Origin: a virus | Lineage: Duplodnaviria > Caudoviricetes | Virus record (IMG/VR): IMGVR_UViG_3300020576_005257 | Span: 64,001-128,000 of that record | DNA length: 64,000 nt | Direction: 5' to 3' (one strand) | Shown here: positions 1 through 64,000 of the stretch, piece by piece | How positions within the stretch are numbered: position 1 is the stretch's first letter | Layout of the letters: every line of letters begins with the position of its first letter | The notes under the pieces: model-generated | Told to the model about the DNA's origin: nothing | What the model saw: the letters and a program-made list of their open reading frames with translations, nothing else | Database searches by the model: none | Made by a program: the position numbers and the translations under genes

Positions 1-21
1 GCTGCTTTAGATCATTTCAAC

Positions 22-390
22 ATGTTTGAAAATCTTAATATAGTATTAAATAGAAATCTGGAAGATCATCCTTATAATCCAAAAGGAAGACTACAAACTC
101 AAGAAGAAGCTGTAGCCAAAGACAAGGAAATTGAAGATATGTTAATTCATAAAAACATTCCTTCAGTCAAGATGGCACCTATGCCTATTCAAGATACTAT
201 TGAAAATATTACCCAACTAGCATTATATACCAAATATACTGAACCAGGTAAAAGTTATTATGGTATTTACTATGAACAAGCTGGACAGAAACTATTTACT
301 GATTTCACAAATGATAAAAACAATTTGGATTTCTTAATTGAATCAGCTCCCGAAGATTTTAAAATGAAGGTACAAGAGTGGCTAAAATAA
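22..390 (+). CDS. C-terminal part of a probable NadR/AAA_28-like P-loop protein (likely truncated by the window edge)
   Basis: Segment YNPKGRLQTQEEAVAKDKEIEDML resembles the C-terminus of phage AAA_28 proteins; P-loop not in window. Confidence 0.35.
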   Translation: MFENLNIVLNRNLEDHPYNPKGRLQTQEEAVAKDKEIEDMLIHKNIPSVKMAPMPIQDTIENITQLALYTKYTEPGKSYYGIYYEQAGQKLFTDFTNDKNNLDFLIESAPEDFKMKVQEWLK

Positions 391-677
391 AGAAAACTTA
401 TTGGGTATTTAGCCATGAGTGGGAAGGTGGTATGTGGGAAGTATCTGCTGTTTCTACTAATAAAGAAAAGATTGCTAAAATTATACATAATAGAATTCTT
501 GAAGAACTTCAAAGTACCTATTATGATTTTAGTACATCCCAGAAAAAGAAAATTAGAGATCAATTAAACTTAGGTGAAGTAGAAAAAGCTTTAGAATTAT
601 TTATTCAATTTCAATTTGACAATGAGGTTGATTTTGATAACCAATATATAATTAGATTTGAATCATTTACGGAATGA
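378..677 (+). CDS. hypothetical protein
   Basis: 99-aa ORF overlapping both neighbours. Confidence 0.6.
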   Translation: MAKIKKTYWVFSHEWEGGMWEVSAVSTNKEKIAKIIHNRILEELQSTYYDFSTSQKKKIRDQLNLGEVEKALELFIQFQFDNEVDFDNQYIIRFESFTE

Positions 678-928
678 AAACAATATACTTTCCAGTTTTT
701 AGGCCACCTTCAGTTTCAAAAACTAAGCCTGTATCTGTAAAAGAAAATAATGATAATTGGTTTGAGTATTATTTAAATGAACAAGCTTACTTAATCATGC
801 CCTATTTTGCCTTTGAGTTTGGTCTTGCTATAGTAGTTTCACAATATGATATTGATGAATACAGTCTTAACTCTTATTTTTCAAGAGTTTTTTATAATAC
901 TGATTATGATTATTTTGAGAAAACATAA
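674..928 (+). CDS. aromatic-rich microprotein, array member A
   Basis: WFEYY ... FYNTDYDYFE; ATGA and TAATG coupling to neighbours. Confidence 0.6.
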   Translation: MKTIYFPVFRPPSVSKTKPVSVKENNDNWFEYYLNEQAYLIMPYFAFEFGLAIVVSQYDIDEYSLNSYFSRVFYNTDYDYFEKT

Positions 929-1185
929 TGCGTATTCCTCACCTCACATCAACAAAGTTCACTGTACAAACTACTAATCTATTCTTAGTAGAATATCAAA
1001 AAAATTTTTTTCAGTATTATCTTAAAGATAATTTTTTTTTGGTGTCAGCTTATTTAGATATGATAGCTTATTATATTTCTTATAGTTATGAGATTTCAAC
1101 TACTAATCAACATTCCATGTTTATCAGATATAATAGAAAAGCTAGAAATACATATAACTCTAAATTCGAAGATTTTTCTTTATAA
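928..1185 (+). CDS. aromatic-rich microprotein, array member B
   Basis: FFQYY ... TYNSKFEDF; TAATG coupling at both ends. Confidence 0.6.
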   Translation: MRIPHLTSTKFTVQTTNLFLVEYQKNFFQYYLKDNFFLVSAYLDMIAYYISYSYEISTTNQHSMFIRYNRKARNTYNSKFEDFSL

Positions 1186-1406
1186 TGACTCTTACTTTTG
1201 TATCTTATCATAAATCTGTTAGTCCTGGGTATAAATATCAATACACTTTTCCACAAAAACTGTATACATTTGATAGCTATGATTTAAGTTTTTTTATTGA
1301 TTTAGAAGTTAGACACAAATTTGATCCCCTAATAATTAGTTCAATTGTATATAGACCTTTATTTGAAGAAATGAGTTCTAATGATTGTGGTGGTAAAGAT
1401 GTTTGA
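1185..1406 (+). CDS. aromatic-rich microprotein, array member C
   Basis: TFVSYH ... KYQYT ... VYRPLFEEM. Confidence 0.6.
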   Translation: MTLTFVSYHKSVSPGYKYQYTFPQKLYTFDSYDLSFFIDLEVRHKFDPLIISSIVYRPLFEEMSSNDCGGKDV

Positions 1407-1599
1407 GTTTACTAATTATTATGATAATGCTCCATTTGATGGGCATAGATTTCAATATAAACTCCCAACTATTGATTTTCCCTTTTTCTCTTATCATACT
1501 GACTCTAAAATATTCTTAAATTATGGAATAAAAGAGCATACCCGCATTACTTATAATATTCTTTTAGAATTTTTTGAGTATACAAAAGATGAATTATAG
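1399..1599 (+). CDS. aromatic-rich microprotein, array member D (start moved to ATG 1399)
   Basis: EFTNYY ... RFQYK ... TYNILLEFF; GGTGG upstream of ATG 1399. Confidence 0.6.
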   Translation: MFEFTNYYDNAPFDGHRFQYKLPTIDFPFFSYHTDSKIFLNYGIKEHTRITYNILLEFFEYTKDEL

Positions 1600-1720
1600 A
1601 ACTTATGTTAAAGTAGATAGAACACCTGCTACTACTCCACATTTTAGATATGCTTCTCCAAATGTTTTTAACTGGTATAACTCTGAACTAGAAATTTATA
1701 GGTTTGGATATTATATTTAA
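1589..1720 (+). CDS. 43-aa microprotein, array member E (not in ORF track)
   Basis: MNYRTYVKVDRTPATTPHFRYASPNVFNWYNSELEIYRFGYYI fills the gap exactly up to ATG 1721; C-terminus aligns with member G. Confidence 0.6.
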   Translation: MNYRTYVKVDRTPATTPHFRYASPNVFNWYNSELEIYRFGYYI

Positions 1721-1909
1721 ATGAAACTTAAGTTGTTCTTCGCTCATTTTGCTGTTTTTAACGATGGTCTTAGATTTAATTATTATTTTGAAGATAAGAG
1801 ATGTAAATTTGATTTATTTGTAGCAGATACACCGTGGATTCTTATAACAAGCCCACGAGAAACCAAATTTTCTTATGATTGGGAGTTTGAAGAATATCTT
1901 AACGATTAA
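1721..1909 (+). CDS. aromatic-rich microprotein, array member F
   Basis: RFNYY ... SYDWEFEEY. Confidence 0.6.
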   Translation: MKLKLFFAHFAVFNDGLRFNYYFEDKRCKFDLFVADTPWILITSPRETKFSYDWEFEEYLND

Positions 1910-1913
1910 AATA

Positions 1914-2090
1914 ATGAAGTTTCAAAAATATTATTCCCACTCTTCTCGACATTTAAGCTGTAGTTTCCAATATAACGAATTTGAAACTACAGATACTAGT
2001 CAAAGCATATGTCTTAGAAAAGGTTCACTTAAATGGAATTGGTATGACCCTAATCTTGAACTATATGAATATGCTCACTATATTGGTTAA
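1914..2090 (+). CDS. aromatic-rich microprotein, array member G (start moved to ATG 1914)
   Basis: KFQKYY ... SFQYN ... WYDPNLELY. Confidence 0.6.
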   Translation: MKFQKYYSHSSRHLSCSFQYNEFETTDTSQSICLRKGSLKWNWYDPNLELYEYAHYIG

Positions 2091-2180
2091 AAACCTTTAT
2101 CGGAAGATCAACTAAAATTTTCTTCTAAAAGAATGTTAACATACATTGGTGTGTTACATAGTTACACTTAGGTGTTGGTT

Positions 2181-2462
2181 ATGAATGTGCGTAAACTAGA
2201 TAAAACTCTACGAAACTTTAATGCTCGGAAGAACTCTTTTAATTCTACTGAGTTAATCTCAATTTTAAATTTACTTGATTTTGATATCAGGTATGATGGT
2301 GCTCACTTAGTAGCTCAAAGTGATAAATTAGCCAGAGCTAAAAATACATCTTTTCCAAATGGTACTATTACTTTTGGTTGCCATAGAACTAGTAAAGTTC
2401 TTTCACCAAGAGCATATGCTGATTTGAAGAAGGCTTTAAAAGACTTGAAAGTTATGGATTGA
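2181..2462 (+). CDS. HicA-like dsRBD-fold protein (putative mRNA interferase)
   Basis: Pattern ELISILNLLDF...DGAH...TITFGCH...LSPRAYADLKKAL matches the HicA layout (GSH-like His, second His, terminal helix); AGGTG before ATG 2181. Confidence 0.55.
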   Translation: MNVRKLDKTLRNFNARKNSFNSTELISILNLLDFDIRYDGAHLVAQSDKLARAKNTSFPNGTITFGCHRTSKVLSPRAYADLKKALKDLKVMD

Positions 2463-2471
2463 AGGATAGAT

Positions 2472-2690
2472 ATGACTCAACAAATTACATGGAAGACTAA
2501 AGGTGTTGTTCACTATAAAAAAACTGGTGAGTATTTGGTACCCACTGGCAGTGAGTTTTTTGGCTTAGAAAGCCATTTTTCTTTTATTCCAAGTAATAAC
2601 CGAAAAGTTGTTGAAATATATATTCCAGGTGCTAGTGTTACTTATTCTAGTTTTCTAGAAAAATTTGACTTAGATGTATTTGATGATTAG
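2472..2690 (+). CDS. microprotein, probable array member
   Basis: HFSF ... TYSSFLEKF; AAGGA ribosome-binding site. Confidence 0.55.
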   Translation: MTQQITWKTKGVVHYKKTGEYLVPTGSEFFGLESHFSFIPSNNRKVVEIYIPGASVTYSSFLEKFDLDVFDD

Positions 2691-2699
2691 GTAAGAATT

Positions 2700-3260
2700 A
2701 TGAGTTATATGTTTTCTGGTGCTATTGGTAATATTGACAAACAAAGAAAGAATTTCCTTCAGGTTGAGAAAGAGATAAGAGAATTATTTCTCCCTTTAGG
2801 ACATCTCTTCAAAATAAAAAATATTAAGGAAGTACATGCTCAGCTCCATACTGACTATAAAACAAAGTATGTTGAACGGCGTAGAATTCCTTTAAATGCA
2901 TCTATGTATCTAGGACCAGCTTTTGAAATAAACATAAATACTGGAGACTGGGATACTGCTATTTTTGCGGTAACGAGAGATGATTATTTAACTTATATTG
3001 AAACCATCCAAAAAAATAAAGATATAGTTGAGGAAATTAAAGAACTTATTCCAAAAGATAACTTAATCTACTTAGGTGCAAGTTATTGTGAGGTTCTTAA
3101 AAAATGTATTGAAGGAACAGTTCCCTGTCCTGTATCTAATCCTAGAAGTTTGAAAGCTTATATATATGGTAATCTTGTTCAAAAGTGCTATGATAGTGGA
3201 AATAGAAATAAAATTAATAGGGCAGTAACATTTTCTAAGGGCAGAAAAATAAGAATCTAA
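2700..3260 (+). CDS. hypothetical protein, paralogue of 4890..5594
   Basis: Shared YLGP / RDDYL / LIYL / CPVSxPRSL blocks. Confidence 0.7.
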   Translation: MSYMFSGAIGNIDKQRKNFLQVEKEIRELFLPLGHLFKIKNIKEVHAQLHTDYKTKYVERRRIPLNASMYLGPAFEININTGDWDTAIFAVTRDDYLTYIETIQKNKDIVEEIKELIPKDNLIYLGASYCEVLKKCIEGTVPCPVSNPRSLKAYIYGNLVQKCYDSGNRNKINRAVTFSKGRKIRI

Positions 3261-3503
3261 ATGAGTAGTCCTATTTTTAATTATTCTAGTTATTCTCATA
3301 TCTATGAGAATAAACGTCTTTATAAATATGAACAAGGACCTCCATTCTGGAATCTTAAATTTACTGTACAACGAATCAATATTATAGATATTCAATATTA
3401 TATTAATTTTCATATTCCATATGATTTAAATTTGGAATCTTTTCTTCCTCCTTGGAATTATTCAATTTGGTTGAATGATTATAGAAAAAAATTCAACAAC
3501 TAA
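3261..3503 (+). CDS. microprotein, probable array member
   Basis: FNYSSY ... LYKYE ... PYDLNLESF. Confidence 0.55.
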   Translation: MSSPIFNYSSYSHIYENKRLYKYEQGPPFWNLKFTVQRINIIDIQYYINFHIPYDLNLESFLPPWNYSIWLNDYRKKFNN

Positions 3504-3741
3504 AAATTTAATATCTTTTATTATGAGCACACTACAATTTTCATATGAGGCGAGCGAGTCTTATACTTATTGTAATATTCCTTGTTGGAGTCAATCTCAA
3601 CTCTCTTTTTGTAGTCTAGATAGAAATCTAGAAATGTTTAAGATGAATATTAGATATCCTTATTTTGTAGATTTGGAAGAATGGAAAGAAGCGAGATTTA
3701 TTTTGGAAGCTTTTCGACAAATTAGAAAAGGTCGTCGCTAA
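3475..3741 (+). CDS. microprotein, possible array member
   Basis: QFSYE ... LDRNLEMF. Confidence 0.5.
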   Translation: MIIEKNSTTKNLISFIMSTLQFSYEASESYTYCNIPCWSQSQLSFCSLDRNLEMFKMNIRYPYFVDLEEWKEARFILEAFRQIRKGRR

Positions 3742-3769
3742 TTTATTTTGAGTGAGTGGTTATTAATCA

Positions 3770-4888
3770 ATGAATGAATATTTAACATTTGATGACGTTT
3801 TGATGCGTCCTAATTATTGTGGTTTTGAATCTAGGAAGGATGTTTCTACTAAGACTGTTTTAGTACCTGGAAGATTGGAACTTGAAATTCCTATACTTAG
3901 TTCACCTATGGATACTATTACAGGTCCAGAGATGTGTGTTAAGATGAATGAGCTGGGTGGAATGGGAATTCTTCACCGATTCTGTTCTATTGAAGAGAAT
4001 GTTAAAATGTTTAATAGAGCACATGAGATACAATTTCAATTAAATGCCAATCATGGTGTTTTAAATATAGGTGTTTCAGTAGGTGTTAATGAGGGGCTTG
4101 ATAGAGCTACTGCTCTTTGGAAAGCTGGAGCACGAATTTTCTGTGTAGATACTGCTCATGCACATTCTAAACTTGCAGGAAGGATGGTGCATTCTTTAAG
4201 GACCGAATTTGGTGACGAGATCATTATTATAGGTGGTTCGGTTTGTACCTATGCTGGTAGTGATTATTTAGTTAGCAAGGGTGCTGATATTATCAGAGTT
4301 GGTATTGGGCCAGGTGGTTTTTGTTTAACAAGAACCCAAACAGGATTTGGTTTACCACAGTTTTCTACCTTGCAAGAATGTGCTAAGTGTTCTAAGCCTA
4401 TAATTGCAGATGGAGGCATTAAACAGCCTGGTGATGTAGTTAAGGCTCTTGGTATTGGAAGTGCCTGTGTGATGCTAGGAAGTATGCTAGCGGGCACATT
4501 AGAAACACCAGGCGAAGTTATCTATGAAAATAGAAATGGTACAAGGCTTCCAGAAGAGATTAAACAAAGGCCTATGCCACCATTACCTATTGAAACTAAT
4601 GTAGCTACTTACTATCCCTTTAAAGCTGCCAGGGGAATGGCAAGTCGCAGTGTTGTTGAAGAGATGTATGGTGAAATGCCTGATTGGAAGACTTATGAAG
4701 GAATATCAACTATGGTTCCAGCTAAAGGATCAGCTAGTGAAGTAATTCAAAACATCATTGGTGGTTTAAGATCAGGCTTAACTTATGCAGGTGCTAAGGA
4801 TCTTGAAGAACTTAGAAGAAGAGTTGACTTTGTTAAAATTACCCCAGCAGGTAGAATTGAAAGTGGAGCACATATTTTAGGAAAATAA
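3770..4888 (+). CDS. guaB: IMP dehydrogenase / GMP reductase family protein without CBS domains
   Basis: LTFDDVL, SSPMDT, GGMGILHR, catalytic loop GIGPGGFCLTR, IIADGGI, MLGSMLAG, RGMAS, GLRSGLTYAGA. Confidence 0.9.
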   Translation: MNEYLTFDDVLMRPNYCGFESRKDVSTKTVLVPGRLELEIPILSSPMDTITGPEMCVKMNELGGMGILHRFCSIEENVKMFNRAHEIQFQLNANHGVLNIGVSVGVNEGLDRATALWKAGARIFCVDTAHAHSKLAGRMVHSLRTEFGDEIIIIGGSVCTYAGSDYLVSKGADIIRVGIGPGGFCLTRTQTGFGLPQFSTLQECAKCSKPIIADGGIKQPGDVVKALGIGSACVMLGSMLAGTLETPGEVIYENRNGTRLPEEIKQRPMPPLPIETNVATYYPFKAARGMASRSVVEEMYGEMPDWKTYEGISTMVPAKGSASEVIQNIIGGLRSGLTYAGAKDLEELRRRVDFVKITPAGRIESGAHILGK

Positions 4889-4889
4889 T

Positions 4890-5594
4890 ATGGATTATAG
4901 GAATCAATTATATAGCGTACAAAAAGTATCAGATACTCTGGTGTTAGCAACACAAAAAGATGAAAACATTGAAGAGCTAAGATCTCATTTTAAGAAATTA
5001 GGTTATGAGAGAATTAGATGTTATAAAGGATTTGGTACTTTAGCAGGATCCAATTATGAGAACCAACGTAAAATTAGAATAATTCCTCCTGTTCTTGGTT
5101 ATCCAAAACCAAATGAAGACAACTGTCTTTTAGAAAACTATGTTATTCAATCTAGAGATTATGGTCATTGTCATCTTTATATTGGTCCAATTTATAGTGT
5201 AAGATTACCTTATTCTGGTGGTTCTAGAGCTACATATATGCCTTTTGGCTTTATTCTCAGAGATGATTACTTAGCTTTTCTTAAAGCAATTAATACACCA
5301 AAAAAAGATTATCAAGAAATTTTAACTATAATTCCTGACACTAAATTTATTTACTTGTGTTCTCAAATGTGTGAACAATTTGACCGTAACCATATGGGAA
5401 CTATATGCCCAGTTTCAAAACCGCGATCATTAGAGAATTTCCTTTATACAGTTCTTCTTCAAAGAATGGTTGATCATAATTACAAAATGCTCCCTAAAGG
5501 TATAACTGTAGTTAATAAAGGTGGATCCAATCTTAGAAAGGCTTTTTCTGATCCAGGAAAACAAATTGTGTCTGCAAGACAAATAAAACGATGA
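4890..5594 (+). CDS. hypothetical protein, paralogue of 2700..3260
   Basis: YIGP / RDDYL / FIYL / CPVSKPRSL. Confidence 0.7.
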   Translation: MDYRNQLYSVQKVSDTLVLATQKDENIEELRSHFKKLGYERIRCYKGFGTLAGSNYENQRKIRIIPPVLGYPKPNEDNCLLENYVIQSRDYGHCHLYIGPIYSVRLPYSGGSRATYMPFGFILRDDYLAFLKAINTPKKDYQEILTIIPDTKFIYLCSQMCEQFDRNHMGTICPVSKPRSLENFLYTVLLQRMVDHNYKMLPKGITVVNKGGSNLRKAFSDPGKQIVSARQIKR

Positions 5595-6238
5595 GAATTG
5601 TTAGCATCTCTGATCTGCATGGTAATTTAATAAACATTCCTAAATGTGATTGTTTATTAATATCTGGTGATCTTGTTCCTACAAATTGTATTAATGGTAG
5701 AGATGCTGACAGGTGGCTTAATTCTAAATTCTATGATTGGTTATCCTATATAAAAGAAGATGGAATAGATATATTTGGTGTAGCTGGGAATCATGACTTT
5801 ACATTTCAAGATCGTCCTGAAATGATTCGTCCTGACATGCCTTGGACTTATTTGGAAGATAGTGGAGTTGTTTATAAGGGGTATAATATATGGGGTACCC
5901 CATGGCAACCAACTTTTGGTGGTTGGGCATTTAATCTTGATGAATGGCAGCTAGCTGAGAAATGGAAACTAATACCAGAAGATACTCATATCTTATTGTC
6001 TCATGGTCCACCTTGGGGCATAGCTGATAGGTGTGGCAATAAACATGTTGGTAGTAATTCACTAAGGCAAACTGTAGAAGCTTTAACTAAGTTAAGAGTT
6101 ATGAGTTGTGGTCATATTCATCATGAAAGAGGAGTTTACAAACTAAATAATGGTTCTAGTGTGTTAAGTAGTTCACTAGTTAATGGTCAATACATCTTAA
6201 CTAATAAGCCTTTAGTCATAGATATTCAGGAGAAATAA
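5591..6238 (+). CDS. calcineurin-like metallophosphoesterase
   Basis: SDLHG, GD, GNHD, SHGPP and GHIH motifs. Confidence 0.9.
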   Translation: MRIVSISDLHGNLINIPKCDCLLISGDLVPTNCINGRDADRWLNSKFYDWLSYIKEDGIDIFGVAGNHDFTFQDRPEMIRPDMPWTYLEDSGVVYKGYNIWGTPWQPTFGGWAFNLDEWQLAEKWKLIPEDTHILLSHGPPWGIADRCGNKHVGSNSLRQTVEALTKLRVMSCGHIHHERGVYKLNNGSSVLSSSLVNGQYILTNKPLVIDIQEK

Positions 6239-6418
6239 ATGTTTGAAATAAGTGTAGATCAAAATAATAGGAGATTCAAGAATAAAGATAAGATTATTCT
6301 TCCAGAAGTAGAAGGTGAAGTAGTAGCATATCGAGATCCCAATACAGTAGTAATACAGACTACTGATGGATACAGATTAGAAGTTCCAGAAGATCTTTTA
6401 GAACCAGCTGATGATTAA
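6239..6418 (+). CDS. 59-aa hypothetical protein (not in ORF track)
   Basis: MFEISVDQNN...RLEVPEDLLEPADD; AGGAG site upstream; abuts the preceding stop. Confidence 0.6.
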   Translation: MFEISVDQNNRRFKNKDKIILPEVEGEVVAYRDPNTVVIQTTDGYRLEVPEDLLEPADD

Positions 6419-6650
6419 GTTTTTATTTGCATCTTCTACTTTTTTTGGGGGTTACCTTGTTTTTTTTAATAAGTTATTTCTAGGATTTGCTATAGCTAAA
6501 GACTTTAAATGGGTTATAACAGGACCTAAAGCAATTGTTACTTCATTGATTGGTTTTCATATAACTAAACAAGTTGAAAATGATATAGATGCTGTTTCCT
6601 TAGATTTTGTTTTATTCCCGATTAGGATAAATATAGGATGGTTAAAATGA
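6411..6650 (+). CDS. small hydrophobic hypothetical protein
   Basis: Hydrophobic N-terminus; overlaps neighbours. Confidence 0.5.
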   Translation: MIKFLFASSTFFGGYLVFFNKLFLGFAIAKDFKWVITGPKAIVTSLIGFHITKQVENDIDAVSLDFVLFPIRINIGWLK

Positions 6651-7132
6651 AAGAAATGATTCTAGTTTTAAATTGGGATTATGAGCCTATTTGTGTAACA
6701 ACAGAAGACTCTGAGTTTTACAAAGAATGCCTTCTTGCTAATGAAACACAGAAACAAGAAACTCTTACATTATGGAAACAACCATTAGATGAGTATTCTT
6801 TATTCTTGTATAATTATTCTATGGAAACGGTACATATATATAATCAACTTAAATACTATATATTAGAAGCATTAGATAAAAGAGATCCTATTAGAATAGC
6901 ATGGGAATCAGGTGGTATTGATGCTGTTAGACCACTTTTAGGATTTAAAACTCGCTATGACAAATATTTTGATGATACAGTTTACCGTATGTACCATGAG
7001 AAAAATAGGAATCCAAGATCTAGAGAAGACTATGTAAGATTTAGTAAATCTGTAACAGAAGATATGTTTTATAAAAATTGCTTTGGTACTCCTAGAAGCA
7101 CATATCACTTTGTTGATCTTCCTGTAAAATAA
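6638..7132 (+). CDS. hypothetical protein
   Basis: 164-aa ORF within the operon. Confidence 0.6.
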   Translation: MVKMKEMILVLNWDYEPICVTTEDSEFYKECLLANETQKQETLTLWKQPLDEYSLFLYNYSMETVHIYNQLKYYILEALDKRDPIRIAWESGGIDAVRPLLGFKTRYDKYFDDTVYRMYHEKNRNPRSREDYVRFSKSVTEDMFYKNCFGTPRSTYHFVDLPVK

Positions 7133-7135
7133 CAT

Positions 7136-7348
7136 ATGGATATCTTAGCTTTTGTTTTAACTATCCTTGGTCTTTTTCTAGCTGGAAGGAAGAGTATGTA
7201 TTGTTGGCCTGTTTGGATAGGAAGTAACATTATATGGATTGCTTATTTTATTCCTAAGAGTGAGTGGGCAGCTATAACAACTAATGCTTGTTTATTTTGT
7301 ATGAATGTCTACGGATGGTATAATTGGAAAAAAGATTTAACTAAATGA
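7136..7348 (+). CDS. short PnuC-like three-helix membrane protein
   Basis: LAGRKSMYCWPVWIGSN ... NVYGWYNWKK, typical of a PnuC three-TM repeat. Confidence 0.6.
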   Translation: MDILAFVLTILGLFLAGRKSMYCWPVWIGSNIIWIAYFIPKSEWAAITTNACLFCMNVYGWYNWKKDLTK

Positions 7349-7641
7349 AAAATTATTTTATTAAAATATTGGATAGGATAGTAAATCCTGCTCCCACCTT
7401 CCCTGCTCCTAAAAGATTTCCTGCTGTCTCGTTTACAGTCAGAGTAGGAGATCTTGTTGAAGAGGAAGTAAATTACGAAGAAGCTTTGTTAAAAGGAGCT
7501 ACTTACATAGTTGATACTCTTAGAGCTTTGGGTACAAAACAAAAACAATTGAAATGGTTAATGGGTGTTCACCCAGAAGTTTCTTATGTTAGAGAGGACT
7601 TGAAGTGTAACTACCCTTCAATTAAGATGGAAAATGAGTAA
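7345..7641 (+). CDS. hypothetical protein
   Basis: ORF overlapping both neighbours. Confidence 0.55.
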   Translation: MKNYFIKILDRIVNPAPTFPAPKRFPAVSFTVRVGDLVEEEVNYEEALLKGATYIVDTLRALGTKQKQLKWLMGVHPEVSYVREDLKCNYPSIKMENE

Positions 7642-8497
7642 AGAACCTTTAAAGAAAACAAAAGTATTAGATCTAGGTTATGTTGAGCTATGGTCAGTTA
7701 TGGGTGATGATAGTACTGTAGCTGATGCTGCAAGAACTAGCTACAGCAGTGCTCAGAAAAGAACTAATGATAGAAATCTTTTAAGATATATGTGGGCCAA
7801 TGGCCATTCATCACCCTTTGAACAAGTCATCTTTCAGTTTAAATGGAAGCTTCCTATTTTTATTGCTCGACAAGTAGTAAGACATCGTACTGCTAGACTT
7901 AATGAAATGTCTGGGAGATACTCCGAGCTACCTGAAGAGTATTATATGTACTCTGAACAAGGTTTAGCTTTACAGTCTACTACTAATAAGCAAGGGTCTG
8001 AAGATATGGGTCTTGAAGATGAGCAAGAATTCCTAGATATATTAGAAGAGCATAACAAGGCTGGATTCTCTATTTACAAAAAGCTTGTAGAAGCCGGATG
8101 CTCACTTGAACTTGCTAGATGCCATCTTCCACTTTCTACTTATACAGAGTGGGTATGGCAAATGGATCTTCATAACTTACTACACTTCTTAAATCTTAGA
8201 ATGGATTCTCATGCTCAAGCTGAAGTAAGAGCATATGCTCAAGCTATTTATGAGATGATCAAGGAGTATGTTCCTATTACTTGTGAGGCATTTGAAGATT
8301 ATAATCTTCATGCTATGAAGTTAAGTAGAATGGAAATTGATGCTCTTGTTGCGATTATTAACAACAGAGAAAATCAAGAAATCCCATTAGCTGATTATGG
8401 TCTTAGTAAAAGAGAGCAAGTAGCATTTGTTGAAAAGTTGAAGAGACTCAACTACGACTTAATTTATCCGGTACATAAACATGAAGAACAAGGATAA
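7634..8497 (+). CDS. thyX: FAD-dependent thymidylate synthase
   Basis: GHSSPFE, RHRTARLNEMSGRY (RHRx7SxR motif), LRMDSHAQAEVR. Confidence 0.95.
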   Translation: MSKEPLKKTKVLDLGYVELWSVMGDDSTVADAARTSYSSAQKRTNDRNLLRYMWANGHSSPFEQVIFQFKWKLPIFIARQVVRHRTARLNEMSGRYSELPEEYYMYSEQGLALQSTTNKQGSEDMGLEDEQEFLDILEEHNKAGFSIYKKLVEAGCSLELARCHLPLSTYTEWVWQMDLHNLLHFLNLRMDSHAQAEVRAYAQAIYEMIKEYVPITCEAFEDYNLHAMKLSRMEIDALVAIINNRENQEIPLADYGLSKREQVAFVEKLKRLNYDLIYPVHKHEEQG

Positions 8498-8852
8498 AAT
8501 CTATATTGCCCAGAATCCTGATGGTAGGATAGCTTTATTTGCTCATCCAAATGGATGCATGTATATTTGGGTATCTAAAAGTTTAAAGAGGATCCAAAGT
8601 ATATGTAATGCTTATAAACTTATGAATGATCACGAAAAGGAGTATAATCCTACTTTAATCTATAAACATACTCTTATTGAGTATATAGAAAAAATGCATG
8701 ATGTTAGATTATCTACTGGAACTATTCCTGGAAAATGTGTTGGTTATGTACATCTAAGAAGACTAGAAGCTATTGTTCTTGGCCCAAGCATAAAATCTAC
8801 TCCTTTAATAGGAACTAGATCTACACCTATTACTTTACTTGATATAAATTAA
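8481..8852 (+). CDS. hypothetical protein
   Basis: ORF within the operon. Confidence 0.55.
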   Translation: MKNKDKIYIAQNPDGRIALFAHPNGCMYIWVSKSLKRIQSICNAYKLMNDHEKEYNPTLIYKHTLIEYIEKMHDVRLSTGTIPGKCVGYVHLRRLEAIVLGPSIKSTPLIGTRSTPITLLDIN

Positions 8853-8853
8853 A

Positions 8854-9456
8854 ATGAATAAATTACTTATTGGAGTTGGCGGTTATAAGAGGCATGGTAA
8901 GAATCTTGTAGCTATGGGCCTGGAGAATGTCTTACCTAATACTAAAATCTTGGCTTTCGCTGATCCTCTTAAAATGGAAGTAGCTCAACAACTTGCTACT
9001 ATAGATGTTAATGAAGACAGAGCACCAGATTGGGCTAGCAGAGTAAAGTTTTATTTTGCTGAAATGAACTCAGAGGAAATTGATCCTAATACTGGTCGGG
9101 CTATTAAAGAGAATTATCGTTTAATTACCCAGTGGTGGGGAACAGAGTGGAGAAGGAAACAAGATGAAAATTATTGGATTAATAAATATCAGGAAGAATT
9201 TCTCAAAGATGATCAACATCAATTCTTTATTGCTCCAGACTGTAGGTTTCCTAATGAAGATGAATTTATTCACAAAATGGGTGGTATTCTTTTAAAGGTA
9301 GAAAGACCTATACTTGGTAAACCTAATGATATGCATGAATCAGAAGCATATGTAGATTCATTGAACTATGATTGGATTTTTGAAAATACTTCTAGTATTG
9401 AAGAATTACTTCTTCAAGTTGGAGACTATGCCACAAGGAACTTAATTAATGTTTAA
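8854..9456 (+). CDS. deoxynucleoside monophosphate kinase (T4 gp1-like)
   Basis: GYKRHGK P-loop, AFADPLK, QWWGTE, DCRFPNE, HESE. Confidence 0.9.
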   Translation: MNKLLIGVGGYKRHGKNLVAMGLENVLPNTKILAFADPLKMEVAQQLATIDVNEDRAPDWASRVKFYFAEMNSEEIDPNTGRAIKENYRLITQWWGTEWRRKQDENYWINKYQEEFLKDDQHQFFIAPDCRFPNEDEFIHKMGGILLKVERPILGKPNDMHESEAYVDSLNYDWIFENTSSIEELLLQVGDYATRNLINV

Positions 9457-9991
9457 CCAAAACGAAGATCACATCATTGATTTAACTGTTAATCCAATTT
9501 TTACAGGACAAGCTCCTCCTTCTTATAAAGATACTAAACAATTTAAAGAGAATCAGTTTCATCTAAAGTTAGCTTTTTTAAATGCTACTAGAAGCAAAGA
9601 TCCTGCTACCAAAGTTGGATCAGTTATAGTTTCTAGCTGTGGTAGAATGATTAGCACTGGTTATAACGGGTTTCCAAAAGGAGTACAAGAATCAGTTGAC
9701 CTTTGGGAGAAACCAGAAAAGTATCGTAGAGTAATACATGCAGAAGTAAATGCTATCCTTAATTGTCCATTTGAAGTAAGAGGATCTGTACTTTACACTA
9801 CACTTTTCCCATGTTCTCAGTGTTTGGGTTTTATTATCCAATCAGGGATACAAACTATTGTTTTTTATGGTAAACTGTGGGAGAAAGAACCTAATAAGGA
9901 TTTAAGAGAGGAGTGGTCGCAATATCTTCATATTGTTACTCATCCTGATAACGAAGAAATGAATAAATATATTGAGGCTATAAATGTATAA
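9449..9991 (+). CDS. dCMP deaminase
   Basis: SKDPATKVG, TGYNG, HAEVNA and PCSQC zinc motifs. Confidence 0.92.
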   Translation: MFNQNEDHIIDLTVNPIFTGQAPPSYKDTKQFKENQFHLKLAFLNATRSKDPATKVGSVIVSSCGRMISTGYNGFPKGVQESVDLWEKPEKYRRVIHAEVNAILNCPFEVRGSVLYTTLFPCSQCLGFIIQSGIQTIVFYGKLWEKEPNKDLREEWSQYLHIVTHPDNEEMNKYIEAINV

Positions 9992-10670
9992 GACACCACC
10001 TATTAATTATCTTCTTGGTGGCAAACGCGGTGCTACCCCAGTAACTAAAAATAGTTTTCCTAAAGAATCACATACTTTCCTTACTGAGAGAGGATTATCA
10101 TTAGATCCTCTTAAACTAAAGGAATCTGATGTTGATATTTATGATATTGCTAGAGCCTTATCTCATCAATGCAGATTTGGTGGTAGGGTTAGACAAACTT
10201 ACACAGTAGCTACTCATTCATTGAATATGGTGAATTGGACTGATGATCCTAAAATTCAAATGCTAGCATTATTACATGATGCTACTGAGGCTTACATTAC
10301 TGATATTCCTAAGCCATATAAACACGCTCTTTATTTAAAGATTGATGACAAGTTACTTTCTTTTGAAGAGTATGAAGAACATTTACTCCAAACAATTTTG
10401 GCTGGTTTAGAATGTTCTCATATTTATACAGATTCTAACTGGAAAAAGGTTAGAGAGCTTGATCTTAGAGCACTAGAAATTGAATTTGAATTAGTAGCTG
10501 GTTTGTGGACTACTATTTCAAGCGAAAACGATGAGGAACCTCCAACTCCAATTAAATATGTTCATAGTCATCATGTAAGTGATTTTGTTTTTGTAACTGA
10601 TTCTCCTATAAATACAGCTAAACAGTTTGTTAGTACCTTTTTCAGCTTACACTCTTTAATAAATGAGTAA
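9984..10670 (+). CDS. HD-domain deoxynucleotidase (YfbR/YfdR-like)
   Basis: DIARALSHQCRFGG, YTVATHS, LLHDATEAYITDIP. Confidence 0.85.
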   Translation: MYKTPPINYLLGGKRGATPVTKNSFPKESHTFLTERGLSLDPLKLKESDVDIYDIARALSHQCRFGGRVRQTYTVATHSLNMVNWTDDPKIQMLALLHDATEAYITDIPKPYKHALYLKIDDKLLSFEEYEEHLLQTILAGLECSHIYTDSNWKKVRELDLRALEIEFELVAGLWTTISSENDEEPPTPIKYVHSHHVSDFVFVTDSPINTAKQFVSTFFSLHSLINE

Positions 10671-11646
10671 TGATCCAACAATCATAAAGTCGTTAACACT
10701 TCACAATTTTAGAAGTCATACTACTACACATGTAGATTTTGGTCAAATTACTGAGATCGTTCCTAAAAAGGGTGCTCCTCCTAATAATATTGGTAAAACA
10801 AATATTCTTAGAGCATTAAGAATTCTTATTCATCATGCTGAATTCCCACAGAAAGCTATTACTAGAGGTTGTGCTAACTCTATAATTACTCTAGAATTAG
10901 TTGATGGTCATGTTATTAGTAGGAACTTACAAAAGAGTAAACAGACTGTAAGTATTGTTTACCCTGATGGTAGTAAAAAAGAATTCTATGGTGTAAATGA
11001 TTCTAAACCATATGTCTTGGCAGCTATTGGTATTGAGAAAGTCTCTCTAGACCCTAGTAGTGGTCTAGAAGACTTTAACTATATACAAGCAGGTAGTCCT
11101 ACTTTCTTACTGGAAGATAGGGCTGATATGCTTCTTCGTAAAATGTCTACCTTGATTGGGTCTTCCCAAATTGAGGATATTAGTATTGAGCTATCTAAAG
11201 AGATTAAATCTTTAGAACATAGGAAGAGACTCAAAGAAAAAGACATTTCTTATTATACTAATATTTCTGTTACTGCTAGAACTACTGCTAGTAAAGTAGA
11301 ACAAACTCTGTATGCAATAAATAAAGTTGAAGAAGCTATAAAAGAAAATACCAAGTTATTAGAAAAAGCTAAACAATTACAATTAAGCTGTGGTAGTAAA
11401 GATACTAAAAAGTTAGCTGAATTAGTTGAAGATGTTAAGCCTTTAGCTAAAAGTGTTATACAACATATTAAACTACTAGATATTTTAGTTCCTTTTCAAG
11501 ATGAATTGACATCTATTAATTCTATTTTAGAAGAGCAGAATAATATTAAATCTAAATATAGTGCTGAATTACTTGCTTTACAAGCAGAAATATCAACTTT
11601 GAATTCTACTAGTGAGGTTTGTCCTACTTGCCAGAGGCCTTTATGA
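10663..11646 (+). CDS. Rad50/SbcC ATPase, N-terminal half ending at the zinc hook
   Basis: LHNFRSH, Walker A NNIGKTN, Q-loop NYIQ, coiled coil, terminal CPTCQRPL. Confidence 0.85.
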   Translation: MSNDPTIIKSLTLHNFRSHTTTHVDFGQITEIVPKKGAPPNNIGKTNILRALRILIHHAEFPQKAITRGCANSIITLELVDGHVISRNLQKSKQTVSIVYPDGSKKEFYGVNDSKPYVLAAIGIEKVSLDPSSGLEDFNYIQAGSPTFLLEDRADMLLRKMSTLIGSSQIEDISIELSKEIKSLEHRKRLKEKDISYYTNISVTARTTASKVEQTLYAINKVEEAIKENTKLLEKAKQLQLSCGSKDTKKLAELVEDVKPLAKSVIQHIKLLDILVPFQDELTSINSILEEQNNIKSKYSAELLALQAEISTLNSTSEVCPTCQRPL

Positions 11647-12632
11647 GACCAGCTATTTTTTTTACTGATGTCCATATTAGTAAGCTAACGCCTAAATCTG
11701 CAAGAGAGTCTTGTTGGCAAACAGTATCTACAGCTTTGAGTTGGGTTGCTGATTTAGCAGTAGAACTTAACGCAGAAGTTATTTTGTGTGGTGGAGATAT
11801 AACCGATAAATATAACTGGCCATCATTTGATAGTTATCAGTTATGGAGATTGTTTAATAAATTCCCTTCTCCAGTTTATACGGTAGTAGGTAATCATGAC
11901 ATTCCTGGTGCCAACTTATCTCTTCTTTCTTTTAGTGGTTTAGGCCAAATCATCAATCCTAATTTTGATATGTGGGGAGCTAGTTTAAATATAGGTCCTG
12001 GCGGAGTTAAAATTATTGATACAGTCCAACAGTTTGGACCTTTTAGAGTTGTAGGTTATCAATGGAATGATCCTCTTCTTGAAGAGGTCCCCTTAAATTA
12101 TACTAGAATTGAAGAAAAATTTAATAAAATTCCTTTAGAGAAAGGAGAGCATGTAAACATTTTAGTTTCCCATGCTACTGTTGGCCCAAACAAAACAGAC
12201 TATTGCCCAGATTACACTCAGTTAGAAATAGATTCTAGAATTGATTTTGCTTTATTTGGAGACATACATACTGGCTTCGGCCCAGTAAAATTAAAGAATG
12301 GGGTTACAGCTGGAAATCCAGGGGCACTTTATCGTAGAAGTTTTGCTGAAAAAGATAACATTCCTGGAGTATTTATTATTTGGCCAGACAAGAAGATAGA
12401 GTGGCGTGAGATTCCTCATGTTAAGCCCGAAGAGGCATTTTATGTTAAGAGCCATGAGAGAAGAGCTAATTTAAGAGACATGGATTTTAAGGCTGCTATT
12501 GCTGCTTCTAGAGCAGCCAAAAATATGAATCCTATTGACTTTGTTAGACAAGTAGGACAAGAAGCTGGTTTTAGAGAAGAACCAATTGAACAAGTAATAA
12601 AAAGGATTCAGAAAAATGAAAGAAAAGATTGA
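11643..12632 (+). CDS. Mre11/SbcD nuclease (start moved to ATG 11643)
   Basis: TDVH, GGDITD, GNHD, SH and GDIH phosphoesterase motifs plus NPGAL; ATGA overlap with the Rad50-N stop. Confidence 0.85.
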   Translation: MRPAIFFTDVHISKLTPKSARESCWQTVSTALSWVADLAVELNAEVILCGGDITDKYNWPSFDSYQLWRLFNKFPSPVYTVVGNHDIPGANLSLLSFSGLGQIINPNFDMWGASLNIGPGGVKIIDTVQQFGPFRVVGYQWNDPLLEEVPLNYTRIEEKFNKIPLEKGEHVNILVSHATVGPNKTDYCPDYTQLEIDSRIDFALFGDIHTGFGPVKLKNGVTAGNPGALYRRSFAEKDNIPGVFIIWPDKKIEWREIPHVKPEEAFYVKSHERRANLRDMDFKAAIAASRAAKNMNPIDFVRQVGQEAGFREEPIEQVIKRIQKNERKD

Positions 12633-12870
12633 TGAATGTAAAGAGAAATTAGACAGGGCTAAGCAAGCTGTTCTAAAAGCTGAACTAATTTTAGAAACAG
12701 CTAATTCAGATAAAAAATCTATCCTTTCCGAATTAGCCAATTTAGGTTGGACTGAGAAAGATCTTCCAAATAAAATTGAAGAGATTAGTACTAAGCTAGA
12801 GAAAGATTCTCAAAGGCTTAGTGAACTAGTAGAAGAGTTGGAGGAAATTGTTGACAAAAACTCTAACTAA
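12616..12870 (+). CDS. small coiled-coil protein of the split Rad50 locus
   Basis: Heptad-rich E/K/L sequence between Mre11 and the Rad50 C-half. Confidence 0.7.
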   Translation: MKEKIDECKEKLDRAKQAVLKAELILETANSDKKSILSELANLGWTEKDLPNKIEEISTKLEKDSQRLSELVEELEEIVDKNSN

Positions 12871-13465
12871 AGATTTACAATACAAGGCTATCAAATTAAT
12901 TTCTCAAGCTGATCTTTTAGAAAAACAGTTAAAGACTGAGACTGAGGAGCTAAGAGAATTTAACAAGGAAATTGCATTATATAGAGAATCTTTTTTATTA
13001 GCTAGACAATGTTCTAAGAAGTTTATTGATAGAATTAATACTATTGAAGAACTAGTTAGTGAAGGGTTAAGTATAGTCTTCGATACACCAATGAAATTCT
13101 ACTTTGAAAAAGTAGAAGATCCTGGTGGTTCATTAAAAGGTTTAAAACCAATGATCGAACAAGAAGATGGCCATACCGAAGCACCTGAATCAGGTTTTGG
13201 CTCATCGGTTGTACAGATAACTTCTACTATTTTAAGAGTTTGTGTTTTAGCAATTTTAGGAACTACAAAACCAATTTTGATTCTTGACGAGCCATTTAGT
13301 AATGTTAACATAGCTTTAAGAGAAAACCTTGAATTATTTATATCTCAAATAGCTAAAGATGCTGGTATCCAAATTATAACAGTTACTCATATGGACTCTG
13401 ATGCTCCAGTAGTATATGAAGTAGAAAAAATAGGTATAACTTCTTATGTCAAGAGAATAAAGTAA
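12848..13465 (+). CDS. Rad50/SbcC ATPase, C-terminal half
   Basis: Short coil, degenerate signature FGSSVVQ, Walker B/D-loop LILDEPFSNV, H-loop ITVTH. Confidence 0.85.
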   Translation: MLTKTLTKDLQYKAIKLISQADLLEKQLKTETEELREFNKEIALYRESFLLARQCSKKFIDRINTIEELVSEGLSIVFDTPMKFYFEKVEDPGGSLKGLKPMIEQEDGHTEAPESGFGSSVVQITSTILRVCVLAILGTTKPILILDEPFSNVNIALRENLELFISQIAKDAGIQIITVTHMDSDAPVVYEVEKIGITSYVKRIK

Positions 13466-13473
13466 TCTATAAA

Positions 13474-13490
13474 CCTCTATTTTATAGAGG
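13474..13490 (+). promoter_or_regulatory. hairpin occluding the ribosome-binding site of the first tail-cluster gene
   Basis: CCTCTAT-TTT-ATAGAGG ends 2 nt before ATG 13493. Confidence 0.55.
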
Positions 13491-13492
13491 CT

Positions 13493-13888
13493 ATGTACCT
13501 AGATAACTTAACCCATATATTAGTAGTAACCACTACTATGCCGAGTGGTACCACAAATATTGGAGCCTATTATGGTTTCCTAGAAGATCTCGGAAATGGT
13601 TTACCTAAAAATAAGTTTGTTTCAATTAATATAGCTGCTTCTGGTGATGTAGGACTTGAGTCTTTTACTGCTGTTTCTACTAAAAGAACAGTAAACACTT
13701 TAAGCTTTACTAATTCTGGAAGTTATCAGGCTGGTATTGAGGTTAGCATTATGCCTCAATCTACTGGTGTTAAAATACCCATTCAAGTTTTTACACTTGA
13801 ACCAGGATATACTTTATCCTACTCTCCTTTCAGTAACTGGTCAATTTCTCCATCTTTACTTTTAGGAGTAGATGGAGGTAGCCCTTAA
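13493..13888 (+). CDS. probable virion protein, first gene of the tail-fibre cluster
   Basis: Beta-rich S/T/G composition; TAATG-coupled to the next gene. Confidence 0.55.
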   Translation: MYLDNLTHILVVTTTMPSGTTNIGAYYGFLEDLGNGLPKNKFVSINIAASGDVGLESFTAVSTKRTVNTLSFTNSGSYQAGIEVSIMPQSTGVKIPIQVFTLEPGYTLSYSPFSNWSISPSLLLGVDGGSP

Positions 13889-14919
13889 TGGCTACTATTC
13901 AATTTAGAAGAGGAACAGCTGCTCAATGGACAGCAACTAATCCTATTTTAGCAAATGCTGAATTAGGTTATGAAACAGATACGGGTAAATATAAGATTGG
14001 TAATGGCTCAACTAATTGGGTTTCTTTACCTTATGCTAATACTTCTGGTGGAAGTGTAACCAGTGTTAATGGTCAAACTGGTGATGTTACTATTGCTCCT
14101 ACAGGAGTTTTAACATGGAATGGTCAATCTGGCCATGTAATCTACACTCCACCTACTGGCTCAGTAGGTTCTGGCGGGACTACTTATTATAATACAACCT
14201 ATATAGATCAATCAGCAGGTACTTCAGATACCTATGGTACTCTTTTAGGAACTATTAATGGTATAAATACTCTTTTTACTGTATCCCAATCACGGTATGC
14301 TAGTGGATCATTAAAAGTATATTTAAATGGCCAGTTACAAACACAAGGTACTACAGAAGATTGGGTAGAAACAGATCCAAGCCTAGGAACTTTTTCTTTT
14401 ATTACTCCACCAGTAACTGGTGATTATCTTACAGCAGAGTATCAATTAACTTCTAGTAGCTCTGGAGGTACTATAGTTGGATCTTCTTTATTGACTCTAA
14501 CTGGAGCAGTAACAGGATCTGGAATTGGTACAGTTGTAACTACATTAGCACCTAATATAGTAGGTATCCATAATCTCTCAGCCTCTGGAACTCCCTCAGC
14601 TAGCAAATATTTAAGAGGAGATAATACTTGGGCTACTATTGTAGCTGGAGGTAGTGGTTCAACTAATGATATTGAATTAACCCTTCAAATGATAACTTTA
14701 ATAAGTTATGTAGAATACACCTATGATCTCAGCGGCAATTTAACTAATAAAGATATTTGGGAAGATAACACAAAAACTAATAAATATTACTCTATTTTAT
14801 ATAACTATACTGGAGATGATCTTACTTCTTTAGACGTGACTAGAGAGACTGACTCATTTTCTTATACCAAGACTTTTACTTACTTAGATGGTAACTTGGT
14901 TAGTAGTACAATAAACTAA
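13888..14919 (+). CDS. tail-fibre protein with Mtd_N / hyaluronidase-N anchor
   Basis: IQFRRGTAAQWTATNPILANAELGYETDTGKYKIGNG; VTSVNGQTGDV; YLRGDNTW. Confidence 0.8.
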   Translation: MATIQFRRGTAAQWTATNPILANAELGYETDTGKYKIGNGSTNWVSLPYANTSGGSVTSVNGQTGDVTIAPTGVLTWNGQSGHVIYTPPTGSVGSGGTTYYNTTYIDQSAGTSDTYGTLLGTINGINTLFTVSQSRYASGSLKVYLNGQLQTQGTTEDWVETDPSLGTFSFITPPVTGDYLTAEYQLTSSSSGGTIVGSSLLTLTGAVTGSGIGTVVTTLAPNIVGIHNLSASGTPSASKYLRGDNTWATIVAGGSGSTNDIELTLQMITLISYVEYTYDLSGNLTNKDIWEDNTKTNKYYSILYNYTGDDLTSLDVTRETDSFSYTKTFTYLDGNLVSSTIN

Positions 14920-14932
14920 AGGAATTAAATTT

Positions 14933-15343
14933 ATGAGTTTTGGTAATACAACAGAAACCGACGTACTTGCTAAATTATTTAACAATACTGCATTATCTTG
15001 GGATGCTAATACTGATTTATATTTAGCTCTACACACCGCTGACCCTGGTGAGGCTGGTAGTCAGACAACTTCTGAAGCTAACTATACTAGTTATGCTAGA
15101 GTTGCTGTAAATAGAAACTCTGGTGGTTGGACTGTTTCAGGTAGCTCTGTTACTAACACTGCTCTAGTACAATTTCCACAATGTACTGGTGGATCTAGTG
15201 TTTGTACTTATGTAAGTATTGGTACTGCATCCTCTGGAGCTGGTCAGATATTGGTTAGTGGGGCTTTGAATAGCTCTCTTAGTGTTAGTAATCTTATTCA
15301 ACCACAGTTTGCTGCTACAGCTTTAACCTTTACCTTAGACTAA
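14933..15343 (+). CDS. phage tail/fibre-associated structural protein
   Basis: YLALHTADPGEAG...EANYTSYARVAV, a common phage structural motif. Confidence 0.7.
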   Translation: MSFGNTTETDVLAKLFNNTALSWDANTDLYLALHTADPGEAGSQTTSEANYTSYARVAVNRNSGGWTVSGSSVTNTALVQFPQCTGGSSVCTYVSIGTASSGAGQILVSGALNSSLSVSNLIQPQFAATALTFTLD

Positions 15344-16209
15344 TGGCTAGTGGGTTTAATAGTATACGAGAATTAGTTGTTGCTGAGGATACTTTAGGAA
15401 GTAAGAAACTCTCTTCTTATAGAAAAGTACCAATTCAAACTACTGCAAAGGGATTTTGGTTTGATTTATCAATGTCTCCTGGTAATCCTTTACCTCAATA
15501 CTATGCTGCTTCACCTTTAACTGCTACCATTTTGGCTCGGAGTACAGATGGAGGATTAGATCATGGTGGACCAGTAAGTCCAGCTAAAAAAGTTCTTAGA
15601 AAAGCTTTAGCTATGACTGTAACTTCTACAGTTGTTCCATGTCCTATAATCATTTGTGATTACTTATTGTACTATTCATTTATTGATCAAGGAACTACTG
15701 ATCCTCAAACAATGATTAATACTAATACTTTAACAAGATACACAGATGGAGTAGGAGTTCAAGCTATGGCTGTTTGTGTTGCCGCTCATACTGGTGGTCA
15801 GACTTTTAGTATTAACTATACTAATTCTGATGGAGTTGCTGGGAGAGTTAGTCCTAACTGTACTATGACTACTCAATCTGTTAATGGCACAATTATCACT
15901 TCAGCTACAAATACCTTAGGTGCTAATGGTGCTTTTATTCCATTACAAGGTGGTGATAAAGGAATAAGAAGTATTCAAAGTGTAACAATGAATGGAGTAG
16001 ACATTGGTTTGTTTGCTTTGGTCTTAGTCAAACCTATTGCTCAACTTAGTATCAGAGGTATTGATGCTCCAGTTGAAATAGATTATTTTAAAGATTTTTC
16101 AAATTTGCCAGAAATTAAAGATGATGCATATTTGAATATGATCTGTATGCCTGGTGGAACTATTAATGGTTCTACAATAATGGGTTATACAGAGGTTAGT
16201 TGGTTTTAA
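15343..16209 (+). CDS. virion structural protein, paralogue of 16222..17376
   Basis: LTRYTDGVGVQA, YTNSDG, FIPLQGGDKGI, LVLVKP. Confidence 0.65.
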   Translation: MASGFNSIRELVVAEDTLGSKKLSSYRKVPIQTTAKGFWFDLSMSPGNPLPQYYAASPLTATILARSTDGGLDHGGPVSPAKKVLRKALAMTVTSTVVPCPIIICDYLLYYSFIDQGTTDPQTMINTNTLTRYTDGVGVQAMAVCVAAHTGGQTFSINYTNSDGVAGRVSPNCTMTTQSVNGTIITSATNTLGANGAFIPLQGGDKGIRSIQSVTMNGVDIGLFALVLVKPIAQLSIRGIDAPVEIDYFKDFSNLPEIKDDAYLNMICMPGGTINGSTIMGYTEVSWF

Positions 16210-16221
16210 GGAGAATAAATT

Positions 16222-17376
16222 ATGCCTTTTTCAAGTATGGATGATATTGTCAATGAGATCTCTACAGCAGGTCAATTCTTAAGAGTTGATTGGCAGAAAT
16301 CTTTCTTACCTACAACTAATGCTGTAGCTGGTGAATGGCATTATATGGCTAGAAGTGCTGGTAACCCTGGTGCTGATACCATTATGAATACTGGCACTAA
16401 CTTACTCTTTCAGCCTTTGAGTGATTCTACTACTACAGCTAATAGTATTCAGCATGGTGGTAATGTTTCTCCTAATTATAAACACATTTTAAATGCATCA
16501 GCTTTCACAGCAGCAGCTACTACTGCTCCATGTATTTTAATGCTTGTTGATTCTTTAGGTTTCTATAGAGTTACTTCTACAACTACAGCTCCTGGTGCTC
16601 AATCTTTAACTAATACTTTATCTACTTTTAGTACTTTTACTTCAGATGCTAGTACCGATATTTGTACTCATTCAAATATTAATTTAATGCCCTATACTAG
16701 GGTTCGATTAACTACTACAACTACTCTACCTGCTGGATTATCTCTAGCAACTGATTATTATGTAATCAAAGTTACAGACCTAACTTGTAAATTTGCAACT
16801 TCATATGCTAATGCTGTAGCTGGTACTGCTGTCAACATTACTGACAATGGTACTGGTACTCATACTATTACTACTCTTTTACCAAGATATACTAATGGTG
16901 CTGGAGTCCAAGCATTTATGTATGCTAATAATGCTACGCCTTTAGGTGCAGCTACTCCTAACTTATCTATTGGTTATACAAACTCACAACAAGTTGGAAG
17001 TAAAGCAACTCCTACTGTACTTCCAATTGGTAAAACTGCTGCTCCTAATGGTTTAGTTCTTTATTCAGGAACTGGTGCTGGAAAAGTTGGGCCATTTATG
17101 CCACTGGCGGCAGGAGATTCAGGAATTGCTCAAGTTGATACTACAACCCTTTCAGTTTCTTATGTTTCTGGTGAGTTTTCAATTGTACTTTGTAGGCCAC
17201 TATTAACCTTACCTATTACAACCTTAGGTGTTGCTTGTGAAAGGGATTTACTTAATCAATTGCCGTCATTGCCTAGAGTGTATGATGGAGCTTGTTTAAA
17301 CTGGTTGATCTATAGTGGTGTTGCAACTGTGACTAACAATGCTATTAATGGTCACTTAGACTTTGCTTGGGGTTAA
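16222..17376 (+). CDS. virion structural protein, paralogue of 15343..16209 with an inserted domain
   Basis: LPRYTNGAGVQA, YTNSQQ, FMPLAAGDSGI; insert containing LPAGLSLATDYYV. Confidence 0.65.
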   Translation: MPFSSMDDIVNEISTAGQFLRVDWQKSFLPTTNAVAGEWHYMARSAGNPGADTIMNTGTNLLFQPLSDSTTTANSIQHGGNVSPNYKHILNASAFTAAATTAPCILMLVDSLGFYRVTSTTTAPGAQSLTNTLSTFSTFTSDASTDICTHSNINLMPYTRVRLTTTTTLPAGLSLATDYYVIKVTDLTCKFATSYANAVAGTAVNITDNGTGTHTITTLLPRYTNGAGVQAFMYANNATPLGAATPNLSIGYTNSQQVGSKATPTVLPIGKTAAPNGLVLYSGTGAGKVGPFMPLAAGDSGIAQVDTTTLSVSYVSGEFSIVLCRPLLTLPITTLGVACERDLLNQLPSLPRVYDGACLNWLIYSGVATVTNNAINGHLDFAWG

Positions 17377-18128
17377 TACATCTTATGGCACTTATTGGAA
17401 ATTATTCTATTTATAGTAAATCCCCTACAAGGTTTAGGGGAGGAACTATTATCTCTGGAGACAGGGCTAACTTTAATAATTCATCCAATGCCAGAAATAT
17501 CTACTCCAATACAGTTATCAATAAAAAGAATGCTGTTCCAAATGGTTATTTACCACCAGCATCTTGGGTAATACCGCAAACAGCTGGAGGAATGGCTTCT
17601 TATACTGCTTTAACTTCTGTTGGAGCATTCCAAAATAGTAATTTAGCTGGTGGTATTAATGTTTTAGCAAATACTTTAACAGGATATCTTGCCGTTTCAT
17701 CTATAGGACAGTTAGTTGCTTCTTTAACATCAACTGTAACTGGACGTGGAGTTTTAGATCTACCAACTATTTTAGGAATTCTGCAAGCTAGTTCTAGTTT
17801 AACAGCTTCTGGGTTAATTACTAATGCAGCTCTTTCTCTACTTGCTTTTAAAACAGCAAGTTTTACTGGCGTTTTAGCTATCAGTAATGGTAATCTAACT
17901 AACGCCTCTTTATTGGCAATTGCTAATCTAACTGGTGGAATAGTAACTACTTTAGCAGAACTCGAAGCCAATGCTTTAATGGTTGCTGATATTCTTCCTT
18001 ATACTGAACTCTCACCACAATCTTTAGCTAATGCTGTGTGGGGTAAAAGTCTTCTTGATGAACTTGATGCTGGCACTTATGGTAAGCTAATAAAGCAACT
18101 TAAAGCAATGATAGCCGCAGGATTATAA
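17367..18128 (+). CDS. probable virion structural protein (start may be the downstream ATG 17385)
   Basis: A/L/T/G-rich repeats; LANAVW...GTYG C-terminus. Confidence 0.6.
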   Translation: MGLIHLMALIGNYSIYSKSPTRFRGGTIISGDRANFNNSSNARNIYSNTVINKKNAVPNGYLPPASWVIPQTAGGMASYTALTSVGAFQNSNLAGGINVLANTLTGYLAVSSIGQLVASLTSTVTGRGVLDLPTILGILQASSSLTASGLITNAALSLLAFKTASFTGVLAISNGNLTNASLLAIANLTGGIVTTLAELEANALMVADILPYTELSPQSLANAVWGKSLLDELDAGTYGKLIKQLKAMIAAGL

Positions 18129-21127
18129 TGACACAATTTAACCAACGACAACTTCCTAGTATAAATCTAAGTGGTTCAGGTGTTATTGGGTTTATTCCTG
18201 TTGAGAAAATTGTAACTCTTACTAATGCTAGCTCTGGTACTTTTTTAAGAGGAGATGGTACCTGGCAAACTATTGTTGGTGGTTCTGGGGTATCAAGTGT
18301 AGGTTTAACTGTTCCTACAGGTTTTTCAGTTGGTGGTTCACCAGTAACCTCAGCGGGTGATTTAGCATTATCTTTTACAGCTGGCTATAGTTTGCCTACG
18401 AACATTAGTCAGTCTAATTGGGATACAGCTTATAGTTGGGGAAATCATGCTTTAGCTGGTTATGCTGCTTCAGGGCATACTCACACTGGAGTTTATCAAC
18501 CAGCTAATGCTACTTTAGATGCAGTTGCAAGTGGTACTTATACAGGTGATGATTCTATCACTACTGTAGGAACACTTTCAACTGGAACTATTCCTTGGTC
18601 TTTACTAAACTCTGTTCCAAGTACTTTTACACCCTCAACTCATACTTTAGATAGTCACAGTAATGTTAATATTACTTCAAATACTGCTGGAGAGATTCTT
18701 AAATGGGATGGTGGTAGTTGGGTTAACAACACTCTTGCAGAAGCTGGTATATCTGCAACTGGGCATGTTCATGCTTGGAGTGATATTACTACTGGCAAAC
18801 CTACTACACTTTCAGGTTATGGTATTACAGACGCTCAGCCATTAGATACAGATTTAACTAATATTGCGGCTTTAACTGGGACGAGTGGTTTCCTTAAAAC
18901 TAATGGTGCTAACACTTGGACAGTAGATACTAATACATATCTAACCACTAATCAGTCAATTACAGTTTCTGGGGAAGGCTCAGGCTCAGGTACTACCTCT
19001 ATAACATTAACTTTAAATAATGCCTCAGTAATTGGTAAAGTTTTGACTGGGTATACTTCAGGTGCTGGTACCGTTTCAGCTACAGATACTATACTTCAAG
19101 CCATACAGAAACTTAATGGCAATGATTCTCTTGCAGTTGTAGCTAATGGAGCAATAACAGGCGCAACCAAAACTAAGCTAACTTATGATGCAAAAGGACT
19201 TATAACTTCTGGCGCGGATGCAACAACTGCTGATATTGCAGACTCTTCCAACAAGAGATATGTAACAGATGCTCAGTTAACAGTTGTTGGCAATACTTCA
19301 GGAACTAATACAGGAGATGAGACTAGGCTTAGCTTAATCAATAAAATTGGTTTAGCAACTACTTCAGTAACAGGGGTTCTTAGTGCAACTGATTGGACTA
19401 CCTTTAATAATAAGGAATCCTCCATTACAACAGGCGCAACAGGTCAATTTTGGAGAGGGGATAAAACCTGGGCTACTATTCCTTGGAATGCTTTAAGTAA
19501 CCCTACAGCAAATGAAACTTTAACAATGTCTACCTTCAGAACTACTTGGAATTATTCAGGTACTATGAGTGGTAACGCATTTTCATTAATAGGTGCTTCT
19601 AATACTTTTGGAAGTAGTTATGCAATGTTTGCCATTGAAAATGGTACTGATTCTTCTATTGATTTAGCAAAATTTAGTAGTGATGGGGTAACTAAGTTTT
19701 TAGTTAACTTTGCAGGTAATGTTTATATATCATCGTTAACTTCAGGTAGAGTTCCTTACATTGGAACGAGTGGTCTTTTACAAGATTCAGCTAACTTTAC
19801 ATTTGATGGTACTAAAATATCTCTTCCAACTACTGGAAATACTGGAGGTCTTAGTATTGGTGGAGATACCAACCTTTATAGGTCTGCTGCTGATATTCTT
19901 AAAACCGATGATGCTTTTGTTGCAAATAGTTTCAATAAAGTTAATATTACAGCTCCAGCTACTTCAGCTACCTTAACAATAGCAGATGGTCAAACTCTTA
20001 CAGTTAATGGTTCTGCAACTATTACTAATGGCACACACTCTGGTACAAATACTGGCGATCAAACAATCACTCTTACAGGAGATACAACTGGTTCAGGTAC
20101 TGGTTCTTTTGCAACTACAACAAGCAAGTTAAATGGTACTTCACTTGCTGGATTGGGGACTGGTTTATTAAAAAATACAACTGGTACAGGTGTACCAAGT
20201 ATTGCAGTTAACTCTGACTTACCAACAATGAGTGCAACTGTTGGTGGTGCTGTACCAACTCCACCAAATAACACAACAACTTTTTTAAGAGGGGATGCAA
20301 CTTTTGCAACTCCTACTACTACAAATATTACTGAAGGTACTAATCTTTATTGGACTACTGACAGAGGACTAGCTACAACATTAACTGGTTTTACTAATTC
20401 AGGAACTGGTGTTATAAGTAGTTCAGATACTATTTTATCATCTATCCAGAAACTAGATAGCGCAGACAGAGGAATTCCAACTTATAGATTAATAGTTGAC
20501 GATTTTGTTGCAGGTAGCACTAGTACCCAGCAAATTGGTGAATTGAAATGGTATATTCCTAATGGTACAATAACAAGACCCACCCCAGTCTCTGGACATC
20601 CTGGAGCTTTTACAGCTACTTCAGCTACCACTCAGTACAGCTCAGCTATTGTATGTTTACATGGTCCTGGTAACGTTACAGGTGTAAATTATTCAGATAT
20701 AGAAAGAATGACTTGGGTTATCAAAACTGGATCAGACATGACTAATGGAGTTTGGTTGTTTGGTTGTTACGGTAATTCAATTTATGATTCTTATTTTGGT
20801 AATGAAGCATTAACTTTTGAGCATTTATCATTTGGTGGTACAGCTACTTGGAAAGGAACATGTAGACATGGTGGTAGTACTTCTACTGTTAATACAGTTG
20901 GTGCTACTGTATTAGCTAACACTTGGTATCAATTAGATATTTTGAGAGTTGCTTCAAATAATTGGAGTTTTTTTGTTAATGGTGTAAATATAGGTACTAT
21001 TACAAACAATCAACCCAGTGGTACTGCTGGTTTTGGTGCAAATGTACAAACTTATGCAAATCCTGGTGCTCGGGAATATACTCTTGATTATTTTTCTGTC
21101 GTATTAAAAACTGGTAATAGGTATTAA
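18128..21127 (+). CDS. long tail fibre / receptor-binding protein
   Basis: 999 aa, T/G/S-rich; repeated FLRGDxTW, HxH, KPTTLSGYGITD, GTNTGD and DTILxxIQKL; C-terminal beta-sandwich, lectin-like domain. Confidence 0.85.
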   Translation: MTQFNQRQLPSINLSGSGVIGFIPVEKIVTLTNASSGTFLRGDGTWQTIVGGSGVSSVGLTVPTGFSVGGSPVTSAGDLALSFTAGYSLPTNISQSNWDTAYSWGNHALAGYAASGHTHTGVYQPANATLDAVASGTYTGDDSITTVGTLSTGTIPWSLLNSVPSTFTPSTHTLDSHSNVNITSNTAGEILKWDGGSWVNNTLAEAGISATGHVHAWSDITTGKPTTLSGYGITDAQPLDTDLTNIAALTGTSGFLKTNGANTWTVDTNTYLTTNQSITVSGEGSGSGTTSITLTLNNASVIGKVLTGYTSGAGTVSATDTILQAIQKLNGNDSLAVVANGAITGATKTKLTYDAKGLITSGADATTADIADSSNKRYVTDAQLTVVGNTSGTNTGDETRLSLINKIGLATTSVTGVLSATDWTTFNNKESSITTGATGQFWRGDKTWATIPWNALSNPTANETLTMSTFRTTWNYSGTMSGNAFSLIGASNTFGSSYAMFAIENGTDSSIDLAKFSSDGVTKFLVNFAGNVYISSLTSGRVPYIGTSGLLQDSANFTFDGTKISLPTTGNTGGLSIGGDTNLYRSAADILKTDDAFVANSFNKVNITAPATSATLTIADGQTLTVNGSATITNGTHSGTNTGDQTITLTGDTTGSGTGSFATTTSKLNGTSLAGLGTGLLKNTTGTGVPSIAVNSDLPTMSATVGGAVPTPPNNTTTFLRGDATFATPTTTNITEGTNLYWTTDRGLATTLTGFTNSGTGVISSSDTILSSIQKLDSADRGIPTYRLIVDDFVAGSTSTQQIGELKWYIPNGTITRPTPVSGHPGAFTATSATTQYSSAIVCLHGPGNVTGVNYSDIERMTWVIKTGSDMTNGVWLFGCYGNSIYDSYFGNEALTFEHLSFGGTATWKGTCRHGGSTSTVNTVGATVLANTWYQLDILRVASNNWSFFVNGVNIGTITNNQPSGTAGFGANVQTYANPGAREYTLDYFSVVLKTGNRY

Positions 21128-21229
21128 TTTCTCTTTATACAATAAATTTTTAACAAATCAAATTAGTTAAATACAAAATTTATATGTTTAATCTGAGTAT
21201 TTTACTCTATTTGATTGGAGGTAAAAAGA

Positions 21230-21751
21230 ATGAATAACATATTGATTTCTTTAAGCCTGATTCTTCTTTTTCTTTATCAACGTCATCAATATGGGGTAGT
21301 TAAAAAAGCTATTCTGAAGTTACAATCTATTGATAACGAATCTGATAATAGACTAGATTATCTAGAATCTGATTCTAGGTTGTTCTGGAAAATGAGAGGT
21401 AAACTAGTTATGCTACTCGAAAAAATTACTCAATTAAAAACCCAGGTTGACATGCTTGCTGTTGATCTTGCAACTGTTGTTGCTGATCTTAGAAATGCTA
21501 CTAATGCTCTTAGACTCGCTAATAGCGATTTGCAAGCTGCCCTTGTTGCTGAAGAGGCTGATGATGCTGCTCTTGAAGCTAGAACACTAGTTGCTGAAGC
21601 TAAATCTGCTGAAGTAGATGCTGCACTTGTGCAACTTGATGGTGTTACTGCTGCTGTAGTTGCCATGTCAGAATCCCTTCAACCCGCACCAGCTCCTGAG
21701 CCAGAACCAGAAGTTCCTGCTCCTGTTGTTACAGAAGATGACGGTGCTTAA
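21230..21751 (+). CDS. N-terminally membrane-anchored coiled-coil protein with a Pro/Glu tail
   Basis: GGAGG before ATG 21230; hydrophobic ILISLSLILLFLY; Ala-rich coil. Confidence 0.65.
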   Translation: MNNILISLSLILLFLYQRHQYGVVKKAILKLQSIDNESDNRLDYLESDSRLFWKMRGKLVMLLEKITQLKTQVDMLAVDLATVVADLRNATNALRLANSDLQAALVAEEADDAALEARTLVAEAKSAEVDAALVQLDGVTAAVVAMSESLQPAPAPEPEPEVPAPVVTEDDGA

Positions 21752-21771
21752 GTAACTTTTGTTACTTCCTG

Positions 21772-21802
21772 AAGAAGCCCTTTTAAAGGGCTTCTTTCTT
21801 TT
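21772..21802 (+). terminator. rho-independent terminator
   Basis: AAGAAGCCCT-TTTAA-AGGGCTTCTT followed by TCTTTT. Confidence 0.8.
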
Positions 21803-21815
21803 ACACTAACTTTAT

Positions 21816-22682
21816 ATGAAATCTTTTTCTTTAACTCCTCCTAAATTACAGCTACAAGAAACTTCTACTGAACAGAAGAAAGCATTACTCAAACAAACTA
21901 ATAGTAGTTTAATTTGGTCATTAGCTATGGAGTATCAAGCTAGTGTTTTGGAATCAAAAGGTTGGGAAATTTATCGTCAATATACTCATCCTCTTTTCAC
22001 AAAGTTTAATTCTAATCATGATGGTTTTATAGTTGAAGTAGACTTTACCATAGATGAAGATCAATATAATGATATTGATTCTAAGTATGGTAAGATGATT
22101 TATGATAGAACATATAAAACTCACGCCATCAAGCTTCCAGAAAATGTTCTTACTGGACCTTATCCCATTAGCAAATTAGCTGAGTATCAAGTATCAAGTA
22201 TACTAGGAGAAGAATATACAGCTAGTGGTTATAAGTATCCTGTTGATAGGAATCAAGCTTTTGATTATAATGGTATTTATGAACTAGATGAACATAAGCA
22301 AATTATTTTATCTTTTCTGGAGGGATTGGATGTTAAGCCTACTGTTATTAAGTTATCTGATTTACCCAACCCCCTAGAAGCATTAGCTACTTGTACATTT
22401 AAAGCTATAGCAATTGATAATATTGATAGTGAAATATGTGTTATAATGAATTCTACATATAAGGGCTTTGACAACATGAGAGAAAATCCTTGTGTGATTA
22501 TTCCAATAAAAGAATCAGCATATAATCCAAGAACTATTACCACTTTTGCTTCCCAGATTTTTTATAGGGACAATGAAAAAAAGAATGAACAAGTAAAATC
22601 TATTGGTGCTGGTTGGAAGATAAGAAATCAAACTAATCATAACTATATTGAATTTTTGAAACAACAAGCTAAATCCAAATGA
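21816..22682 (+). CDS. hypothetical protein
   Basis: 288-aa ORF. Confidence 0.7.
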   Translation: MKSFSLTPPKLQLQETSTEQKKALLKQTNSSLIWSLAMEYQASVLESKGWEIYRQYTHPLFTKFNSNHDGFIVEVDFTIDEDQYNDIDSKYGKMIYDRTYKTHAIKLPENVLTGPYPISKLAEYQVSSILGEEYTASGYKYPVDRNQAFDYNGIYELDEHKQIILSFLEGLDVKPTVIKLSDLPNPLEALATCTFKAIAIDNIDSEICVIMNSTYKGFDNMRENPCVIIPIKESAYNPRTITTFASQIFYRDNEKKNEQVKSIGAGWKIRNQTNHNYIEFLKQQAKSK

Positions 22683-22918
22683 GATGTCGCTCTTGTAATC
22701 GGGATAATGTTGATACTGTAGTAAGAGCATTATCATATGGTAAAAAAGTAATAGAAGAATACTCTGTACTTAAGGTAGAAAAATATTGTATAGAGAACAA
22801 AGATCTATTTGGAGATATAGCTATTATTGAAGTTTTAGATATCTGTCCTAGATGTACTAAAGAAACTTTAAAAAGCAGAAAAATTTTGAATTTAAATGAA
22901 CAAACAACAGAAACCTAA
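22679..22918 (+). CDS. small zinc-ribbon protein
   Basis: CRSC ... CPRC. Confidence 0.6.
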   Translation: MRCRSCNRDNVDTVVRALSYGKKVIEEYSVLKVEKYCIENKDLFGDIAIIEVLDICPRCTKETLKSRKILNLNEQTTET

Positions 22919-23396
22919 ATCCTATCTTGATTTATTAGACTTATTTACTTTATTCTTAGATTGGTCAGTACAAACATATGGTTATGATGGTTTTACTAGA
23001 GCCCATAATACTGTAGCTAGGACAATATACCTAGAAGAACTTGAAAATAAAAGAGAAGATTTAATACAATACTCTATATTATGGGATATGAGTCTATGGA
23101 TTCATGATGGTAATTATTTACATCATCCTAAAGAAACTTTCTTTGATTTATTAGAAGAACTCCAAATTACCAATTTCTCACCTGATGAGATTGCTCCCTT
23201 TTTGGTTTTTGACGAAATGCTTTTTGAAGGAAAAGCAAGTAAATATATGGTTGACTCTTTCGATAAGATAGGGTACTATCCAGTATTGAAAAACAAGTAT
23301 GATCTTTACTTAAGGTCACTTATTAATTTTGGTGAATTAGTTGGCGAAAAAGAAATTCTCGGGGATACAGGAAGCTCAACATCCGGAAACGATTAG
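22896..23396 (+). CDS. hypothetical protein
   Basis: 166-aa ORF overlapping the polA start. Confidence 0.6.
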   Translation: MNKQQKPKSYLDLLDLFTLFLDWSVQTYGYDGFTRAHNTVARTIYLEELENKREDLIQYSILWDMSLWIHDGNYLHHPKETFFDLLEELQITNFSPDEIAPFLVFDEMLFEGKASKYMVDSFDKIGYYPVLKNKYDLYLRSLINFGELVGEKEILGDTGSSTSGND

Positions 23397-25518
23397 AAGA
23401 CTCTGCGGAGTTTCTAGAGATAAAAACGGAAAGTATATAGGTAAGTATGTGTACCTTTCAGGTGAAGCTGACCAAATCCTTTTAGAACAATTATGTGAAT
23501 CATGGCTTGAAACTTATAAACAAGATGATTCTTTTTATCTAACTATAGATCTTGAAACCCAAGGACTTGATCCAATTAACTGTCAAATCCTTTTAATATC
23601 AGTTTCTTGGAATGGCAGACACGCCGCAGTATTTTCCCCATACTTCTTATGGGGTAAAAAGAATAGTACAGGTGTTGGAAGAAGTTATGACTTATGGCTT
23701 GAAGTACTTAGAACTATTCCTATAAATAACCAGAATACAAAATTTGATGGTAAGTTCTTACTTGCTAAGTATAAAATTCTAATTAACTATCTATTTTGTA
23801 CTTTAAGTGGTGCCCAGCTTGGGTGGCCTGGAGCATTTCCAGGTGATAGGTTTGCTTTAGATGTTATTGCTAAGAACCTTCTAAAGCCGATAGAGCTTTC
23901 TAAAGAACTACAGACAAGTTTTGTAGGCCAACCAGTTGAACAAGAGTTCACAGAGGATCAAGTAGCCTATGCTGCCAGTGATACACTTATTACTCATCGT
24001 CTTTTTCCTAAGATTAAACAAAGATTAGTAAATGAGGGTTTGTGGCATCTTTGGGAGGAGATGGAGTGTAAATGTATTTCATTTCTCACTAAGTCAGAAT
24101 ACAAAGGTATTTTAGTAGACAATGATGCTATTAATACTAGTTATGAAACTAATCTCGATAAGGTCTATCAACTAGAGCTTGCATTAAATGAAGAGTACTT
24201 AAAAATTCCTGAAGATATAAGACCTGTATTTCCTAAAGAAATTTTTAATGCTAAATCTTACAAACAGATATTAGAAGTAGCTGATGTTTTAGGTATTAAA
24301 CTTAGTGGTACAGGCCTTGACATTCTTAAAGAGATTAGAGTACAACACCCACATAAAATTTTAGATTTACTTGTAGACCATAAAGAAATCTATACTAGAT
24401 ATATTAAAACTATTAAGAAATGGGTAGAAGAATGTATTAATCCTGTTACTGGATGTATTCACCCTACCTACTATGTAAATGGTGCTTGGCGCACAAGTCG
24501 TCTTTCATCGTCGGACCCCAATAGCCAGAACATCCCTCCAGAGCTTAGAAGTTGCTTTATAGCTAGAAAAGATCATAAATTAGTTACTACGGACTTAAGT
24601 CAATTTGAATTTAGAGGTTGTGCAGGCATTACTCGTGAACAATATTTAATTGATGTCTTCCATAGAAGAGCAGAGAAACTGGAGGAGATTAGAGGGCTTG
24701 CTAAAAAGTACGGCTACATTGATCCTGATGGTTTTGTTAAAGATGTGCGTAAAGGTAAAGTAGCCAATATCACTAAAGGAGAAACTGAATTTGCTGTTTA
24801 TTTTGGTACTCTTGATATTCATAGAATGAATGCTGCCCTAATTTTTGGCTGTAAAGTTGAAGATGTAACAGATGTAGCTAGAACTATTACTAAAACATTA
24901 GGCTATGCTTTACTTTATGGTTCTGGTCCTGGGACCATTATGGAGCAACTTTATGGTGAAGGTATTACTGATATTCCTATCAAAGATATTATTAAGCACA
25001 GAGAAACTTTCTTTTCTGAGCTTCCTAAGGTAAAAGCTTTTATTGAACAAGTACATAAAGACGTATTGAATCCTGGCTATATTCAAAATACTATGGGAAG
25101 AAGAAGATACTTCTCACTTCCTCCCAAGTATATGGGCAATAAGTATACTAGAGAACTTGCTGATGCTCAAAGAGAAGCTGTTAACTGGCATTTCCAATCT
25201 AGTAATGCAGATGCTCTTAAAATGGCTATGCCTATGATGGATGAAATATTTATGGCAAAATACTCAGAAATGTATAAATTTAATCCTCAAATGGAGTATA
25301 ATAATGAGGTAGAGGAAACGTTTTATAGGTTATTTGGTGATGTTCCAATTTGCCTTTTAAATGTGCATGATGAAGTAGTTGTAGAAGCTCATCAAGATAT
25401 CGTAGATGATACTGCATCAATTACAGTTGCTTGTATGGTAGAATGTGGGGGTAAATCCATAAACTATTCTTGCCCTATAGAGTCGAGTGTAATTATTTCA
25501 GATTCCTGGGCAAAGTGA
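23341..25518 (+). CDS. polA: family A DNA polymerase with 3'-5' exonuclease, lacking a 5' nuclease domain
   Basis: ExoI DLETQG, ExoII NTKFD, ExoIII YAASD, motif A DLSQFEFR, motif B RTITKTLGYALLYG, motif C VHDE. Confidence 0.95.
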   Translation: MAKKKFSGIQEAQHPETIRRLCGVSRDKNGKYIGKYVYLSGEADQILLEQLCESWLETYKQDDSFYLTIDLETQGLDPINCQILLISVSWNGRHAAVFSPYFLWGKKNSTGVGRSYDLWLEVLRTIPINNQNTKFDGKFLLAKYKILINYLFCTLSGAQLGWPGAFPGDRFALDVIAKNLLKPIELSKELQTSFVGQPVEQEFTEDQVAYAASDTLITHRLFPKIKQRLVNEGLWHLWEEMECKCISFLTKSEYKGILVDNDAINTSYETNLDKVYQLELALNEEYLKIPEDIRPVFPKEIFNAKSYKQILEVADVLGIKLSGTGLDILKEIRVQHPHKILDLLVDHKEIYTRYIKTIKKWVEECINPVTGCIHPTYYVNGAWRTSRLSSSDPNSQNIPPELRSCFIARKDHKLVTTDLSQFEFRGCAGITREQYLIDVFHRRAEKLEEIRGLAKKYGYIDPDGFVKDVRKGKVANITKGETEFAVYFGTLDIHRMNAALIFGCKVEDVTDVARTITKTLGYALLYGSGPGTIMEQLYGEGITDIPIKDIIKHRETFFSELPKVKAFIEQVHKDVLNPGYIQNTMGRRRYFSLPPKYMGNKYTRELADAQREAVNWHFQSSNADALKMAMPMMDEIFMAKYSEMYKFNPQMEYNNEVEETFYRLFGDVPICLLNVHDEVVVEAHQDIVDDTASITVACMVECGGKSINYSCPIESSVIISDSWAK

Positions 25519-25557
25519 CCTTATTAACATAGGATTACTGTTCCTTCTATTGAGCAT

Positions 25558-26397
25558 ATGGTAGAAGTTTATTTGATATTAAATACACTTAATGGAAATG
25601 TTTATATAGGTCAATCTGTAAATCTAAAAGTCAGATGGGGTCAACATCGTTATTCTTTAAGAAACAGTAAACATCATTGTCCTCATCTTCAAAGAGCCTG
25701 GTCGAAATATGGAGAAGAATCATTTGATTGGATAGTAGTAGAAAGTAACCTTTCTCAAGAGGAAGCTAACTTATACGAACAAGCTTATATTGAGTGGTAT
25801 GCTGGACTAGAATTAGCATATAATCCAACTTGGAGGCATAAAGGTAAAGGAAAAATGTCTGCTGAACAAATTTCTAGAATCTCAGAAAACCATAAGAGAT
25901 TAGGAATTAGGCCTCCTACTAGAAAAGGAATTTCACCTTCTCTAGAAGCTATTGAAAAGCAGAAACAGACATACCAAAAAAATGCTCCACCAAAGAAAAA
26001 ACATTATTGTTCTACTTGTGGAAATGAGAAATCTTTTTATTATCGAAAATACTGTGATAAGTGCTTAGATAAAGCAAGAAAAGATTATGCAAAAACTCGC
26101 ATCTGTTCTGAAGAACAAAGAAAAAAAATTAGTGAGTCCAAAAAGGGTATATTTCCTTCTCAAGAATCTAAGAAAAAAATCAGTGAATCTAGTAAAGGAA
26201 AAGTTCCTAAAAACCTAACTTCTCTTCATGAAGCGAGTAGAAGAACATTCACAGTTGTTGATCCTGAAGGAAATGTAATAACAGCTTCAGGTCTAACTAA
26301 ATTTGCTTTAGAACATAATTTACATAGAAGGATGTTTAGAGATCTTTTATCTGGTAAAATAAAAGTATACAAAGGTTGGACTTTACCACAAGAGTAA
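25558..26397 (+). mobile_element. free-standing GIY-YIG homing endonuclease with NUMOD3-like repeats
   Basis: VYLILNTLNGNVYIGQS, RWGQH, LQRAWSKYG; KKISESxKG repeats; CSTC/CDKC zinc finger. Confidence 0.9.
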
Positions 26398-26421
26398 GAT
26401 AAATTTAATAAAGAGAAAAAC

Positions 26422-27492
26422 ATGGCAAACGAACTAGATTCCATTATAACAAAGATTAACAATAGGTATGCTAAAGGCACTACTGATACTAAACCTATTA
26501 TCGTAAGAGGTGAAGCTATTAAGGAAACCCTTAAGCCTGTATATGTCCCAACTGGCATTCAAGAATTAGATGATGCTCTTGGTGGTGGTATTCCTAAAGG
26601 AGCTAGTATTTGCGTATATGGGGATCCAGGTTGTGGTAAAACTAGCTTAGCCTTAATGGTTATAGTTCAAATTCAAAAGGCTGGGGGAGTGGCTGTATGG
26701 GTTAATGCTGAGCCCCCGTTTCCGTATGAGGCAGCTATGATGTTAGGAGTTGATTTAGATGCTCTTTATATTATCAATGCTAAAGATTATGGTGAGCAGA
26801 TTCTTGACGTTCTTAGAGAGTTACTCTTTGATTCTAAAAATCGAATTACCAGAAGTGTTGTTGATATAGTTGCAGTTGACTCTATTAATGGCCTCATTCC
26901 TAAGGCTCAGATCGACAGTGTGGAAGACAAAGGGTCAGAGGGTCATACAATGGGTAGAAGGGCTGCAATGCTCTCTAAATGGCTTGAGGAGGTAGCAGGA
27001 AGAGCTATGCTTCGAGAAGGAGCTATCCTTTTTAATATTGCTCAAAAGAGAGTTGATATTAATGCTTATGGTGCTCCTGAAAAAGCTTCTGGAGGAAAGG
27101 GTTTACAGTTCCTTGCTAAGGTTACTGTATGGATGAAGAAGAAGAGAATTGATGGTGTTTCATGGGCTTTAGGCCATGAAGTTGCTTTCGGTGTTGAAAA
27201 GAACAATGTCTCTTGTAAATTAGGAGAAGGTTCTTATCAGGTAATGTATGGAATAGGAGTTAATGACTCTTTAAAAATCATTACTGAAGCCTTTGAAAAG
27301 AATTTAATTCAAAAAGTAAAAGGAAAAGTTTATCAGGTGGTATTGCCCGATGAGGTAGTAACATTTGATGAGGGCATTGATTCTGTTAGAAATCACATTA
27401 AATCAAATGTTGAATTCAAAAATAGGATCAAAAAAGCTCTTGAAGATGGTTTCAATCCAAACGAAACCAATAACGAAAATACAGGTGAATAA
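26422..27492 (+). CDS. recA: RecA/UvsX-like recombinase
   Basis: PTGIQELDDALGGGIPKG, Walker A GDPGCGKT, VAVDS, SGGKGLQF, EKNN. Confidence 0.92.
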   Translation: MANELDSIITKINNRYAKGTTDTKPIIVRGEAIKETLKPVYVPTGIQELDDALGGGIPKGASICVYGDPGCGKTSLALMVIVQIQKAGGVAVWVNAEPPFPYEAAMMLGVDLDALYIINAKDYGEQILDVLRELLFDSKNRITRSVVDIVAVDSINGLIPKAQIDSVEDKGSEGHTMGRRAAMLSKWLEEVAGRAMLREGAILFNIAQKRVDINAYGAPEKASGGKGLQFLAKVTVWMKKKRIDGVSWALGHEVAFGVEKNNVSCKLGEGSYQVMYGIGVNDSLKIITEAFEKNLIQKVKGKVYQVVLPDEVVTFDEGIDSVRNHIKSNVEFKNRIKKALEDGFNPNETNNENTGE

Positions 27493-27499
27493 CTAAAAA

Positions 27500-27943
27500 A
27501 TGATTACAGCTCAAGCTCTGGGTCGCTTAACAAGAGATCCAGAAACGAAAACACTTAAAAACGGAACTATTACCGTTTTTACCGTTGCGTCTACTAATCG
27601 AGGAAAAAGTAACGATGAACAACCTACCTCAACTTTTGTGAACTGCTCCTTCTGGGGTCCCAGAGGTGAAACGTTTGCTAAATTCCACAAGAAGGGTCAA
27701 ATGGCTTTTGTGTGGGGTGAACTCTTTGAGAGATCTTATGAAGGAGCTAATGGTCCTGGGAAGTCTCTTGATATGACTGTTTCTGATTTCGGATTCCCAG
27801 AATCTAGAAAGTCAAATGATTCTGATGAAGAAGCTCCAGCTGTAGGGATCAAACCTACTGCTAAAACTAGTACTGCTCCCAGAGCAAAGGTAGGAGCTAA
27901 GTCTAGTAGTATTGATGACTATGACCCCTTCGCTGAAGACTAA
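27500..27943 (+). CDS. ssb: single-stranded DNA-binding protein
   Basis: GRLTRDPE, FTVA, KKGQMAFVWGEL, acidic tail DDYDPF. Confidence 0.92.
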   Translation: MITAQALGRLTRDPETKTLKNGTITVFTVASTNRGKSNDEQPTSTFVNCSFWGPRGETFAKFHKKGQMAFVWGELFERSYEGANGPGKSLDMTVSDFGFPESRKSNDSDEEAPAVGIKPTAKTSTAPRAKVGAKSSSIDDYDPFAED

Positions 27944-28364
27944 TCAGACATTTAAGTTTGTAGTAGTAGGTACCTCTTATATTAAGGGGGCCTACTTACA
28001 ATGTATTTCGGCGGAAAGCGGTATTCCGTTGGAATTAAGAAGTGAACCTGACAATGAGTATGATAAAGATGCTATTGGGGTTTACTTAGATGATATGAAA
28101 ATAGGCTATGTTCCTAATCAAGGATTTTCATGTTCAAACTGTTGGGCACCAATGGATCCTAAAACATATGCCTGTAAAGAATGCGGTGAACATGAACACA
28201 TCGTAGAAAGAGGACTGGCTACTAGGTTAACAAATCTAAAAGTTCTGGAGTCAAAACACGGTTGTGTAATAACCGAAATAAAAGAAAAGCAGAAGTCTGC
28301 TCCGTTATCTGTAACGTTGGTTACAGCAATGGATCCGACATTTTCTTCCTTAAATGAGGAATAA
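27912..28364 (+). CDS. HIRAN-domain protein with an inserted zinc ribbon
   Basis: VVGTSY, LRSEPDNEYDKDAIGV, KIGYVP; CSNC/CKEC. Confidence 0.85.
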   Translation: MMTMTPSLKTNQTFKFVVVGTSYIKGAYLQCISAESGIPLELRSEPDNEYDKDAIGVYLDDMKIGYVPNQGFSCSNCWAPMDPKTYACKECGEHEHIVERGLATRLTNLKVLESKHGCVITEIKEKQKSAPLSVTLVTAMDPTFSSLNEE

Positions 28365-28561
28365 ATAATAAAGTTAGGTCTTCCTAAAAAATAGGCCTAA
28401 CTTATTCCTCTATTAATAAAACCCCATCTATCAAACATTATTACTCCCTGTAATAGATGGCAGTTTTAGACGTAATACTCATTACGTTATATTTAAACTA
28501 TTGCAACTAAACGCTTGGTTTAGTTCATTAATGGAGTATTGTATTTGCGGAGAATTGTGAA
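28365..28561 (+). ncRNA. candidate structured 5' leader of the ribonucleotide reductase gene
   Basis: 197-nt intergenic region with four stems of 7-8 bp and one competing long-range helix. Confidence 0.45.
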
Positions 28562-31500
28562 TTGAAAAAAGAAAGGAACTTTCTTGCCAACCTGAAATTA
28601 TATTCAGACTACCTAGGTTACAGAGATGACCTGAATCGTTACGAAACTTGGGATGAAGCCGTTGATGATGTAATGAATACTCATCGTAAAAAGTATTCTC
28701 ATTACCTACAAGATCTTGAACCATATTTAAAAGAAGCTACTGAAGCTTACAAAGAAAAAAGATTCTTAGCTTCTCAAAGAATGCTCCAGTTTAGAGGAGA
28801 TTCTCTTTTTAACCATGAATTTAAGGCTTATAATTGTTTAGTTTTATATTCTGATAAACCCTCTTATTTAGGCAACGCTTTTTACTTGTTGCTTTGTGGT
28901 TGTGGTGTCGGTCTGAATATGATGACACCTTTTGTTGACTTATTACCACCTATTCAAAGTAGAACTAAAGGAACTAAGACATTTAAAATTCCTGATAATA
29001 TTGAGGGGTGGGCACAAGCTGCTCATATTCTAGTAAACTCCTATTTGTCATATGGATCGTCTGACAAATTTAAAGAATATAATGGTTATGTAATTAAATT
29101 TGATTATAGTGAAATCAGGCCTAGAGGATCTAGAGTAGGTCGTAGATTTAAAGCTCCTGGACCAGATGGTTTGCAAAAGTCATTTGAGCAGATTGAAGCT
29201 TTGATGAATAGTTATGTCGAAGACTTTGAGAAACCTTTTAGTTCTCTTATTGCTTATGACATTTTTATGCATCTATCTGATGCTGTTCTTTCTGGTGGTG
29301 TAAGAAGAAGTGCTTGTTCAATCATCATCTCTCCTGAAGATCACGATCTAGTTAATGCTAAAGTAGGTAATTGGAGAGAAAAGAATCCACAAAGAGCCAG
29401 ATCTAATAACTCGGTAGGGTTGTTAAGACATAAATTTACTGAACAAGAATTTAGAGATCTAGTAGAAAAAAATGATGGTATGTCAGATTTGGGGTTTGTT
29501 TTCCTCAACAATATGTATGAGATTCTTAACCCATGTGTAATTGGAGAAACTTGGGTCAATACTTCTGAAGGTGTTAAACAAGTTTATGACTTAATTGATC
29601 GTCCTTTTAATGCTGTTGTTGATGGTAAAGAATATAGTTCTAAGGGATTTTGGCTTGTTGGAAGTAAGAAATCAATTAATCTTAAATTCAAGTCTGGAAG
29701 AGATATTACTTTAACTAATGGACATATGCTCAAACTTCAAACTGGACAGTGGATGAGGGCTGAAGATATAAGAATGGGTGAAGCAGTTTTACTAAATAAT
29801 AATAGAACTTTCACAAAGCCTGTAGATTATTCTTCTCCAGATTTTTCCAAAGGTTATTTGGTAGGTTCTGTAATTGGTGATGGAAACTTTAGTAAACTTT
29901 CAGCCGAAATTAAGTTTTGGGATAATAAATCTGAAATGCATTCTATGTGTTTAGATCATTTGTCTAATGCTGAAATGTTAAACTCAAGACACAGAGAACA
30001 TAAAGAATCTAAGCTTGCTACTTATTCTTGTTTAACCTCTAATAAAGTTTATGATCTAATGAAAGATCTTGGTTGTGTAACAGACTCTGGGGATAAGATT
30101 TTGGGTGATTCATGTCTAAAACAATCTTCAGAGTTTACAGTTGGTTTCCTTCAAGGATATTTTGATGCTGATGGTTCAGTTCAAGGTAATATAGAAAAAG
30201 GTGTATCTATTAGATTAACTAGTTCAGATATGAAGAACATGAAAAATGTTCAAGAACTATTATTAAGTTTAGGTATTGTTTCTACTATCTATAAAGATCG
30301 ACAACCTGAAGGCTATAGAACTCTTCCTGATGGTAAAGGTGGTCAAGCTCAGTATTGGTGTCGTGCGGGCCATGAGTTAGTCATTAGCAGAGATTCTATA
30401 CTTGAGTATCAAAGACTCATCAATTTCAGTAATCCAGATAAAAAGAAACATTTATCAGAGCTTTTAGATTCTTATTCTAGGTCTTTATACAAATCAAACT
30501 TTTATGATGAAGTAACTGGTATTGAAGATGCTGGTTATCAAATGGTATATGATTGTTCAGTTGAAGATGTTCATGCTTTTTCAGCTAATGGCTTAGTAGC
30601 TCATAATTGTTTTGAGATTGGCTTTACCCCATTAATTTTTGATTATTCTGATAAGAGTATTATGGAGAGGATTATGAAGTCTGATCCTACTTTGTTGACA
30701 GATGGGTCTATTAGAACAGCTATTCAATGTTGTAATCTTAACGAAGGTAATGCTCAGTTATGTAAAACTGAGAAAGATTTCTACTTGATGTGTAGAACTG
30801 CTGCCATTGTTGGAACTCTTCAAGCAGGATATACTAATTTTGCTAATATTGAAGATTGCTTAGAAGATACAATTTATGTTTCTCAAAAAGAAGCTTTACT
30901 TGGAGTATCTATTAGTGGTTGGTGTAATCAACCATGGCTCTTTAATCCAGAAGTACTTCAAAAAGGAGCTAAGATAGTATTAGATACTAACGAAGAAGTA
31001 GCTAAGATTATTGGAATTAATCCTACTGCTAGAGCAACTACTGTTAAACCTTCTGGTAATTCTTCTGTTATCTTAGGTTGTGCTTCTGGTATTCATCCAG
31101 AACACTCTGAAAAGTATTTCAGAGTTATGCAACTTAATAAAGATACTGAAGTAGGAGTTTGGGTAAATAAAAATATGCCTTTACTTCTGGAAGAAGGGGT
31201 CTATTCTTCTAATCAAACTGACTATGCTGTTTTTGTTCCTATTGAGAATGATCCAGGCACTTTATATAAAGAAGAACTTCAAGGTGTTAAGCATTTAGAA
31301 CTAATTAAGTTAGTTAAAGATAATTGGGTAAACTATGGTAAAGTAGAAGAAAGATGTATTGTTCCTACTACTTCACATAATGTTAGCAACACTGTTATTA
31401 TTGATGATAGAGAAGAAATTATCCAGTATTTAATGAAGAACCAAGATAGTTTTACTGCTGTTAGTTTTATTACTTTGTTTGGTGATAAGGACTATAATCA

Positions 31501-31924
31501 AGCACCTAATACTTCTGTCTTAACTTTTGAAGAGATCGCTAACAAATATGGTAAAGGATGTTTGTTTGCATCTGGTATTATTGTTGATGGTCTTCATTAC
31601 TTTAATCAAAACTTATGGGATGCTTGTGAACATATTTTGTATAACAAAACTCCCATTGGTACAAGAGAACAAGTTCTTTTAAAGAACTCTTGGATTGCAA
31701 GAGTTAAGAAGTTTGCCAAAAACTATTTCAAAAATGATATTAATAGAACTATTTATTGTTTAAAAGATGTGCATCTTTGTCATAAGTGGGAATCTATTAC
31801 AAGAGAAATGAAAGATGTAGATTTTACAGAAATCCTTAAAGCCCCAGTCTATCTAGAATTAGATACTATGGGTGCTCAAGCTTGCCATGGTGGTAGCTGT
31901 GAAATTGTTACATTAGGAAAATAA
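28562..31924 (+). CDS. nrdJ: class II (B12-dependent, monomeric-type) ribonucleotide reductase containing an intein
   Basis: RYETWDE, AYNC, GCGVG, GGVRRSA, NP/CFEI after splicing, TVKPSG, C-terminal CHGGSC; no NrdB in window. Confidence 0.85.
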   Translation: MKKERNFLANLKLYSDYLGYRDDLNRYETWDEAVDDVMNTHRKKYSHYLQDLEPYLKEATEAYKEKRFLASQRMLQFRGDSLFNHEFKAYNCLVLYSDKPSYLGNAFYLLLCGCGVGLNMMTPFVDLLPPIQSRTKGTKTFKIPDNIEGWAQAAHILVNSYLSYGSSDKFKEYNGYVIKFDYSEIRPRGSRVGRRFKAPGPDGLQKSFEQIEALMNSYVEDFEKPFSSLIAYDIFMHLSDAVLSGGVRRSACSIIISPEDHDLVNAKVGNWREKNPQRARSNNSVGLLRHKFTEQEFRDLVEKNDGMSDLGFVFLNNMYEILNPCVIGETWVNTSEGVKQVYDLIDRPFNAVVDGKEYSSKGFWLVGSKKSINLKFKSGRDITLTNGHMLKLQTGQWMRAEDIRMGEAVLLNNNRTFTKPVDYSSPDFSKGYLVGSVIGDGNFSKLSAEIKFWDNKSEMHSMCLDHLSNAEMLNSRHREHKESKLATYSCLTSNKVYDLMKDLGCVTDSGDKILGDSCLKQSSEFTVGFLQGYFDADGSVQGNIEKGVSIRLTSSDMKNMKNVQELLLSLGIVSTIYKDRQPEGYRTLPDGKGGQAQYWCRAGHELVISRDSILEYQRLINFSNPDKKKHLSELLDSYSRSLYKSNFYDEVTGIEDAGYQMVYDCSVEDVHAFSANGLVAHNCFEIGFTPLIFDYSDKSIMERIMKSDPTLLTDGSIRTAIQCCNLNEGNAQLCKTEKDFYLMCRTAAIVGTLQAGYTNFANIEDCLEDTIYVSQKEALLGVSISGWCNQPWLFNPEVLQKGAKIVLDTNEEVAKIIGINPTARATTVKPSGNSSVILGCASGIHPEHSEKYFRVMQLNKDTEVGVWVNKNMPLLLEEGVYSSNQTDYAVFVPIENDPGTLYKEELQGVKHLELIKLVKDNWVNYGKVEERCIVPTTSHNVSNTVIIDDREEIIQYLMKNQDSFTAVSFITLFGDKDYNQAPNTSVLTFEEIANKYGKGCLFASGIIVDGLHYFNQNLWDACEHILYNKTPIGTREQVLLKNSWIARVKKFAKNYFKNDINRTIYCLKDVHLCHKWESITREMKDVDFTEILKAPVYLELDTMGAQACHGGSCEIVTLGK
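29534..30607 (+). mobile_element. 358-aa LAGLIDADG intein at the catalytic NPCxE cysteine
   Basis: Starts CVIGETWV; block B TNGH; LVGSVIGDG and FLQGYFDADG; ends NGLVAHN followed by Cys. Confidence 0.95.
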
Positions 31925-32052
31925 AAAAATGAATTTAACAATTACAGGTAGTAATGAGATTTTTGATCTCGAAGTTTTGATAGTGGTACAATCTATTAAT
32001 GTAGATCCACCCAAGCAACCGTTTTGGAAGAATTTGATCAGGATAAATAATT

Positions 32053-32457
32053 ATGAATTATCGTGCAGAGTATGAATTAAAAGATGGTTTAACTGTACTT
32101 ATACAATATAGACAAGAAGGCCAGTTTTCAATATCTAGACAAACTCCCTATCGCTACGCAAGTCACTTGAATTTTAATGAATGTCAACAAGAAGGCTTAA
32201 CAGTAACTATTGGTGAGCTTGGTAGATGGGATCAAGAATCTAGAACCTATCTAGAGATAGATCCAGAAGTTAGTTTTGTTCCTTATCTGGAAGAATTGAT
32301 TGGTATTATTCTAGCTAATCCAGAATGGGTTGAAGCTATGGCTAAATGGAAAAAGAATGCTTTAAAAAGACTAGAATCTAGAATTCCACAATTAGAAAAT
32401 GAGTTAGAGCTAGCAAAAAGAAGAGAAACAAATTTAAAAGGATGTAACTGGTTTTAA
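32053..32457 (+). CDS. hypothetical protein
   Basis: 134-aa ORF, TAATG-coupled to the next gene. Confidence 0.6.
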   Translation: MNYRAEYELKDGLTVLIQYRQEGQFSISRQTPYRYASHLNFNECQQEGLTVTIGELGRWDQESRTYLEIDPEVSFVPYLEELIGIILANPEWVEAMAKWKKNALKRLESRIPQLENELELAKRRETNLKGCNWF

Positions 32458-33323
32458 TGAGATTAGATTCACAGATAGATAGATCAGTCAACTTTGTTGA
32501 GCAACAGATGGAAGGCTTTTTAGAGTCTAGATATGTGAGGAAGAAAGATGATTATTTTATCTGTTATTTATCTAGTCAGTCAGGTTGCAATCGTGGCTGT
32601 AGATTTTGCTGGCTTTCTGCAACTAAGCAAACTAAACTCGAAGATGCATCTCACATTGAATACTTAGAACAAGCAAGTGAAGTATTAAAACATTACAAAC
32701 AATCTGATCATCCTGCTAAAATTATTCATTATAACTTTATGGCTAGAGGAGAGGTACTGGAAAATAAGAATATTTTAAAGGATGCTGATTCTATACTATA
32801 TGATTTGGGTAAGTTAGCTATGGCTTATGATTCTAATTTATCTGTAAAATATAATATCTCTACAATTATACCTAGGACCTTTGATAAAGAGTTAACAGAA
32901 GTCTTTAAAATTATTCATCCTACCATTTACTATTCTTTATATTCAGTAAATCCTGATTTTAGAAAGAAGTGGATTCCTAATGGTTTAGATGTTGATTCTG
33001 CTTTACAAAAACTAAAAAACTATCAGTTATATAGTAAGAAAAAGATTAAGATCCACCATTGCTTTATTGAAGGCGAAAATGATAGTATTGAAGATCTAGA
33101 AAGAATCATAGATGCTATTAGTAAGTATAAACTAGACTGTGAGTTTAATTTAGTAAGATACAACCCTTATTCAGAAGAATATGGAAAGGAATCCTCAATT
33201 GAAGTAATCCAAAGAAACATGGATTACATTTCAAATATGTGGCCCTCCTTCCAGAATAAAACACAAGTTATTGAAAGAGTAGGAACTGATGTTTATGCAT
33301 CATGTGGGACATTTGTACAATGA
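32457..33323 (+). CDS. RlmN/Cfr-family radical SAM protein
   Basis: LSSQSGCNRGCRFC, MARGE (cf. MGMGEP), NLVRYNP, terminal ASCG. Confidence 0.85.
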   Translation: MRLDSQIDRSVNFVEQQMEGFLESRYVRKKDDYFICYLSSQSGCNRGCRFCWLSATKQTKLEDASHIEYLEQASEVLKHYKQSDHPAKIIHYNFMARGEVLENKNILKDADSILYDLGKLAMAYDSNLSVKYNISTIIPRTFDKELTEVFKIIHPTIYYSLYSVNPDFRKKWIPNGLDVDSALQKLKNYQLYSKKKIKIHHCFIEGENDSIEDLERIIDAISKYKLDCEFNLVRYNPYSEEYGKESSIEVIQRNMDYISNMWPSFQNKTQVIERVGTDVYASCGTFVQ

Positions 33324-33434
33324 GACAAAGAAAACAAATTATTAATAAAGAACAACATTATTGGAATGTTAAGAACTCTAAAAAGAAACAAAATTCTAAG
33401 CAGGAATCTAAACCACAAAAAGAAGAAAAACAAG

Positions 33435-33671
33435 ATGACTGAACTCTATAAAGCTTTAGATAAATTTTCTGAGACAATTAGTAGCCTTGCTGGGAGTATT
33501 GTCATACTATCGTCAGCATCCAAAACTAATTCTAAAACCATTGTGCAGCTAGAAAAAAGAATTAGAGAACTAGAAGAACGATTACACTATTTTGAAAAAA
33601 TGATTACTATTCCGAGACAAGCACCACTATTTAATCATGGTACTACCATACCAGATTATCCATCAGAATAA
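33435..33671 (+). CDS. small coiled-coil protein (start moved to ATG 33435; a 40-aa basic ORF at 33320..33442 precedes it)
   Basis: LEKRIRELEERL; the upstream extension in the ORF track overlaps the coupled 40-aa ORF. Confidence 0.5.
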   Translation: MTELYKALDKFSETISSLAGSIVILSSASKTNSKTIVQLEKRIRELEERLHYFEKMITIPRQAPLFNHGTTIPDYPSE

Positions 33672-34245
33672 TTTTGTAGCTATTAAAATAAATCCAGTAG
33701 CTTATGAAATAAAAATATTTAGAAAAAAGCTTTCTAAATTATCTAATTTTGCTATAAATAGTAATTACTATTGGAACAATAATCCAATTGGTCTGTTAAA
33801 AGATTATACTCTTTTTCCTTATATTGACAAATATAGTAATATACGTCCTGTCTTTCTTATAACTGAAAAAGGAGTGCCTTCTTTAAAGGTACTTTCAAAT
33901 GCATCTATGTTGTCTGATTATAGTTTAGCTAGTCAGGCAGGACCTTGGTTAATTAATGCTGGTAAAATTGTTTATCCACTTTCTTTAAAAGAAGGACACT
34001 TTCAATTAGATGTTAGTAGAGTAACCAAGCATACTGCTCTTGGTATTACTGAATTTGGGAAAATTATACTTTACTATAACAGCAACACTAGTTTAAGTAA
34101 TATGGCTTTTGATTTACAAAAATTAGGTTGCACTTATGCTATGAATATGGATGGTGGAAGTTCTAGTAGCTTAAAAGTTAACTCTAAACAGTTTGGAAAT
34201 CCTTATCCTCATTATGGTATTGAATTTTTTGTAAAAAAGAAATGA
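33637..34245 (+). CDS. phosphodiester glycosidase (NAGPA/DUF2233) family protein
   Basis: QAGPWLI, TALGIT, AMNMDGGSSS. Confidence 0.8.
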   Translation: MVLPYQIIHQNNFVAIKINPVAYEIKIFRKKLSKLSNFAINSNYYWNNNPIGLLKDYTLFPYIDKYSNIRPVFLITEKGVPSLKVLSNASMLSDYSLASQAGPWLINAGKIVYPLSLKEGHFQLDVSRVTKHTALGITEFGKIILYYNSNTSLSNMAFDLQKLGCTYAMNMDGGSSSSLKVNSKQFGNPYPHYGIEFFVKKK

Positions 34246-34338
34246 TTACAAAGCTTTACAATAAAAAACATTAATTGATTGAGCACTTTTAGTGGTTTCA
34301 ATCGTCTTTATTTATAGGAGGTCTTTGACCACACTATT

Positions 34339-34635
34339 ATGCAATGCAATGAAAATAATCGAGATGGAGTTGAGTACTACGCGAGAGTAAGGTACACAAA
34401 TACCATTGTTGAAGAATGTGAAGTTCTGGTGCCTGTTTCTAATCTTACAGGGTATATGGCACATGAGGTACTAGAAGCCTGTGAAAGGGCAGCAGAGAAC
34501 CACAAAGCCGTAATAATTGAAAGCCCTAGTGACTTTAAATTACAGTCTACGAAAATTACTCAAAAAGTAGCTGGTTTTATGCCAGTTAACTCGAATGGGG
34601 AAGTTTTATCCGAAGACTACTATGAAGTAAGTTGA
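34339..34635 (+). CDS. hypothetical protein
   Basis: ORF with AGGAGG upstream. Confidence 0.6.
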   Translation: MQCNENNRDGVEYYARVRYTNTIVEECEVLVPVSNLTGYMAHEVLEACERAAENHKAVIIESPSDFKLQSTKITQKVAGFMPVNSNGEVLSEDYYEVS

Positions 34636-34961
34636 TTAAACCTTTACTAGGATTACACTTTACTGCTGATGTACATAGTTACATCAGCAGTACTTCTTTT
34701 ACTCACAATTGGTCTGTTGAGGCAACAATAAACAGAATCAAGTCAGAAAATCCCGATACATTATTTCTTGCAACCTATTTTAAATCTAATGGTAAGTTTA
34801 TGGTTTACCATTCTAAAAAACCTGAATTTGAGGGAATGTACGCTTTAACTAAACTTGGAATACCTATGATGGTAGAACCAATTAAATGTGATAGTGTTTC
34901 ACCCACTTTTCATTATGATGATCTTGTAGATCGTTATATTTATTTGGTGTCTTATGTTTGA
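34632..34961 (+). CDS. hypothetical protein
   Basis: Overlap-coupled ORF. Confidence 0.55.
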   Translation: MIKPLLGLHFTADVHSYISSTSFTHNWSVEATINRIKSENPDTLFLATYFKSNGKFMVYHSKKPEFEGMYALTKLGIPMMVEPIKCDSVSPTFHYDDLVDRYIYLVSYV

Positions 34962-35250
34962 AATAATTGAATTAGTCGGTAATAAATTGAAGAATGTTTT
35001 TTTTTCTCTGTTAGGAATTAAGCCTGTTAAAGAGATCGTAGTAGAAGTAGTTGAATGTATTGCTGAAACAGTAGTTGAAGTCTCTAATATTGTCTTAGCC
35101 AGTATTTTATTTATAAAGGAATCTATTAAAGATTTCAAGACTGGGAATATTGGAGAGTTGTGTGATTATTACTCTTATTGTGTACAAGAATCTTGTCCAG
35201 CTCTTTCTCAGTCATTATTTAGATTTAACTTATATAGAGTTGCCGTGTAA
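34954..35250 (+). CDS. hypothetical protein
   Basis: Last + strand ORF before the convergence. Confidence 0.55.
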   Translation: MFEIIELVGNKLKNVFFSLLGIKPVKEIVVEVVECIAETVVEVSNIVLASILFIKESIKDFKTGNIGELCDYYSYCVQESCPALSQSLFRFNLYRVAV

Positions 35251-35254
35251 ATAA

Positions 35255-35286
35255 ATATAGATGGCCCTATTTAGAACCATCTATAT
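35255..35286. terminator. inverted repeat at the convergence of the two arms (probable bidirectional terminator)
   Basis: ATATAGATGG-N12-CCATCTATAT. Confidence 0.6.
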
Positions 35287-35307
35287 CGTAAGCTACAAGT
35301 ATTTAAC

Positions 35308-35676
35308 TTAGCTTGTCTCTAGAGAGAGTGACAAATCACAAGTTACTCCTCGTACATTGTTCACTCTAACTTTCCAAGGCTTTACAAAGCTACTCAACTT
35401 ACCGCTGCCCAAGTCTTGTTCTAAGACTGTTAAATCAGTACCATCAAGGACTAATTTAACTTTACCCCGAAATTCTCCATTGGAGACCGATACATAGACC
35501 GACATGTCAAACGGGCCAGGAATCTTTTGTACTTTCTGCAAGCTAAGACCATTTGTCTTAGACAAGGTATAAGTCTCATTCAATTCTGTTTTTACAGTTC
35601 GATTCCAACTAAACGGACCGATGCGATCTCTGAACTTAACAGAAACTGGTCCCACTACTTTAACCTTAATAACCAT
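35308..35676 (-). CDS. hypothetical beta-rich protein
   Basis: AAGGGAG ribosome-binding site; 122 aa. Confidence 0.65.
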   Translation of the reverse strand: MVIKVKVVGPVSVKFRDRIGPFSWNRTVKTELNETYTLSKTNGLSLQKVQKIPGPFDMSVYVSVSNGEFRGKVKLVLDGTDLTVLEQDLGSGKLSSFVKPWKVRVNNVRGVTCDLSLSLETS

Positions 35677-35693
35677 GTTTGTATCTCCCTTAT

Positions 35694-36299
35694 TTAAATA
35701 GAGGTGTCTGGACGAAGAAACGCAGATAATTTAGATTTTAGATTTCTGGAAATTTTTACTCCTTTCTCTCCGTTTAATATTTTCTCTACAACAACTTGAT
35801 CTTCTTCACTTAAAGTCGTAAGAAATATATTTAAATACGTATCTTCATGTATGGTCGTTGATTGCTGGAGAGTATCATAGTCTGTATGAATTGTGGGGGT
35901 TGCTTCTTTTGTTGCAGTTGTGATCTCTTCTTTAAAGCAATATAAGATTGTTGATGCTAAATTCTTTTCACATTTATTTATGGCCTCTAACACTGCCACT
36001 TGTCCCAATAAAAATAACTTATCTTTTAAATGCTTTTTATCAGGATGTGATAATTTTAGTTTTAACCTCATTCCTGCACTTTGTATAGATTCATCTTTAG
36101 TAGCAAATAAACGTACAAAAGTCTTCTGGTGTGGGGTAAAGGGTTTCCCATTAAGGCAAACGTTCACAAGGGCCGCTACGAGGCTCTGAAACATGTACAA
36201 TAACCTATTACGAGCAACCATGTCCCCTGCCTTGGCCTTTTCCAGTAGATCTGGAATAGTCAAGGGGTCAAATCTTTCTGTTCGTGGATTTTTCCTCAT
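35694..36299 (-). CDS. divergent sigma70-family-like factor
   Basis: Region 1.2-like LLEKAKAGDMVARNRLL; region 2-like LFLLGQVAVLEAINK; region 4 start LTTLSEEDQVVVE with a shortened HTH. Confidence 0.6.
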   Translation of the reverse strand: MRKNPRTERFDPLTIPDLLEKAKAGDMVARNRLLYMFQSLVAALVNVCLNGKPFTPHQKTFVRLFATKDESIQSAGMRLKLKLSHPDKKHLKDKLFLLGQVAVLEAINKCEKNLASTILYCFKEEITTATKEATPTIHTDYDTLQQSTTIHEDTYLNIFLTTLSEEDQVVVEKILNGEKGVKISRNLKSKLSAFLRPDTSI

Positions 36300-37495
36300 T
36301 ATTTTCTTCTAGTAAATCTCTTTTTCTGAGTCCCCCTTCTTGGGAATTGGTCTTTAGTTTCTCGTTTATGTTCTCGATACAGATTTCTGTTTTCTGTTCT
36401 ATCTTCCTCAGTGAAAGTTGGTTTGATATGAAATGAGGATTCTACACTGTAAGGAACCAATATTCTTACTTCATTATTAATAAGTCTTCTAAGCTCTGGT
36501 ACAACTTTCTTACCATTCAAAATAGCATCAACTGACTCATTAACATTATGATGAACTGCTACTTCATCAAATGCGTTAATTTCTACAACACAATCAAAGG
36601 GTGGTTGAAACTCCCGTTCTAATGCAGTTTTCTGGCATCCCCGTGCTCTCGCAGTATCATCACTCAAAGTGACTTTATTAATACCACCCACCATAGATGC
36701 AAGAGATTTGTTCTGAATTAAATCATTCAATGTGTGACCATGTACTGTAGCAAGTATTTGAACACCCCGTTGAGCAATAGTTTGAGCAGCCAGACCCTCT
36801 TCTGATGTAGATACTTCGTCAATAATGATTGTATGTGGGTTATGGTTCTCTACAGCTTCAATCATTACATCATGCTGAGCTTTGGTTTTAGGAACCTGTA
36901 GCCTTCTGCTTCGACCGACAGCCCTATGAGGGACGTTACCCTCACCAGCAATTTCGTTGCTGGTGTCAACGATTACTACTCTTTTCAATAATTCTGAGGA
37001 TAGAATGTTAGAAGCCTCTCTTAAAATCGAAGTTTTTCCTCGGCCTGGAGGTCCGATTAGTAAGATGTTTTTCTTATCTTCTAAAAGATCTGCAATCAGA
37101 ATAGCATTACCCACATAAGGTTTACCAATTCTAATAGTCATACCAACTATGTCTAAATTCTTGTTTTGAATAACGCTGATACGATGTAAGGTTTCATTTA
37201 AGCCACACCTATTATCAACTCCTGGTTCACTCATTTCATTTAAAATTTCTTCAATTAAATATTCTGTTCCAATAGTTTTTAGTTCTATGAAACTATCATC
37301 TGAAAATCTTAATTCAACAGGTCGTTGTAAATCTACTACAATCTCAATAAGGTTGTCAGGATCTACAATGTAGTCAGTAATGGAAGAGGGAAGGCTGTGC
37401 AGTAAGACGTTGAAATCATTCGTCACTGCGTTTAACTTAGAAGTCATCATGGATAATCCTTGAAAGACGCAGATGATCTTTCGATCACCTTTCAT
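36299..37495 (-). CDS. Ycf45/SpoIIIAA-like P-loop ATPase, no R3H domain evident
   Basis: EIVVDLQRP, DNRCGLNETLHRIS, GPPGRGKT, VDTSNEIAGEG, QHDVMIEAVENH, IIIDE, ATVHG. Confidence 0.88.
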   Translation of the reverse strand: MKGDRKIICVFQGLSMMTSKLNAVTNDFNVLLHSLPSSITDYIVDPDNLIEIVVDLQRPVELRFSDDSFIELKTIGTEYLIEEILNEMSEPGVDNRCGLNETLHRISVIQNKNLDIVGMTIRIGKPYVGNAILIADLLEDKKNILLIGPPGRGKTSILREASNILSSELLKRVVIVDTSNEIAGEGNVPHRAVGRSRRLQVPKTKAQHDVMIEAVENHNPHTIIIDEVSTSEEGLAAQTIAQRGVQILATVHGHTLNDLIQNKSLASMVGGINKVTLSDDTARARGCQKTALEREFQPPFDCVVEINAFDEVAVHHNVNESVDAILNGKKVVPELRRLINNEVRILVPYSVESSFHIKPTFTEEDRTENRNLYREHKRETKDQFPRRGTQKKRFTRRK

Positions 37496-37511
37496 AGATA
37501 ATAGGGAGGTT

Positions 37512-38384
37512 TTAGTTATCCAAATGAAGAGTTCTGTTAGCTAAATTTAAAGACTGAACTGTTAAATTAGTAAAGGGTAAAACCTCTCTAATCCAAGCAA
37601 AAACAGTATTCTTGTCAGCATTAAAAAATGCTTGCTCCATTAACTTGTTATCATAATAGTATTTATCCTTTTTAGCGGCAAATTTATTCTCAAATAATTC
37701 TTTACTAACTCCACAGAAATACATAAAGGATCTTACTGGTATAAATACCTTATCTGCAATAAGAGTCCCCTGAATAGTTTCTTTAGATCCAGCTTTAGTG
37801 ATTGTAATCGGTATTGCTAGATTTGTCAGTGTGATTGGTGTGGGTGTACTGGAGGAACTGGTTTGTTTGATTAAATCCAAAACCCACGTTTTATTGACTT
37901 TAGTGCCTGGACAGGTTTTACTTGTTTTAGGATCTTCCCTATGAAAAAGAATAGTCTTTTCAGTGGGAACAATTCCCGCCCACTCACAAAGCACATTTAC
38001 AAGCTTAGCACACTCAGTCCAACAAGCAAGCCCCCTTCCAGATTTAGGGTCTTCTGAGTCATAATCTCCTAGTGTTTCAATACCAAGAGCAAAGGAGTTA
38101 AAACTAGCAGCATGAATTCCTTTCTCAGTAACAGGCGTCATACCAAAAATCTGATCTTCGTCAACGAAGAAGTGTGGTCCCCGATCCCAATGTTTCTTAT
38201 TAATATAGAAGTCTCTAATATTAATAATATGTTGCAAAGTAAACCCCTTTGGCCTTTGGGTCAAAGAGGGAGCAGCAGTGTGATGAATAGTAATCGCCTT
38301 AAACCACTTGGGAACTGGAACCTTCTTTAACTCTTCTCTTAGAGTTTCAGGGGTCCATACCTTACCTACTGCTTTATAACTCAT
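37512..38384 (-). CDS. N-acetylmuramoyl-L-alanine amidase (Amidase_2), probable endolysin
   Basis: ITIHHTA, HFFVD, HA..FN..ALGIE, FHRE...KTCPG; S/T/P linker and a C-terminal domain with FIPVR. Confidence 0.88.
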   Translation of the reverse strand: MSYKAVGKVWTPETLREELKKVPVPKWFKAITIHHTAAPSLTQRPKGFTLQHIINIRDFYINKKHWDRGPHFFVDEDQIFGMTPVTEKGIHAASFNSFALGIETLGDYDSEDPKSGRGLACWTECAKLVNVLCEWAGIVPTEKTILFHREDPKTSKTCPGTKVNKTWVLDLIKQTSSSSTPTPITLTNLAIPITITKAGSKETIQGTLIADKVFIPVRSFMYFCGVSKELFENKFAAKKDKYYYDNKLMEQAFFNADKNTVFAWIREVLPFTNLTVQSLNLANRTLHLDN

Positions 38385-38954
38385 TTAAATAAGCACCTGA
38401 TCTGTTGATTCGGTGGATTGTTCAGGAGAAAGCAGAGCAACCATCAAACAAACCATTCTCTTCTCAGCAATGGTCGGCTCAAAAGGCAACCCTGATCTCA
38501 TGATCTTACCTTTTGCCCCAGTCTTCTCAAGGAATCCTTCTACCTGAATGTTAATCTGATCGGATGCTCTGATAATCTGGAGGAATAACTGGCTGTCAGG
38601 AAGCTTACCAGTATATTCAGCATCTACACCTTCAAGCTCTTCGGTGGAAATTTCTTTTACTGGAATTGACATACAGAACTTATTAAATTCTGTGTTGGAA
38701 GTTTCCCAATCACTTCCACCTGGATCCACAAAGTCCTCAGGAAGAGAAAGGTTTTGCACTACACTGTAAACATCGTCGAAGATAGCTGAATGTGCTCTAA
38801 TTAAACACACAGGATCTTTGCCCAGAATGGTGTTAAGAATAATGTTTTGAAATTCTTTGGTAAGAACCGCAACTCTCTCTTCCTGGGTCATCTTAGTAAG
38901 TTCGTAATTTTCCACTCTTTCTTGGATTGTCATAGTTTTAGTTAGTTTCCTCAT
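38385..38954 (-). CDS. hypothetical protein
   Basis: 189-aa ORF. Confidence 0.65.
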   Translation of the reverse strand: MRKLTKTMTIQERVENYELTKMTQEERVAVLTKEFQNIILNTILGKDPVCLIRAHSAIFDDVYSVVQNLSLPEDFVDPGGSDWETSNTEFNKFCMSIPVKEISTEELEGVDAEYTGKLPDSQLFLQIIRASDQINIQVEGFLEKTGAKGKIMRSGLPFEPTIAEKRMVCLMVALLSPEQSTESTDQVLI

Positions 38955-39150
38955 TCACAATAATATTGATGGTTCCAGTCTGTTGGTTCAGAGGGTTATC
39001 ATCAATCTTAAAATCGTATCCTTTTCCTTTCTTCAAATTCTTAGTGCCAGTATTAAGAATTTTCAATTCCTTGGCTCTTTCAATTTGATCTTCAAGTTCA
39101 GTAATGTTGTGGATTTTTCCATCCTTTCCTTCAAATTCAATATGTTCCAT
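38938..39150 (-). CDS. hypothetical protein
   Basis: 70-aa ORF within the operon. Confidence 0.55.
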   Translation of the reverse strand: MEHIEFEGKDGKIHNITELEDQIERAKELKILNTGTKNLKKGKGYDFKIDDNPLNQQTGTINIIVNEETN

Positions 39151-39165
39151 ATTCGTTTTATAGTG

Positions 39166-39615
39166 TTATTGCCAAGAAGATATTTTTTTCGTCTGAGAAA
39201 AATCAGGTTTCAATTCTCCTTCAAATATACTGTAAATTGGTGGATTATTTTTAGTGACTGTAACTGTCAATCTTAGAGTACCTAACTTACTTTTAGAATC
39301 AATGCTTTGTAAGACAAACAAAGCTTCTTTTTCCATTTGAGTTTGAATGATTCCAACAAGATTAATAAACTCTTTATAATGTTCACCCATAAAAACTACT
39401 GAATATTTATCATTTAAAATATCTGAGTTATTAGTTACAGGATCAAAAACAGGAGTCACAAATACTGGACTTTTAATTCCACTGATAAGAGGATCATCAA
39501 AATTCAAAATAGATTGAAGCTTTCTTTTTGGACCCCATCCCCCATCTACTTCAAAATGACCTACCCAAGAGTAAGGTTTAATGTGTTTAGTAAAATATTT
39601 ATTCATTAGACGCAA
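39166..39615 (-). CDS. hypothetical protein
   Basis: 149-aa ORF. Confidence 0.6.
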   Translation of the reverse strand: MRLMNKYFTKHIKPYSWVGHFEVDGGWGPKRKLQSILNFDDPLISGIKSPVFVTPVFDPVTNNSDILNDKYSVVFMGEHYKEFINLVGIIQTQMEKEALFVLQSIDSKSKLGTLRLTVTVTKNNPPIYSIFEGELKPDFSQTKKISSWQ

Positions 39616-39827
39616 ATCACAATATCATCATTCAATTGAATTAATTTATGTGCTTTCTTAGTTCCTTTATGGAAGTTAAGATAATACCTATATTCAATGT
39701 AAGCAGAAGTTCTCATTTTCCACTCTTTTTCAGCAAGCTTATTTCTTTGAGTAATTTTCTTGGTTTGACCAAGATTAATTAAACCCAATGGGAATTTTAA
39801 GTATTGAGACGATTCTTCCATTTCCAA
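39606..39827 (-). CDS. hypothetical protein
   Basis: 73-aa overlap-coupled ORF. Confidence 0.5.
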   Translation of the reverse strand: MEMEESSQYLKFPLGLINLGQTKKITQRNKLAEKEWKMRTSAYIEYRYYLNFHKGTKKAHKLIQLNDDIVICV

Positions 39828-40423
39828 ATCTTCAATGCTGAGAGAAAAATATCAAAAATGACTTCCTGATCATTTTTAGATACTTCTTCCTCCTCCCATT
39901 GTCCTGTAATTTTATTAAGCTTTACAATAAACAATTTACAATTACTTAACTGGAAATTGGGGGGAAGTGAATCTTGTTCTGAGACTACTTTATCACAACC
40001 AGCATATGCACAAATTTGTAGATAATGGTCGTCTTGGATTTTTTTAGATGTTTTAAATTCTAAGATAGCATAAGTACCATCTTTAAGTTCAGCTATGGCA
40101 TCTAGGGCTCCGTGGTATTTGTGTTTAGTGGATATGATTTCTACATCTCTACAAATCCATCTTTTAACGTTTTTAGACACCCATTCATCAAAACTAGTAA
40201 TGATGGGCTGAATCTCCACAGGAGCAGCTGTAGCTATCCCACCAATAGATTCAGAGACACTGGTATGAACTGATTTACCGAAATCAGAAGATTGTTGTCT
40301 TTCTTTATCAGCAACTTCTTTACCAACCCTATTAACATATTTTTCAATATAAGGTTTTGCAATAACAGCAAGCACGGCTGATACAGAAGGGTACTGTTTA
40401 TAGTTTGTTTTTGTGTACATCAA
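39797..40423 (-). CDS. PD-(D/E)XK (Cas4/RecB-like) exonuclease
   Basis: YPSVSAVL, GKSVH, YHGALD, ILEFKTS, LQICAY. Confidence 0.85.
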   Translation of the reverse strand: MMYTKTNYKQYPSVSAVLAVIAKPYIEKYVNRVGKEVADKERQQSSDFGKSVHTSVSESIGGIATAAPVEIQPIITSFDEWVSKNVKRWICRDVEIISTKHKYHGALDAIAELKDGTYAILEFKTSKKIQDDHYLQICAYAGCDKVVSEQDSLPPNFQLSNCKLFIVKLNKITGQWEEEEVSKNDQEVIFDIFLSALKIWKWKNRLNT

Positions 40424-40435
40424 TGTATAGTGTAA

Positions 40436-42607
40436 CTATACAGGATTCCAGTTATTACAAACTTCAACAATCTTGTTTAAATCTTCTTTATTTAACCACC
40501 ATCCTACAGGAATGGATACTTGCTGTTTGGCAAATTGTTCAACTCCTGGAAGATCCTTTTCAATAAAGGGTTTGGTTATAGTATATCTATCATTCCTATA
40601 GTGGACAGGATTTGCTTCAATACCATTCTTTGCCATATAAGCAATGAATTCATCTACATTTTGCGTTAATACCGAAATGCTCATTAACCAATAAGAACAT
40701 TTATCATCAAATACTGGGAGAGATAGAAACGGATTTGTAATGTTGTTAATCAGATAATTAGCATGCTTTCTATGCTTCTTCACTGATAACTTGGCTTCTG
40801 ATAGATTAGCTAAACCGATGGCGGCACAAACATCGTTCATATGGTACTTGTAACCATTGTGTTTTAGATCTTGGGCACATCTAAATGACTGTCCAAGAGT
40901 TCTATCTAACCCATACCACCTAAGTAATCTAGCCAGCTTCTCTTTTTCAGGATCGTTTGTGATAAGACACCCGCCATCACTAGTGGTAAGAAACTTAATA
41001 GCCTGGAAGGAGTAACATATATAATCCCCTCTCTCCAGTTTTTGATGTTGGCTAAAGTAATCCCAACAGTGAGCTGCATCTTCGATTACAGGAATACCAA
41101 ACTTCTTTAAAGCTTTATAATCACAAGGTTTACCAGCCCAGTTTACAGCTATGATCGCTTTGGTTTTAGGAGTAATAAGTCTTTCAACTGATTTAGGATC
41201 AATTAACCAAGTGCCTTCCTGTACGTCAGCCCACCTAATCTTAGCACCTCTGTGCAGTATGTGACAATTAGACGCATAACAATTATGAAGAACCATATTC
41301 CAAGCAATGAAATTTTGATTATCTTCTACTTGAATGCAGTAGACGTATTTAGGTTTTACATAACTAGGTGGCTTTTCTTGTTTAAGTAAATATTCAGCAT
41401 AGTGTACTTCTCTGGGAGTTTTAATAATCCAATTTTCAGGATTATATTCAGTATACCCTTCCGGAACCTTATACCTAAAACAAGGAAGGATAAAGCTGGA
41501 TATCATAGATAAGAATTTATCTATATCGCTGTTTACTAACCCTAAACATATTCTGTTTCCTTTGTTATTAGGAGATTTAATTGATGTTGGTTTAAAACCT
41601 AAATCAACCATCTTATAAAACAACTTCCAAAAAGATTGAATATCAAAAGAATCTGTACAGAAAACAATTTTAGAGGGATTTCCGTTTTCGTCCCTTCCAA
41701 GTGAACCATCACCCATGTACCAAACTGCCAAAGTTTCTGGAGTTAAAACCAAATCATCTGGAACGATTTTTGATTTTGTTGGATACCAACGATGTTTCTG
41801 CTTCATCCAGAAAGGATGGACAGAGCTTTGATAAGCTAAGGCTTCTTGACTTTGGTTTCTTTGGGGCCTAGGATAAAGCAAGCCTCCTAATAAATTCTTA
41901 GCCAAACTTGCTAACTCAGCTTTATCATGTACAAAAGCTGTAGATAATCTAGATCCGTAACCTTTGTTAGTTTGAATACAACCATCACTAAGAATTAATC
42001 CATCTGCGAAGGACTTTTGAAGGGAGGTATATTCCTCATACTGAGTAGCTATTTTATCAGATTCAATGAGAGAATCTACTCTTTGCCAGGATCTGTCCTT
42101 CGTTAAAACTTGATGATCAGCAGTTAACCAAACACCTTGATGAAAAATATTAGAATCATCCTTTGAAAGCAGTTTCTTGATAGCTAATTTATACCACTGT
42201 TCTGTGGAAGGGTGTTTAATCCAATTAGTAATTTTCTTAGGTTCTAATTGTCCCGTAGAAGTATTTAAAGAAACAACTTCAACTGCTTCTTTGTTATCTA
42301 CTAGATCTCCCATACTTCTTGTGGTACCATCTGCCAATAGAACTGGAGTGTTACTACTAACACAGGTGACTGGAACTGTGATTACCTCTGAATCAGAATC
42401 TACACCGCATAGTTCTAGGGCCAGATCAATGGCACTTGTACAGGAATTCACAGTCACAGGTGTACCCTTTGTTCCTAAAGCTTCTTTGAGCTTCTGTTCA
42501 AACAAATCTACTTTAGGACCTTGACCAATAAAACCACTAGAAAGTACTTCATTTACTAACTTCTTGGCGGATCTGGCCATCTTGACTTTAAACAATCGTA
42601 TCATCAA
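40436..42607 (-). CDS. DegT/DnrJ/EryC1/StrS PLP-dependent sugar aminotransferase containing an intein
   Basis: GPKVDLFE, VNSCTSA, IEDAAH, SFQAIKFLTTSDGG (PLP Lys), GYKYHMND; 362 aa after splicing. Confidence 0.92.
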   Translation of the reverse strand: MMIRLFKVKMARSAKKLVNEVLSSGFIGQGPKVDLFEQKLKEALGTKGTPVTVNSCTSAIDLALELCGVDSDSEVITVPVTCVSSNTPVLLADGTTRSMGDLVDNKEAVEVVSLNTSTGQLEPKKITNWIKHPSTEQWYKLAIKKLLSKDDSNIFHQGVWLTADHQVLTKDRSWQRVDSLIESDKIATQYEEYTSLQKSFADGLILSDGCIQTNKGYGSRLSTAFVHDKAELASLAKNLLGGLLYPRPQRNQSQEALAYQSSVHPFWMKQKHRWYPTKSKIVPDDLVLTPETLAVWYMGDGSLGRDENGNPSKIVFCTDSFDIQSFWKLFYKMVDLGFKPTSIKSPNNKGNRICLGLVNSDIDKFLSMISSFILPCFRYKVPEGYTEYNPENWIIKTPREVHYAEYLLKQEKPPSYVKPKYVYCIQVEDNQNFIAWNMVLHNCYASNCHILHRGAKIRWADVQEGTWLIDPKSVERLITPKTKAIIAVNWAGKPCDYKALKKFGIPVIEDAAHCWDYFSQHQKLERGDYICYSFQAIKFLTTSDGGCLITNDPEKEKLARLLRWYGLDRTLGQSFRCAQDLKHNGYKYHMNDVCAAIGLANLSEAKLSVKKHRKHANYLINNITNPFLSLPVFDDKCSYWLMSISVLTQNVDEFIAYMAKNGIEANPVHYRNDRYTITKPFIEKDLPGVEQFAKQQVSIPVGWWLNKEDLNKIVEVCNNWNPV
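41282..42364 (-). mobile_element. 361-aa LAGLIDADG intein in the DegT aminotransferase
   Basis: Starts CVSSNTPVLLADG; block B TADH; GLILSDG and VWYMGDG; ends NMVLHN followed by Cys. Confidence 0.92.
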
Positions 42608-42926
42608 TTTCTACCTTAAAATCTTCTACTTTTGGAAAAACTAAATCCATACCAGACTCTTTCCAAAAGTCTTGAGAGCTGACAAGAGTATTTCTAAAAC
42701 AAATTTCAGCTGAGGATTTTACTAGTTCCATAATCTTATTAAAATCATCTTCATTTAATTTTTGAAGTTCTTTATTAAGATCCAATTCCTGTCTTCCCAC
42801 TACTCTCTTTCTAATAACTGTATCAGTTAATAGCTCTTTATAATCAAAGTAACTTATTACAGTTTCCACATAATGTTTATCTGTAAAGAAGTCTTTTGTA
42901 ATTTTTATCTTTAAGTCGAATTCCAT
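42588..42926 (-). CDS. hypothetical protein
   Basis: 112-aa ORF with AAGGA site. Confidence 0.6.
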   Translation of the reverse strand: MEFDLKIKITKDFFTDKHYVETVISYFDYKELLTDTVIRKRVVGRQELDLNKELQKLNEDDFNKIMELVKSSAEICFRNTLVSSQDFWKESGMDLVFPKVEDFKVEIDDTIV

Positions 42927-42997
42927 AATAGTCCTTGAACTTTATAATCTAAAACTAGTGTTTATATGTAAGCTAATTTTAGATTTTGACTAGGACT

Positions 42998-43711
42998 TTA
43001 GTCTTTATCTCTTACGTTATAAGTGTTTGATCGGCTTCCCATCTGATCTGAAAAAATGGCTTTGTATTGTCCCATAATATGGTTACACTTACATAACCCA
43101 AATACTCTACCCATTTGGTCATACCAGGTAGCATCCAGATTTCTAGTTTGAACTGGAAGATGTAGGCCAGCTTCTATGGGTTGTTTTATACTAAATGAGC
43201 CCTGAGATGCGTCAATTGTACAGCTACCATATAGGTCGTGAACGTGATTATGTGCAAAACCCCTTATTGGTACATCGGGTGGGGTTTCTACAAAAGGATC
43301 AAATGTAGAGACATGGCAATATGAATAAACTACGTCAGGATTATCTTTGTACCAATCATTTAGTTTCTCCAAGTAGTCTGGGAGGAGCATATCATCGTCA
43401 CATGCAAAAATAAAATAATCAGCATCACTTTTCTTTAATGCTTCTGTCATGTACAGACCATGATGACTGCCACCTTGTGCTTCTTTTTGTTGAGGAGTGT
43501 GTGGAATATAGTCAAAAGTTATTTTGTCAAGATGCTCAGATAACATTTCCTCAACAATAGGTCTAACCTGAAGACCCTCTCTACTTCCATCATCAATAAC
43601 GTGAAGATGCCAATTAGTATAAGTTTGATCTTTAATGCTTTGTAACATGTTTCTACACATGTTCGGTCTTTCAAAAAAAGCAAACAATATGAGAAATTTG
43701 AAATCCTTCAT
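42998..43711 (-). CDS. GT2-family glycosyltransferase
   Basis: LQSIKDQTYTNW, VIDDGS, ACDDD. Confidence 0.85.
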   Translation of the reverse strand: MKDFKFLILFAFFERPNMCRNMLQSIKDQTYTNWHLHVIDDGSREGLQVRPIVEEMLSEHLDKITFDYIPHTPQQKEAQGGSHHGLYMTEALKKSDADYFIFACDDDMLLPDYLEKLNDWYKDNPDVVYSYCHVSTFDPFVETPPDVPIRGFAHNHVHDLYGSCTIDASQGSFSIKQPIEAGLHLPVQTRNLDATWYDQMGRVFGLCKCNHIMGQYKAIFSDQMGSRSNTYNVRDKD

Positions 43712-44394
43712 TACAGCAAACCACCATCAAGCTTTAAAACAGTTCCGTTACAATACTCAGTATCAACTAGAAATTTAATAGTGTTAACTAATTCTTCTGC
43801 TTTTCCAAATCGCCTCAAAGGAATATTTTTCAAAGTAGCTTCTTTAATATTTTCAGGTAACTTATCACAAAGACCACCTTCAAAATAACCTAGTAAAATT
43901 GAATTCCAAGTAGAACCATGTTTAGCATTTTCTAATGCAGCAACTCTAATTAAGTTGTCAGTAAAGGCTTTAGACGCTGAATATAGTCCTGCGCCTTTTA
44001 CTGGTTTCTGGGAAAGCACTGAGCTAATTTGAATAAACCTACCTTTACATTCTCTTTCACCCCAATAAATACTAACTTCTTTGATTAAATTATAAGCACC
44101 AGTTACGTTAACAGCTATTGATTTTTCAATATTTGTTGGAGTAGAGTCTACAAGTAAACCATCATAACTAACAGTTGCTAAGTTAACTACAATATCAGGC
44201 TTAAAAACTCTTAAAGTAGCCCTAACCATTTGGATATCAGTAATATCACATTCTTTAGAAGAGAAGTCAATAACCGTATAATCCTTAGATAACAAAGGAG
44301 TAATAGCTTTTCCAAGACCTCCTTGACCACCAACCAGAACACAAATCGGTTTCTTAAGCTGAAAAGAATCGGAAATATTATTCAGCTTGTCCAT
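43711..44394 (-). CDS. short-chain dehydrogenase/reductase (FabG-like)
   Basis: GGQGGLG, ISS, YSASK, IPLRRFG, DGG. Confidence 0.9.
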   Translation of the reverse strand: MDKLNNISDSFQLKKPICVLVGGQGGLGKAITPLLSKDYTVIDFSSKECDITDIQMVRATLRVFKPDIVVNLATVSYDGLLVDSTPTNIEKSIAVNVTGAYNLIKEVSIYWGERECKGRFIQISSVLSQKPVKGAGLYSASKAFTDNLIRVAALENAKHGSTWNSILLGYFEGGLCDKLPENIKEATLKNIPLRRFGKAEELVNTIKFLVDTEYCNGTVLKLDGGLL

Positions 44395-44695
44395 AAACTT
44401 CTGCTTCGTTAATCAACTTAAAACCAATAGGTCTACTAGTTTGTGGAGTATCTCCTTCCGACCACTCCAAACATAGAAAATTACCATCTTGAGCACAAAG
44501 ACCATTTAACAAGCCAAGAAACCCTACAGTAGCAAAAGGTCTATCTGTCTCATAGCCAAGCATATCTACTTGAATATATGGGTGATCTTGAAGAGTCTTA
44601 TTACAAGGAACCCTATTGCAAACTAAACTGTGTACAGCATGAGGATCAGCTTCAAATGCCTCATTCATTAATTCTAACAGTTTTTCACTAATCAT
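44378..44695 (-). CDS. hypothetical phage protein
   Basis: RVPCN...HPYIQV...VGFLGLLNG. Confidence 0.65.
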   Translation of the reverse strand: MISEKLLELMNEAFEADPHAVHSLVCNRVPCNKTLQDHPYIQVDMLGYETDRPFATVGFLGLLNGLCAQDGNFLCLEWSEGDTPQTSRPIGFKLINEAEVYGQAE

Positions 44696-44837
44696 TATAA
44701 AATTCTCCTACGGCTGGGTCAAACTCTGTAGCCCATGTTGGTGGTTCTGGGTTCTGTGCGGCGTAGGCTTGTTCAGGCCAGAAGCCATCAACCTCTCGCA
44801 TCTCACCACCCCAATCTTTGTAATACTTAATCTCCAC
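44688..44837 (-). CDS. 49-aa acidic protein (not in ORF track)
   Basis: GTG start after AGGTGG; VEIKYYKDWGGEMREVDGFWPEQ...GEFYND fills the gap. Confidence 0.5.
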   Translation of the reverse strand: MEIKYYKDWGGEMREVDGFWPEQAYAAQNPEPPTWATEFDPAVGEFYND

Positions 44838-45183
44838 TTTTTACCACCTGACAAAAGAAAGGGGGAACATAGAATCTTCCAGGAATAGCAAAGTTGATTT
44901 CGTTGTTATTCATCATTTCAATAAGAGTTGACTGTTGTTCATCATTGAAATGTTGGAAGTAGACTTTCCTATCATTAAGATAGCACTTGTAATTTTTATC
45001 AGTAGGTGTAACTTTATCACCTTCTTTTGCTCTCTTTAGAAATTCATCTGGATGTAGAGAACCACAAAAAGTACATTTGTTTTCCTTGTCCCACATATCA
45101 AGATTCTCAGTTCTTTCCCAAGGACCAAGTTCGTTTATTCTTCTAGGACAAGTCTGAAACTTTAGAGTATCAATATTAGTCAT
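44827..45183 (-). CDS. hypothetical Cys-containing phage protein
   Basis: CPRR...CTFCGSLHP...TDKNYK. Confidence 0.65.
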   Translation of the reverse strand: MTNIDTLKFQTCPRRINELGPWERTENLDMWDKENKCTFCGSLHPDEFLKRAKEGDKVTPTDKNYKCYLNDRKVYFQHFNDEQQSTLIEMMNNNEINFAIPGRFYVPPFFCQVVKSGD

Positions 45184-46196
45184 TAATTTTCCTCTTTAGG
45201 ATAGAAAGTATTGCTTCTTGTAAGCTTCTCACTATTAACGGCTTTGATCAAAGGATATGTTTCTGGTAACTGATAGTCTCGAATATTCTTGGAAGAGATG
45301 TCTTTCAACACATAATGACCTTCTTTGTAATCAGAATAGAACGGAGTGTAGTGTTTTATATCATCCTCAAGGAACGTTACGTGGGTGGCCTGGCTCCAAC
45401 GAGTGGAACCCTCTTCTGTAATCGCTGAACCACCATGCAGCAGATTAGCTGCCCAAATTAATGCTTCGCCCTTCTTAGCAAAAAAGTACTTATCTTCATA
45501 TCTTTTAGCTTTAATAAGCTGTCTTACAAAGTTTTCATATTCAGTATAATTATCCTTTTCACCTTTATATTCGGTGTGAGACATTTTAAGGTCTTGGAAT
45601 TCATAGATTGGTTCTTTATGAGAGCCAGGATAATACATTAAAGGTCCTTGATTGGGGCCAATATCCTCTAAGGCTGTCCAGAAACCACATACCCACCTAT
45701 GGGGCATAGAAGCAAAGTGACAATGGTCTGAGTGGGTAGGTTGTGCAGAACCAAGTTTGAAGTTGATAGTCTGGAAGGGAATTGCTCTTCGACCGTATAG
45801 AAACTCAATCACCTCCATTGCGATCTCATTTCTAGCTAACTCAAGAACATTCTTATTCCATTTCCAAGCTTCAAAGATTCGAGGACCATCATTATAATGG
45901 AAATGTCCTTCTTGAGTTTTAACTGCACCTTCCATGAGCTTTGTATCAAGCTCAGTAATAAGATCTTCTACAAATTTATCCTCTAAGTCAAGATTAATCT
46001 TAACAAAACCGTGTTTATAAAAGTGACGTGCTAACTCTTCAAACCACTCGGTCTTCCTTTGACCAACTTCTCCTTTAACTTGAGTCTTCCTAAATTCTTC
46101 TAGTTTGCCAGGAAGCAAACTATAAAAAAAAGGACTCTCGCAGAAAGGTATATTAGTAGCCTCAGGATCATTAAAATAGTTTTTAAGATTGTTCAT
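45183..46196 (-). CDS. phytanoyl-CoA-dioxygenase-family 2OG-Fe(II) oxygenase
   Basis: HSD, WTALED, GPLMYYPGSH, LLHGGS, TRWSQ. Confidence 0.9.
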   Translation of the reverse strand: MNNLKNYFNDPEATNIPFCESPFFYSLLPGKLEEFRKTQVKGEVGQRKTEWFEELARHFYKHGFVKINLDLEDKFVEDLITELDTKLMEGAVKTQEGHFHYNDGPRIFEAWKWNKNVLELARNEIAMEVIEFLYGRRAIPFQTINFKLGSAQPTHSDHCHFASMPHRWVCGFWTALEDIGPNQGPLMYYPGSHKEPIYEFQDLKMSHTEYKGEKDNYTEYENFVRQLIKAKRYEDKYFFAKKGEALIWAANLLHGGSAITEEGSTRWSQATHVTFLEDDIKHYTPFYSDYKEGHYVLKDISSKNIRDYQLPETYPLIKAVNSEKLTRSNTFYPKEEN

Positions 46197-46797
46197 TTTG
46201 TTTGTGTTCTCTCTTTTTTTGATGGGCTTTTACCATATTAGCGATATGTTCTGGAGATTTAGGTTTTCTCATTTTCTCTTTAGTTTCTTCAGATCTTTTC
46301 ACACCCAAAGGAGACGGAGGTTTACATCCTCTTTTTAAAGATAGTTCTCTTAGTTTTTCTTTAATTTCTGGAGTATGGGATATGCCTAATCTATACTTAT
46401 TGCCTTTTAATTTTTCAGAAATACGAGCCTTGGTTTCGGAACTGTGTTTTGCACCCCTGAAAGCATTATCAGTAAATTCACTATAATTAAACATTTCAAC
46501 TTCTTTGTTAAAAATATCGTAATAAAATTGTTCAGCTATAAGTAGATCTTCCAAAGACACCCTATCTACTATTACAAATTCAAATTGGTTCTCTCCATAT
46601 TTATTCCAAGCATTTTGTAAGTGTATATTTTTATGTTTGTTGTTTTTTAATTGGGAAATATGTTTATCTTTTCGAGCGGATAAGTTTATAGTCGATCCCA
46701 CATAAATTGCTGTAGTTATTTTATTAGTTATTATATAAATGATCCCAGGAACCGACATTGCTTCTGGGTCGTTCAAATAATCTTTAAGTTCGTTCAT
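46183..46797 (-). mobile_element. GIY-YIG homing endonuclease with NUMOD3, fused to a copy of the dioxygenase N-terminus
   Basis: IYIITNKITTAIYVGS, LQNAWNKYG, HSSETKARISE; first 17 aa match those of 45183..46196. Confidence 0.9.
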
Positions 46798-47534
46798 TAA
46801 ATACCTACCTTGTAGATGTGTCGTTCTGATTCATCGAATCTGCTTAAATGGGATGCTTGTGAGGCGTGAGTTTTATAGTTAGAACAGAAAGGAGAACATC
46901 CTTCCAAGTTAACTAATCTTAAACCATGTACTCCATAAACTATAGTGAAAGCTAATTCTGCGTTTTCAAAACTAGTGTAATCGGTTCCGTTATTATGTGG
47001 AAGATGTCCAGCATTATTTACTGATACTGTATCTAAATTAGTTTTACTGGAAAAACCACACCCGCCACCTGAATGCCATCCATTAGGTGTATTAACTATG
47101 GGGGCTAATGATACAAAGCCTATAGTAGGGTCTGATTCAAGAGTATTAACTGCATCTAGATAAATATTATCTTCTGTAATTATAACATCATCCTCTAAAA
47201 AACACCAATAATCATATTCATCTTTGTGCTGTTGGTAAGCATAGTCGTAAGCAGCAAAGGATCCTCCTGTATTAGGCCTTGTGTGGCACTTATAGGTGCC
47301 TCTGAATGATGGGGTGCCATCTAATGAGTCTAGGTAAACATTAGCCCCATGATAGCCAGCCTGATTGTTTACCAGAATCACATCACAATCAATTCCTGGA
47401 TCAATTTTCTTATCCCACTCTATGTGATGCTGAAAAAGCTCCAAGGAAGCTTCTGGAGTAGTGGGGTTATTGTTGAGAGTTCTCCTTGCCCCAAAATATA
47501 CAGCAATGACTTTACAGCATTTTTTCGTGTTCAT
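46797..47534 (-). CDS. putative GT-A-fold glycosyltransferase (start moved to ATG 47534)
   Basis: VILVNN, RPNTGGSFAAY, FLEDD. Confidence 0.6.
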   Translation of the reverse strand: MNTKKCCKVIAVYFGARRTLNNNPTTPEASLELFQHHIEWDKKIDPGIDCDVILVNNQAGYHGANVYLDSLDGTPSFRGTYKCHTRPNTGGSFAAYDYAYQQHKDEYDYWCFLEDDVIITEDNIYLDAVNTLESDPTIGFVSLAPIVNTPNGWHSGGGCGFSSKTNLDTVSVNNAGHLPHNNGTDYTSFENAELAFTIVYGVHGLRLVNLEGCSPFCSNYKTHASQASHLSRFDESERHIYKVGI

Positions 47535-48222
47535 AGCTAAGTTCAAATATGTTGTGAATAAAAATCGGTGTGGCTGAAAAATCACACACTCTTTTTAGTT
47601 TAAGTTCTGGGTGGAGTTTTATATAGTCGTCTAGTTGTTTTTGGGTGATCGTCACATATCCGTAGAAATCTTCATTTATATGTGGTTCAGGATAGCTTAA
47701 AGAGTATTCTTCGCTAATAAAACAAGAGAAAACTATTTTAGCTTTAGGTGATATTTTAAAGCACTCAATAAGCTTATCTAATGTTTTATATATATTTTCA
47801 ATTGTCAAATGAGTAAAAACACTAATAAGAGTAATACAGTCTAAAGGTTGTTTTAGAACATCTTCTAAATGGGATTCTATGTGTCCAAGTGTCACTCTAG
47901 GGTCGTTTAATAATCTTTGACCAATAGTTATTCTCTCAATACCATGAGCACTTAGAGGTTCTAAGCCATAATAAGTAAAATCGTTAAGACGAGCACTAAT
48001 AAAATTGGCTAATACCCCAGCACCACAACCATAATCTAAGATCTTGAAACCATTTTCAAAACTATTTACAGGCTCAAGGAAAGAGCACATACCAATAGAT
48101 GCATGGGGCTCATTAGAAATACCACCATATAATGAAACTATCTCTGGATGATTGTGATTGATAATTGGGTTATTTTGAGTTGTTACCCATTTGGTTTCCC
48201 ATATTTCATTACTGTTATACAT
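47512..48222 (-). CDS. class I SAM-dependent methyltransferase
   Basis: ILDYGCGAG, SVFTHL. Confidence 0.88.
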   Translation of the reverse strand: MYNSNEIWETKWVTTQNNPIINHNHPEIVSLYGGISNEPHASIGMCSFLEPVNSFENGFKILDYGCGAGVLANFISARLNDFTYYGLEPLSAHGIERITIGQRLLNDPRVTLGHIESHLEDVLKQPLDCITLISVFTHLTIENIYKTLDKLIECFKISPKAKIVFSCFISEEYSLSYPEPHINEDFYGYVTITQKQLDDYIKLHPELKLKRVCDFSATPIFIHNIFELSYEHEKML

Positions 48223-48784
48223 GTTTCAACCACTTCTCATCTTTTGATAATCTTTGAATTGCTTCTTGATTTCGATCCTTTAAGAAAGTCAATGGGTGTC
48301 CTACGTACACACTGTATGGATTAAGTAGATCTTTCTTCCAGACAACTGACTTCAAACCTATAGTTGTACCTTCTGGTAGGGTGACTCCTGGCATTACAAT
48401 TACATCCGAAGCTACACCCGAATATGAGTTTAGTTCTATATCTCCGTGGTAAACCTTATTATTTCCCCAATATTCGTTTACAGGCCCCTGTTCACCTGAG
48501 TAGTCTTCACTCCCACAAAAGAACTTAGAACCATATCCGATAAAGCACCAGTCCCCTAAAGTGATTGTGTGTTTACCTCCTCCTGATAAAACTACGTGGC
48601 TACATATCTGAATATTGTTGCCAGTTTTAAGCCCCGTAGTTATGAGGGAAAACGGATCTATACGAACCCTGTCACCTAGAAATACCTGAGAAGGATTGGT
48701 GAAGATGACGTTGTGGCCGATATATACATTTTCACCACAGCCACCTAATTTCTTTTTCCAGCTATCATCCCATCCTATGCTCAT
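48215..48784 (-). CDS. hexapeptide-repeat (LbH) sugar acyltransferase
   Basis: CGENVYIG, LGDRVRID, VMPGVTL, VYVGHP. Confidence 0.88.
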   Translation of the reverse strand: MSIGWDDSWKKKLGGCGENVYIGHNVIFTNPSQVFLGDRVRIDPFSLITTGLKTGNNIQICSHVVLSGGGKHTITLGDWCFIGYGSKFFCGSEDYSGEQGPVNEYWGNNKVYHGDIELNSYSGVASDVIVMPGVTLPEGTTIGLKSVVWKKDLLNPYSVYVGHPLTFLKDRNQEAIQRLSKDEKWLKHV

Positions 48785-49628
48785 ATACTTTCTCCATATA
48801 CTCTGTAATTGCTTTGTCTAAACTGGGAAGATTACCTATTTTATTATCTAGCTTGGTAGTATCTAATACGCTATTTAAAGGTCTTTTAGCAGGGGTATTA
48901 TATTTATGGGTAGGGACTGGTTCAATTTCTACTTGTTTGGTGGTATAGAAAGTAAACAATCTTTCGGCAAACTCATACCAAGACAAAGCCTCTGGACCAG
49001 CACAATGATAAATCCCGTTATATTCATCTGGATCCTGTAATATTTTACATACTTGAGCGGCTAAATGTGGGGCGTAGGTTGGGCATGTTAATTGATTATC
49101 AACCACTCTCAAATGTTTTTGATCATTATAGGCATTTATAATGGTTTCTGGAAAGCAGCAAGACTTATGATCAAACAAAGCACTGGTTCTAATAATCAAA
49201 TTATTACCACCTGAGGTAAGAACTGCTTTCTCTCCTTTATATTTAGTTAGACCATAAAAATTAAGTGGATTGACAATATCATTTTCTATATATCCTCTTT
49301 TTAATTTGCCATCAAAAACATAATCTGTACTAAATGTAATTAATTTAGATCCTATTTTTTTACAAAATAAAGATAGCAAATATGGTCCTAGAGTATTAGT
49401 TTTAATCGCTAACTCTCTCTCAGTTTCAGCTAAATCCACTTTTGTATAAGCAGCACAATTGATAAGGATGTCAAAACTCAAATCGTCAAGATACTGTACA
49501 TCTTCCACATTAGAAATATCTAATTGTTTTCTTGTAAAAGCTAAGACCTTGAAATCTTTAGATAGAGCTTTAACTAAAGCTCTTCCAAGCATTCCATTTG
49601 CACCTAGAATAACTATTCTGTCGGACAT
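48765..49628 (-). CDS. rmlD: dTDP-4-dehydrorhamnose reductase
   Basis: GANGMLG, NCAAYTKVD, STDYVFDG, YGLTK, PTY, AKRP. Confidence 0.92.
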   Translation of the reverse strand: MSDRIVILGANGMLGRALVKALSKDFKVLAFTRKQLDISNVEDVQYLDDLSFDILINCAAYTKVDLAETERELAIKTNTLGPYLLSLFCKKIGSKLITFSTDYVFDGKLKRGYIENDIVNPLNFYGLTKYKGEKAVLTSGGNNLIIRTSALFDHKSCCFPETIINAYNDQKHLRVVDNQLTCPTYAPHLAAQVCKILQDPDEYNGIYHCAGPEALSWYEFAERLFTFYTTKQVEIEPVPTHKYNTPAKRPLNSVLDTTKLDNKIGNLPSLDKAITEYMEKVYEHRMG

Positions 49629-50461
49629 TTTGTTTCAGAAAATAATGGTCTAAAAAGTTTCTTCAGATGATCAACATCTATATTGTTAACTGCCATATTA
49701 AGCTCTAATCCTAGTTGATTAGGATGTTGAGGAGAAACGGCTACCAACCACTTAGGTATGGCACAAGAAATAACCATAAAGTTACAACCCACAGCAGAGG
49801 CAAAGAACCTAATTCCCGTATCCACGCTTATACAGCCATTAGCATACTTCAACAATGCAGCTATATGTTCTAGCGGATAGCCATAAAGCTTAGTCCAAGG
49901 CCAATCTTGAAATCTACCTTCTTCTAGATCTTGTTCCGACCCTATAGCGATAGGCTCAATACCCATAGCTTTTAATTGTTCACCCATTTGAAGCCAATAA
50001 ACGTTACTAAAACACTTATTAGGTTTATTGATTTTGGGATCATGTGAAGTACAAGAAGCACTGTGCCTAGCACACAATACAAACGGCTTATTAATTAGAG
50101 TTTTAAAGATCTCTAAAGCAGCAACATCGTCCTCAGGAGTAGGTTGATAGATAATAGAATTGTTAAGAACATTTAAACCTATTTGAGCACCATATCCCTC
50201 AGTCATAGGGATATGTAAGTTCTGTCCTATTTCCATAGCTTTACAACAATCCATAACCATATCTCCTTCTTGGGCTGAATCGTTGAATACGATTTCATCT
50301 ATATATGGGTTACGAGTATGAATGATTCGACTAATACTCTTCTCTGGAACTCTGTAAGTAATTTTACAGTTTGGATCGTAGGCTTTAATAGATCTAATAG
50401 TTGGAGATTGCATGATAGCGTCCCCAATTAGATTCCTACAAAAAAAAGTAATTTGATTCAT
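49613..50461 (-). CDS. GT9 (heptosyltransferase-like) glycosyltransferase
   Basis: IGDAIMQSPTIRSIK, NPYIDEI, ISVDTGIRFFASA. Confidence 0.8.
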   Translation of the reverse strand: MNQITFFCRNLIGDAIMQSPTIRSIKAYDPNCKITYRVPEKSISRIIHTRNPYIDEIVFNDSAQEGDMVMDCCKAMEIGQNLHIPMTEGYGAQIGLNVLNNSIIYQPTPEDDVAALEIFKTLINKPFVLCARHSASCTSHDPKINKPNKCFSNVYWLQMGEQLKAMGIEPIAIGSEQDLEEGRFQDWPWTKLYGYPLEHIAALLKYANGCISVDTGIRFFASAVGCNFMVISCAIPKWLVAVSPQHPNQLGLELNMAVNNIDVDHLKKLFRPLFSETKCPTE

Positions 50462-51210
50462 AATGTGTTGTAAGGCTCCCAGAGCAACTCAAGATTAAAA
50501 TTAGCCAACCAGTCTAGCCGATGTCCCCAGCTTTGCCCAGCCCGATGTTCTACTCCAGGAAAGTTAACGTAAGCTGTTTTATACCCATACATTCTAATTA
50601 GATTAGAGAAATATCTATCACTACCAATATGGGCAAGTCCTTTTAATCCCGCAAACTCTGGGTAGTTGGTAGTTGGTCCACCTAAATCAGTCTCACAAAA
50701 AACTCCTACCTTTTTAAATACCTCAAACTTCACGCACATAAAGTGGCCAGTTACAAAATGAGGACTCTCAACAATAGTATAAGTTTCCTTTGGATGGTGT
50801 TGAGGACTATCTGTATATCCAGTCAACCCCATATCAGTATTCACGGTAAATGGGATAAGGAGATTTTCAAATCCATTTTCCTTTAACATACAATCGCTAT
50901 TAACGATGAAACAATACTCAAAAGGAATTCTACGATGCTCGTTAGCTGCTCTAATCCCCGTGTTCACAGCTCTAGTAAAGAGCTGCTGTTTACCTAGAGT
51001 AATTAATTGGTAGTTTTTAGTGGGGTGTGTTTCTAATATTTGTCTGAGAGCCCTATGAGTCTCAGGAGTAGAACAATCATCTACCACAATTAAATACATT
51101 TCTGGATGGTTGGTGATAATCCAATCCAAAGTTGCTGTAGCGTATTCTGCCGCATTGTGAACAGGAACTATCGCTACTGAGTTTTTTAACATTGTTTCAA
51201 TATTATTCAT
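50458..51210 (-). CDS. GT2-family glycosyltransferase
   Basis: IVPVHNA, VVDDCS, FTRAVNTG, VNSD, FKKVGVF. Confidence 0.85.
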   Translation of the reverse strand: MNNIETMLKNSVAIVPVHNAAEYATATLDWIITNHPEMYLIVVDDCSTPETHRALRQILETHPTKNYQLITLGKQQLFTRAVNTGIRAANEHRRIPFEYCFIVNSDCMLKENGFENLLIPFTVNTDMGLTGYTDSPQHHPKETYTIVESPHFVTGHFMCVKFEVFKKVGVFCETDLGGPTTNYPEFAGLKGLAHIGSDRYFSNLIRMYGYKTAYVNFPGVEHRAGQSWGHRLDWLANFNLELLWEPYNTL

Positions 51211-51878
51211 TTTGTAAACTTTAGTGTTGGCGTAAAGAGATAACCTTCTTCCACATGCAGACCAAATCTTTCTTTAATTATGGAAGTTATTTCAGTTGCT
51301 GCTATATTAAATTCTTCCCACATCTTTTTAGATTTACCCATTTCAACTTTTTTATATTTTGGTTCACATCTTTTTCTAACATGAAATTCAAGATTAGAAT
51401 GAAAACGCAAACTAAAATTATTAGTTATATTTCCAGGAGTTTCCCAATAAGCTCCATGTAAACCAATAGCCAAATTAGAAAACGGAAGGTCTTTGTAGAA
51501 TCCTATTAAATTAGAAACCCCCATAGCTTTCGACCACAATGAAAAACCTGTAGTGTAATTAGTGATTACTACAGGAGAAATTTTTTGATAGGCCTTAATC
51601 ATCTTTCTGACTTCCTGGAGATTAGCGGCATATACGTGACACCACCAATAAGGCTCTACTTCCAGTTGTTTGGGATTGTTTATTACAGTATGTAAAATGG
51701 CTTGACCAGTAAAACTCTGTAAATCTAAATAAGGACAATGAATAACCTTAGCAGAAATTCTTTTAGCTACTAATTCAGCTATTAGCTTTTTACCACAATC
51801 TGGTACACCAGTAATTTCAATTATAGGATGCAGTAAAGGAGGCGGAGGGGGTAATCCATGCAGTTTAGCCTTTTTCAT
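51207..51878 (-). CDS. divergent thymidylate-kinase-like P-loop protein
   Basis: IIEITGVPDCGKK, P...SFTGQAI, YAAN. Confidence 0.55.
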   Translation of the reverse strand: MKKAKLHGLPPPPPLLHPIIEITGVPDCGKKLIAELVAKRISAKVIHCPYLDLQSFTGQAILHTVINNPKQLEVEPYWWCHVYAANLQEVRKMIKAYQKISPVVITNYTTGFSLWSKAMGVSNLIGFYKDLPFSNLAIGLHGAYWETPGNITNNFSLRFHSNLEFHVRKRCEPKYKKVEMGKSKKMWEEFNIAATEITSIIKERFGLHVEEGYLFTPTLKFTK

Positions 51879-52140
51879 TCTCGTCTTCTGCTGGCTGGCC
51901 CATTACAATCATATAACGATTGATGACTTGTTTTAAAGGAAGAAAGGTGATCATATAGCGATCACCTTTTAATACTAAAAAGGTCAAGGCCTTTCTTCCT
52001 CTAGTAAGATTAATAAGGTTACGAGGTTTTTCTTCTTTGATAGAATGAGCTATGCGTTGTACCGCTTTTACTTTGTAATCAAGTATAGCTACAATTTCAT
52101 CAGCGGCAACCATGTTGCCAAAACCTATGTGAAGTAACAT
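51865..52140 (-). CDS. remA: RemA/DUF370-family regulator
   Basis: LLHIGFGNMVAADEIVAIL ... LINLTRGRK, 91 aa. Confidence 0.85.
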   Translation of the reverse strand: MLLHIGFGNMVAADEIVAILDYKVKAVQRIAHSIKEEKPRNLINLTRGRKALTFLVLKGDRYMITFLPLKQVINRYMIVMGQPAEDENEKG

Positions 52141-52563
52141 TTACAACAAACCTTGAATTTGATTATACTGACTCTGATCAATGGAAGCAAACACATCTTC
52201 TTCCGTATGGGTAATTTTGGAATAGTTGGCTAGAACTTCCTTAGACTCTTCCATTTTTTGGTAGTCTTCAATAGTAGCACCACCACAAGTTCCAGGCTCA
52301 GCATCTGGGTGTGCAAAAGGAGCATTAACTGCTGTTTGAATTACTTTTAATGCAACTTGTACATCTGGTTCGAATTCACCTTCTGGAAGACATCCACCCA
52401 AATTATTTGCAGGTCTAACTCTGGTTTCACATAAAGCACAAAGACGACAGTGCTTATCGTAGTTTTGGCACTTATTAGTTACCAAACACTGAGAATATCG
52501 TGGACACTTGAATTTCAAGTGGGTTGGATAAAGGAAACCTCTGGAAATACTTGGAGCTTGCAT
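52141..52563 (-). CDS. Cys-rich hypothetical protein
   Basis: CPRYSQC, CQN, CRLCALCE. Confidence 0.65.
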   Translation of the reverse strand: MQAPSISRGFLYPTHLKFKCPRYSQCLVTNKCQNYDKHCRLCALCETRVRPANNLGGCLPEGEFEPDVQVALKVIQTAVNAPFAHPDAEPGTCGGATIEDYQKMEESKEVLANYSKITHTEEDVFASIDQSQYNQIQGLL

Positions 52564-52564
52564 A

Positions 52565-53002
52565 TTACAATTCGGTGATTATTCCGTCTACATTATCAAC
52601 TCTGGCCATTTTTTCAATCTTCTGATCAAGTTCTAGGACTTGTTTATAAAGAGATCTAATATTACCATTCAACCATTCGTAATCTACTGGCTGAACATTT
52701 AATTCATCATCTTCTGTGGCGTCAAGGTTGACTCTCCAGTTTTCAAGGAATTGATAAACCCCACCTAAAAATTCTCTTTGCATAGTGAGACCAATTAAAG
52801 ACTCACCACTATCTTCCTTTTTAAGCATATTGGCAATAAAGTCTTCACCAGAGGTGGCTGTTTCTATGGCTAGCTGAGCAGCCTCTGCCATCTTAGCATC
52901 CCTGTTCTTTGGAGTCCAACCAGAAAGGTCAGTCAAGGAATCAATCCTTGGCTTAAATACACTCATAGTGGAATCCATCAATATTTGATCTAATGTTCTC
53001 AT
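52565..53002 (-). CDS. hypothetical protein
   Basis: 145-aa ORF. Confidence 0.65.
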   Translation of the reverse strand: MRTLDQILMDSTMSVFKPRIDSLTDLSGWTPKNRDAKMAEAAQLAIETATSGEDFIANMLKKEDSGESLIGLTMQREFLGGVYQFLENWRVNLDATEDDELNVQPVDYEWLNGNIRSLYKQVLELDQKIEKMARVDNVDGIITEL

Positions 53003-53283
53003 GTGGGTCTTTTTGTAATCTCCGTAAGTTTAGTGGCTAAAATGTTTTCTGTGCTGGAATAAGCAATGAGGGTTTTTCGATTCCTCAAAAACCAAAGCAG
53101 ACTTGGAATAAATTTCTTTGGGTATTTGATTTCTTTAATTAAAGTATGGGCATCTAGAACTTCATTAAGTTGCTCTAATAAAAATAAACTTTCATCTGTT
53201 TTCTTATCTTTGATAAGAGTATAGGAATATTGAATAGCTTCTTTTAGTACAGCACATAAATTAGCATGACGATAAAACATCAC
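52999..53283 (-). CDS. hypothetical protein
   Basis: Overlap-coupled ORF. Confidence 0.55.
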   Translation of the reverse strand: MMFYRHANLCAVLKEAIQYSYTLIKDKKTDESLFLLEQLNEVLDAHTLIKEIKYPKKFIPSLLWFLRNRKTLIAYSSTENILATKLTEITKRPT

Positions 53284-53882
53284 TCTTCCTCCAGAATACC
53301 GTAAATATCAGTGTGCATAACTAAATATCTTTTCTCATTAAGCCCCAAAGATTCCAAATGAACTACAAGAGGCTTATGTGGATCAAAGGTAATCATGTCA
53401 CCAACTTTAACCTGGAATTCAATTGGGTTTCCAGAAATATCTTTCCAACCCTGACCTAAGCTTTTTACTATGGCTCTACAGGGTGGAGTCTTTCTAGAAT
53501 CCACCATTACTACAGTCTGTTCGGTATCTGGGTCGTCAATCTTTTCAACCTCAACAAATACTCCAAGAGGTTTGATTTTATAGGTTTTTTGATCTTCTAA
53601 AATACACATCATATCTAATTCAGAGGCAATATAACAATCCTCACCGCCAAGTTCTGATAGGTTTACTAGCTCTCTTCCGTGAGCCATAACATATACAAGA
53701 TCACCTGGTTTAACAGTTGGTGGTTCGATAATTCCATTGAAATCAGGGAAACCTGGACCAACATCTAGAACCTCACACCATCTAAATTCTCTAACAGCCT
53801 GGTCTTGAATTAAAACATCAGGATTGTATTCATTAATAAGTTTTAGCGTGATATGGTTATTTAAGGGTTTTATTTTAAGCAT
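53280..53882 (-). CDS. tandem double-domain GroES/Cpn10 co-chaperonin
   Basis: Two units: IKPLNN..EVLDVGPG..VKPGDLV and IKPLGV..VKSLGQG..VKVGDMI..DIYGIL. Confidence 0.85.
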   Translation of the reverse strand: MLKIKPLNNHITLKLINEYNPDVLIQDQAVREFRWCEVLDVGPGFPDFNGIIEPPTVKPGDLVYVMAHGRELVNLSELGGEDCYIASELDMMCILEDQKTYKIKPLGVFVEVEKIDDPDTEQTVVMVDSRKTPPCRAIVKSLGQGWKDISGNPIEFQVKVGDMITFDPHKPLVVHLESLGLNEKRYLVMHTDIYGILEEE

Positions 53883-53889
53883 AGTCTAA

Positions 53890-54357
53890 TTAAAATTCAG
53901 AAGCAGGAAAAGGTGGCGGATCCTCTTTAGGTAAAACTTCAGTTTCCTCTATCTTTTCTTTTTTACTTGTTTTCTTTTTGATAACTTTAACTTCTTCTTG
54001 CATTGTTTCAGAAGCTTGAGCCTGTTCAGCATACATTGCTCTCATAGTTACTTCTTGAATCTTCTTCATTTCTTCATAGACCTGTTTCATTTTTCTTCTG
54101 TGTTCTAGGGTCTGTGCCATGTGCATAAGAAGAATACTAAAAGTGTCTTCTGGAAGAGTAGTGGAAAGCATTGCTTCAAGAACCTTAGCATCTCTAACAG
54201 GATTAGATTCTATTTTTGGATCAATTGTAATTGATTGTAAAATAGTTCTAGTTCCGTGTAGATAAATAGCCTCGGAGTTCATAGACTTCTGGGTACTAGG
54301 AGTTTGAGGTTCTCCTTCGCCGTCTTCATAAAAATCATCAAATATTTCTGGAATCAT
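53890..54357 (-). CDS. hypothetical protein
   Basis: 155-aa ORF. Confidence 0.65.
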   Translation of the reverse strand: MIPEIFDDFYEDGEGEPQTPSTQKSMNSEAIYLHGTRTILQSITIDPKIESNPVRDAKVLEAMLSTTLPEDTFSILLMHMAQTLEHRRKMKQVYEEMKKIQEVTMRAMYAEQAQASETMQEEVKVIKKKTSKKEKIEETEVLPKEDPPPFPASEF

Positions 54358-54707
54358 TACTCAACCTTATAATCAAACATTCTCATACCAGAGTTGCAGA
54401 TGCTTTTAGCTTCTGCGGCTACATAGGTTTCAATATAATCTCTCCAATCTCTAAAACCATTAATACTTCCATCTTCACCAGTCCAACTGGGCTTATCTCT
54501 TAAATAAGGCGTAAGATCAAAAGAAGTTTTTCTAACTGATTTAATAGTTTGAGACAGACCAGATAATTCTAAAGTAACTTGTGGCTTATCTTTACCCTGA
54601 TATTTGACAATAAAAGTAACCTTATCACCAGGTTCTGTATTACTATTAATAGATAGTTCTAAGAAGTTGGTTAAAGATCGTAACATCTTTTTAACTATGT
54701 GTTTCAT
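54357..54707 (-). CDS. hypothetical protein
   Basis: 116-aa ORF, TAATG-coupled. Confidence 0.6.
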   Translation of the reverse strand: MKHIVKKMLRSLTNFLELSINSNTEPGDKVTFIVKYQGKDKPQVTLELSGLSQTIKSVRKTSFDLTPYLRDKPSWTGEDGSINGFRDWRDYIETYVAAEAKSICNSGMRMFDYKVE

Positions 54708-54709
54708 AT

Positions 54710-55390
54710 TTATAACTCATTTAACAAAGATGATTTAATAGATAACAGAACCTTTCTAAGTTCTTTCTCTGAGATTTTAAGATTTCTCTTAATTTCAACT
54801 TTAGTGTAGCCATCAGATAACATATTAGCTACTTGTCTTTCTTTAAGATTCTCTTTCTCGTTAAAGAGCCTAGGAAAAGGATTATCTAGCTCATCTTCAA
54901 TACTATGATAATCTTTATTCTTAAAGTTTCTGGAAATTAGGTTTGATTCTGTTTCAGCTCTTGACTGTAATTTGTTTACTTTTCTTAGTCTGTTTCTGAT
55001 TGAGAATCTAAGTGTAACCATGAAGTAATTGTATAGTTTCTTATTTAAAGATCTAAGCTTATTTTCATAGCTCAACTTATTATCTATACCTAGAACTGAG
55101 ATGTTACTATTGTCTTTAAGGAATTCATTAATCTCCTCAAAGTTAACTTTATCATTAATCTTAGCATAGATTAATCCAGTTAACTCTTGATACATATCAG
55201 CATCATCTTCAATCTCTTTTCTTACTGGTTTGTAACCTTCAAGTCTAAGAGACTCATTGATTATCTTAGTAATCATAGTAGTCAATGCAACTTCGTAATT
55301 ACCAAGATCTCTTTTCCAGTTAATCAATAAGTTAATTAATTGTGTAGAGTTACCATATCCAGTAAACTTTGCTTGTTTTAGTAATCTCAT
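54710..55390 (-). CDS. sigma70-family-like factor
   Basis: Region 2-like DADMYQE...LYNYFMVTLRFSIRNRLRK; region 4 HTH ERQVANMLSDGYTKVEIKRNLKISEKELRK. Confidence 0.7.
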   Translation of the reverse strand: MRLLKQAKFTGYGNSTQLINLLINWKRDLGNYEVALTTMITKIINESLRLEGYKPVRKEIEDDADMYQELTGLIYAKINDKVNFEEINEFLKDNSNISVLGIDNKLSYENKLRSLNKKLYNYFMVTLRFSIRNRLRKVNKLQSRAETESNLISRNFKNKDYHSIEDELDNPFPRLFNEKENLKERQVANMLSDGYTKVEIKRNLKISEKELRKVLLSIKSSLLNEL

Positions 55391-55424
55391 ATACTAAGTT
55401 TTCTCTATTTGATAAGGTTCTCTA

Positions 55425-55452
55425 TGTGTAGAGTCTCTTTGTAAATTGTCAA
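55425..55452 (-). promoter_or_regulatory. possible host sigma70 promoter upstream of the sigma-like gene
   Basis: TTGACA-16 nt-TACACA on the - strand; -10 box imperfect. Confidence 0.3.
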
Positions 55453-55560
55453 AAGATTGTAACTTAAGTTTGTCCTTACCTAAGTATTAATCTTCATTTA
55501 TGTAACCTTTCGCGTCGAGCTTATTGCTCAACTTTTTTGACTTTTTTTTCAAAAAATCGG

Positions 55561-56640
55561 TTACAGGCTCAAAACTACCCTGTTAATAACTGGTGTCTTA
55601 TAGGTCGAAGTACTCACCAATTCTATTCTAGCTTTGTTAGCAGTTAAACTAGTAGACAGGTTTGCCAAGTCTTCTGGGTCTTTACCATAAATGGTTAAAC
55701 CATCAATAGTTCTAGAATCAGGGTCTTTTACAGTTAATGTTCCTGATTGACTATAAGAGTTACTCAGAACTTTTACATCATACAAACCAAATCTATAGTC
55801 TCCTTTTGGAGTCATTTTAAATCTAATTTGTGAAATGGGTTCTCCTTCTAAATAAATTCTCAAAGGACCAGCTGCTTCAATTTTCTGTGTCCCAGTGTTG
55901 TATCCAGGAACATAGCTGATATCAACATCAACCCACTCACCACCTAAGCCAGCTCCTGCTCTTTGGTATTGTACGCTTTCAATATCAGCTCCAAAAGCTG
56001 GGAATGGGTATAGTTCCAACACATTCGGATTTAGTCCTAAATACTGGAGAGGAGCTTTAATTTTAATCCATGCAGCTCTACCAGGAGCATCAATTAGCCA
56101 AACATTTTTTCTAAGCAGCATATCTAAGCCGTTAGAAGAATTAACGAAATCATAGTTTTGAGGAACAGCTTGAGTAGTATAGGATAATTGAACCTCGGAA
56201 GAAACCTGATTATTACCATAACTATCAGTATGTAGCAGTAAGTTAGTAGAACTAGTAATCGGCAAAGTCACATAGCCAAACAAGCTACTAACATCAGCAA
56301 CAGTATCACTTCCAGAAGTAGAGATATAATTACTGGTAAAGAAGTCTGCCATAACGAAACTAGAATCATCTAATAAAGTATCTACTCTAGAGTTAAGACT
56401 TGTCAATGGAGCATTTAGAGCCGCAGACTGAGCACTTGACGCATCAGCAATCCTAGTAGATCTATCTACCATTCTATTCAAGTAAACTAAAATGGATCCA
56501 ATGTCTTTAGTAATTAAGTCGTGAAACCTATTTAGCACACTACTGCTAGAAGATCCACCAGATTTAATCTTAGGGTAATCAATACTATCAACTAAGATGC
56601 CAGTAGTTTTAAGATTATTGTTGAAATTGTTGTTTGTCAT
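55561..56640 (-). CDS. probable virion (baseplate/tail) protein
   Basis: Helical N-terminus then beta-rich body ending TPVINRVVLSL, like its upstream neighbours. Confidence 0.55.
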   Translation of the reverse strand: MTNNNFNNNLKTTGILVDSIDYPKIKSGGSSSSSVLNRFHDLITKDIGSILVYLNRMVDRSTRIADASSAQSAALNAPLTSLNSRVDTLLDDSSFVMADFFTSNYISTSGSDTVADVSSLFGYVTLPITSSTNLLLHTDSYGNNQVSSEVQLSYTTQAVPQNYDFVNSSNGLDMLLRKNVWLIDAPGRAAWIKIKAPLQYLGLNPNVLELYPFPAFGADIESVQYQRAGAGLGGEWVDVDISYVPGYNTGTQKIEAAGPLRIYLEGEPISQIRFKMTPKGDYRFGLYDVKVLSNSYSQSGTLTVKDPDSRTIDGLTIYGKDPEDLANLSTSLTANKARIELVSTSTYKTPVINRVVLSL

Positions 56641-56644
56641 AGTA

Positions 56645-57589
56645 TTAATTAAACCATCTATTAGTGGCTTTTCTAGTTCGAAGTTCTTCGAAAAATTTAA
56701 CTTGAATAAGGCAATGTTGTACTTGGGCTATTTGGGCATCAGTAGGATAGATAGAATCAAAATTATCATCTACTTTTCTTTGTCCAACTTTGAGAGTTTC
56801 TGTTAAAGCCAAAATAATATAAAACAATTTTTGACCAAGTAAAATAAATTTAGTGGACTCTCTTGCCCCTCTGCTTCTATGGTTAATTCTGAAAGGTAAA
56901 TTAACTCCAGCAATTGTTCTGCTGGGTGGAAGGAAGAGATTTAAACCTGGCCCAGATCCTCCATTAATTGGGGGACCACCAACATCTACACCAGACTCAA
57001 CAACAACTCCACCAGTATTAGGAATAGGACCACTGCCAGTTGGATTATCTGTTCCACCAGGACCCCCTCCAGGACCACCAGATCCACCACCACCTGGATT
57101 ATGTGGTAAATCATTTCCTGATACGCCCACAATAACAGAAGTAGGATCCCTATCAATCTCAATACTCAAAGGATTTATAATCCTAATCCCACTAAAAATA
57201 GCAGTAAGATTTGCTACTTGAGAGTTATGGTAAGTTTGAGTAGGAGATGCGGCTAGGTTCTCATAAATATCATTACTAAAACCAGAAGTGGCAAGTTGGC
57301 TAAACTCTTGGCTAGATGGAAGATTAAAACCACCAGAATCATAGCTTACTGCATCAAGTGTTCTAGTACCCCCACCACTAGATCCAGGGACTCCTATATC
57401 CCCTCCAGAACTACCCCCAGAACTTCCTCCAGTGTCTCCCCCGTGTGGGATAGATGTACCTGTATTTGTACTAGAAGAACCCTCTCCTTCTCTAGATAAG
57501 TCTAAAACTTGATCATATTCTACGGTAATTTCTCCGTATCCTTCTCTAGGATCAAGATCTAATGGTAGGTTGTAAGAACTTCCTGGCAT
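56645..57589 (-). CDS. Gly/Pro/Ser low-complexity protein, probable virion component
   Basis: GGSSGGSSGG and PGGGGSGGPGGGPGG tracts. Confidence 0.6.
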   Translation of the reverse strand: MPGSSYNLPLDLDPREGYGEITVEYDQVLDLSREGEGSSSTNTGTSIPHGGDTGGSSGGSSGGDIGVPGSSGGGTRTLDAVSYDSGGFNLPSSQEFSQLATSGFSNDIYENLAASPTQTYHNSQVANLTAIFSGIRIINPLSIEIDRDPTSVIVGVSGNDLPHNPGGGGSGGPGGGPGGTDNPTGSGPIPNTGGVVVESGVDVGGPPINGGSGPGLNLFLPPSRTIAGVNLPFRINHRSRGARESTKFILLGQKLFYIILALTETLKVGQRKVDDNFDSIYPTDAQIAQVQHCLIQVKFFEELRTRKATNRWFN

Positions 57590-57591
57590 GT

Positions 57592-59835
57592 TTACCTCAA
57601 CGACACTTTATAATCTTGGAGAATAGGTCCTGTCTTTACCGTAGGTTCTTTTAATAAATCAAACCTAAGGTTTATACTAGAAATAGAAGGGTTATAGTCA
57701 GGTGAAGCCTTATACTCTATCTCATAAGCTGGCCCAGTTCCTTTTATGTATCCATCAATTGGTGATGTATACCAAGTATTAAAGAACACCCTAGTATTTG
57801 TAGAAGACCATGCCCAGTAATTAAAATCTTGTGGAATATTCCAAAGCAATTCAAATTCGGATACTGGTTTAGACTCTCCACTAGCAACTATTTTAGAAAT
57901 TGCAGCTTCGTCTTGGAAAGCAGGATCAAAGAAAGAGGGATATAAAGATAAGAACAAGAATGGTGGATATCCATTTGAACCTAAATCTTCCCCATAAATT
58001 TTGGGGTCTAGTGTGTGAACCATTATCTCTACTAGATTCCAGCCCCTCTTTAATGAGTAACTATAAGAACTTCCATTTTCTCCGATACCGTTAATACCGC
58101 CCTCAATATAACCACCATTTAAATCTTGAGAAGTATAAATGGTAAAAGGTTTAGATGCAGATACAACAGTAGTTCCATTAACAAATAAAGAAAAAGCACC
58201 GTAACTTCTATTTGTTTCGTTAAACGACCTAAAATTTCTAGACCTATACCCCTGCAAGAAGAAGAACTTAGCATAATCAACAAAATAATCCTTCTCAGAG
58301 AAAACATAAAACGAAGTTTTGTAAGTATGGTTTTGTTGGCAGATAGAAGTTACATCAGAACCATAAAGAAGAATAAAACCTAAATCAGAAAAATTCTGGT
58401 TTTCTACTTGATATTGAAAAGGAAGAATATCTCGTCCTTTAATAATCTGAGTAACTTGGCTAGAACCAGGTTTTAAGTAAAGTCGATTTGTTAAGGTTCG
58501 TTCATTAGAAGTAGGAACACTTAACCATGTTCTAAACTTCTTAATATCTTCTTGTTCAAAATCAGTTAGTTGAGGAACATGAGGCATTTCTCCAAGTGCT
58601 ACGTAATCTTTTTTAAAAGCACTTACTTCAACTTGATTTTTACCAATCAACATAATTCCTTCGGTAGGAGTAATGGGCACCTTATCTACAGGTACAGCAT
58701 AATAACCACCATCTTCAATCATATTATTTTTATTAAGTTTTACGATGGTTGTGTCATTAGTATTAATTGGAGTCCAAGTATTTTTAGTTAACTCCCTCCA
58801 GGTTGCTCCCACATCAAAGGACACAAAAGATTTAATCTTGGTTCCAGTAGGAATTTGTGAGTTAAAATCAATAAGCAATTCTGAATAGTTTATAGGGACA
58901 TCAATCGCTTTAGTATACAAAGAAGCAACATCACTTGTGTTCTCCGTATACAGTCTCATATTCCTGATTCCTACAGATTTAGGTAAAACTGCTGTAGCTG
59001 GTTGGTATCCAATACGTATTCTTCTAACTTGCTCTTGACCAATAATAAAAGTAGTTGTCTTATATATAATTTCACTGATAACTTGGCTAAACCCTTTACC
59101 AGTATCTACTTCAATAGTTAAAGTCATACCAAATCCAGTAGGATCTATTTGAAGACTGGAAATATTGTATGGTTTATCAAACTTAAAAGTGCCGTAATTA
59201 AATTCGTTACCAAGAATAAATAATCCCTTCCAACTAGTGCTTTCTAAACCATCTACAGCCATATCTGGCTTAGACCCTAACGAATCCGAACCAGTAGCCC
59301 ATTGGTAAGACTCAACAGTTATGTTGTTAGGAGTTATAGAAGAAGTTTGTAGTGCTGTTGGTAAAAATACAATACCTTCACTGGAATCGATCCAGGCTGT
59401 TGTCTGCAACATATCAATCATTGCAGTGTCATTAAAAGAATTACCAAAAACCCAAACTGATTGACTCTTGCTTTTAAATCCTTCTAATTCAGCAGTATGA
59501 GCAAGTAAGTTAGCTTTGTTTTTTAAATTTTGACTTCTAACCCAAAACTCGTTCTTTATATATCTAAGTTTCTCATTTACGATAATAGCAGATTGTATTC
59601 CAACTGCTAAATCTCTATTTGTATTTACAAAATACTTAGCTATTTTAGCAACATCAATATTATCTCCAACTTTTGGAGTATATGGTCTTGTTAAAGGTAG
59701 GCCATATTCACTTTTGGTTAAGTCACCTACAATTTTCTCAAAAGTCTCTGGGATAGAAACTAATTGAAAACGAGTTAATCCTTTTTTAGCGGCCTCGTCA
59801 AGTAAAACTAATTTTTGTACATTATCAATTAACAT
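57592..59835 (-). CDS. large probable virion (baseplate/tail) protein
   Basis: 747 aa; discoidin-like AVDGLESTSW; ends GPILQDYKV. Confidence 0.6.
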   Translation of the reverse strand: MLIDNVQKLVLLDEAAKKGLTRFQLVSIPETFEKIVGDLTKSEYGLPLTRPYTPKVGDNIDVAKIAKYFVNTNRDLAVGIQSAIIVNEKLRYIKNEFWVRSQNLKNKANLLAHTAELEGFKSKSQSVWVFGNSFNDTAMIDMLQTTAWIDSSEGIVFLPTALQTSSITPNNITVESYQWATGSDSLGSKPDMAVDGLESTSWKGLFILGNEFNYGTFKFDKPYNISSLQIDPTGFGMTLTIEVDTGKGFSQVISEIIYKTTTFIIGQEQVRRIRIGYQPATAVLPKSVGIRNMRLYTENTSDVASLYTKAIDVPINYSELLIDFNSQIPTGTKIKSFVSFDVGATWRELTKNTWTPINTNDTTIVKLNKNNMIEDGGYYAVPVDKVPITPTEGIMLIGKNQVEVSAFKKDYVALGEMPHVPQLTDFEQEDIKKFRTWLSVPTSNERTLTNRLYLKPGSSQVTQIIKGRDILPFQYQVENQNFSDLGFILLYGSDVTSICQQNHTYKTSFYVFSEKDYFVDYAKFFFLQGYRSRNFRSFNETNRSYGAFSLFVNGTTVVSASKPFTIYTSQDLNGGYIEGGINGIGENGSSYSYSLKRGWNLVEIMVHTLDPKIYGEDLGSNGYPPFLFLSLYPSFFDPAFQDEAAISKIVASGESKPVSEFELLWNIPQDFNYWAWSSTNTRVFFNTWYTSPIDGYIKGTGPAYEIEYKASPDYNPSISSINLRFDLLKEPTVKTGPILQDYKVSLR

Positions 59836-59839
59836 GTTC

Positions 59840-61906
59840 TTAGTTGGGAAGTCCCATAAGAGTATAGTGCTTCAAAATAGGGCTCTTAAATGGATCAAGA
59901 GGATTGCCTCTTATTACTGCCTTAAAATAAACAGTTTGGTTTGGTTCATTAGGAGTAAAAGATTGTTCCAAGGTTGTTTCACTTAATGACTTTACATTAT
60001 TCCATGTACTACCATCAACCGATAAGAAGAATGAAATCCAATCACCCTGTCCCCAATCAGAAGGAATATCATATTCAACAATCAAACCTATTTTCTTTAC
60101 AGGGACTGGAAATTCTCTTTTAACTGAAATAACTTCAGAATAATCTGAGTATGTGGTTCTGTTAAGAGTTATATCTCTAATAGCTACATATGATCTCCAA
60201 CCATTGAAAATATCATAACCATTTTCTTCATTTAAAGTTTTACGAGTAGTAGTAACTGCAAATCCTGTTTTTAAAACATCTGCTACTAACAAACCAGTAC
60301 CAATAACTGGTAGGGCTTTTGTTAAGAAGCTTCCTGCCTTACCAATAACAGAACCCAACCCTCCAAGACCCTTAATACCAGAAAGCAAACCAGAAATTTG
60401 AGTTAATTGGTTTTGACTACCAGCTCCACTTATCAAATTTAAAATCTTTTTGTTGGTACCAGTACCAGATAACAAACCACCTATACCGCCTCCTAACTGA
60501 AAGAGATCATTGAAGAAAGGTTGAGTTGTTCCTAAGAGATTTATTTCTTTTTTGTTGACAGTTAGTCCTAAAGGAGCTTCTGATATAGGTTTTCTTACCC
60601 ACTTATGAGTAGTGTTAGTTGAAGAAGTAATTAAATAACGTCTTTTGGTTTTTTGTTCAATATACTCTTCTTTAAATTGGTGCGCTAATCCTGTTTTTAC
60701 TTGATAAGGTTTCCCTTTAAATATAGCAACTACAGAAGTAATCTCTCTATTCGTCGGAACCGGGAATACACTTCCGATACTTGAAGAACCTGTACGACGT
60801 AAAATTTCTTTTTGTAAGGTTTGAGTAGATTTTGCTTGAATAGTAAGGTCAACATCTTTAGCTAGTAAAATAGATTGTCCTTCACAAATAACACTCAATT
60901 TTTCAAGTAGTACTTGGCCCTGTCCATCTCTTACAAAAGGAATAATTTTAACATCAGAAAGTGGTTGTGGTACTATAAGATCCATTCTGATTTCACAACT
61001 AGCATTATATTTGCTTCCACTAGTTGGATCCTCAAATTCCTCTAAGAACTCAGCCATATTGACCCCTTGTTTGTTAGGACCCAAGTCAACAAAACCATCA
61101 GGATATGTAATTGCTACTCGCCAATCATAATCACTAGTCTCTTTAACTATATCTTTCTTAGGGGAACCTGCACCATAAACCAAAGCTCTTCCTGCTCTTC
61201 TGAGGGGCTGAGTTTTAGGAATTAAGTTTCTTTCTATTTCAAACCAAGTCTGATTATTGTTATCTGAAATATTGCTAATATCTTTAACTTCTGCTTTTTC
61301 TAAAGTAGGAATAGGTGATACATCAACATTTGACAAAGACTTAGTATCCAAAAGAAGCATATTGCAGCCAGGAATACCAGCTAATCTTTCTCTTTCAATA
61401 TTAACGTCAACTAAATCAATAGTTTGTTGTGTAGATGGGTTTAATACAACCGACCCAGTATCGGTATCTATTAATGCTGAAGATTTGGAAGAATCAACAT
61501 AAACATTATCATTAAAACTATCACTAATCCACACATAGTTTTTTGCTTGATCTTGAGTTAAAGAGGTAACGTTTTGTACAGCATCAGAGGTAGTAGAAAT
61601 TATCTTCTCAGCATTCTCTAAATCGGACATAAAAGTGTTATTTATATCTACAAGATCTAAATAGATTAAATCTACAGCTTTAGCTAAGTCATTAACTTGA
61701 CCTACGCTCCATCTAAAATTATCTCCAACTAAATCATCAAGTTTAATTGGATCCGCTAAAGGAGCAATCGGACTAGGATTATTTTTAGCTCCAAGATTTA
61801 ATTCAACAAGAACCTTAAGTACACTTGACTCCAAGCCACCCCGATCAGCAGTGGTGAAATCAACATTTGATAATAATTGTTCTAATTGATCTAATTGGAA
61901 ACTCAT
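59840..61906 (-). CDS. large probable virion protein with an internal Gly-rich hydrophobic segment
   Basis: 688 aa; ISDNNNQTWFE; LSVDGSTW; ends SPILKHYTL. Confidence 0.6.
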   Translation of the reverse strand: MSFQLDQLEQLLSNVDFTTADRGGLESSVLKVLVELNLGAKNNPSPIAPLADPIKLDDLVGDNFRWSVGQVNDLAKAVDLIYLDLVDINNTFMSDLENAEKIISTTSDAVQNVTSLTQDQAKNYVWISDSFNDNVYVDSSKSSALIDTDTGSVVLNPSTQQTIDLVDVNIERERLAGIPGCNMLLLDTKSLSNVDVSPIPTLEKAEVKDISNISDNNNQTWFEIERNLIPKTQPLRRAGRALVYGAGSPKKDIVKETSDYDWRVAITYPDGFVDLGPNKQGVNMAEFLEEFEDPTSGSKYNASCEIRMDLIVPQPLSDVKIIPFVRDGQGQVLLEKLSVICEGQSILLAKDVDLTIQAKSTQTLQKEILRRTGSSSIGSVFPVPTNREITSVVAIFKGKPYQVKTGLAHQFKEEYIEQKTKRRYLITSSTNTTHKWVRKPISEAPLGLTVNKKEINLLGTTQPFFNDLFQLGGGIGGLLSGTGTNKKILNLISGAGSQNQLTQISGLLSGIKGLGGLGSVIGKAGSFLTKALPVIGTGLLVADVLKTGFAVTTTRKTLNEENGYDIFNGWRSYVAIRDITLNRTTYSDYSEVISVKREFPVPVKKIGLIVEYDIPSDWGQGDWISFFLSVDGSTWNNVKSLSETTLEQSFTPNEPNQTVYFKAVIRGNPLDPFKSPILKHYTLMGLPN

Positions 61907-61907
61907 T

Positions 61908-63977
61908 TTATGTTCCTTCTCTAAGCGGCGAGGCCGTTCCTTCTCTAGTTCTGAGATTTATTCCAAAAATTCTAGGCGTTGTATTAGCTCCAGAAGATCT
62001 GACTATAGTTACTTCTAGTCTAGGATTAACTCCTAAAGTCTCATACTCAACTGTAATTGTTGCTGGCATTTCCCCGTAGGCAAAAAAGTCTCTGGCAAAA
62101 ACAATGTCACCATCTGGTGTAATATAGTATTCAATAACTGGATAGTAATCATTATTAAGTGTATCAAAATTAGGTCTCTTTAGATTAGGAACCCTACCAG
62201 ATACATAATCAGTCATATTTCTACAAATTGGGAAAGTTTTAGATCCTAATACAACGTCATCAGTTGTAGTCGGAGTATTGATTAAACTTAAAGTATCTGC
62301 AAAATGAGAGTTCTCATTTGTTTTGTTTATATATTTGTAATCAGCAACTAATGTTTCATATCCCTCAGGCATACCGACTTTTAATACGATAACACCATTT
62401 GCACTATTGATACTATAATTATTTGGGGAGATTAAAAGTCTTTCGTGATCTTCGTTTACCCAATAGAGTTTAAACAAACTACCACCTGCTCCCTTAACAA
62501 TAGGTGAAAACTCAGTTCTATACGCAAGCAGCCCAGCTACAGTAGAAGTTTTAGTAGTTGTAAAGTCGCGTGACTTCGGTAACATTCTATTTGCTTTGAA
62601 TCTTTCATATTCTGCTAAGGCTGCTCTTAATATGACCCCAGAAATTCCCCCATCATTTTTTGGTTGAGTGGCTGCTGATATGGAATCATAATTAAAATTA
62701 ACATTAGACTTGTATGGTTTAAAGCCGTCACTGCTCTTTTGGAAGGAGTCAGAGAAATTATTTTTTGGTAGTGAGGCAAGTCTTCCACCAATCAAAGATC
62801 CTCCAAGAGTTGTAAAGTTTGAGTCTTTTCTAGTTGAGAGTGGGTTATTGAATTGACTAAAACCACCACCCTTTGAACCAAAATTACCTTGGAAAAGATC
62901 AATAATTTCTTTTAAGGTTTTTTCCCCGAGGAAAAATGTCTTACTAGAAGAACTAAATCTTCCCTGCCCAAATGCCCAAGGGACAGTTATATTGCCAAAC
63001 GTATGAGTAGGATTTCTAGTTAGAAAATCCTTGAAATAAGTAGAACTTAGATACTGCTCAAAGGTAATATAATCCGAATCTACTTCTACAGAAGTTTCAG
63101 TAATATCAGTTTTCTTTAAGATTTCGTTGACTGCTGTTCTAAGACCTACTGTATCTGGTTTACCATAAATATCTTGTGGAGCAGTCCATCTACTAGTGGC
63201 AACAGTAACCTTAATTGGAATATATCCTGGTGTAGTGATAATATCATCTTGCGAAATATTAATATCACTAGAGTTGGACCTAATATTTTCTCTCAGCAAC
63301 CCATCTCTAATACCCACAATATTCTCAGAATTAGGGTCAAAAAAGTTTGGCCAAATAGAATAAGTTTTGAACCAAGTATTTATAGTACGAATACTAGGCC
63401 TTCGTACATGAGTTACCTTGTTGAGCTGTATTCGACCATCTCTATCAGTACCTTCAAATACTTGTCTGACTTTAATAGGCTCACTAATAATTCGTAAAGG
63501 TGAATTAGTAGCCCATCCAGCAGCTTCTTCTTCGGGGGTAAAGATGCTTAAAATACTTCCTTCACTGTAGACAGCTCTACCGAAATTATCAGCATCGCCT
63601 ACTTTGTAAGGTTTTAAGGGAATTTTAAAGGTATCGTCTTTATCAAAGGGAATTACATAAAAACCAATCCCATTGGTATATAGATTGTCAATATCTACTG
63701 AAATCCAAATATTTCTAATTTCCTTTCTAGTTAGAAGAGGAATAGAAGTTAAAGTAGCCCTGGGGACATATTCTCTGTATCTTAAATCAAGTTCTCTTAA
63801 CCCAAATTTATATGCAAATACTGTTTGTCCAGGTCCAATAGAAGATAGGCTTTTCTTTGTACTATCTACTATATCCTGTAAAGTAGAATCAATATATTCT
63901 GGAAGGATGGTATTTGATATATTATCAGACTTAGATTTGTTCACATAGGACTCTCTACGAGGAGATGTTTGAGTCAA
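61908..63977 (-). CDS. large probable virion protein (may extend beyond the window edge)
   Basis: At least 689 aa; YKFGLRELDL; NYSINSANGVI; ends TPRIFGINL. Confidence 0.6.
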   Translation of the reverse strand: MTQTSPRRESYVNKSKSDNISNTILPEYIDSTLQDIVDSTKKSLSSIGPGQTVFAYKFGLRELDLRYREYVPRATLTSIPLLTRKEIRNIWISVDIDNLYTNGIGFYVIPFDKDDTFKIPLKPYKVGDADNFGRAVYSEGSILSIFTPEEEAAGWATNSPLRIISEPIKVRQVFEGTDRDGRIQLNKVTHVRRPSIRTINTWFKTYSIWPNFFDPNSENIVGIRDGLLRENIRSNSSDINISQDDIITTPGYIPIKVTVATSRWTAPQDIYGKPDTVGLRTAVNEILKKTDITETSVEVDSDYITFEQYLSSTYFKDFLTRNPTHTFGNITVPWAFGQGRFSSSSKTFFLGEKTLKEIIDLFQGNFGSKGGGFSQFNNPLSTRKDSNFTTLGGSLIGGRLASLPKNNFSDSFQKSSDGFKPYKSNVNFNYDSISAATQPKNDGGISGVILRAALAEYERFKANRMLPKSRDFTTTKTSTVAGLLAYRTEFSPIVKGAGGSLFKLYWVNEDHERLLISPNNYSINSANGVIVLKVGMPEGYETLVADYKYINKTNENSHFADTLSLINTPTTTDDVVLGSKTFPICRNMTDYVSGRVPNLKRPNFDTLNNDYYPVIEYYITPDGDIVFARDFFAYGEMPATITVEYETLGVNPRLEVTIVRSSGANTTPRIFGINLRTREGTASPLREGT

Positions 63978-64000
63978 ACAGAAACTAAATCTTGAGCTTG

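Follow-up and report, generated by a model that had tools for sequence, protein, structure and literature searches.

A phage-encoded glycosylation gene island in an uncultured river phage, predicted to make an acylated amino sugar

Organisation of the island in the phage genome

The window analysed here, a stretch of 64,000 nucleotides, belongs to the 235-kb, 95%-complete genome of an uncultured river phage, and holds a block of genes read from position 51878 down to position 40436. A preliminary description of this DNA had named these genes, and all of them were found in their places, with 15 of 15 ORFs on the minus strand, as are all features located by window coordinates below. From the RemA-like gene at the head through a downstream PD-(D/E)XK-like gene, 13 of the 16 junctions are overlaps of 1–23 nt, the other three being gaps of 131, 71 and 12 nt. 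The 131-nt gap, the only long one, contains the best sigma-70-like site of the region and precedes a small ORF of 105 aa (44378..44695). Two further small ORFs, one Cys-rich (118 aa, 44827..45183, no Pfam or PHROG match) and one acidic (112 aa, 42588..42926), are missing from the closest relative, L005, which otherwise retains the operon order at 43–72% identity. Upstream of the island lie virion-structural-like genes and a GroES gene, and downstream an endolysin gene, all on the same strand.

The preliminary description had allowed that the block might prove to be mis-assembled host DNA. Bacterial relatives do exist for the enzymes, and the record is a metagenome assembly without terminal repeats; however, host DNA that was mis-assembled or lately captured and has no phage role is an extremely improbable explanation. 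The GC content is even over the whole window (0.34–0.37), a single 38.6-kb contig spans positions 37500–53000 with zero differences, the gene junctions are also covered by contigs of a second study, two relatives (L005 and the more distant L166) hold the island in the same slot, and phage records gave no nucleotide match. The block was accordingly taken as genuine phage DNA.

At its head, a gene for a small RemA-like DNA-binding protein (51865..52140; Pfam RemA-like, E 1.9e-14) overlaps with its 3′ end, by 14 nt, the gene of a TMK-fold P-loop protein (51207..51878). The latter had been described as a TMK-like kinase, and its fold was borne out by an AlphaFold model (pLDDT 94) with Foldseek TM scores of 0.6–0.7 against the yeast, vaccinia and human thymidylate kinases, and by a family profile that matched vaccinia TMK at E 6e-5. 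The GxxDxGK motif is retained, whereas the DRY motif of TMK reads TNY across the family. The two genes adjoin each other in both L005 and L166, the latter keeping the TMK-fold gene even though its slot holds other glycosyltransferases; judged by this distribution, they are a conserved backbone pair and have no exclusive tie to the sugar cassette.

Sugar-tailoring enzymes, the dioxygenase and their homing elements

Family and profile matches backed each of the sugar-enzyme assignments made earlier. The RmlD gene, encoding a dTDP-4-dehydrorhamnose reductase (48765..49628), scored 281.7 bits against TIGR01214 (cut-off 224) and E 1e-81 against Pfam RmlD_sub_bind; being missing from L005, it is by gene content an accessory branch. 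It is followed by a left-handed beta-helix (hexapeptide) N-acyltransferase of AntD/VioB type (48215..48784), whose best solved relative is AntD of B. cereus (3VBI–3VBP; E 4e-14, full length, about 30% identity; PMC6031040). About 79 viral loci, and metagenome clusters numbering at least 300, hold copies of this protein with 60–70% identity, one of which JGI has named dTDP-4-amino-4,6-dideoxy-D-glucose acyltransferase, and the enzyme is predicted to act on the amine of a 4-amino sugar. The SAM-dependent methyltransferase (47512..48222; Pfam Methyltransf_23/12/25), a counterpart of VioM and of Mimivirus R132, has copies of 40–54% identity that adjoin the acyltransferase gene in 12 viral loci. 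Further downstream lie a FabG-like SDR, the counterpart of VioR (43711..44394; Pfam adh_short_C2, E 1.6e-24), with 3-oxoacyl-ACP and acetoacetyl-CoA reductases as its best NCBIfam and PDB matches and, in related viral loci, a FabH gene at its side, and a DegT-family PLP-dependent sugar aminotransferase of C4 type (40436..42607; Pfam DegT, E 2e-65), with AtmS13 (E 1e-51), CalS13 (E 1e-38) and also ArnB as its best solved relatives.

The starting enzymes are encoded outside the window, with RmlA-like and RmlB-like genes at genome positions 200354–202509, 90 kb off; another relative, L009, has an RmlB-like gene immediately upstream of its cassette. Searches of this genome turned up no RmlC, KAS III, acyl carrier protein or enoyl-CoA hydratase; either host enzymes must therefore provide for the acyl donor and the rhamnose branch, or these deviate from the models.

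The remaining enzyme of the core is an Fe(II)/2-oxoglutarate dioxygenase of PhyH type (45183..46196; Pfam PhyH, E 9e-17) with a conserved His-x-Asp...His triad. Its family profile found human phytanoyl-CoA 2-hydroxylase as best solved match (E 3e-11), in agreement with the earlier view that it is PhyH-like rather than TET/JBP-like. The cassette-linked proteins formed a clade of their own in the PhyH tree, joined by SAR11 and SAR86 copies, and tblastn against cultured phage records gave no match. About 80 uncultured viral contigs share the core, made up of aminotransferase, acyltransferase, PhyH and reductase, which was found in no cultured phage; in 46 of the related viral loci, a KAS III gene stands between PhyH and reductase.

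Two of the genes carry homing elements. A GIY-YIG/NUMOD3 endonuclease, previously identified correctly but set in brackets as if a mere neighbour, is more than that, because its mobile cassette (46162..46762, ORF 46183–46797; Pfam and PHROG matches) lies within the 5′ end of the PhyH gene, where it is inserted after approximately codon 12 and brings a recoded substitute 5′ end. The cassette is missing from L005, and a contig of run X6, from another river sample, joins 46161 to 46763 without it, leaving the joined frame open. The DegT aminotransferase is interrupted by a LAGLIDADG intein (residues 82–442, 41282–42364; Pfam LAGLIDADG_2 and Intein_splicing), of which the L005 copy is free. The earlier remark on homing elements was right, with a strain lacking the endonuclease cassette occurring in another river sample.

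Kinase and dioxygenase had also been read as hints of DNA hypermodification, in which the dioxygenase would hydroxylate a base, the TMK-like kinase would handle the nucleotide and the glycosyltransferases would decorate the DNA against restriction. Diverse DNA-linked glycans are known from phages, whose transferase sets differ between relatives (bioRxiv 10.1101/2023.12.21.572611; PMC13326640), and the island has both a nucleotide-kinase fold at its head and a content that varies between relatives. These hints nevertheless failed on closer inspection, and we regard this target as very unlikely. The kinase-fold gene belongs to the backbone and has TNY in place of DRY, while the dioxygenase, with an acyl-CoA hydroxylase as nearest solved relative, is always linked to sugar and acyl enzymes, being tied in the approximately 80 loci to acyltransferase and aminotransferase and not to DNA enzymes. 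The genome holds ordinary ThyX, dCMP deaminase and a gp1-like dNMP kinase, and neither a ThyA-type hydroxymethylase or hydroxylase nor a TET/JBP domain was found in it, which argues against DNA modification.

Soluble glycosyltransferases and the destination of the glycan

Four glycosyltransferases are encoded in the island, and Pfam, ESM Atlas and AlphaFold/Foldseek evidence supported the earlier calls for them. The first GT2 enzyme (50458..51210; Pfam Glycos_transf_2, E 1.7e-12) has no hydrophobic segment and a homologue in L005 that is 54% identical. A GT9-like enzyme of GT-B type (49613..50461) gave a weak match to NCBIfam TIGR02193, and resembled GT9 clusters of the ESM Atlas, several of them viral, both in features (0.97) and in structure (TM 0.81). 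The third is a divergent GT-A enzyme (46797..47534) with an EDD motif invariant in the family alignment; homologue alignment placed the true start of its gene at 47534, not 47585, its AlphaFold model (pLDDT 93.6) had SpsA, EXTL2, WrtF and RmlT as best Foldseek matches, and in L005 the GT-A domain is fused to the acyltransferase. A second soluble GT2 enzyme (42998..43711; Pfam Glycos_transf_2, E 7.7e-11) is found in about 25 viral loci, immediately after the reductase. A fifth glycosyltransferase gene, of GT-B type, adjoins Baseplate_J. In L166 the same slot holds a different set of glycosyltransferases, which is what diversifying pressure on a surface glycan would be expected to produce.

Transmembrane segments are absent from all operon proteins, and these soluble transferases could serve remodelling of the host envelope, with the unusual dTDP-sugar being fed into a lipid-linked O-antigen, teichoic-acid, capsule or S-layer pathway of the host, whose flippase and ligase would export the product, so that the changed surface blocks superinfection or the sticking of progeny to debris. 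Many bacterial O-antigen glycosyltransferases are likewise soluble or peripheral, LPS cores are typical GT9 substrates, the island begins with a RemA-like gene, a relative of a regulator that controls operons for matrix polysaccharides, many lytic coliphages and phages of Klebsiella carry an RmlD gene, and soluble transferases may use undecaprenyl-linked intermediates of the host, in which case the phage would need no export genes of its own. We still consider this unlikely. No candidate initiating phosphoglycosyltransferase, flippase, polymerase, ligase or oligosaccharyltransferase was found either in this genome or in the 20-kb neighbourhoods of 80 related viral loci, where the few polytopic proteins are a DUF401 transporter and holins. 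Since no protein in the 235 kb exceeds three predicted membrane segments, a self-sufficient remodelling or polysaccharide export, one of the targets offered earlier, is weakened. The closest solved system, moreover, glycosylates protein without a lipid carrier, and long-term seroconversion is improbable because the phage looks lytic and large.

The acceptor is probably a protein, and there is about an even chance that it is a virion protein. The island could instead act outside the virion: on a host protein, for example flagellin or pilin, on a phage protein without a structural role, or on a small molecule, for instance a glycolipid or a secondary metabolite. Flagellin is the target of the best-characterised homologous gene set, antibiotic sugar pathways, including those of AtmS13 and CalS13, can likewise combine DegT, acyltransferase, SDR and dioxygenase, and the sequence itself names no acceptor. 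Such a non-virion acceptor nevertheless has a low probability in our view, as the cassette is present in many unrelated-looking viral contigs with shifting glycosyltransferase sets, which a viral acceptor fits better than one host-specific protein does, and genes for polyketides, non-ribosomal peptides or an aglycone are absent from the surroundings. A Gly/Ser/Thr-rich protein of 314 aa and Ser/Thr-rich fibre-like proteins are encoded nearby, and S/T-rich fibres had earlier been named as candidate acceptors; such fibres are common among phages and weak evidence for this role. Neither the major capsid protein nor the tail-tube protein could be pinpointed in the genome.

Known systems and a proposed pathway

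The viosamine island of P. syringae pv. tabaci comprises vioA (aminotransferase), vioM (methyltransferase), vioT (transferase), vioS (KAS III), vioB (acyltransferase), vioR (3-oxoacyl reductase) and acp, together with the rhamnosyltransferase genes fgt1 and fgt2, and its product, solved by genetics and mass spectrometry, is N-(3-hydroxybutanoyl)-2-O-methylviosamine, placed from the dTDP-sugar on protein-O-linked rhamnose chains of flagellin without a lipid carrier (PMC3927599). Compared by enzyme family, the phage shares the C4 aminotransferase, AntD/VioB-type acyltransferase, FabG-type ketoreductase, methyltransferase and transferases. The KAS III partner is also present in related viral loci, whereas this genome lacks both KAS III and a recognisable acyl carrier protein, and adds the PhyH dioxygenase, the GT9-like enzyme and the divergent GT-A enzyme. 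Anthrose, a 4-(hydroxyacyl)amido-4,6-dideoxy-2-O-methylglucose, caps rhamnose chains on protein. Its pathway in Bacillus anthracis and B. cereus (AntA–D plus Rml; exosporium BclA) includes the closest solved relative of the acyltransferase, AntD (PMC6031040), and shares C4 aminotransferase, GT2, O-methylation and a rhamnose branch with the phage, which in place of the enoyl-CoA hydratase AntA has the FabG-like reductase and PhyH.

In the Mimivirus fibril cluster (R141, L136, L142, R132, L780 and glycosyltransferases), a 4,6-dehydratase similarly feeds rhamnose and viosamine branches, the amine receives an N-acyl group and the sugar an O-methyl group, a GT domain lies beside the acyltransferase or is fused to it, the fusion being seen in L005 too, and the glycans end on virion fibrils (PMC4691112, PMC10117803). 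Mimivirus differs in being a virus of eukaryotes, in using UDP-sugars and an acetyl group, and in lacking partners of PhyH or FabG type. None of the three systems, of Pseudomonas, Bacillus and Mimivirus, has an equivalent of PhyH. The fold search with the GT-A model gave giant-virus GT-A proteins at TM of about 0.55, with no L142 match among the best 50. The mycobacteriophages of Freeman et al. 2023 reportedly encode only transferases and use nucleotide sugars of the host, whereas the phage studied here also encodes a sugar-tailoring pathway. The soluble glycosyltransferases that those mycobacteriophages encode modify their own capsid and tail proteins, according to the summary in PMC12619734. 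DNA-glycosylating phages, with glucosyl-5hmC in T4, arabinosyl-5hoC in RB69 and DLP3, and TET-linked transferases, share the variable glycosyltransferase sets and phage-encoded nucleotide-sugar enzymes (PMC13326640, bioRxiv 10.1101/2023.12.21.572611), but need a ThyA-type or TET-type enzyme for the base hydroxyl, and this phage has neither.

The lean of the preliminary description towards glycan tailoring was upheld as regards the chemistry, which can be sharpened to an acylated amino sugar. With the enzyme families as guide, the product is very probably a 4-acylamido-4,6-dideoxyhexose of viosamine/anthrose type, plus a 6-deoxyhexose branch. The RmlA-like and RmlB-like enzymes would make dTDP-4-keto-6-deoxyglucose, from which RmlD would yield a 6-deoxyhexose, namely rhamnose provided that a 3,5-epimerase is supplied, while the intein-bearing DegT enzyme would aminate C4 to give dTDP-viosamine. 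The AntD/VioB-like acyltransferase may then attach a short acyl group, of 3-oxo or 3-hydroxy type, to the amine, and the methyltransferase may O-methylate the sugar. Putative roles of the FabG-like SDR and PhyH, which we judge about as probable as their opposite, are reduction of the 3-oxoacyl chain and hydroxylation of the chain, respectively. The four soluble transferases would assemble a short glycan directly on its soluble acceptor; by analogy with the Pseudomonas flagellin system, this would most likely be Ser/Thr in a protein, here perhaps a virion protein. Taken as a whole, an island that works in the cytoplasm and puts its glycan on protein, presumably virion proteins, is the best explanation, and one to which we give roughly half of our confidence. 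It would mean that this phage brings its own genes for a rare acylated, methylated amino sugar together with four transferases.

Layout and phage origin of the sugar-gene block

The IMG/VR record (234,927 bp, GC 36%, terminal repeats absent), of which the window covers bases 64001–128000, has a CheckV completeness of 95%. Its sugar-gene block is a minus-strand series of 15 head-to-tail ORFs that begins at window position 51878 and ends at 40436. Counted from a RemA-like gene through a downstream PD-(D/E)XK-like gene, 13 of 16 junctions are overlaps of 1–23 nt, the remaining three being gaps of 131, 71 and 12 nt, and no hydrophobic segments were found in any operon product. Scans for sigma-70 promoters (58 versus 59 expected) and for terminators (11 versus 9 expected) gave results at chance. 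The preliminary description had allowed for mis-assembled host DNA, a possibility that could be set aside on several grounds. GC is flat over the whole window, one 38.6-kb contig from a public sequencing run spans 37500–53000 with zero differences, the gene junctions of the island are also covered by contigs from a second riverine study, and the closest related viral locus (L005) has the same gene order at protein identities of 43–72%. The sugar-gene block is thus phage DNA. By Megablast, the block matched nothing among cultured phage records. Differences were seen in two public runs: a low-depth contig of run X6, either chimeric or from a strain that lacks about 7.5 kb of the island, joins window 43806 to 51340 with 19 other letters between, and in window 44792–45617, in small ORF 10 and the 3' portion of the dioxygenase gene, the strain in run X3 differs at 63 of 826 positions, a rate several times that of the flanking contigs.

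The gene list of the preliminary description was confirmed by family searches, and three products open in Pfam were settled by other means. The block encodes, all on the minus strand, a GT2 glycosyltransferase (50458–51210), RmlD (48765–49628; TIGR01214 equivalog, 281.7 bits versus an NCBI cut-off of 224), a hexapeptide acyltransferase (48215–48784), a SAM methyltransferase (47512–48222), a GIY-YIG/NUMOD3 endonuclease (46183–46797), a PhyH dioxygenase (45183–46196), a FabG-like reductase of the SDR type (43711–44394), a second GT2 (42998–43711) and a DegT aminotransferase with a LAGLIDADG intein (40436–42607). The third gene is GT9-like, with a weak NCBIfam match and ESM Atlas matches at 0.97 (features) and TM 0.81 (structure), and the seventh, with its true start at 47534, is a divergent GT-A having an invariant EDD motif (pLDDT 93.6) and SpsA, EXTL2, WrtF and RmlT as best matches. 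Four glycosyltransferases and one SAM methyltransferase are encoded in the island. The small ORFs at 44827–45183, 44378–44695 and 42588–42926 gave no usable family match and are absent from L005.

An exchangeable slot and its mobile elements

The first gene has a thymidylate kinase (TMK) fold (pLDDT 94, TM 0.6–0.7), and its family profile matched vaccinia TMK at E 6e-5. Its family's P-loop reads GxxDxGK, ending in GKK, where thymidylate kinases have GxxxxGK[ST], and in 32 family members TNY stands without exception where the TMK motif DRY (DR[YH]) aligns. The same gene is present in a more distant relative, the 194-kb contig L166, which retains the upstream backbone, including the 747-aa virion-structural-like protein, the 314-aa, 359-aa, 226-aa, 116-aa and 155-aa genes and a tandem GroES (in our phage a 200-aa protein with two Cpn10 units, window 53280–53882, minus strand), followed by two small genes and then the RemA-like and TMK-fold genes. 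Downstream, two small genes and the amidase are also kept. Between these, after the TMK-fold gene, L166 has Anp1/GT2-like, GT17 and GT1-like transferases together with an HNH endonuclease, and no sugar-tailoring genes were found in this slot. Because it is retained in a relative whose slot content differs, the TMK-fold gene belongs to the backbone and not to the cassette, and the island is an exchangeable slot inside a fixed backbone. A role as dedicated dTMP kinase for dTDP-sugar supply was considered and not adopted, since the gene is kept in a relative without dTDP-sugar island genes and since DRY is missing.

Two of the island genes carry mobile elements, which the preliminary description had taken as a sign of their conservation, and both elements could be substantiated. 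DegT residues 82–442 (window 41282–42364) are a complete intein with Cys1, a TxxH block, His-Asn followed by Cys+1, and two LAGLIDADG motifs; the aminotransferase copy of L005 is intein-less. For an intein, a PLP-dependent sugar aminotransferase is an uncommon host. As for the dioxygenase gene, in a contig from the second riverine study (run X6) 46161 is followed directly by 46763, with 601 nt left out, and a strain free of this cassette exists in that run. The joined PhyH frame, starting MNELKDYLNDPEATNIPF, is open, which places the endonuclease cassette after about codon 12 of the gene. The GIY-YIG ORF (within window 46162–46797) begins with the original first 12 codons of the dioxygenase, whereas the dioxygenase gene now begins with a recoded copy brought by the cassette, identical at 35 of the first 60 nt. 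The intein and the endonuclease cassette show that, for selfish elements, the aminotransferase and dioxygenase genes are reliable targets conserved throughout the phage population. Elsewhere in the genome, a 793-aa ORF near the RmlA/RmlB-like genes (genome 191473–193854, in locus L004) gave a weak intein-splicing signal, and the middle part of a 1120-aa ribonucleotide-reductase-like ORF (window 28562–31924, plus strand), which matches helicase-/terminase-like PHROGs, may be an inserted element.

A probable viosamine/anthrose-type pathway with a PhyH dioxygenase

The aminotransferase has a DegT domain (E 2e-65) and the PLP lysine motif, and its best solved relatives are AtmS13 (E 1e-51) and CalS13 (E 1e-38), both of them dTDP-4-keto-6-deoxyglucose C4 aminotransferases, and then ArnB, with the C3 enzyme QdtB scoring far lower than the C4 enzymes. 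Among solved relatives, the acyltransferase comes closest to AntD of Bacillus cereus (E 4e-14 over the full length, with about 30% identity), which N-acylates dTDP-4-amino-4,6-dideoxyglucose during anthrose synthesis (PMC6031040); judged by this similarity, the phage enzyme is predicted to be of the VioB/AntD type and to act on the 4-amino group. Acyltransferase and aminotransferase occur together in about 77 of 80 viral loci. A literature search on 3-hydroxybutanoyl acyltransferases found nothing. The reductase, having the YxxxK motif, best matched FabG, i.e. 3-oxoacyl-ACP reductases, and acetoacetyl-CoA reductases. Starter genes lie 90 kb from the island in the same genome, encoding an RmlA-like nucleotidyltransferase (PF00483, 188 bits, genome 200354–201424, outside the window) and an RmlB-like 4,6-dehydratase (PF16363, 220 bits, genome 201421–202509). 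A type I dockerin domain occurs in a 215-aa protein encoded close to them (genome 203166–203813, also in L004).

Compared with the dTDP-L-rhamnose pathway (RmlABCD), the phage thus has RmlA-like, RmlB-like and RmlD enzymes but no RmlC; nothing in the genome, 95% complete, matched the 3,5-epimerase family PF00908, nor did the small ORFs give any cupin match. It differs from the anthrose operon (antABCD) in having no AntA, the enoyl-CoA hydratase family PF00378 being without match in the genome. For Pseudomonas syringae, mutants and mass spectrometry have shown that the viosamine island vioA, vioB, vioR, vioS, vioM and vioT produces dTDP-N-(3-hydroxybutanoyl)-2-O-methylviosamine and that the sugar goes onto flagellin's rhamnose chains (PMC3927599). 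The phage shares with that island the C4 aminotransferase, the VioB/AntD-type acyltransferase and the 3-oxoacyl reductase; it lacks the ketoacyl synthase KAS III (VioS) and the carrier protein, and adds PhyH. KAS III (PF08541) is absent from the genome and no acyl carrier protein was matched among the operon ORFs, and the acyl donor would therefore have to come from the host. The assignment to a viosamine/anthrose-type pathway is fairly secure, and the chemistry is that of the known pathways of this type.

The preliminary description had called the dioxygenase PhyH-like rather than TET/JBP-like, and this proved correct: the PhyH family was confirmed, while the TET/JBP domain PF12851 found no match. 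A 20-sequence PhyH profile best matched human phytanoyl-CoA 2-hydroxylase (E 3e-11), followed by ectoine hydroxylase, and in a profile search homologues were found in 80 viral contigs. All ORFs within 10 kb of PhyH in these 80 viral loci were clustered, whereupon an acyltransferase was found as neighbour in 79, DegT in 77, SDR in 63 and a Polysacc_synt_2 dehydratase in 57. KAS III, although absent from our phage, was present in 46 of the 80, mostly between PhyH and SDR. Further neighbours were GT1, GT2, GT4, GT10 and GT11 enzymes and methyltransferases. The acyltransferase is 60–70% identical over viral loci and over 300 or more metagenome clusters, and in one such cluster it carries the JGI name dTDP-4-amino-4,6-dideoxy-D-glucose acyltransferase. 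A tblastn search of cultured phage records with PhyH gave no match; the acyltransferase gave only weak ones, the best in two uncultured huge phages.

Among the 80 best bacterial PhyH loci, five were set apart by KAS III, DegT or SDR neighbours. These (L085, L090, L093, L103 and L146) are SAR11 and SAR86 single-cell or MAG contigs, with KAS III, SDR, DegT or Polysacc_synt_2 neighbours shown for all but L093; either the cassette came from such bacteria, or these contigs are phage DNA inside those cells. In a maximum-likelihood tree, a branch supported at 96% SH-aLRT separates these five and all 67 distinct viral PhyH sequences from the remaining 74 bacterial sequences; the cassette-linked dioxygenase is thus a subfamily of its own. 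Since its partners are an acyltransferase, a ketoreductase and KAS III, the range of substrates is narrowed, and the enzyme would be a clean test case for the PhyH family, with a short acyl chain or its carrier sugar as candidate substrates. A deamination pair of the KanJ/KanK kind, formed by PhyH and the reductase, was also considered, and was ranked below acyl-chain tailoring, in view of the neighbouring KAS III gene and of how weakly KanJ scored (E 0.06). A literature search on PhyH together with phage glycan genes gave nothing relevant.

The acceptor of the glycan

Three acceptors were weighed: DNA, the host surface and protein. DNA hypermodification had been suggested in the preliminary description from the kinase and the dioxygenase, and neither hint held up, with the TMK-fold gene being part of the backbone and having TNY in place of DRY, and with the dioxygenase having phytanoyl-CoA 2-hydroxylase as nearest solved relative and an acyltransferase and DegT as partners. 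The phage also differs from known cases of DNA glycosyl hypermodification in having neither a ThyA homologue (PF00303, no match in the genome) nor a TET/JBP enzyme. Its thymidylate synthase is ThyX, encoded in a row with a T4 gp1-like dNMP kinase and a dCMP deaminase (window 7634–10670, plus strand), and this set is an ordinary thymidylate supply. An IMPDH/GMP-reductase-like gene was also seen, at window 3770–4888.

Host-surface remodelling, likewise proposed earlier, is weakened, as far as export by the phage's own machinery is concerned, by a hydropathy scan of the 235 kb. No ORF had more than three predicted membrane segments, so that candidates for an initiating transferase, a flippase, a polymerase, a ligase and an oligosaccharyltransferase are all missing. 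The phage thereby differs from Wzx/Wzy- or ABC-dependent polysaccharide clusters, which have polytopic membrane proteins, and no polytopic export machinery was found around the related viral cassettes either.

The closest solved system is cytoplasmic and attaches its glycan to a protein directly. Upstream of the island, on the same strand, are virion-structural-like genes with GroES, and downstream is an endolysin gene; several Ser/Thr-rich fibre-like proteins (window 13888–21127) are encoded nearby. A fifth glycosyltransferase, a 431-aa GT-B type with a SEC-C zinc tail (genome 143943–145238, minus strand; L167:1291–2586), is encoded directly beside a Baseplate_J gene (genome 142619–143395) and has almost exclusively viral Atlas relatives. 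Because of the solved protein system, the structural and endolysin neighbours, the fifth transferase by Baseplate_J and the Ser/Thr-rich proteins, we favour a virion protein as acceptor, although this is context and not proof. Between the 747-aa virion-structural-like gene and the island, window 56645–57589 (minus strand) encodes a candidate acceptor of 314 aa that contains two long linkers rich in Gly/Ser/Thr/Pro; only its C-terminal part is kept in L166, there in two copies.

A viral parallel is the fibril cluster of Mimivirus, where a dehydratase feeds rhamnose and viosamine branches with N-acylation and O-methylation (PMC4691112, PMC10117803) and where the acyltransferase is fused to a transferase in the L142 architecture (PMC10117803). 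Our phage likewise encodes a dehydratase, an aminotransferase, an adjacent N-acyltransferase, a methyltransferase and several glycosyltransferases, and an acyltransferase–glycosyltransferase fusion is common to the Mimivirus cluster and L005. A fold search with the GT-A model against viral structures did not have L142 among the top 50. What distinguishes the phage cassette from the known systems is its bacteriophage setting, a PhyH partner with a virus-centred clade, its breadth in uncultured viruses and a fixed slot with changing content. No paper describing the cassette in phages was found in a literature search.

A tentative and, in our estimate, rather unlikely reading is a virus-centred pathway in which the distinct PhyH clade, invariably coupled to AntD/VioB-type acyltransferase, C4 aminotransferase and FabG/FabH-type enzymes, makes an undescribed hydroxylated N-acyl amino-deoxy sugar. 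This sugar would sit outermost in a glycan layer covering the particles of many uncultured aquatic phages, and exchangeable sets of transferases would give rise to phage 'serotypes'. To our knowledge, particle glycans are documented in only a few cultured phages, in cases with transferases alone. Here, a large environmental phage and about eighty viral contigs with the same core encode the tailoring of a rare bacterial-type sugar, which in known systems caps glycans attached to proteins. Should the virion be the target, aquatic phages would commonly wear sugar coats that vary between them, with consequences for adsorption, stability, grazing and immune recognition.

Follow-up and report, generated by a model that had tools for sequence, protein, structure and literature searches.

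To our knowledge, a homing endonuclease persists inside a gene only where a self-splicing intron or an intein shields it, and phage homing endonucleases otherwise occupy intergenic positions or divide a gene into two parts that both function. How, then, could a free-standing endonuclease gene come to occupy the 5' end of a phage gene that is still complete? The question is raised by a locus in the window, meaning the whole analysed stretch of 64,000 nucleotides (positions 64,001 to 128,000 of the Caudoviricetes record IMGVR_UViG_3300020576_005257), where a GIY-YIG endonuclease open reading frame (ORF) begins with a second, diverged version of the N-terminus of the dioxygenase encoded just downstream. 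The reading favoured here, to which we give a probability of roughly 0.7, is that a free-standing endonuclease gene of the I-TevI/Seg type is nested 13–17 codons into the 5' end of the PhyH dioxygenase gene and homes like a mobile intron. This would be a third route in a phage, the start of a gene being taken over and a spare supplied.

Layout of the locus and its genes

The upstream gene, the endonuclease and the dioxygenase are all carried on the minus strand (Table 1). Base 46797 belongs both to the upstream gene's TAA stop and to the endonuclease ATG, giving the TAATG coupling reported in a preliminary description of the window, and the last codons of the upstream gene contain an SD-like AGGT. 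Orthologues of the upstream gene in the loci L004, L005 and L006 have the identical ending, and this shared AGGT bears out the proposal that the fused copy of the dioxygenase N-terminus sits at the ancestral start position. The endonuclease body and the new 5' end of the dioxygenase together make up a heterologous insert of about 600 nt (46146-46746). It is bounded by the stub and by the gene body, both homologous to an unoccupied allele. Ahead of the new dioxygenase ATG the leader is A-rich, with only a weak and distant GAGAG, and the 14-nt overlap makes termination–reinitiation coupling possible. RNA folds of the two start regions gave no stable structure (z-scores of -0.2 and +0.7), and a promoter and terminator scan returned matches no better than those of shuffled controls. 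The endonuclease is slightly AT-richer than the genome (30.9% against 35.9% GC), a difference that is not decisive.

Table 1. Features of the locus, in window coordinates.
Feature	Position	Strand	Remarks
Upstream glycosyltransferase-like gene	46797..47585	-	weak Glyco_tranf_2_5 Pfam match
GIY-YIG/NUMOD3 endonuclease ORF, 204 aa	46183..46797	-	
Stub: 17 codons, dioxygenase-type N-terminus, fused in frame to the endonuclease	46747..46797	-	ancestral start position
Endonuclease body	46183..46746	-	catalytic domain at about residues 18-110, NUMOD3-type DNA-binding repeats from about 115
Overlap of endonuclease 3' end and stop with new dioxygenase start, 14 nt	46183..46196	-	
Replacement 5' end: 17 codons in use by the dioxygenase	46146..46196	-	
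PhyH-family 2OG/Fe(II) dioxygenase, 337 aa	45183..46196	-	body 45183..46145
Similarity breakpoint, window vs L005	46105..46107		

The endonuclease matches the Pfam families GIY-YIG (PF01541, 3.9e-08) and NUMOD3 (PF07460, 4.7e-07 at residues 115-149), as well as the catalytic domain of I-TevI (1MK0/1LN0, 2e-08 over residues 20-109). All I-TevI catalytic residues are present, and Y21, Y32, R42, H46, H55, E89 and N104 are invariant among 42 homologues, so that, judged from these residues, the catalytic site is intact. In a structure model the helical repeats run on to the C-terminus, and the first strand begins at residue 18, residues 1-10 having low pLDDT. The stub thus lies outside the GIY-YIG fold, the Pfam match starting at residue 18 and the I-TevI match at residue 20.

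The dioxygenase (Pfam PhyH, 8.8e-17; 530 homologues) is also intact, all invariant family residues being kept, including H155, D157, H254 and R266. It is full length and repeats the 17 codons of the stub, which sets aside a genes-in-pieces split of the mobE/nrdA type. The phage itself lacks close relatives in culture: its RecA-like protein shares no more than 32% identity with that of any cultured phage, megablast and tblastn searches of a cultured-phage collection gave no match to the locus or the dioxygenase, and a scan of metagenome contigs for closer dioxygenase relatives gave no confirmed match.

An invasion without intron or intein, as first described, agrees with the content of the segment. 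An intein is discounted since GIY-YIG and NUMOD3 are the only domains detected, and the ORF ends in a stop codon, out of frame with the dioxygenase. Were the segment spliced as a group I intron, or otherwise spliced or bypassed, the mature dioxygenase would start from the stub; joining the stub to codon 18 onward does give a sensible dioxygenase N-terminus, and the ORFs of mitochondrial introns frequently continue the reading frame of the preceding exon. Such an element is nonetheless hardly credible here, because a search of 44800-47800 at E up to 10 gave no match to any Rfam intron family, group I ribozymes included, the 601 nt are wholly taken up by the endonuclease ORF and the duplicated start with no non-coding space from stub to new start and no room for a ribozyme core, neither junction shows significant RNA structure, and a second complete start would be superfluous for an intron.

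Origin of the duplicated 5' end

The first 17 residues of the endonuclease ORF and of the dioxygenase are identical at 11 positions, as had been noted. As a control, about 82,000 pairs of open 17-mers, each started by an ATG and both on one strand, were compared within the 234,927-bp genome at spacings of 60-3000 nt. The endonuclease–dioxygenase pair alone exceeds 8 identities, the next best reaching 8/17, and a chance origin of the duplication is excluded. The stub fits the N-terminal motif K-[ND]-Y-[FL]-x-D-P-[ED]-A-M-x-x-P, which is present in distant homologues of the dioxygenase.

The preliminary description was also correct that the codons for N-D-P-E-A differ between the copies at every third base, but the 'synonymous-recoded, cleavage-resistant' N-terminus that it read into this gains no support from the silent changes. 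Five of the ten identical, silently changeable codons differ between the copies, and ordinary diverged alleles of the dioxygenase gene differ at 47-53% of such codons, so adaptation is not required to explain the apparent recoding. Five changed codons in a row are only mildly unusual, the post hoc probabilities being about 0.03 (saturated codon usage) and 0.024 (clustering).

Comparison with other genomes separates occupied from empty alleles. L005 has the same occupied layout and differs from the window at 184 positions over about 5 kb; the recurrence of the structure in a distinct genome excludes the assembly artefact that had already been judged unlikely. In L006 and L004, whose dioxygenases are 81% and 72% identical, the endonuclease is missing and the upstream stop directly adjoins the dioxygenase ATG. 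Presence or absence of the endonuclease is thus polymorphic at one fixed site, and 21 further viral loci with this dioxygenase have no endonuclease within 2.5 kb. The empty alleles lend weight to the proposed in-frame insertion about 17 codons into the dioxygenase, and there is good support for an insertion 13-17 codons in that left the old start stranded and brought a replacement; the junction itself is refined and may fall at codon 13/14 rather than 17, since Met14 would be a normal start for a GIY-YIG gene.

The proposal had further asked which copy the empty alleles resemble. By hand count over the full 51 nt, L006, the closest empty allele but only 81% identical, matches the stub at 36 positions and the downstream copy at 38, so that the two are alike in this respect, and the D-P-E-A-M core taken alone favours the stub (14/15 nt of the empty allele matched, against 9/15 for the downstream copy). 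An 11-nt D-P-E-A core is common to the stub and both empty alleles and absent from the downstream copy, which has diverged from them at the junction in the D-P-E codons and by the changes M14T and W18F, Met14 being the family residue and Trp18 being conserved in at least 90% of the dioxygenase family. Codons 11-30 are where the dioxygenase has its lowest nucleotide identity to L006.

The marginal lead of the downstream copy over 51 nt, together with its L006-like residues 3, 6 and 15 (all N), residue 16 being conservative (I vs L), is what one would expect if the polarity were reversed, that is, if the downstream copy and the gene body were the untouched resident and the mobile unit consisted of the stub and endonuclease, a piece of a dioxygenase gene disrupted in a donor, that had landed precisely at the boundary of the upstream gene and the resident ATG. 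This is improbable. The right junction would have to form without homology and yet overlap the resident start by exactly 14 nt; the stub adjoins the upstream gene just as the dioxygenase start does in the empty alleles; and the empty-allele core, Met14 and Trp18 match the stub or the family rather than the downstream copy. The downstream copy also lies, along with the endonuclease, in the tract shared with L005, in which the new 5' end is 100% identical between the two genomes.

A tandem duplication of the resident 5' end in situ at the time of insertion, followed by long independent drift and involving no import, is less probable still. Beaudet et al. thought this origin possible for some fungal hybrids (PMC3630166), and the first seven codons of the copies do agree at 17 of 21 nt. 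Over the whole segment, however, the copies share 67% nucleotide identity, a divergence (33%) as large as that between this phage and L004, so the insertion would have to predate the splits and two precise losses would be needed, yet the only two carriers have an intact endonuclease of 99.6% identity.

The divergence between the window and L005 is about 0.7% from 47900 to 46108, covering the upstream gene, the endonuclease and the first 30 dioxygenase codons, and then rises to about 7%, the switch falling some 40 nt past the duplicated segment. This position fits a nuclease-associated exchange, but since low divergence continues for more than 1 kb upstream, the endonuclease is not the only feature to which the breakpoint could be tied.

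Translation start and proposed homing route

If the gene is nested in this way, the old start region would not have moved, its SD-like site, TAATG and first 13-17 codons now being read into the endonuclease, which would be translated from the captured start, and translation of the dioxygenase would be coupled to the endonuclease stop. The insert has the geometry of a mobile intron, and translation would restart after it, so that splicing is unneeded. In a mixed infection the enzyme would cut endonuclease-free alleles near codons 10-20, and repair would copy the insert from the occupied genome, the homology arms being provided by the stub and by the gene body, and so reproduce the layout. The resident gene would escape cutting because the upstream half-site runs into endonuclease sequence and the sole contiguous resident copy is mismatched at about 14 of the 36 positions nearest the junction. 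CNNNG motifs of the I-TevI style near the junction were considered as a guide to cleavage and found uninformative, occurring in empty and resident sequences alike. The insertion is known from one lineage only, comprising two close genomes, and repeated homing of the cassette is a prediction.

Stub codon 14 is itself an ATG and may be the endonuclease's own start, which could make the captured start incidental. The locus would then hold an ordinary free-standing endonuclease gene with an accidental scar, made from the Met14 ATG behind a 13-codon leader without a role; the donor gene would have lain between the upstream gene and the dioxygenase, and the left junction would have formed by microhomology (the Met14 ATG or CCT-GG) in the recipient's 5' end. 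Counted from Met14, the GIY motif stands at position 5, a typical family offset (3-8 residues from the start in 63 of the 105 homologues with a detectable motif), and a duplicated segment that begins exactly at the ATG is expected if the donor endonuclease abutted the donor dioxygenase. The single lineage would also suit such a scar, and most seg and mob genes of T4 are intergenic (PMC2988022). This explanation is unlikely all the same, though the least so of the alternatives: no SD-like sequence precedes Met14, whereas the first ATG has both the AGGT at the right spacing and the TAATG coupling; there is no stop between the two, so that ribosomes starting at the first ATG must make the fusion; and the fused layout recurs in a second locus, described below. 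A layout once formed would be copied faithfully by homing in either case, and the scar therefore differs from the nested gene with a captured start only in whether the capture is functional.

Known systems and a second case

A published description of this nested-start layout in phages was searched for and none was found, the known examples being from fungal mitochondria and yeast. The likeness to end-replacing endonuclease genes of fungal mitochondria, drawn in the preliminary description, is apt. Mitochondrial mORFs create gene hybrids in atp6 of Allomyces macrogynus and in atp6, atp9, cox2 and nad3 of Glomus; as here, an endonuclease ORF, which can be in phase with the host gene, lies in a protein-coding gene without an intron, one gene end is duplicated, and one diverged copy is used while the other is stranded, inserted and native copies being 64-81% identical, comparable to the value found here (PMC3630166). 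The fungal mORFs differ in replacing the 3' end, with the stranded copy downstream and often untranslated (PMC3630166), whereas the present case concerns a 5' end, the stranded copy is predicted to supply the translation start of the endonuclease, and the host is a dsDNA phage rather than an organelle. WHO elements of Torulaspora and Lachancea yeasts, which are relatives of HO, likewise home without protein or RNA splicing, cutting the host gene FBA1 in an allele-specific manner and replacing one of its ends at each integration (PMC7282813). They are intein-derived zinc-finger endonucleases of a nuclear genome and not phage GIY-YIG enzymes, they replace the 3' end without fusion and leave clusters of old ends, and their cleavage and allele specificity have been shown experimentally (PMC7282813), whereas the geometry described here is known from sequence alone.

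Among phages, the 'intronless homing' of the T-even seg and mob genes shares with the present locus the GIY-YIG family with an I-TevI-like catalytic domain, a patchy presence among relatives, the co-conversion of markers at the flanks and a resident target made resistant by polymorphisms, but these genes are intergenic and cut at a distance in a neighbouring gene, and none is described with a captured gene-start fusion or a duplicate gene end (PMC2988022). Gene-splitting endonucleases such as mobE in nrdA of Aeh1, mobA with the gene 60 bypass cassette in T4 and seg43 in phage 25 (PMC2988022; bioRxiv 10.1101/2022.08.31.505936) also invade coding sequence without intron or intein, the downstream coding restarting after the endonuclease, and the mobA cassette carries part of its host gene, as does the present insert. 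The two gene pieces are complementary and both needed in those cases, whereas here the short piece is redundant and the downstream gene complete. The group I intron-encoded enzymes I-TevI and I-BmoI resemble the endonuclease in catalytic domain, NUMOD3-type modules and insertion between two target halves; in place of their ribozyme and splicing, rescue is predicted to come from re-initiation on the duplicated start.

The second locus, L035, has a homologous GIY-YIG endonuclease (35% identical) in the same layout with an AAA_24 ATPase gene. The N-terminus of this endonuclease consists of 28-30 residues of the downstream ATPase, the stub running into the Walker A motif, matching the family consensus and sitting behind a strong SD, and the full ATPase gene restarts at an ATGA overlap. 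By its sequence it is an independent second case of the layout; a scan of viral contigs for relatives of its ATPase returned none. In a protein search, the only endonuclease above 43% identity to that of the window was the L005 copy, so there is no second host context for this gene.

From the two cases we tentatively suggest, at somewhat less than even odds, that phages host a general class of 'start-capture' homing cassettes, each an endonuclease gene with a replacement 5' end, that have arisen repeatedly with unrelated targets. Re-initiation rather than splicing would make such a mobile-intron-like unit harmless, the endonuclease would be expressed as a short fusion from the host gene's own initiation region, stop-coupled translation of the host gene would keep either gene from being easily lost, and the replacement end would carry the immunity polymorphisms. 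The locus described here would itself extend a lifestyle known from fungal mitochondria and yeast to viruses of bacteria and to 5' gene ends. If the class is general, it would account for gene starts that are called wrongly and for the short 'orphan' extensions at the N-termini of phage endonucleases, and it would identify hotspots of exchange between co-infecting phages; a duplicated segment that brackets the site would also mark the likely targets of uncharacterised nucleases, a help in enzyme mining.

Duplication is not the rule among related genes. The other two GIY-YIG genes of this genome do not duplicate the N-terminus of a neighbour, and of six groups of homologues with N-terminal extensions that were examined, five (P0122/P0123/P0125, P0132, P0154, P0170 and P0165) are without duplication. 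The P0123-type extension resembles the stub at 6 of 18 positions, which was judged to be chance. It nevertheless suggests that the Pro-Gly preceding the GIY motif may come from the endonuclease itself.

Anatomy of the locus and its empty alleles

Every gene of the studied stretch of the window lies on the minus strand, with a GIY-YIG endonuclease ORF standing between a glycosyltransferase-like gene and a PhyH-family dioxygenase gene, whose start it overlaps by 14 nt. The features described in the preliminary description are present: the TAATG coupling of the endonuclease start to the upstream gene (one shared A), the identity of 11 of 17 residues between the N-termini of the endonuclease (MNELKDYLNDPEAMSVP) and the dioxygenase (MNNLKNYFNDPEATNIP), and a different third base in all five codons of N-D-P-E-A. 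Against a control of about 82,000 pairs, made up of all open 17-mers with an ATG start that are 60-3000 nt from each other on the same strand of the 234,927-bp record, this pair ranks first and is the only one above 8/17, the score of the runner-up; the N-terminal duplication is real and beyond chance. Among the next-best control pairs, ORF starts at G000:C1:232217 and 232878 (+; G000:C1 being the whole virus genome), 660 nt apart, share 8/17 N-terminal residues and may be tandem paralogues. In the same record ARAGORN detects tRNA-Ile (700-791) as well as tRNA-Leu and tRNA-Lys (10210-10428).

Features of the dioxygenase locus (window positions)
Feature	Position	Strand	Remarks
Glycosyltransferase-like gene	46797-47585	-	TAA stop; final A is the first base of the endonuclease ATG
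GIY-YIG + NUMOD3 endonuclease ORF, 204 aa	46183-46797	-	Pfam; GIY-YIG match from residue 18
Stub, 17 dioxygenase-type codons	46747-46797	-	Fused in frame to the endonuclease ORF
Downstream copy, 17 codons	46146-46196	-	Replacement 5' end in use by the dioxygenase
PhyH-family dioxygenase ORF, 337 aa	45183-46196	-	Pfam

Protein searches returned three close relatives of the dioxygenase, L005, L006 and L004, which are 97%, 81% and 72% identical to it. L005, a JGI metagenome contig, shares the three-gene order, the endonuclease, the two copies and the overlaps with the window; 184 positions differ across ~5 kb, so it represents a distinct genome and the layout is not an assembly artefact, a possibility named at the outset as a potential refutation. 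L006 and L004 are without the endonuclease, and in them the stop of the orthologous upstream gene abuts the dioxygenase ATG, directly in L006 and with one base between in L004. Because of this adjacency the endonuclease was, judging from these alleles, inserted, and the endonuclease-fused stub now occupies the place of the ancestral start, which upholds the proposed insertion architecture at the dioxygenase 5' end. No GIY-YIG gene was found within 2.5 kb of the dioxygenase in 21 further viral loci of its family. The window and L005 dioxygenases (337 aa) have a C-terminal tail ~25 residues longer (window 45183-45260, the 3' end of the gene), most homologues measuring 283-312 aa. In L004 (2722-4002) a hexapeptide acyltransferase and the glycosyltransferase-like protein form one fused 426-aa ORF, whereas the window has two genes for them, separated by a methyltransferase gene (47512-48222), which is missing from L006 and L004. 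Its 5' end (47950-48300) is hypervariable relative to L005, with 40 substitutions in 48101-48200 and nearly identical flanks.

The stub, the junction and the replacement start

An N-terminal motif, K-[ND]-Y-[FL]-x-D-P-[ED]-A-M-x-x-P-W-x-E-S-P-F-F, recurs in distant dioxygenase homologues, with Pro17 invariant and Trp18 at least 90% conserved in the family. Because endonuclease residues 1-17 agree with this motif, including the variants K-D-Y-L and S-V-P found in other family members, the stub is, by its sequence, a true dioxygenase N-terminus foreign to the nuclease lineage. The alignment of I-TevI to the endonuclease begins only at residue 20, as do those of the two other GIY-YIG paralogues of the genome; in the AlphaFold model residues 1-10 have low confidence and the first strand comes at residue 18. 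Of the 105 homologues in which the GIY motif can be recognised, 63 have it 3-8 residues from the protein start. All of this agrees with a stub outside the nuclease. Since stub codon 14 is an ATG corresponding both to the family's conserved Met (D-P-E-A-M) and to the usual GIY-YIG gene start (I-TevI Met1 aligns at about residues 15-16), and since Pro-Gly precedes the GIY motif in some endonuclease homologues, the join may be placed at any point between codon 13/14 and codon 17/18. The in-frame fusion would be accounted for if the two parts met at the shared ATG.

The question of which copy is nearer to the endonuclease-free alleles receives a mixed answer. An 11-nt core, GAC CCA GAA GC, is common to the stub, L006 and L004 and is followed by ATG in L006, the downstream copy reading GAT CCT GAG GCT ACT; over these five codons the stub matches L006 at 14/15 positions and the downstream copy at 9/15, which favours the stub, whereas over the full 51 nt a hand count gives 36 matches for the stub and 38 for the downstream copy. 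L006 residues 3, 6, 15 and 16 are nearer the downstream copy. The latter also has Thr in place of Met14; in the gene, Trp18 is replaced by Phe and, just beyond the junction, a serine codon is switched from TCA to AGT; codons 11-30 show the lowest similarity of the window gene to L006 (60%, whole gene 75%). The silent divergence behind the claimed synonymous recoding is of the ordinary level: of the ten identical codons able to differ, five do, equal to the 47-53% between ordinary alleles of the dioxygenase gene, and the run of five changed codons has p ~0.03 under local codon usage and 0.024 for clustering, both post hoc. For these reasons the copies resemble two alleles of one N-terminus that have diverged naturally. 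Deliberate recoding and cleavage resistance of the downstream copy are plausible, the recoding and immunity claims of the preliminary description having the standing of hypotheses.

An Rfam scan of 44800-47800 with E up to 10 found neither an intron nor any other plausible RNA family, and the endonuclease ORF and the duplicated start fill all 601 nt from the stub to dioxygenase codon 18, leaving no space for a ribozyme; a group I intron was rejected on these grounds. An intein was likewise rejected, the Hint domain being absent and the endonuclease ORF out of frame with the dioxygenase, so the invasion is intron-less and intein-less as first described. RNA folding of either start region was not better than that of shuffled sequence.

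Proposed homing and exchange between genomes

The heterologous insert (46146-46746) lies between the stub and the gene body, both of which are homologous to an empty allele. Beyond this anatomy, we infer a mechanism in which the endonuclease would cut an empty allele near codons 10-20; copying of the insert during repair from an occupied genome would then restore the same layout, as when an intron homes. The dioxygenase would keep its function thanks to the full-length start that comes after the endonuclease. The old initiation region, comprising the TAATG coupling and an AGGT five bases before the endonuclease ATG that is kept in the empty alleles, would have been inherited by the endonuclease. 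The dioxygenase ATG precedes the endonuclease stop by 11 nt, and the leader before this ATG is A-rich and offers no more than a weak, distant GAGAG; dioxygenase translation is therefore likely to proceed by termination-reinitiation coupling to that stop.

The endonuclease keeps all I-TevI catalytic residues (Y21, Y32, R42, H46, H55, E89, N104; invariant in 42 homologues), with NUMOD3-type repeats after the catalytic domain. Its ORF differs between the window and L005 by four substitutions in 615 nt, two of them inside the 51-nt stub (Fisher p = 0.04) and both toward the downstream copy, a hint of weaker constraint on the stub or of its occasional conversion. Divergence from L005 is ~0.7% from 47900 to 46108, a tract that takes in the upstream gene, the endonuclease and dioxygenase codons 1-30, and jumps to ~7% at 46107, 40 nt beyond the duplicated segment. 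This switch would be the expected trace of nuclease-initiated exchange with co-conversion, though it is suggestive only, since the low-divergence tract also reaches far upstream; it also agrees with the reported location of nuclease genes at boundaries of exchange between phages (PMC10448857). Two further intact GIY-YIG genes occur in the genome, at window 25558-26397 (+) and G000:C1:146907-147545 (-), one directly upstream of a RecA/UvsX-like gene and the other in a run of similar 231-246-aa genes, two of which, upstream of it, are clear paralogues; neither duplicates a neighbour's N-terminus.

Known systems and recurrence

Endonuclease insertion within the 5' end of a phage gene, with the old start stranded and a replacement working, is, as far as sequence can tell, a real architecture, as first read. 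The likeness drawn to fungal-mitochondrial genes holds: mobile endonuclease ORFs there, which bring in a foreign gene C-terminus and leave the native one stranded (PMC3630166), are the closest described system, although the phage locus involves the 5' end. Next closest are the yeast WHO elements; at FBA1 they exchange the 3' end, with no splicing involved (PMC7282813). From the T4 literature come intergenic seg/mob genes and three cases of a gene split by insertion into complementary pieces; unlike the phage dioxygenase locus, these have no duplicated end (PMC2988022). Full-text searches, whose coverage is incomplete and does not prove absence, turned up no phage gene with its 5' end captured and duplicated.

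The gene contexts of homologous endonucleases with long N-terminal extensions were inspected for duplication of the next gene's N-terminus; five groups had no duplication and one did, so the captured-start layout is, on these contexts, not a one-off. In that group, at L035:441-2245 (Logan contig SRR23683173_129861), the GIY-YIG endonuclease P0131, 35% identical to that of the window, duplicates its neighbour's start, its first ~28-30 residues matching the downstream AAA_24 ATPase at 14/30 positions and fitting the AAA_24 family consensus as far as mid Walker A motif. A strong AGGAGG precedes the P0131 start, and the endonuclease stop overlaps, as ATGA, the ATG at which the complete ATPase gene starts anew.
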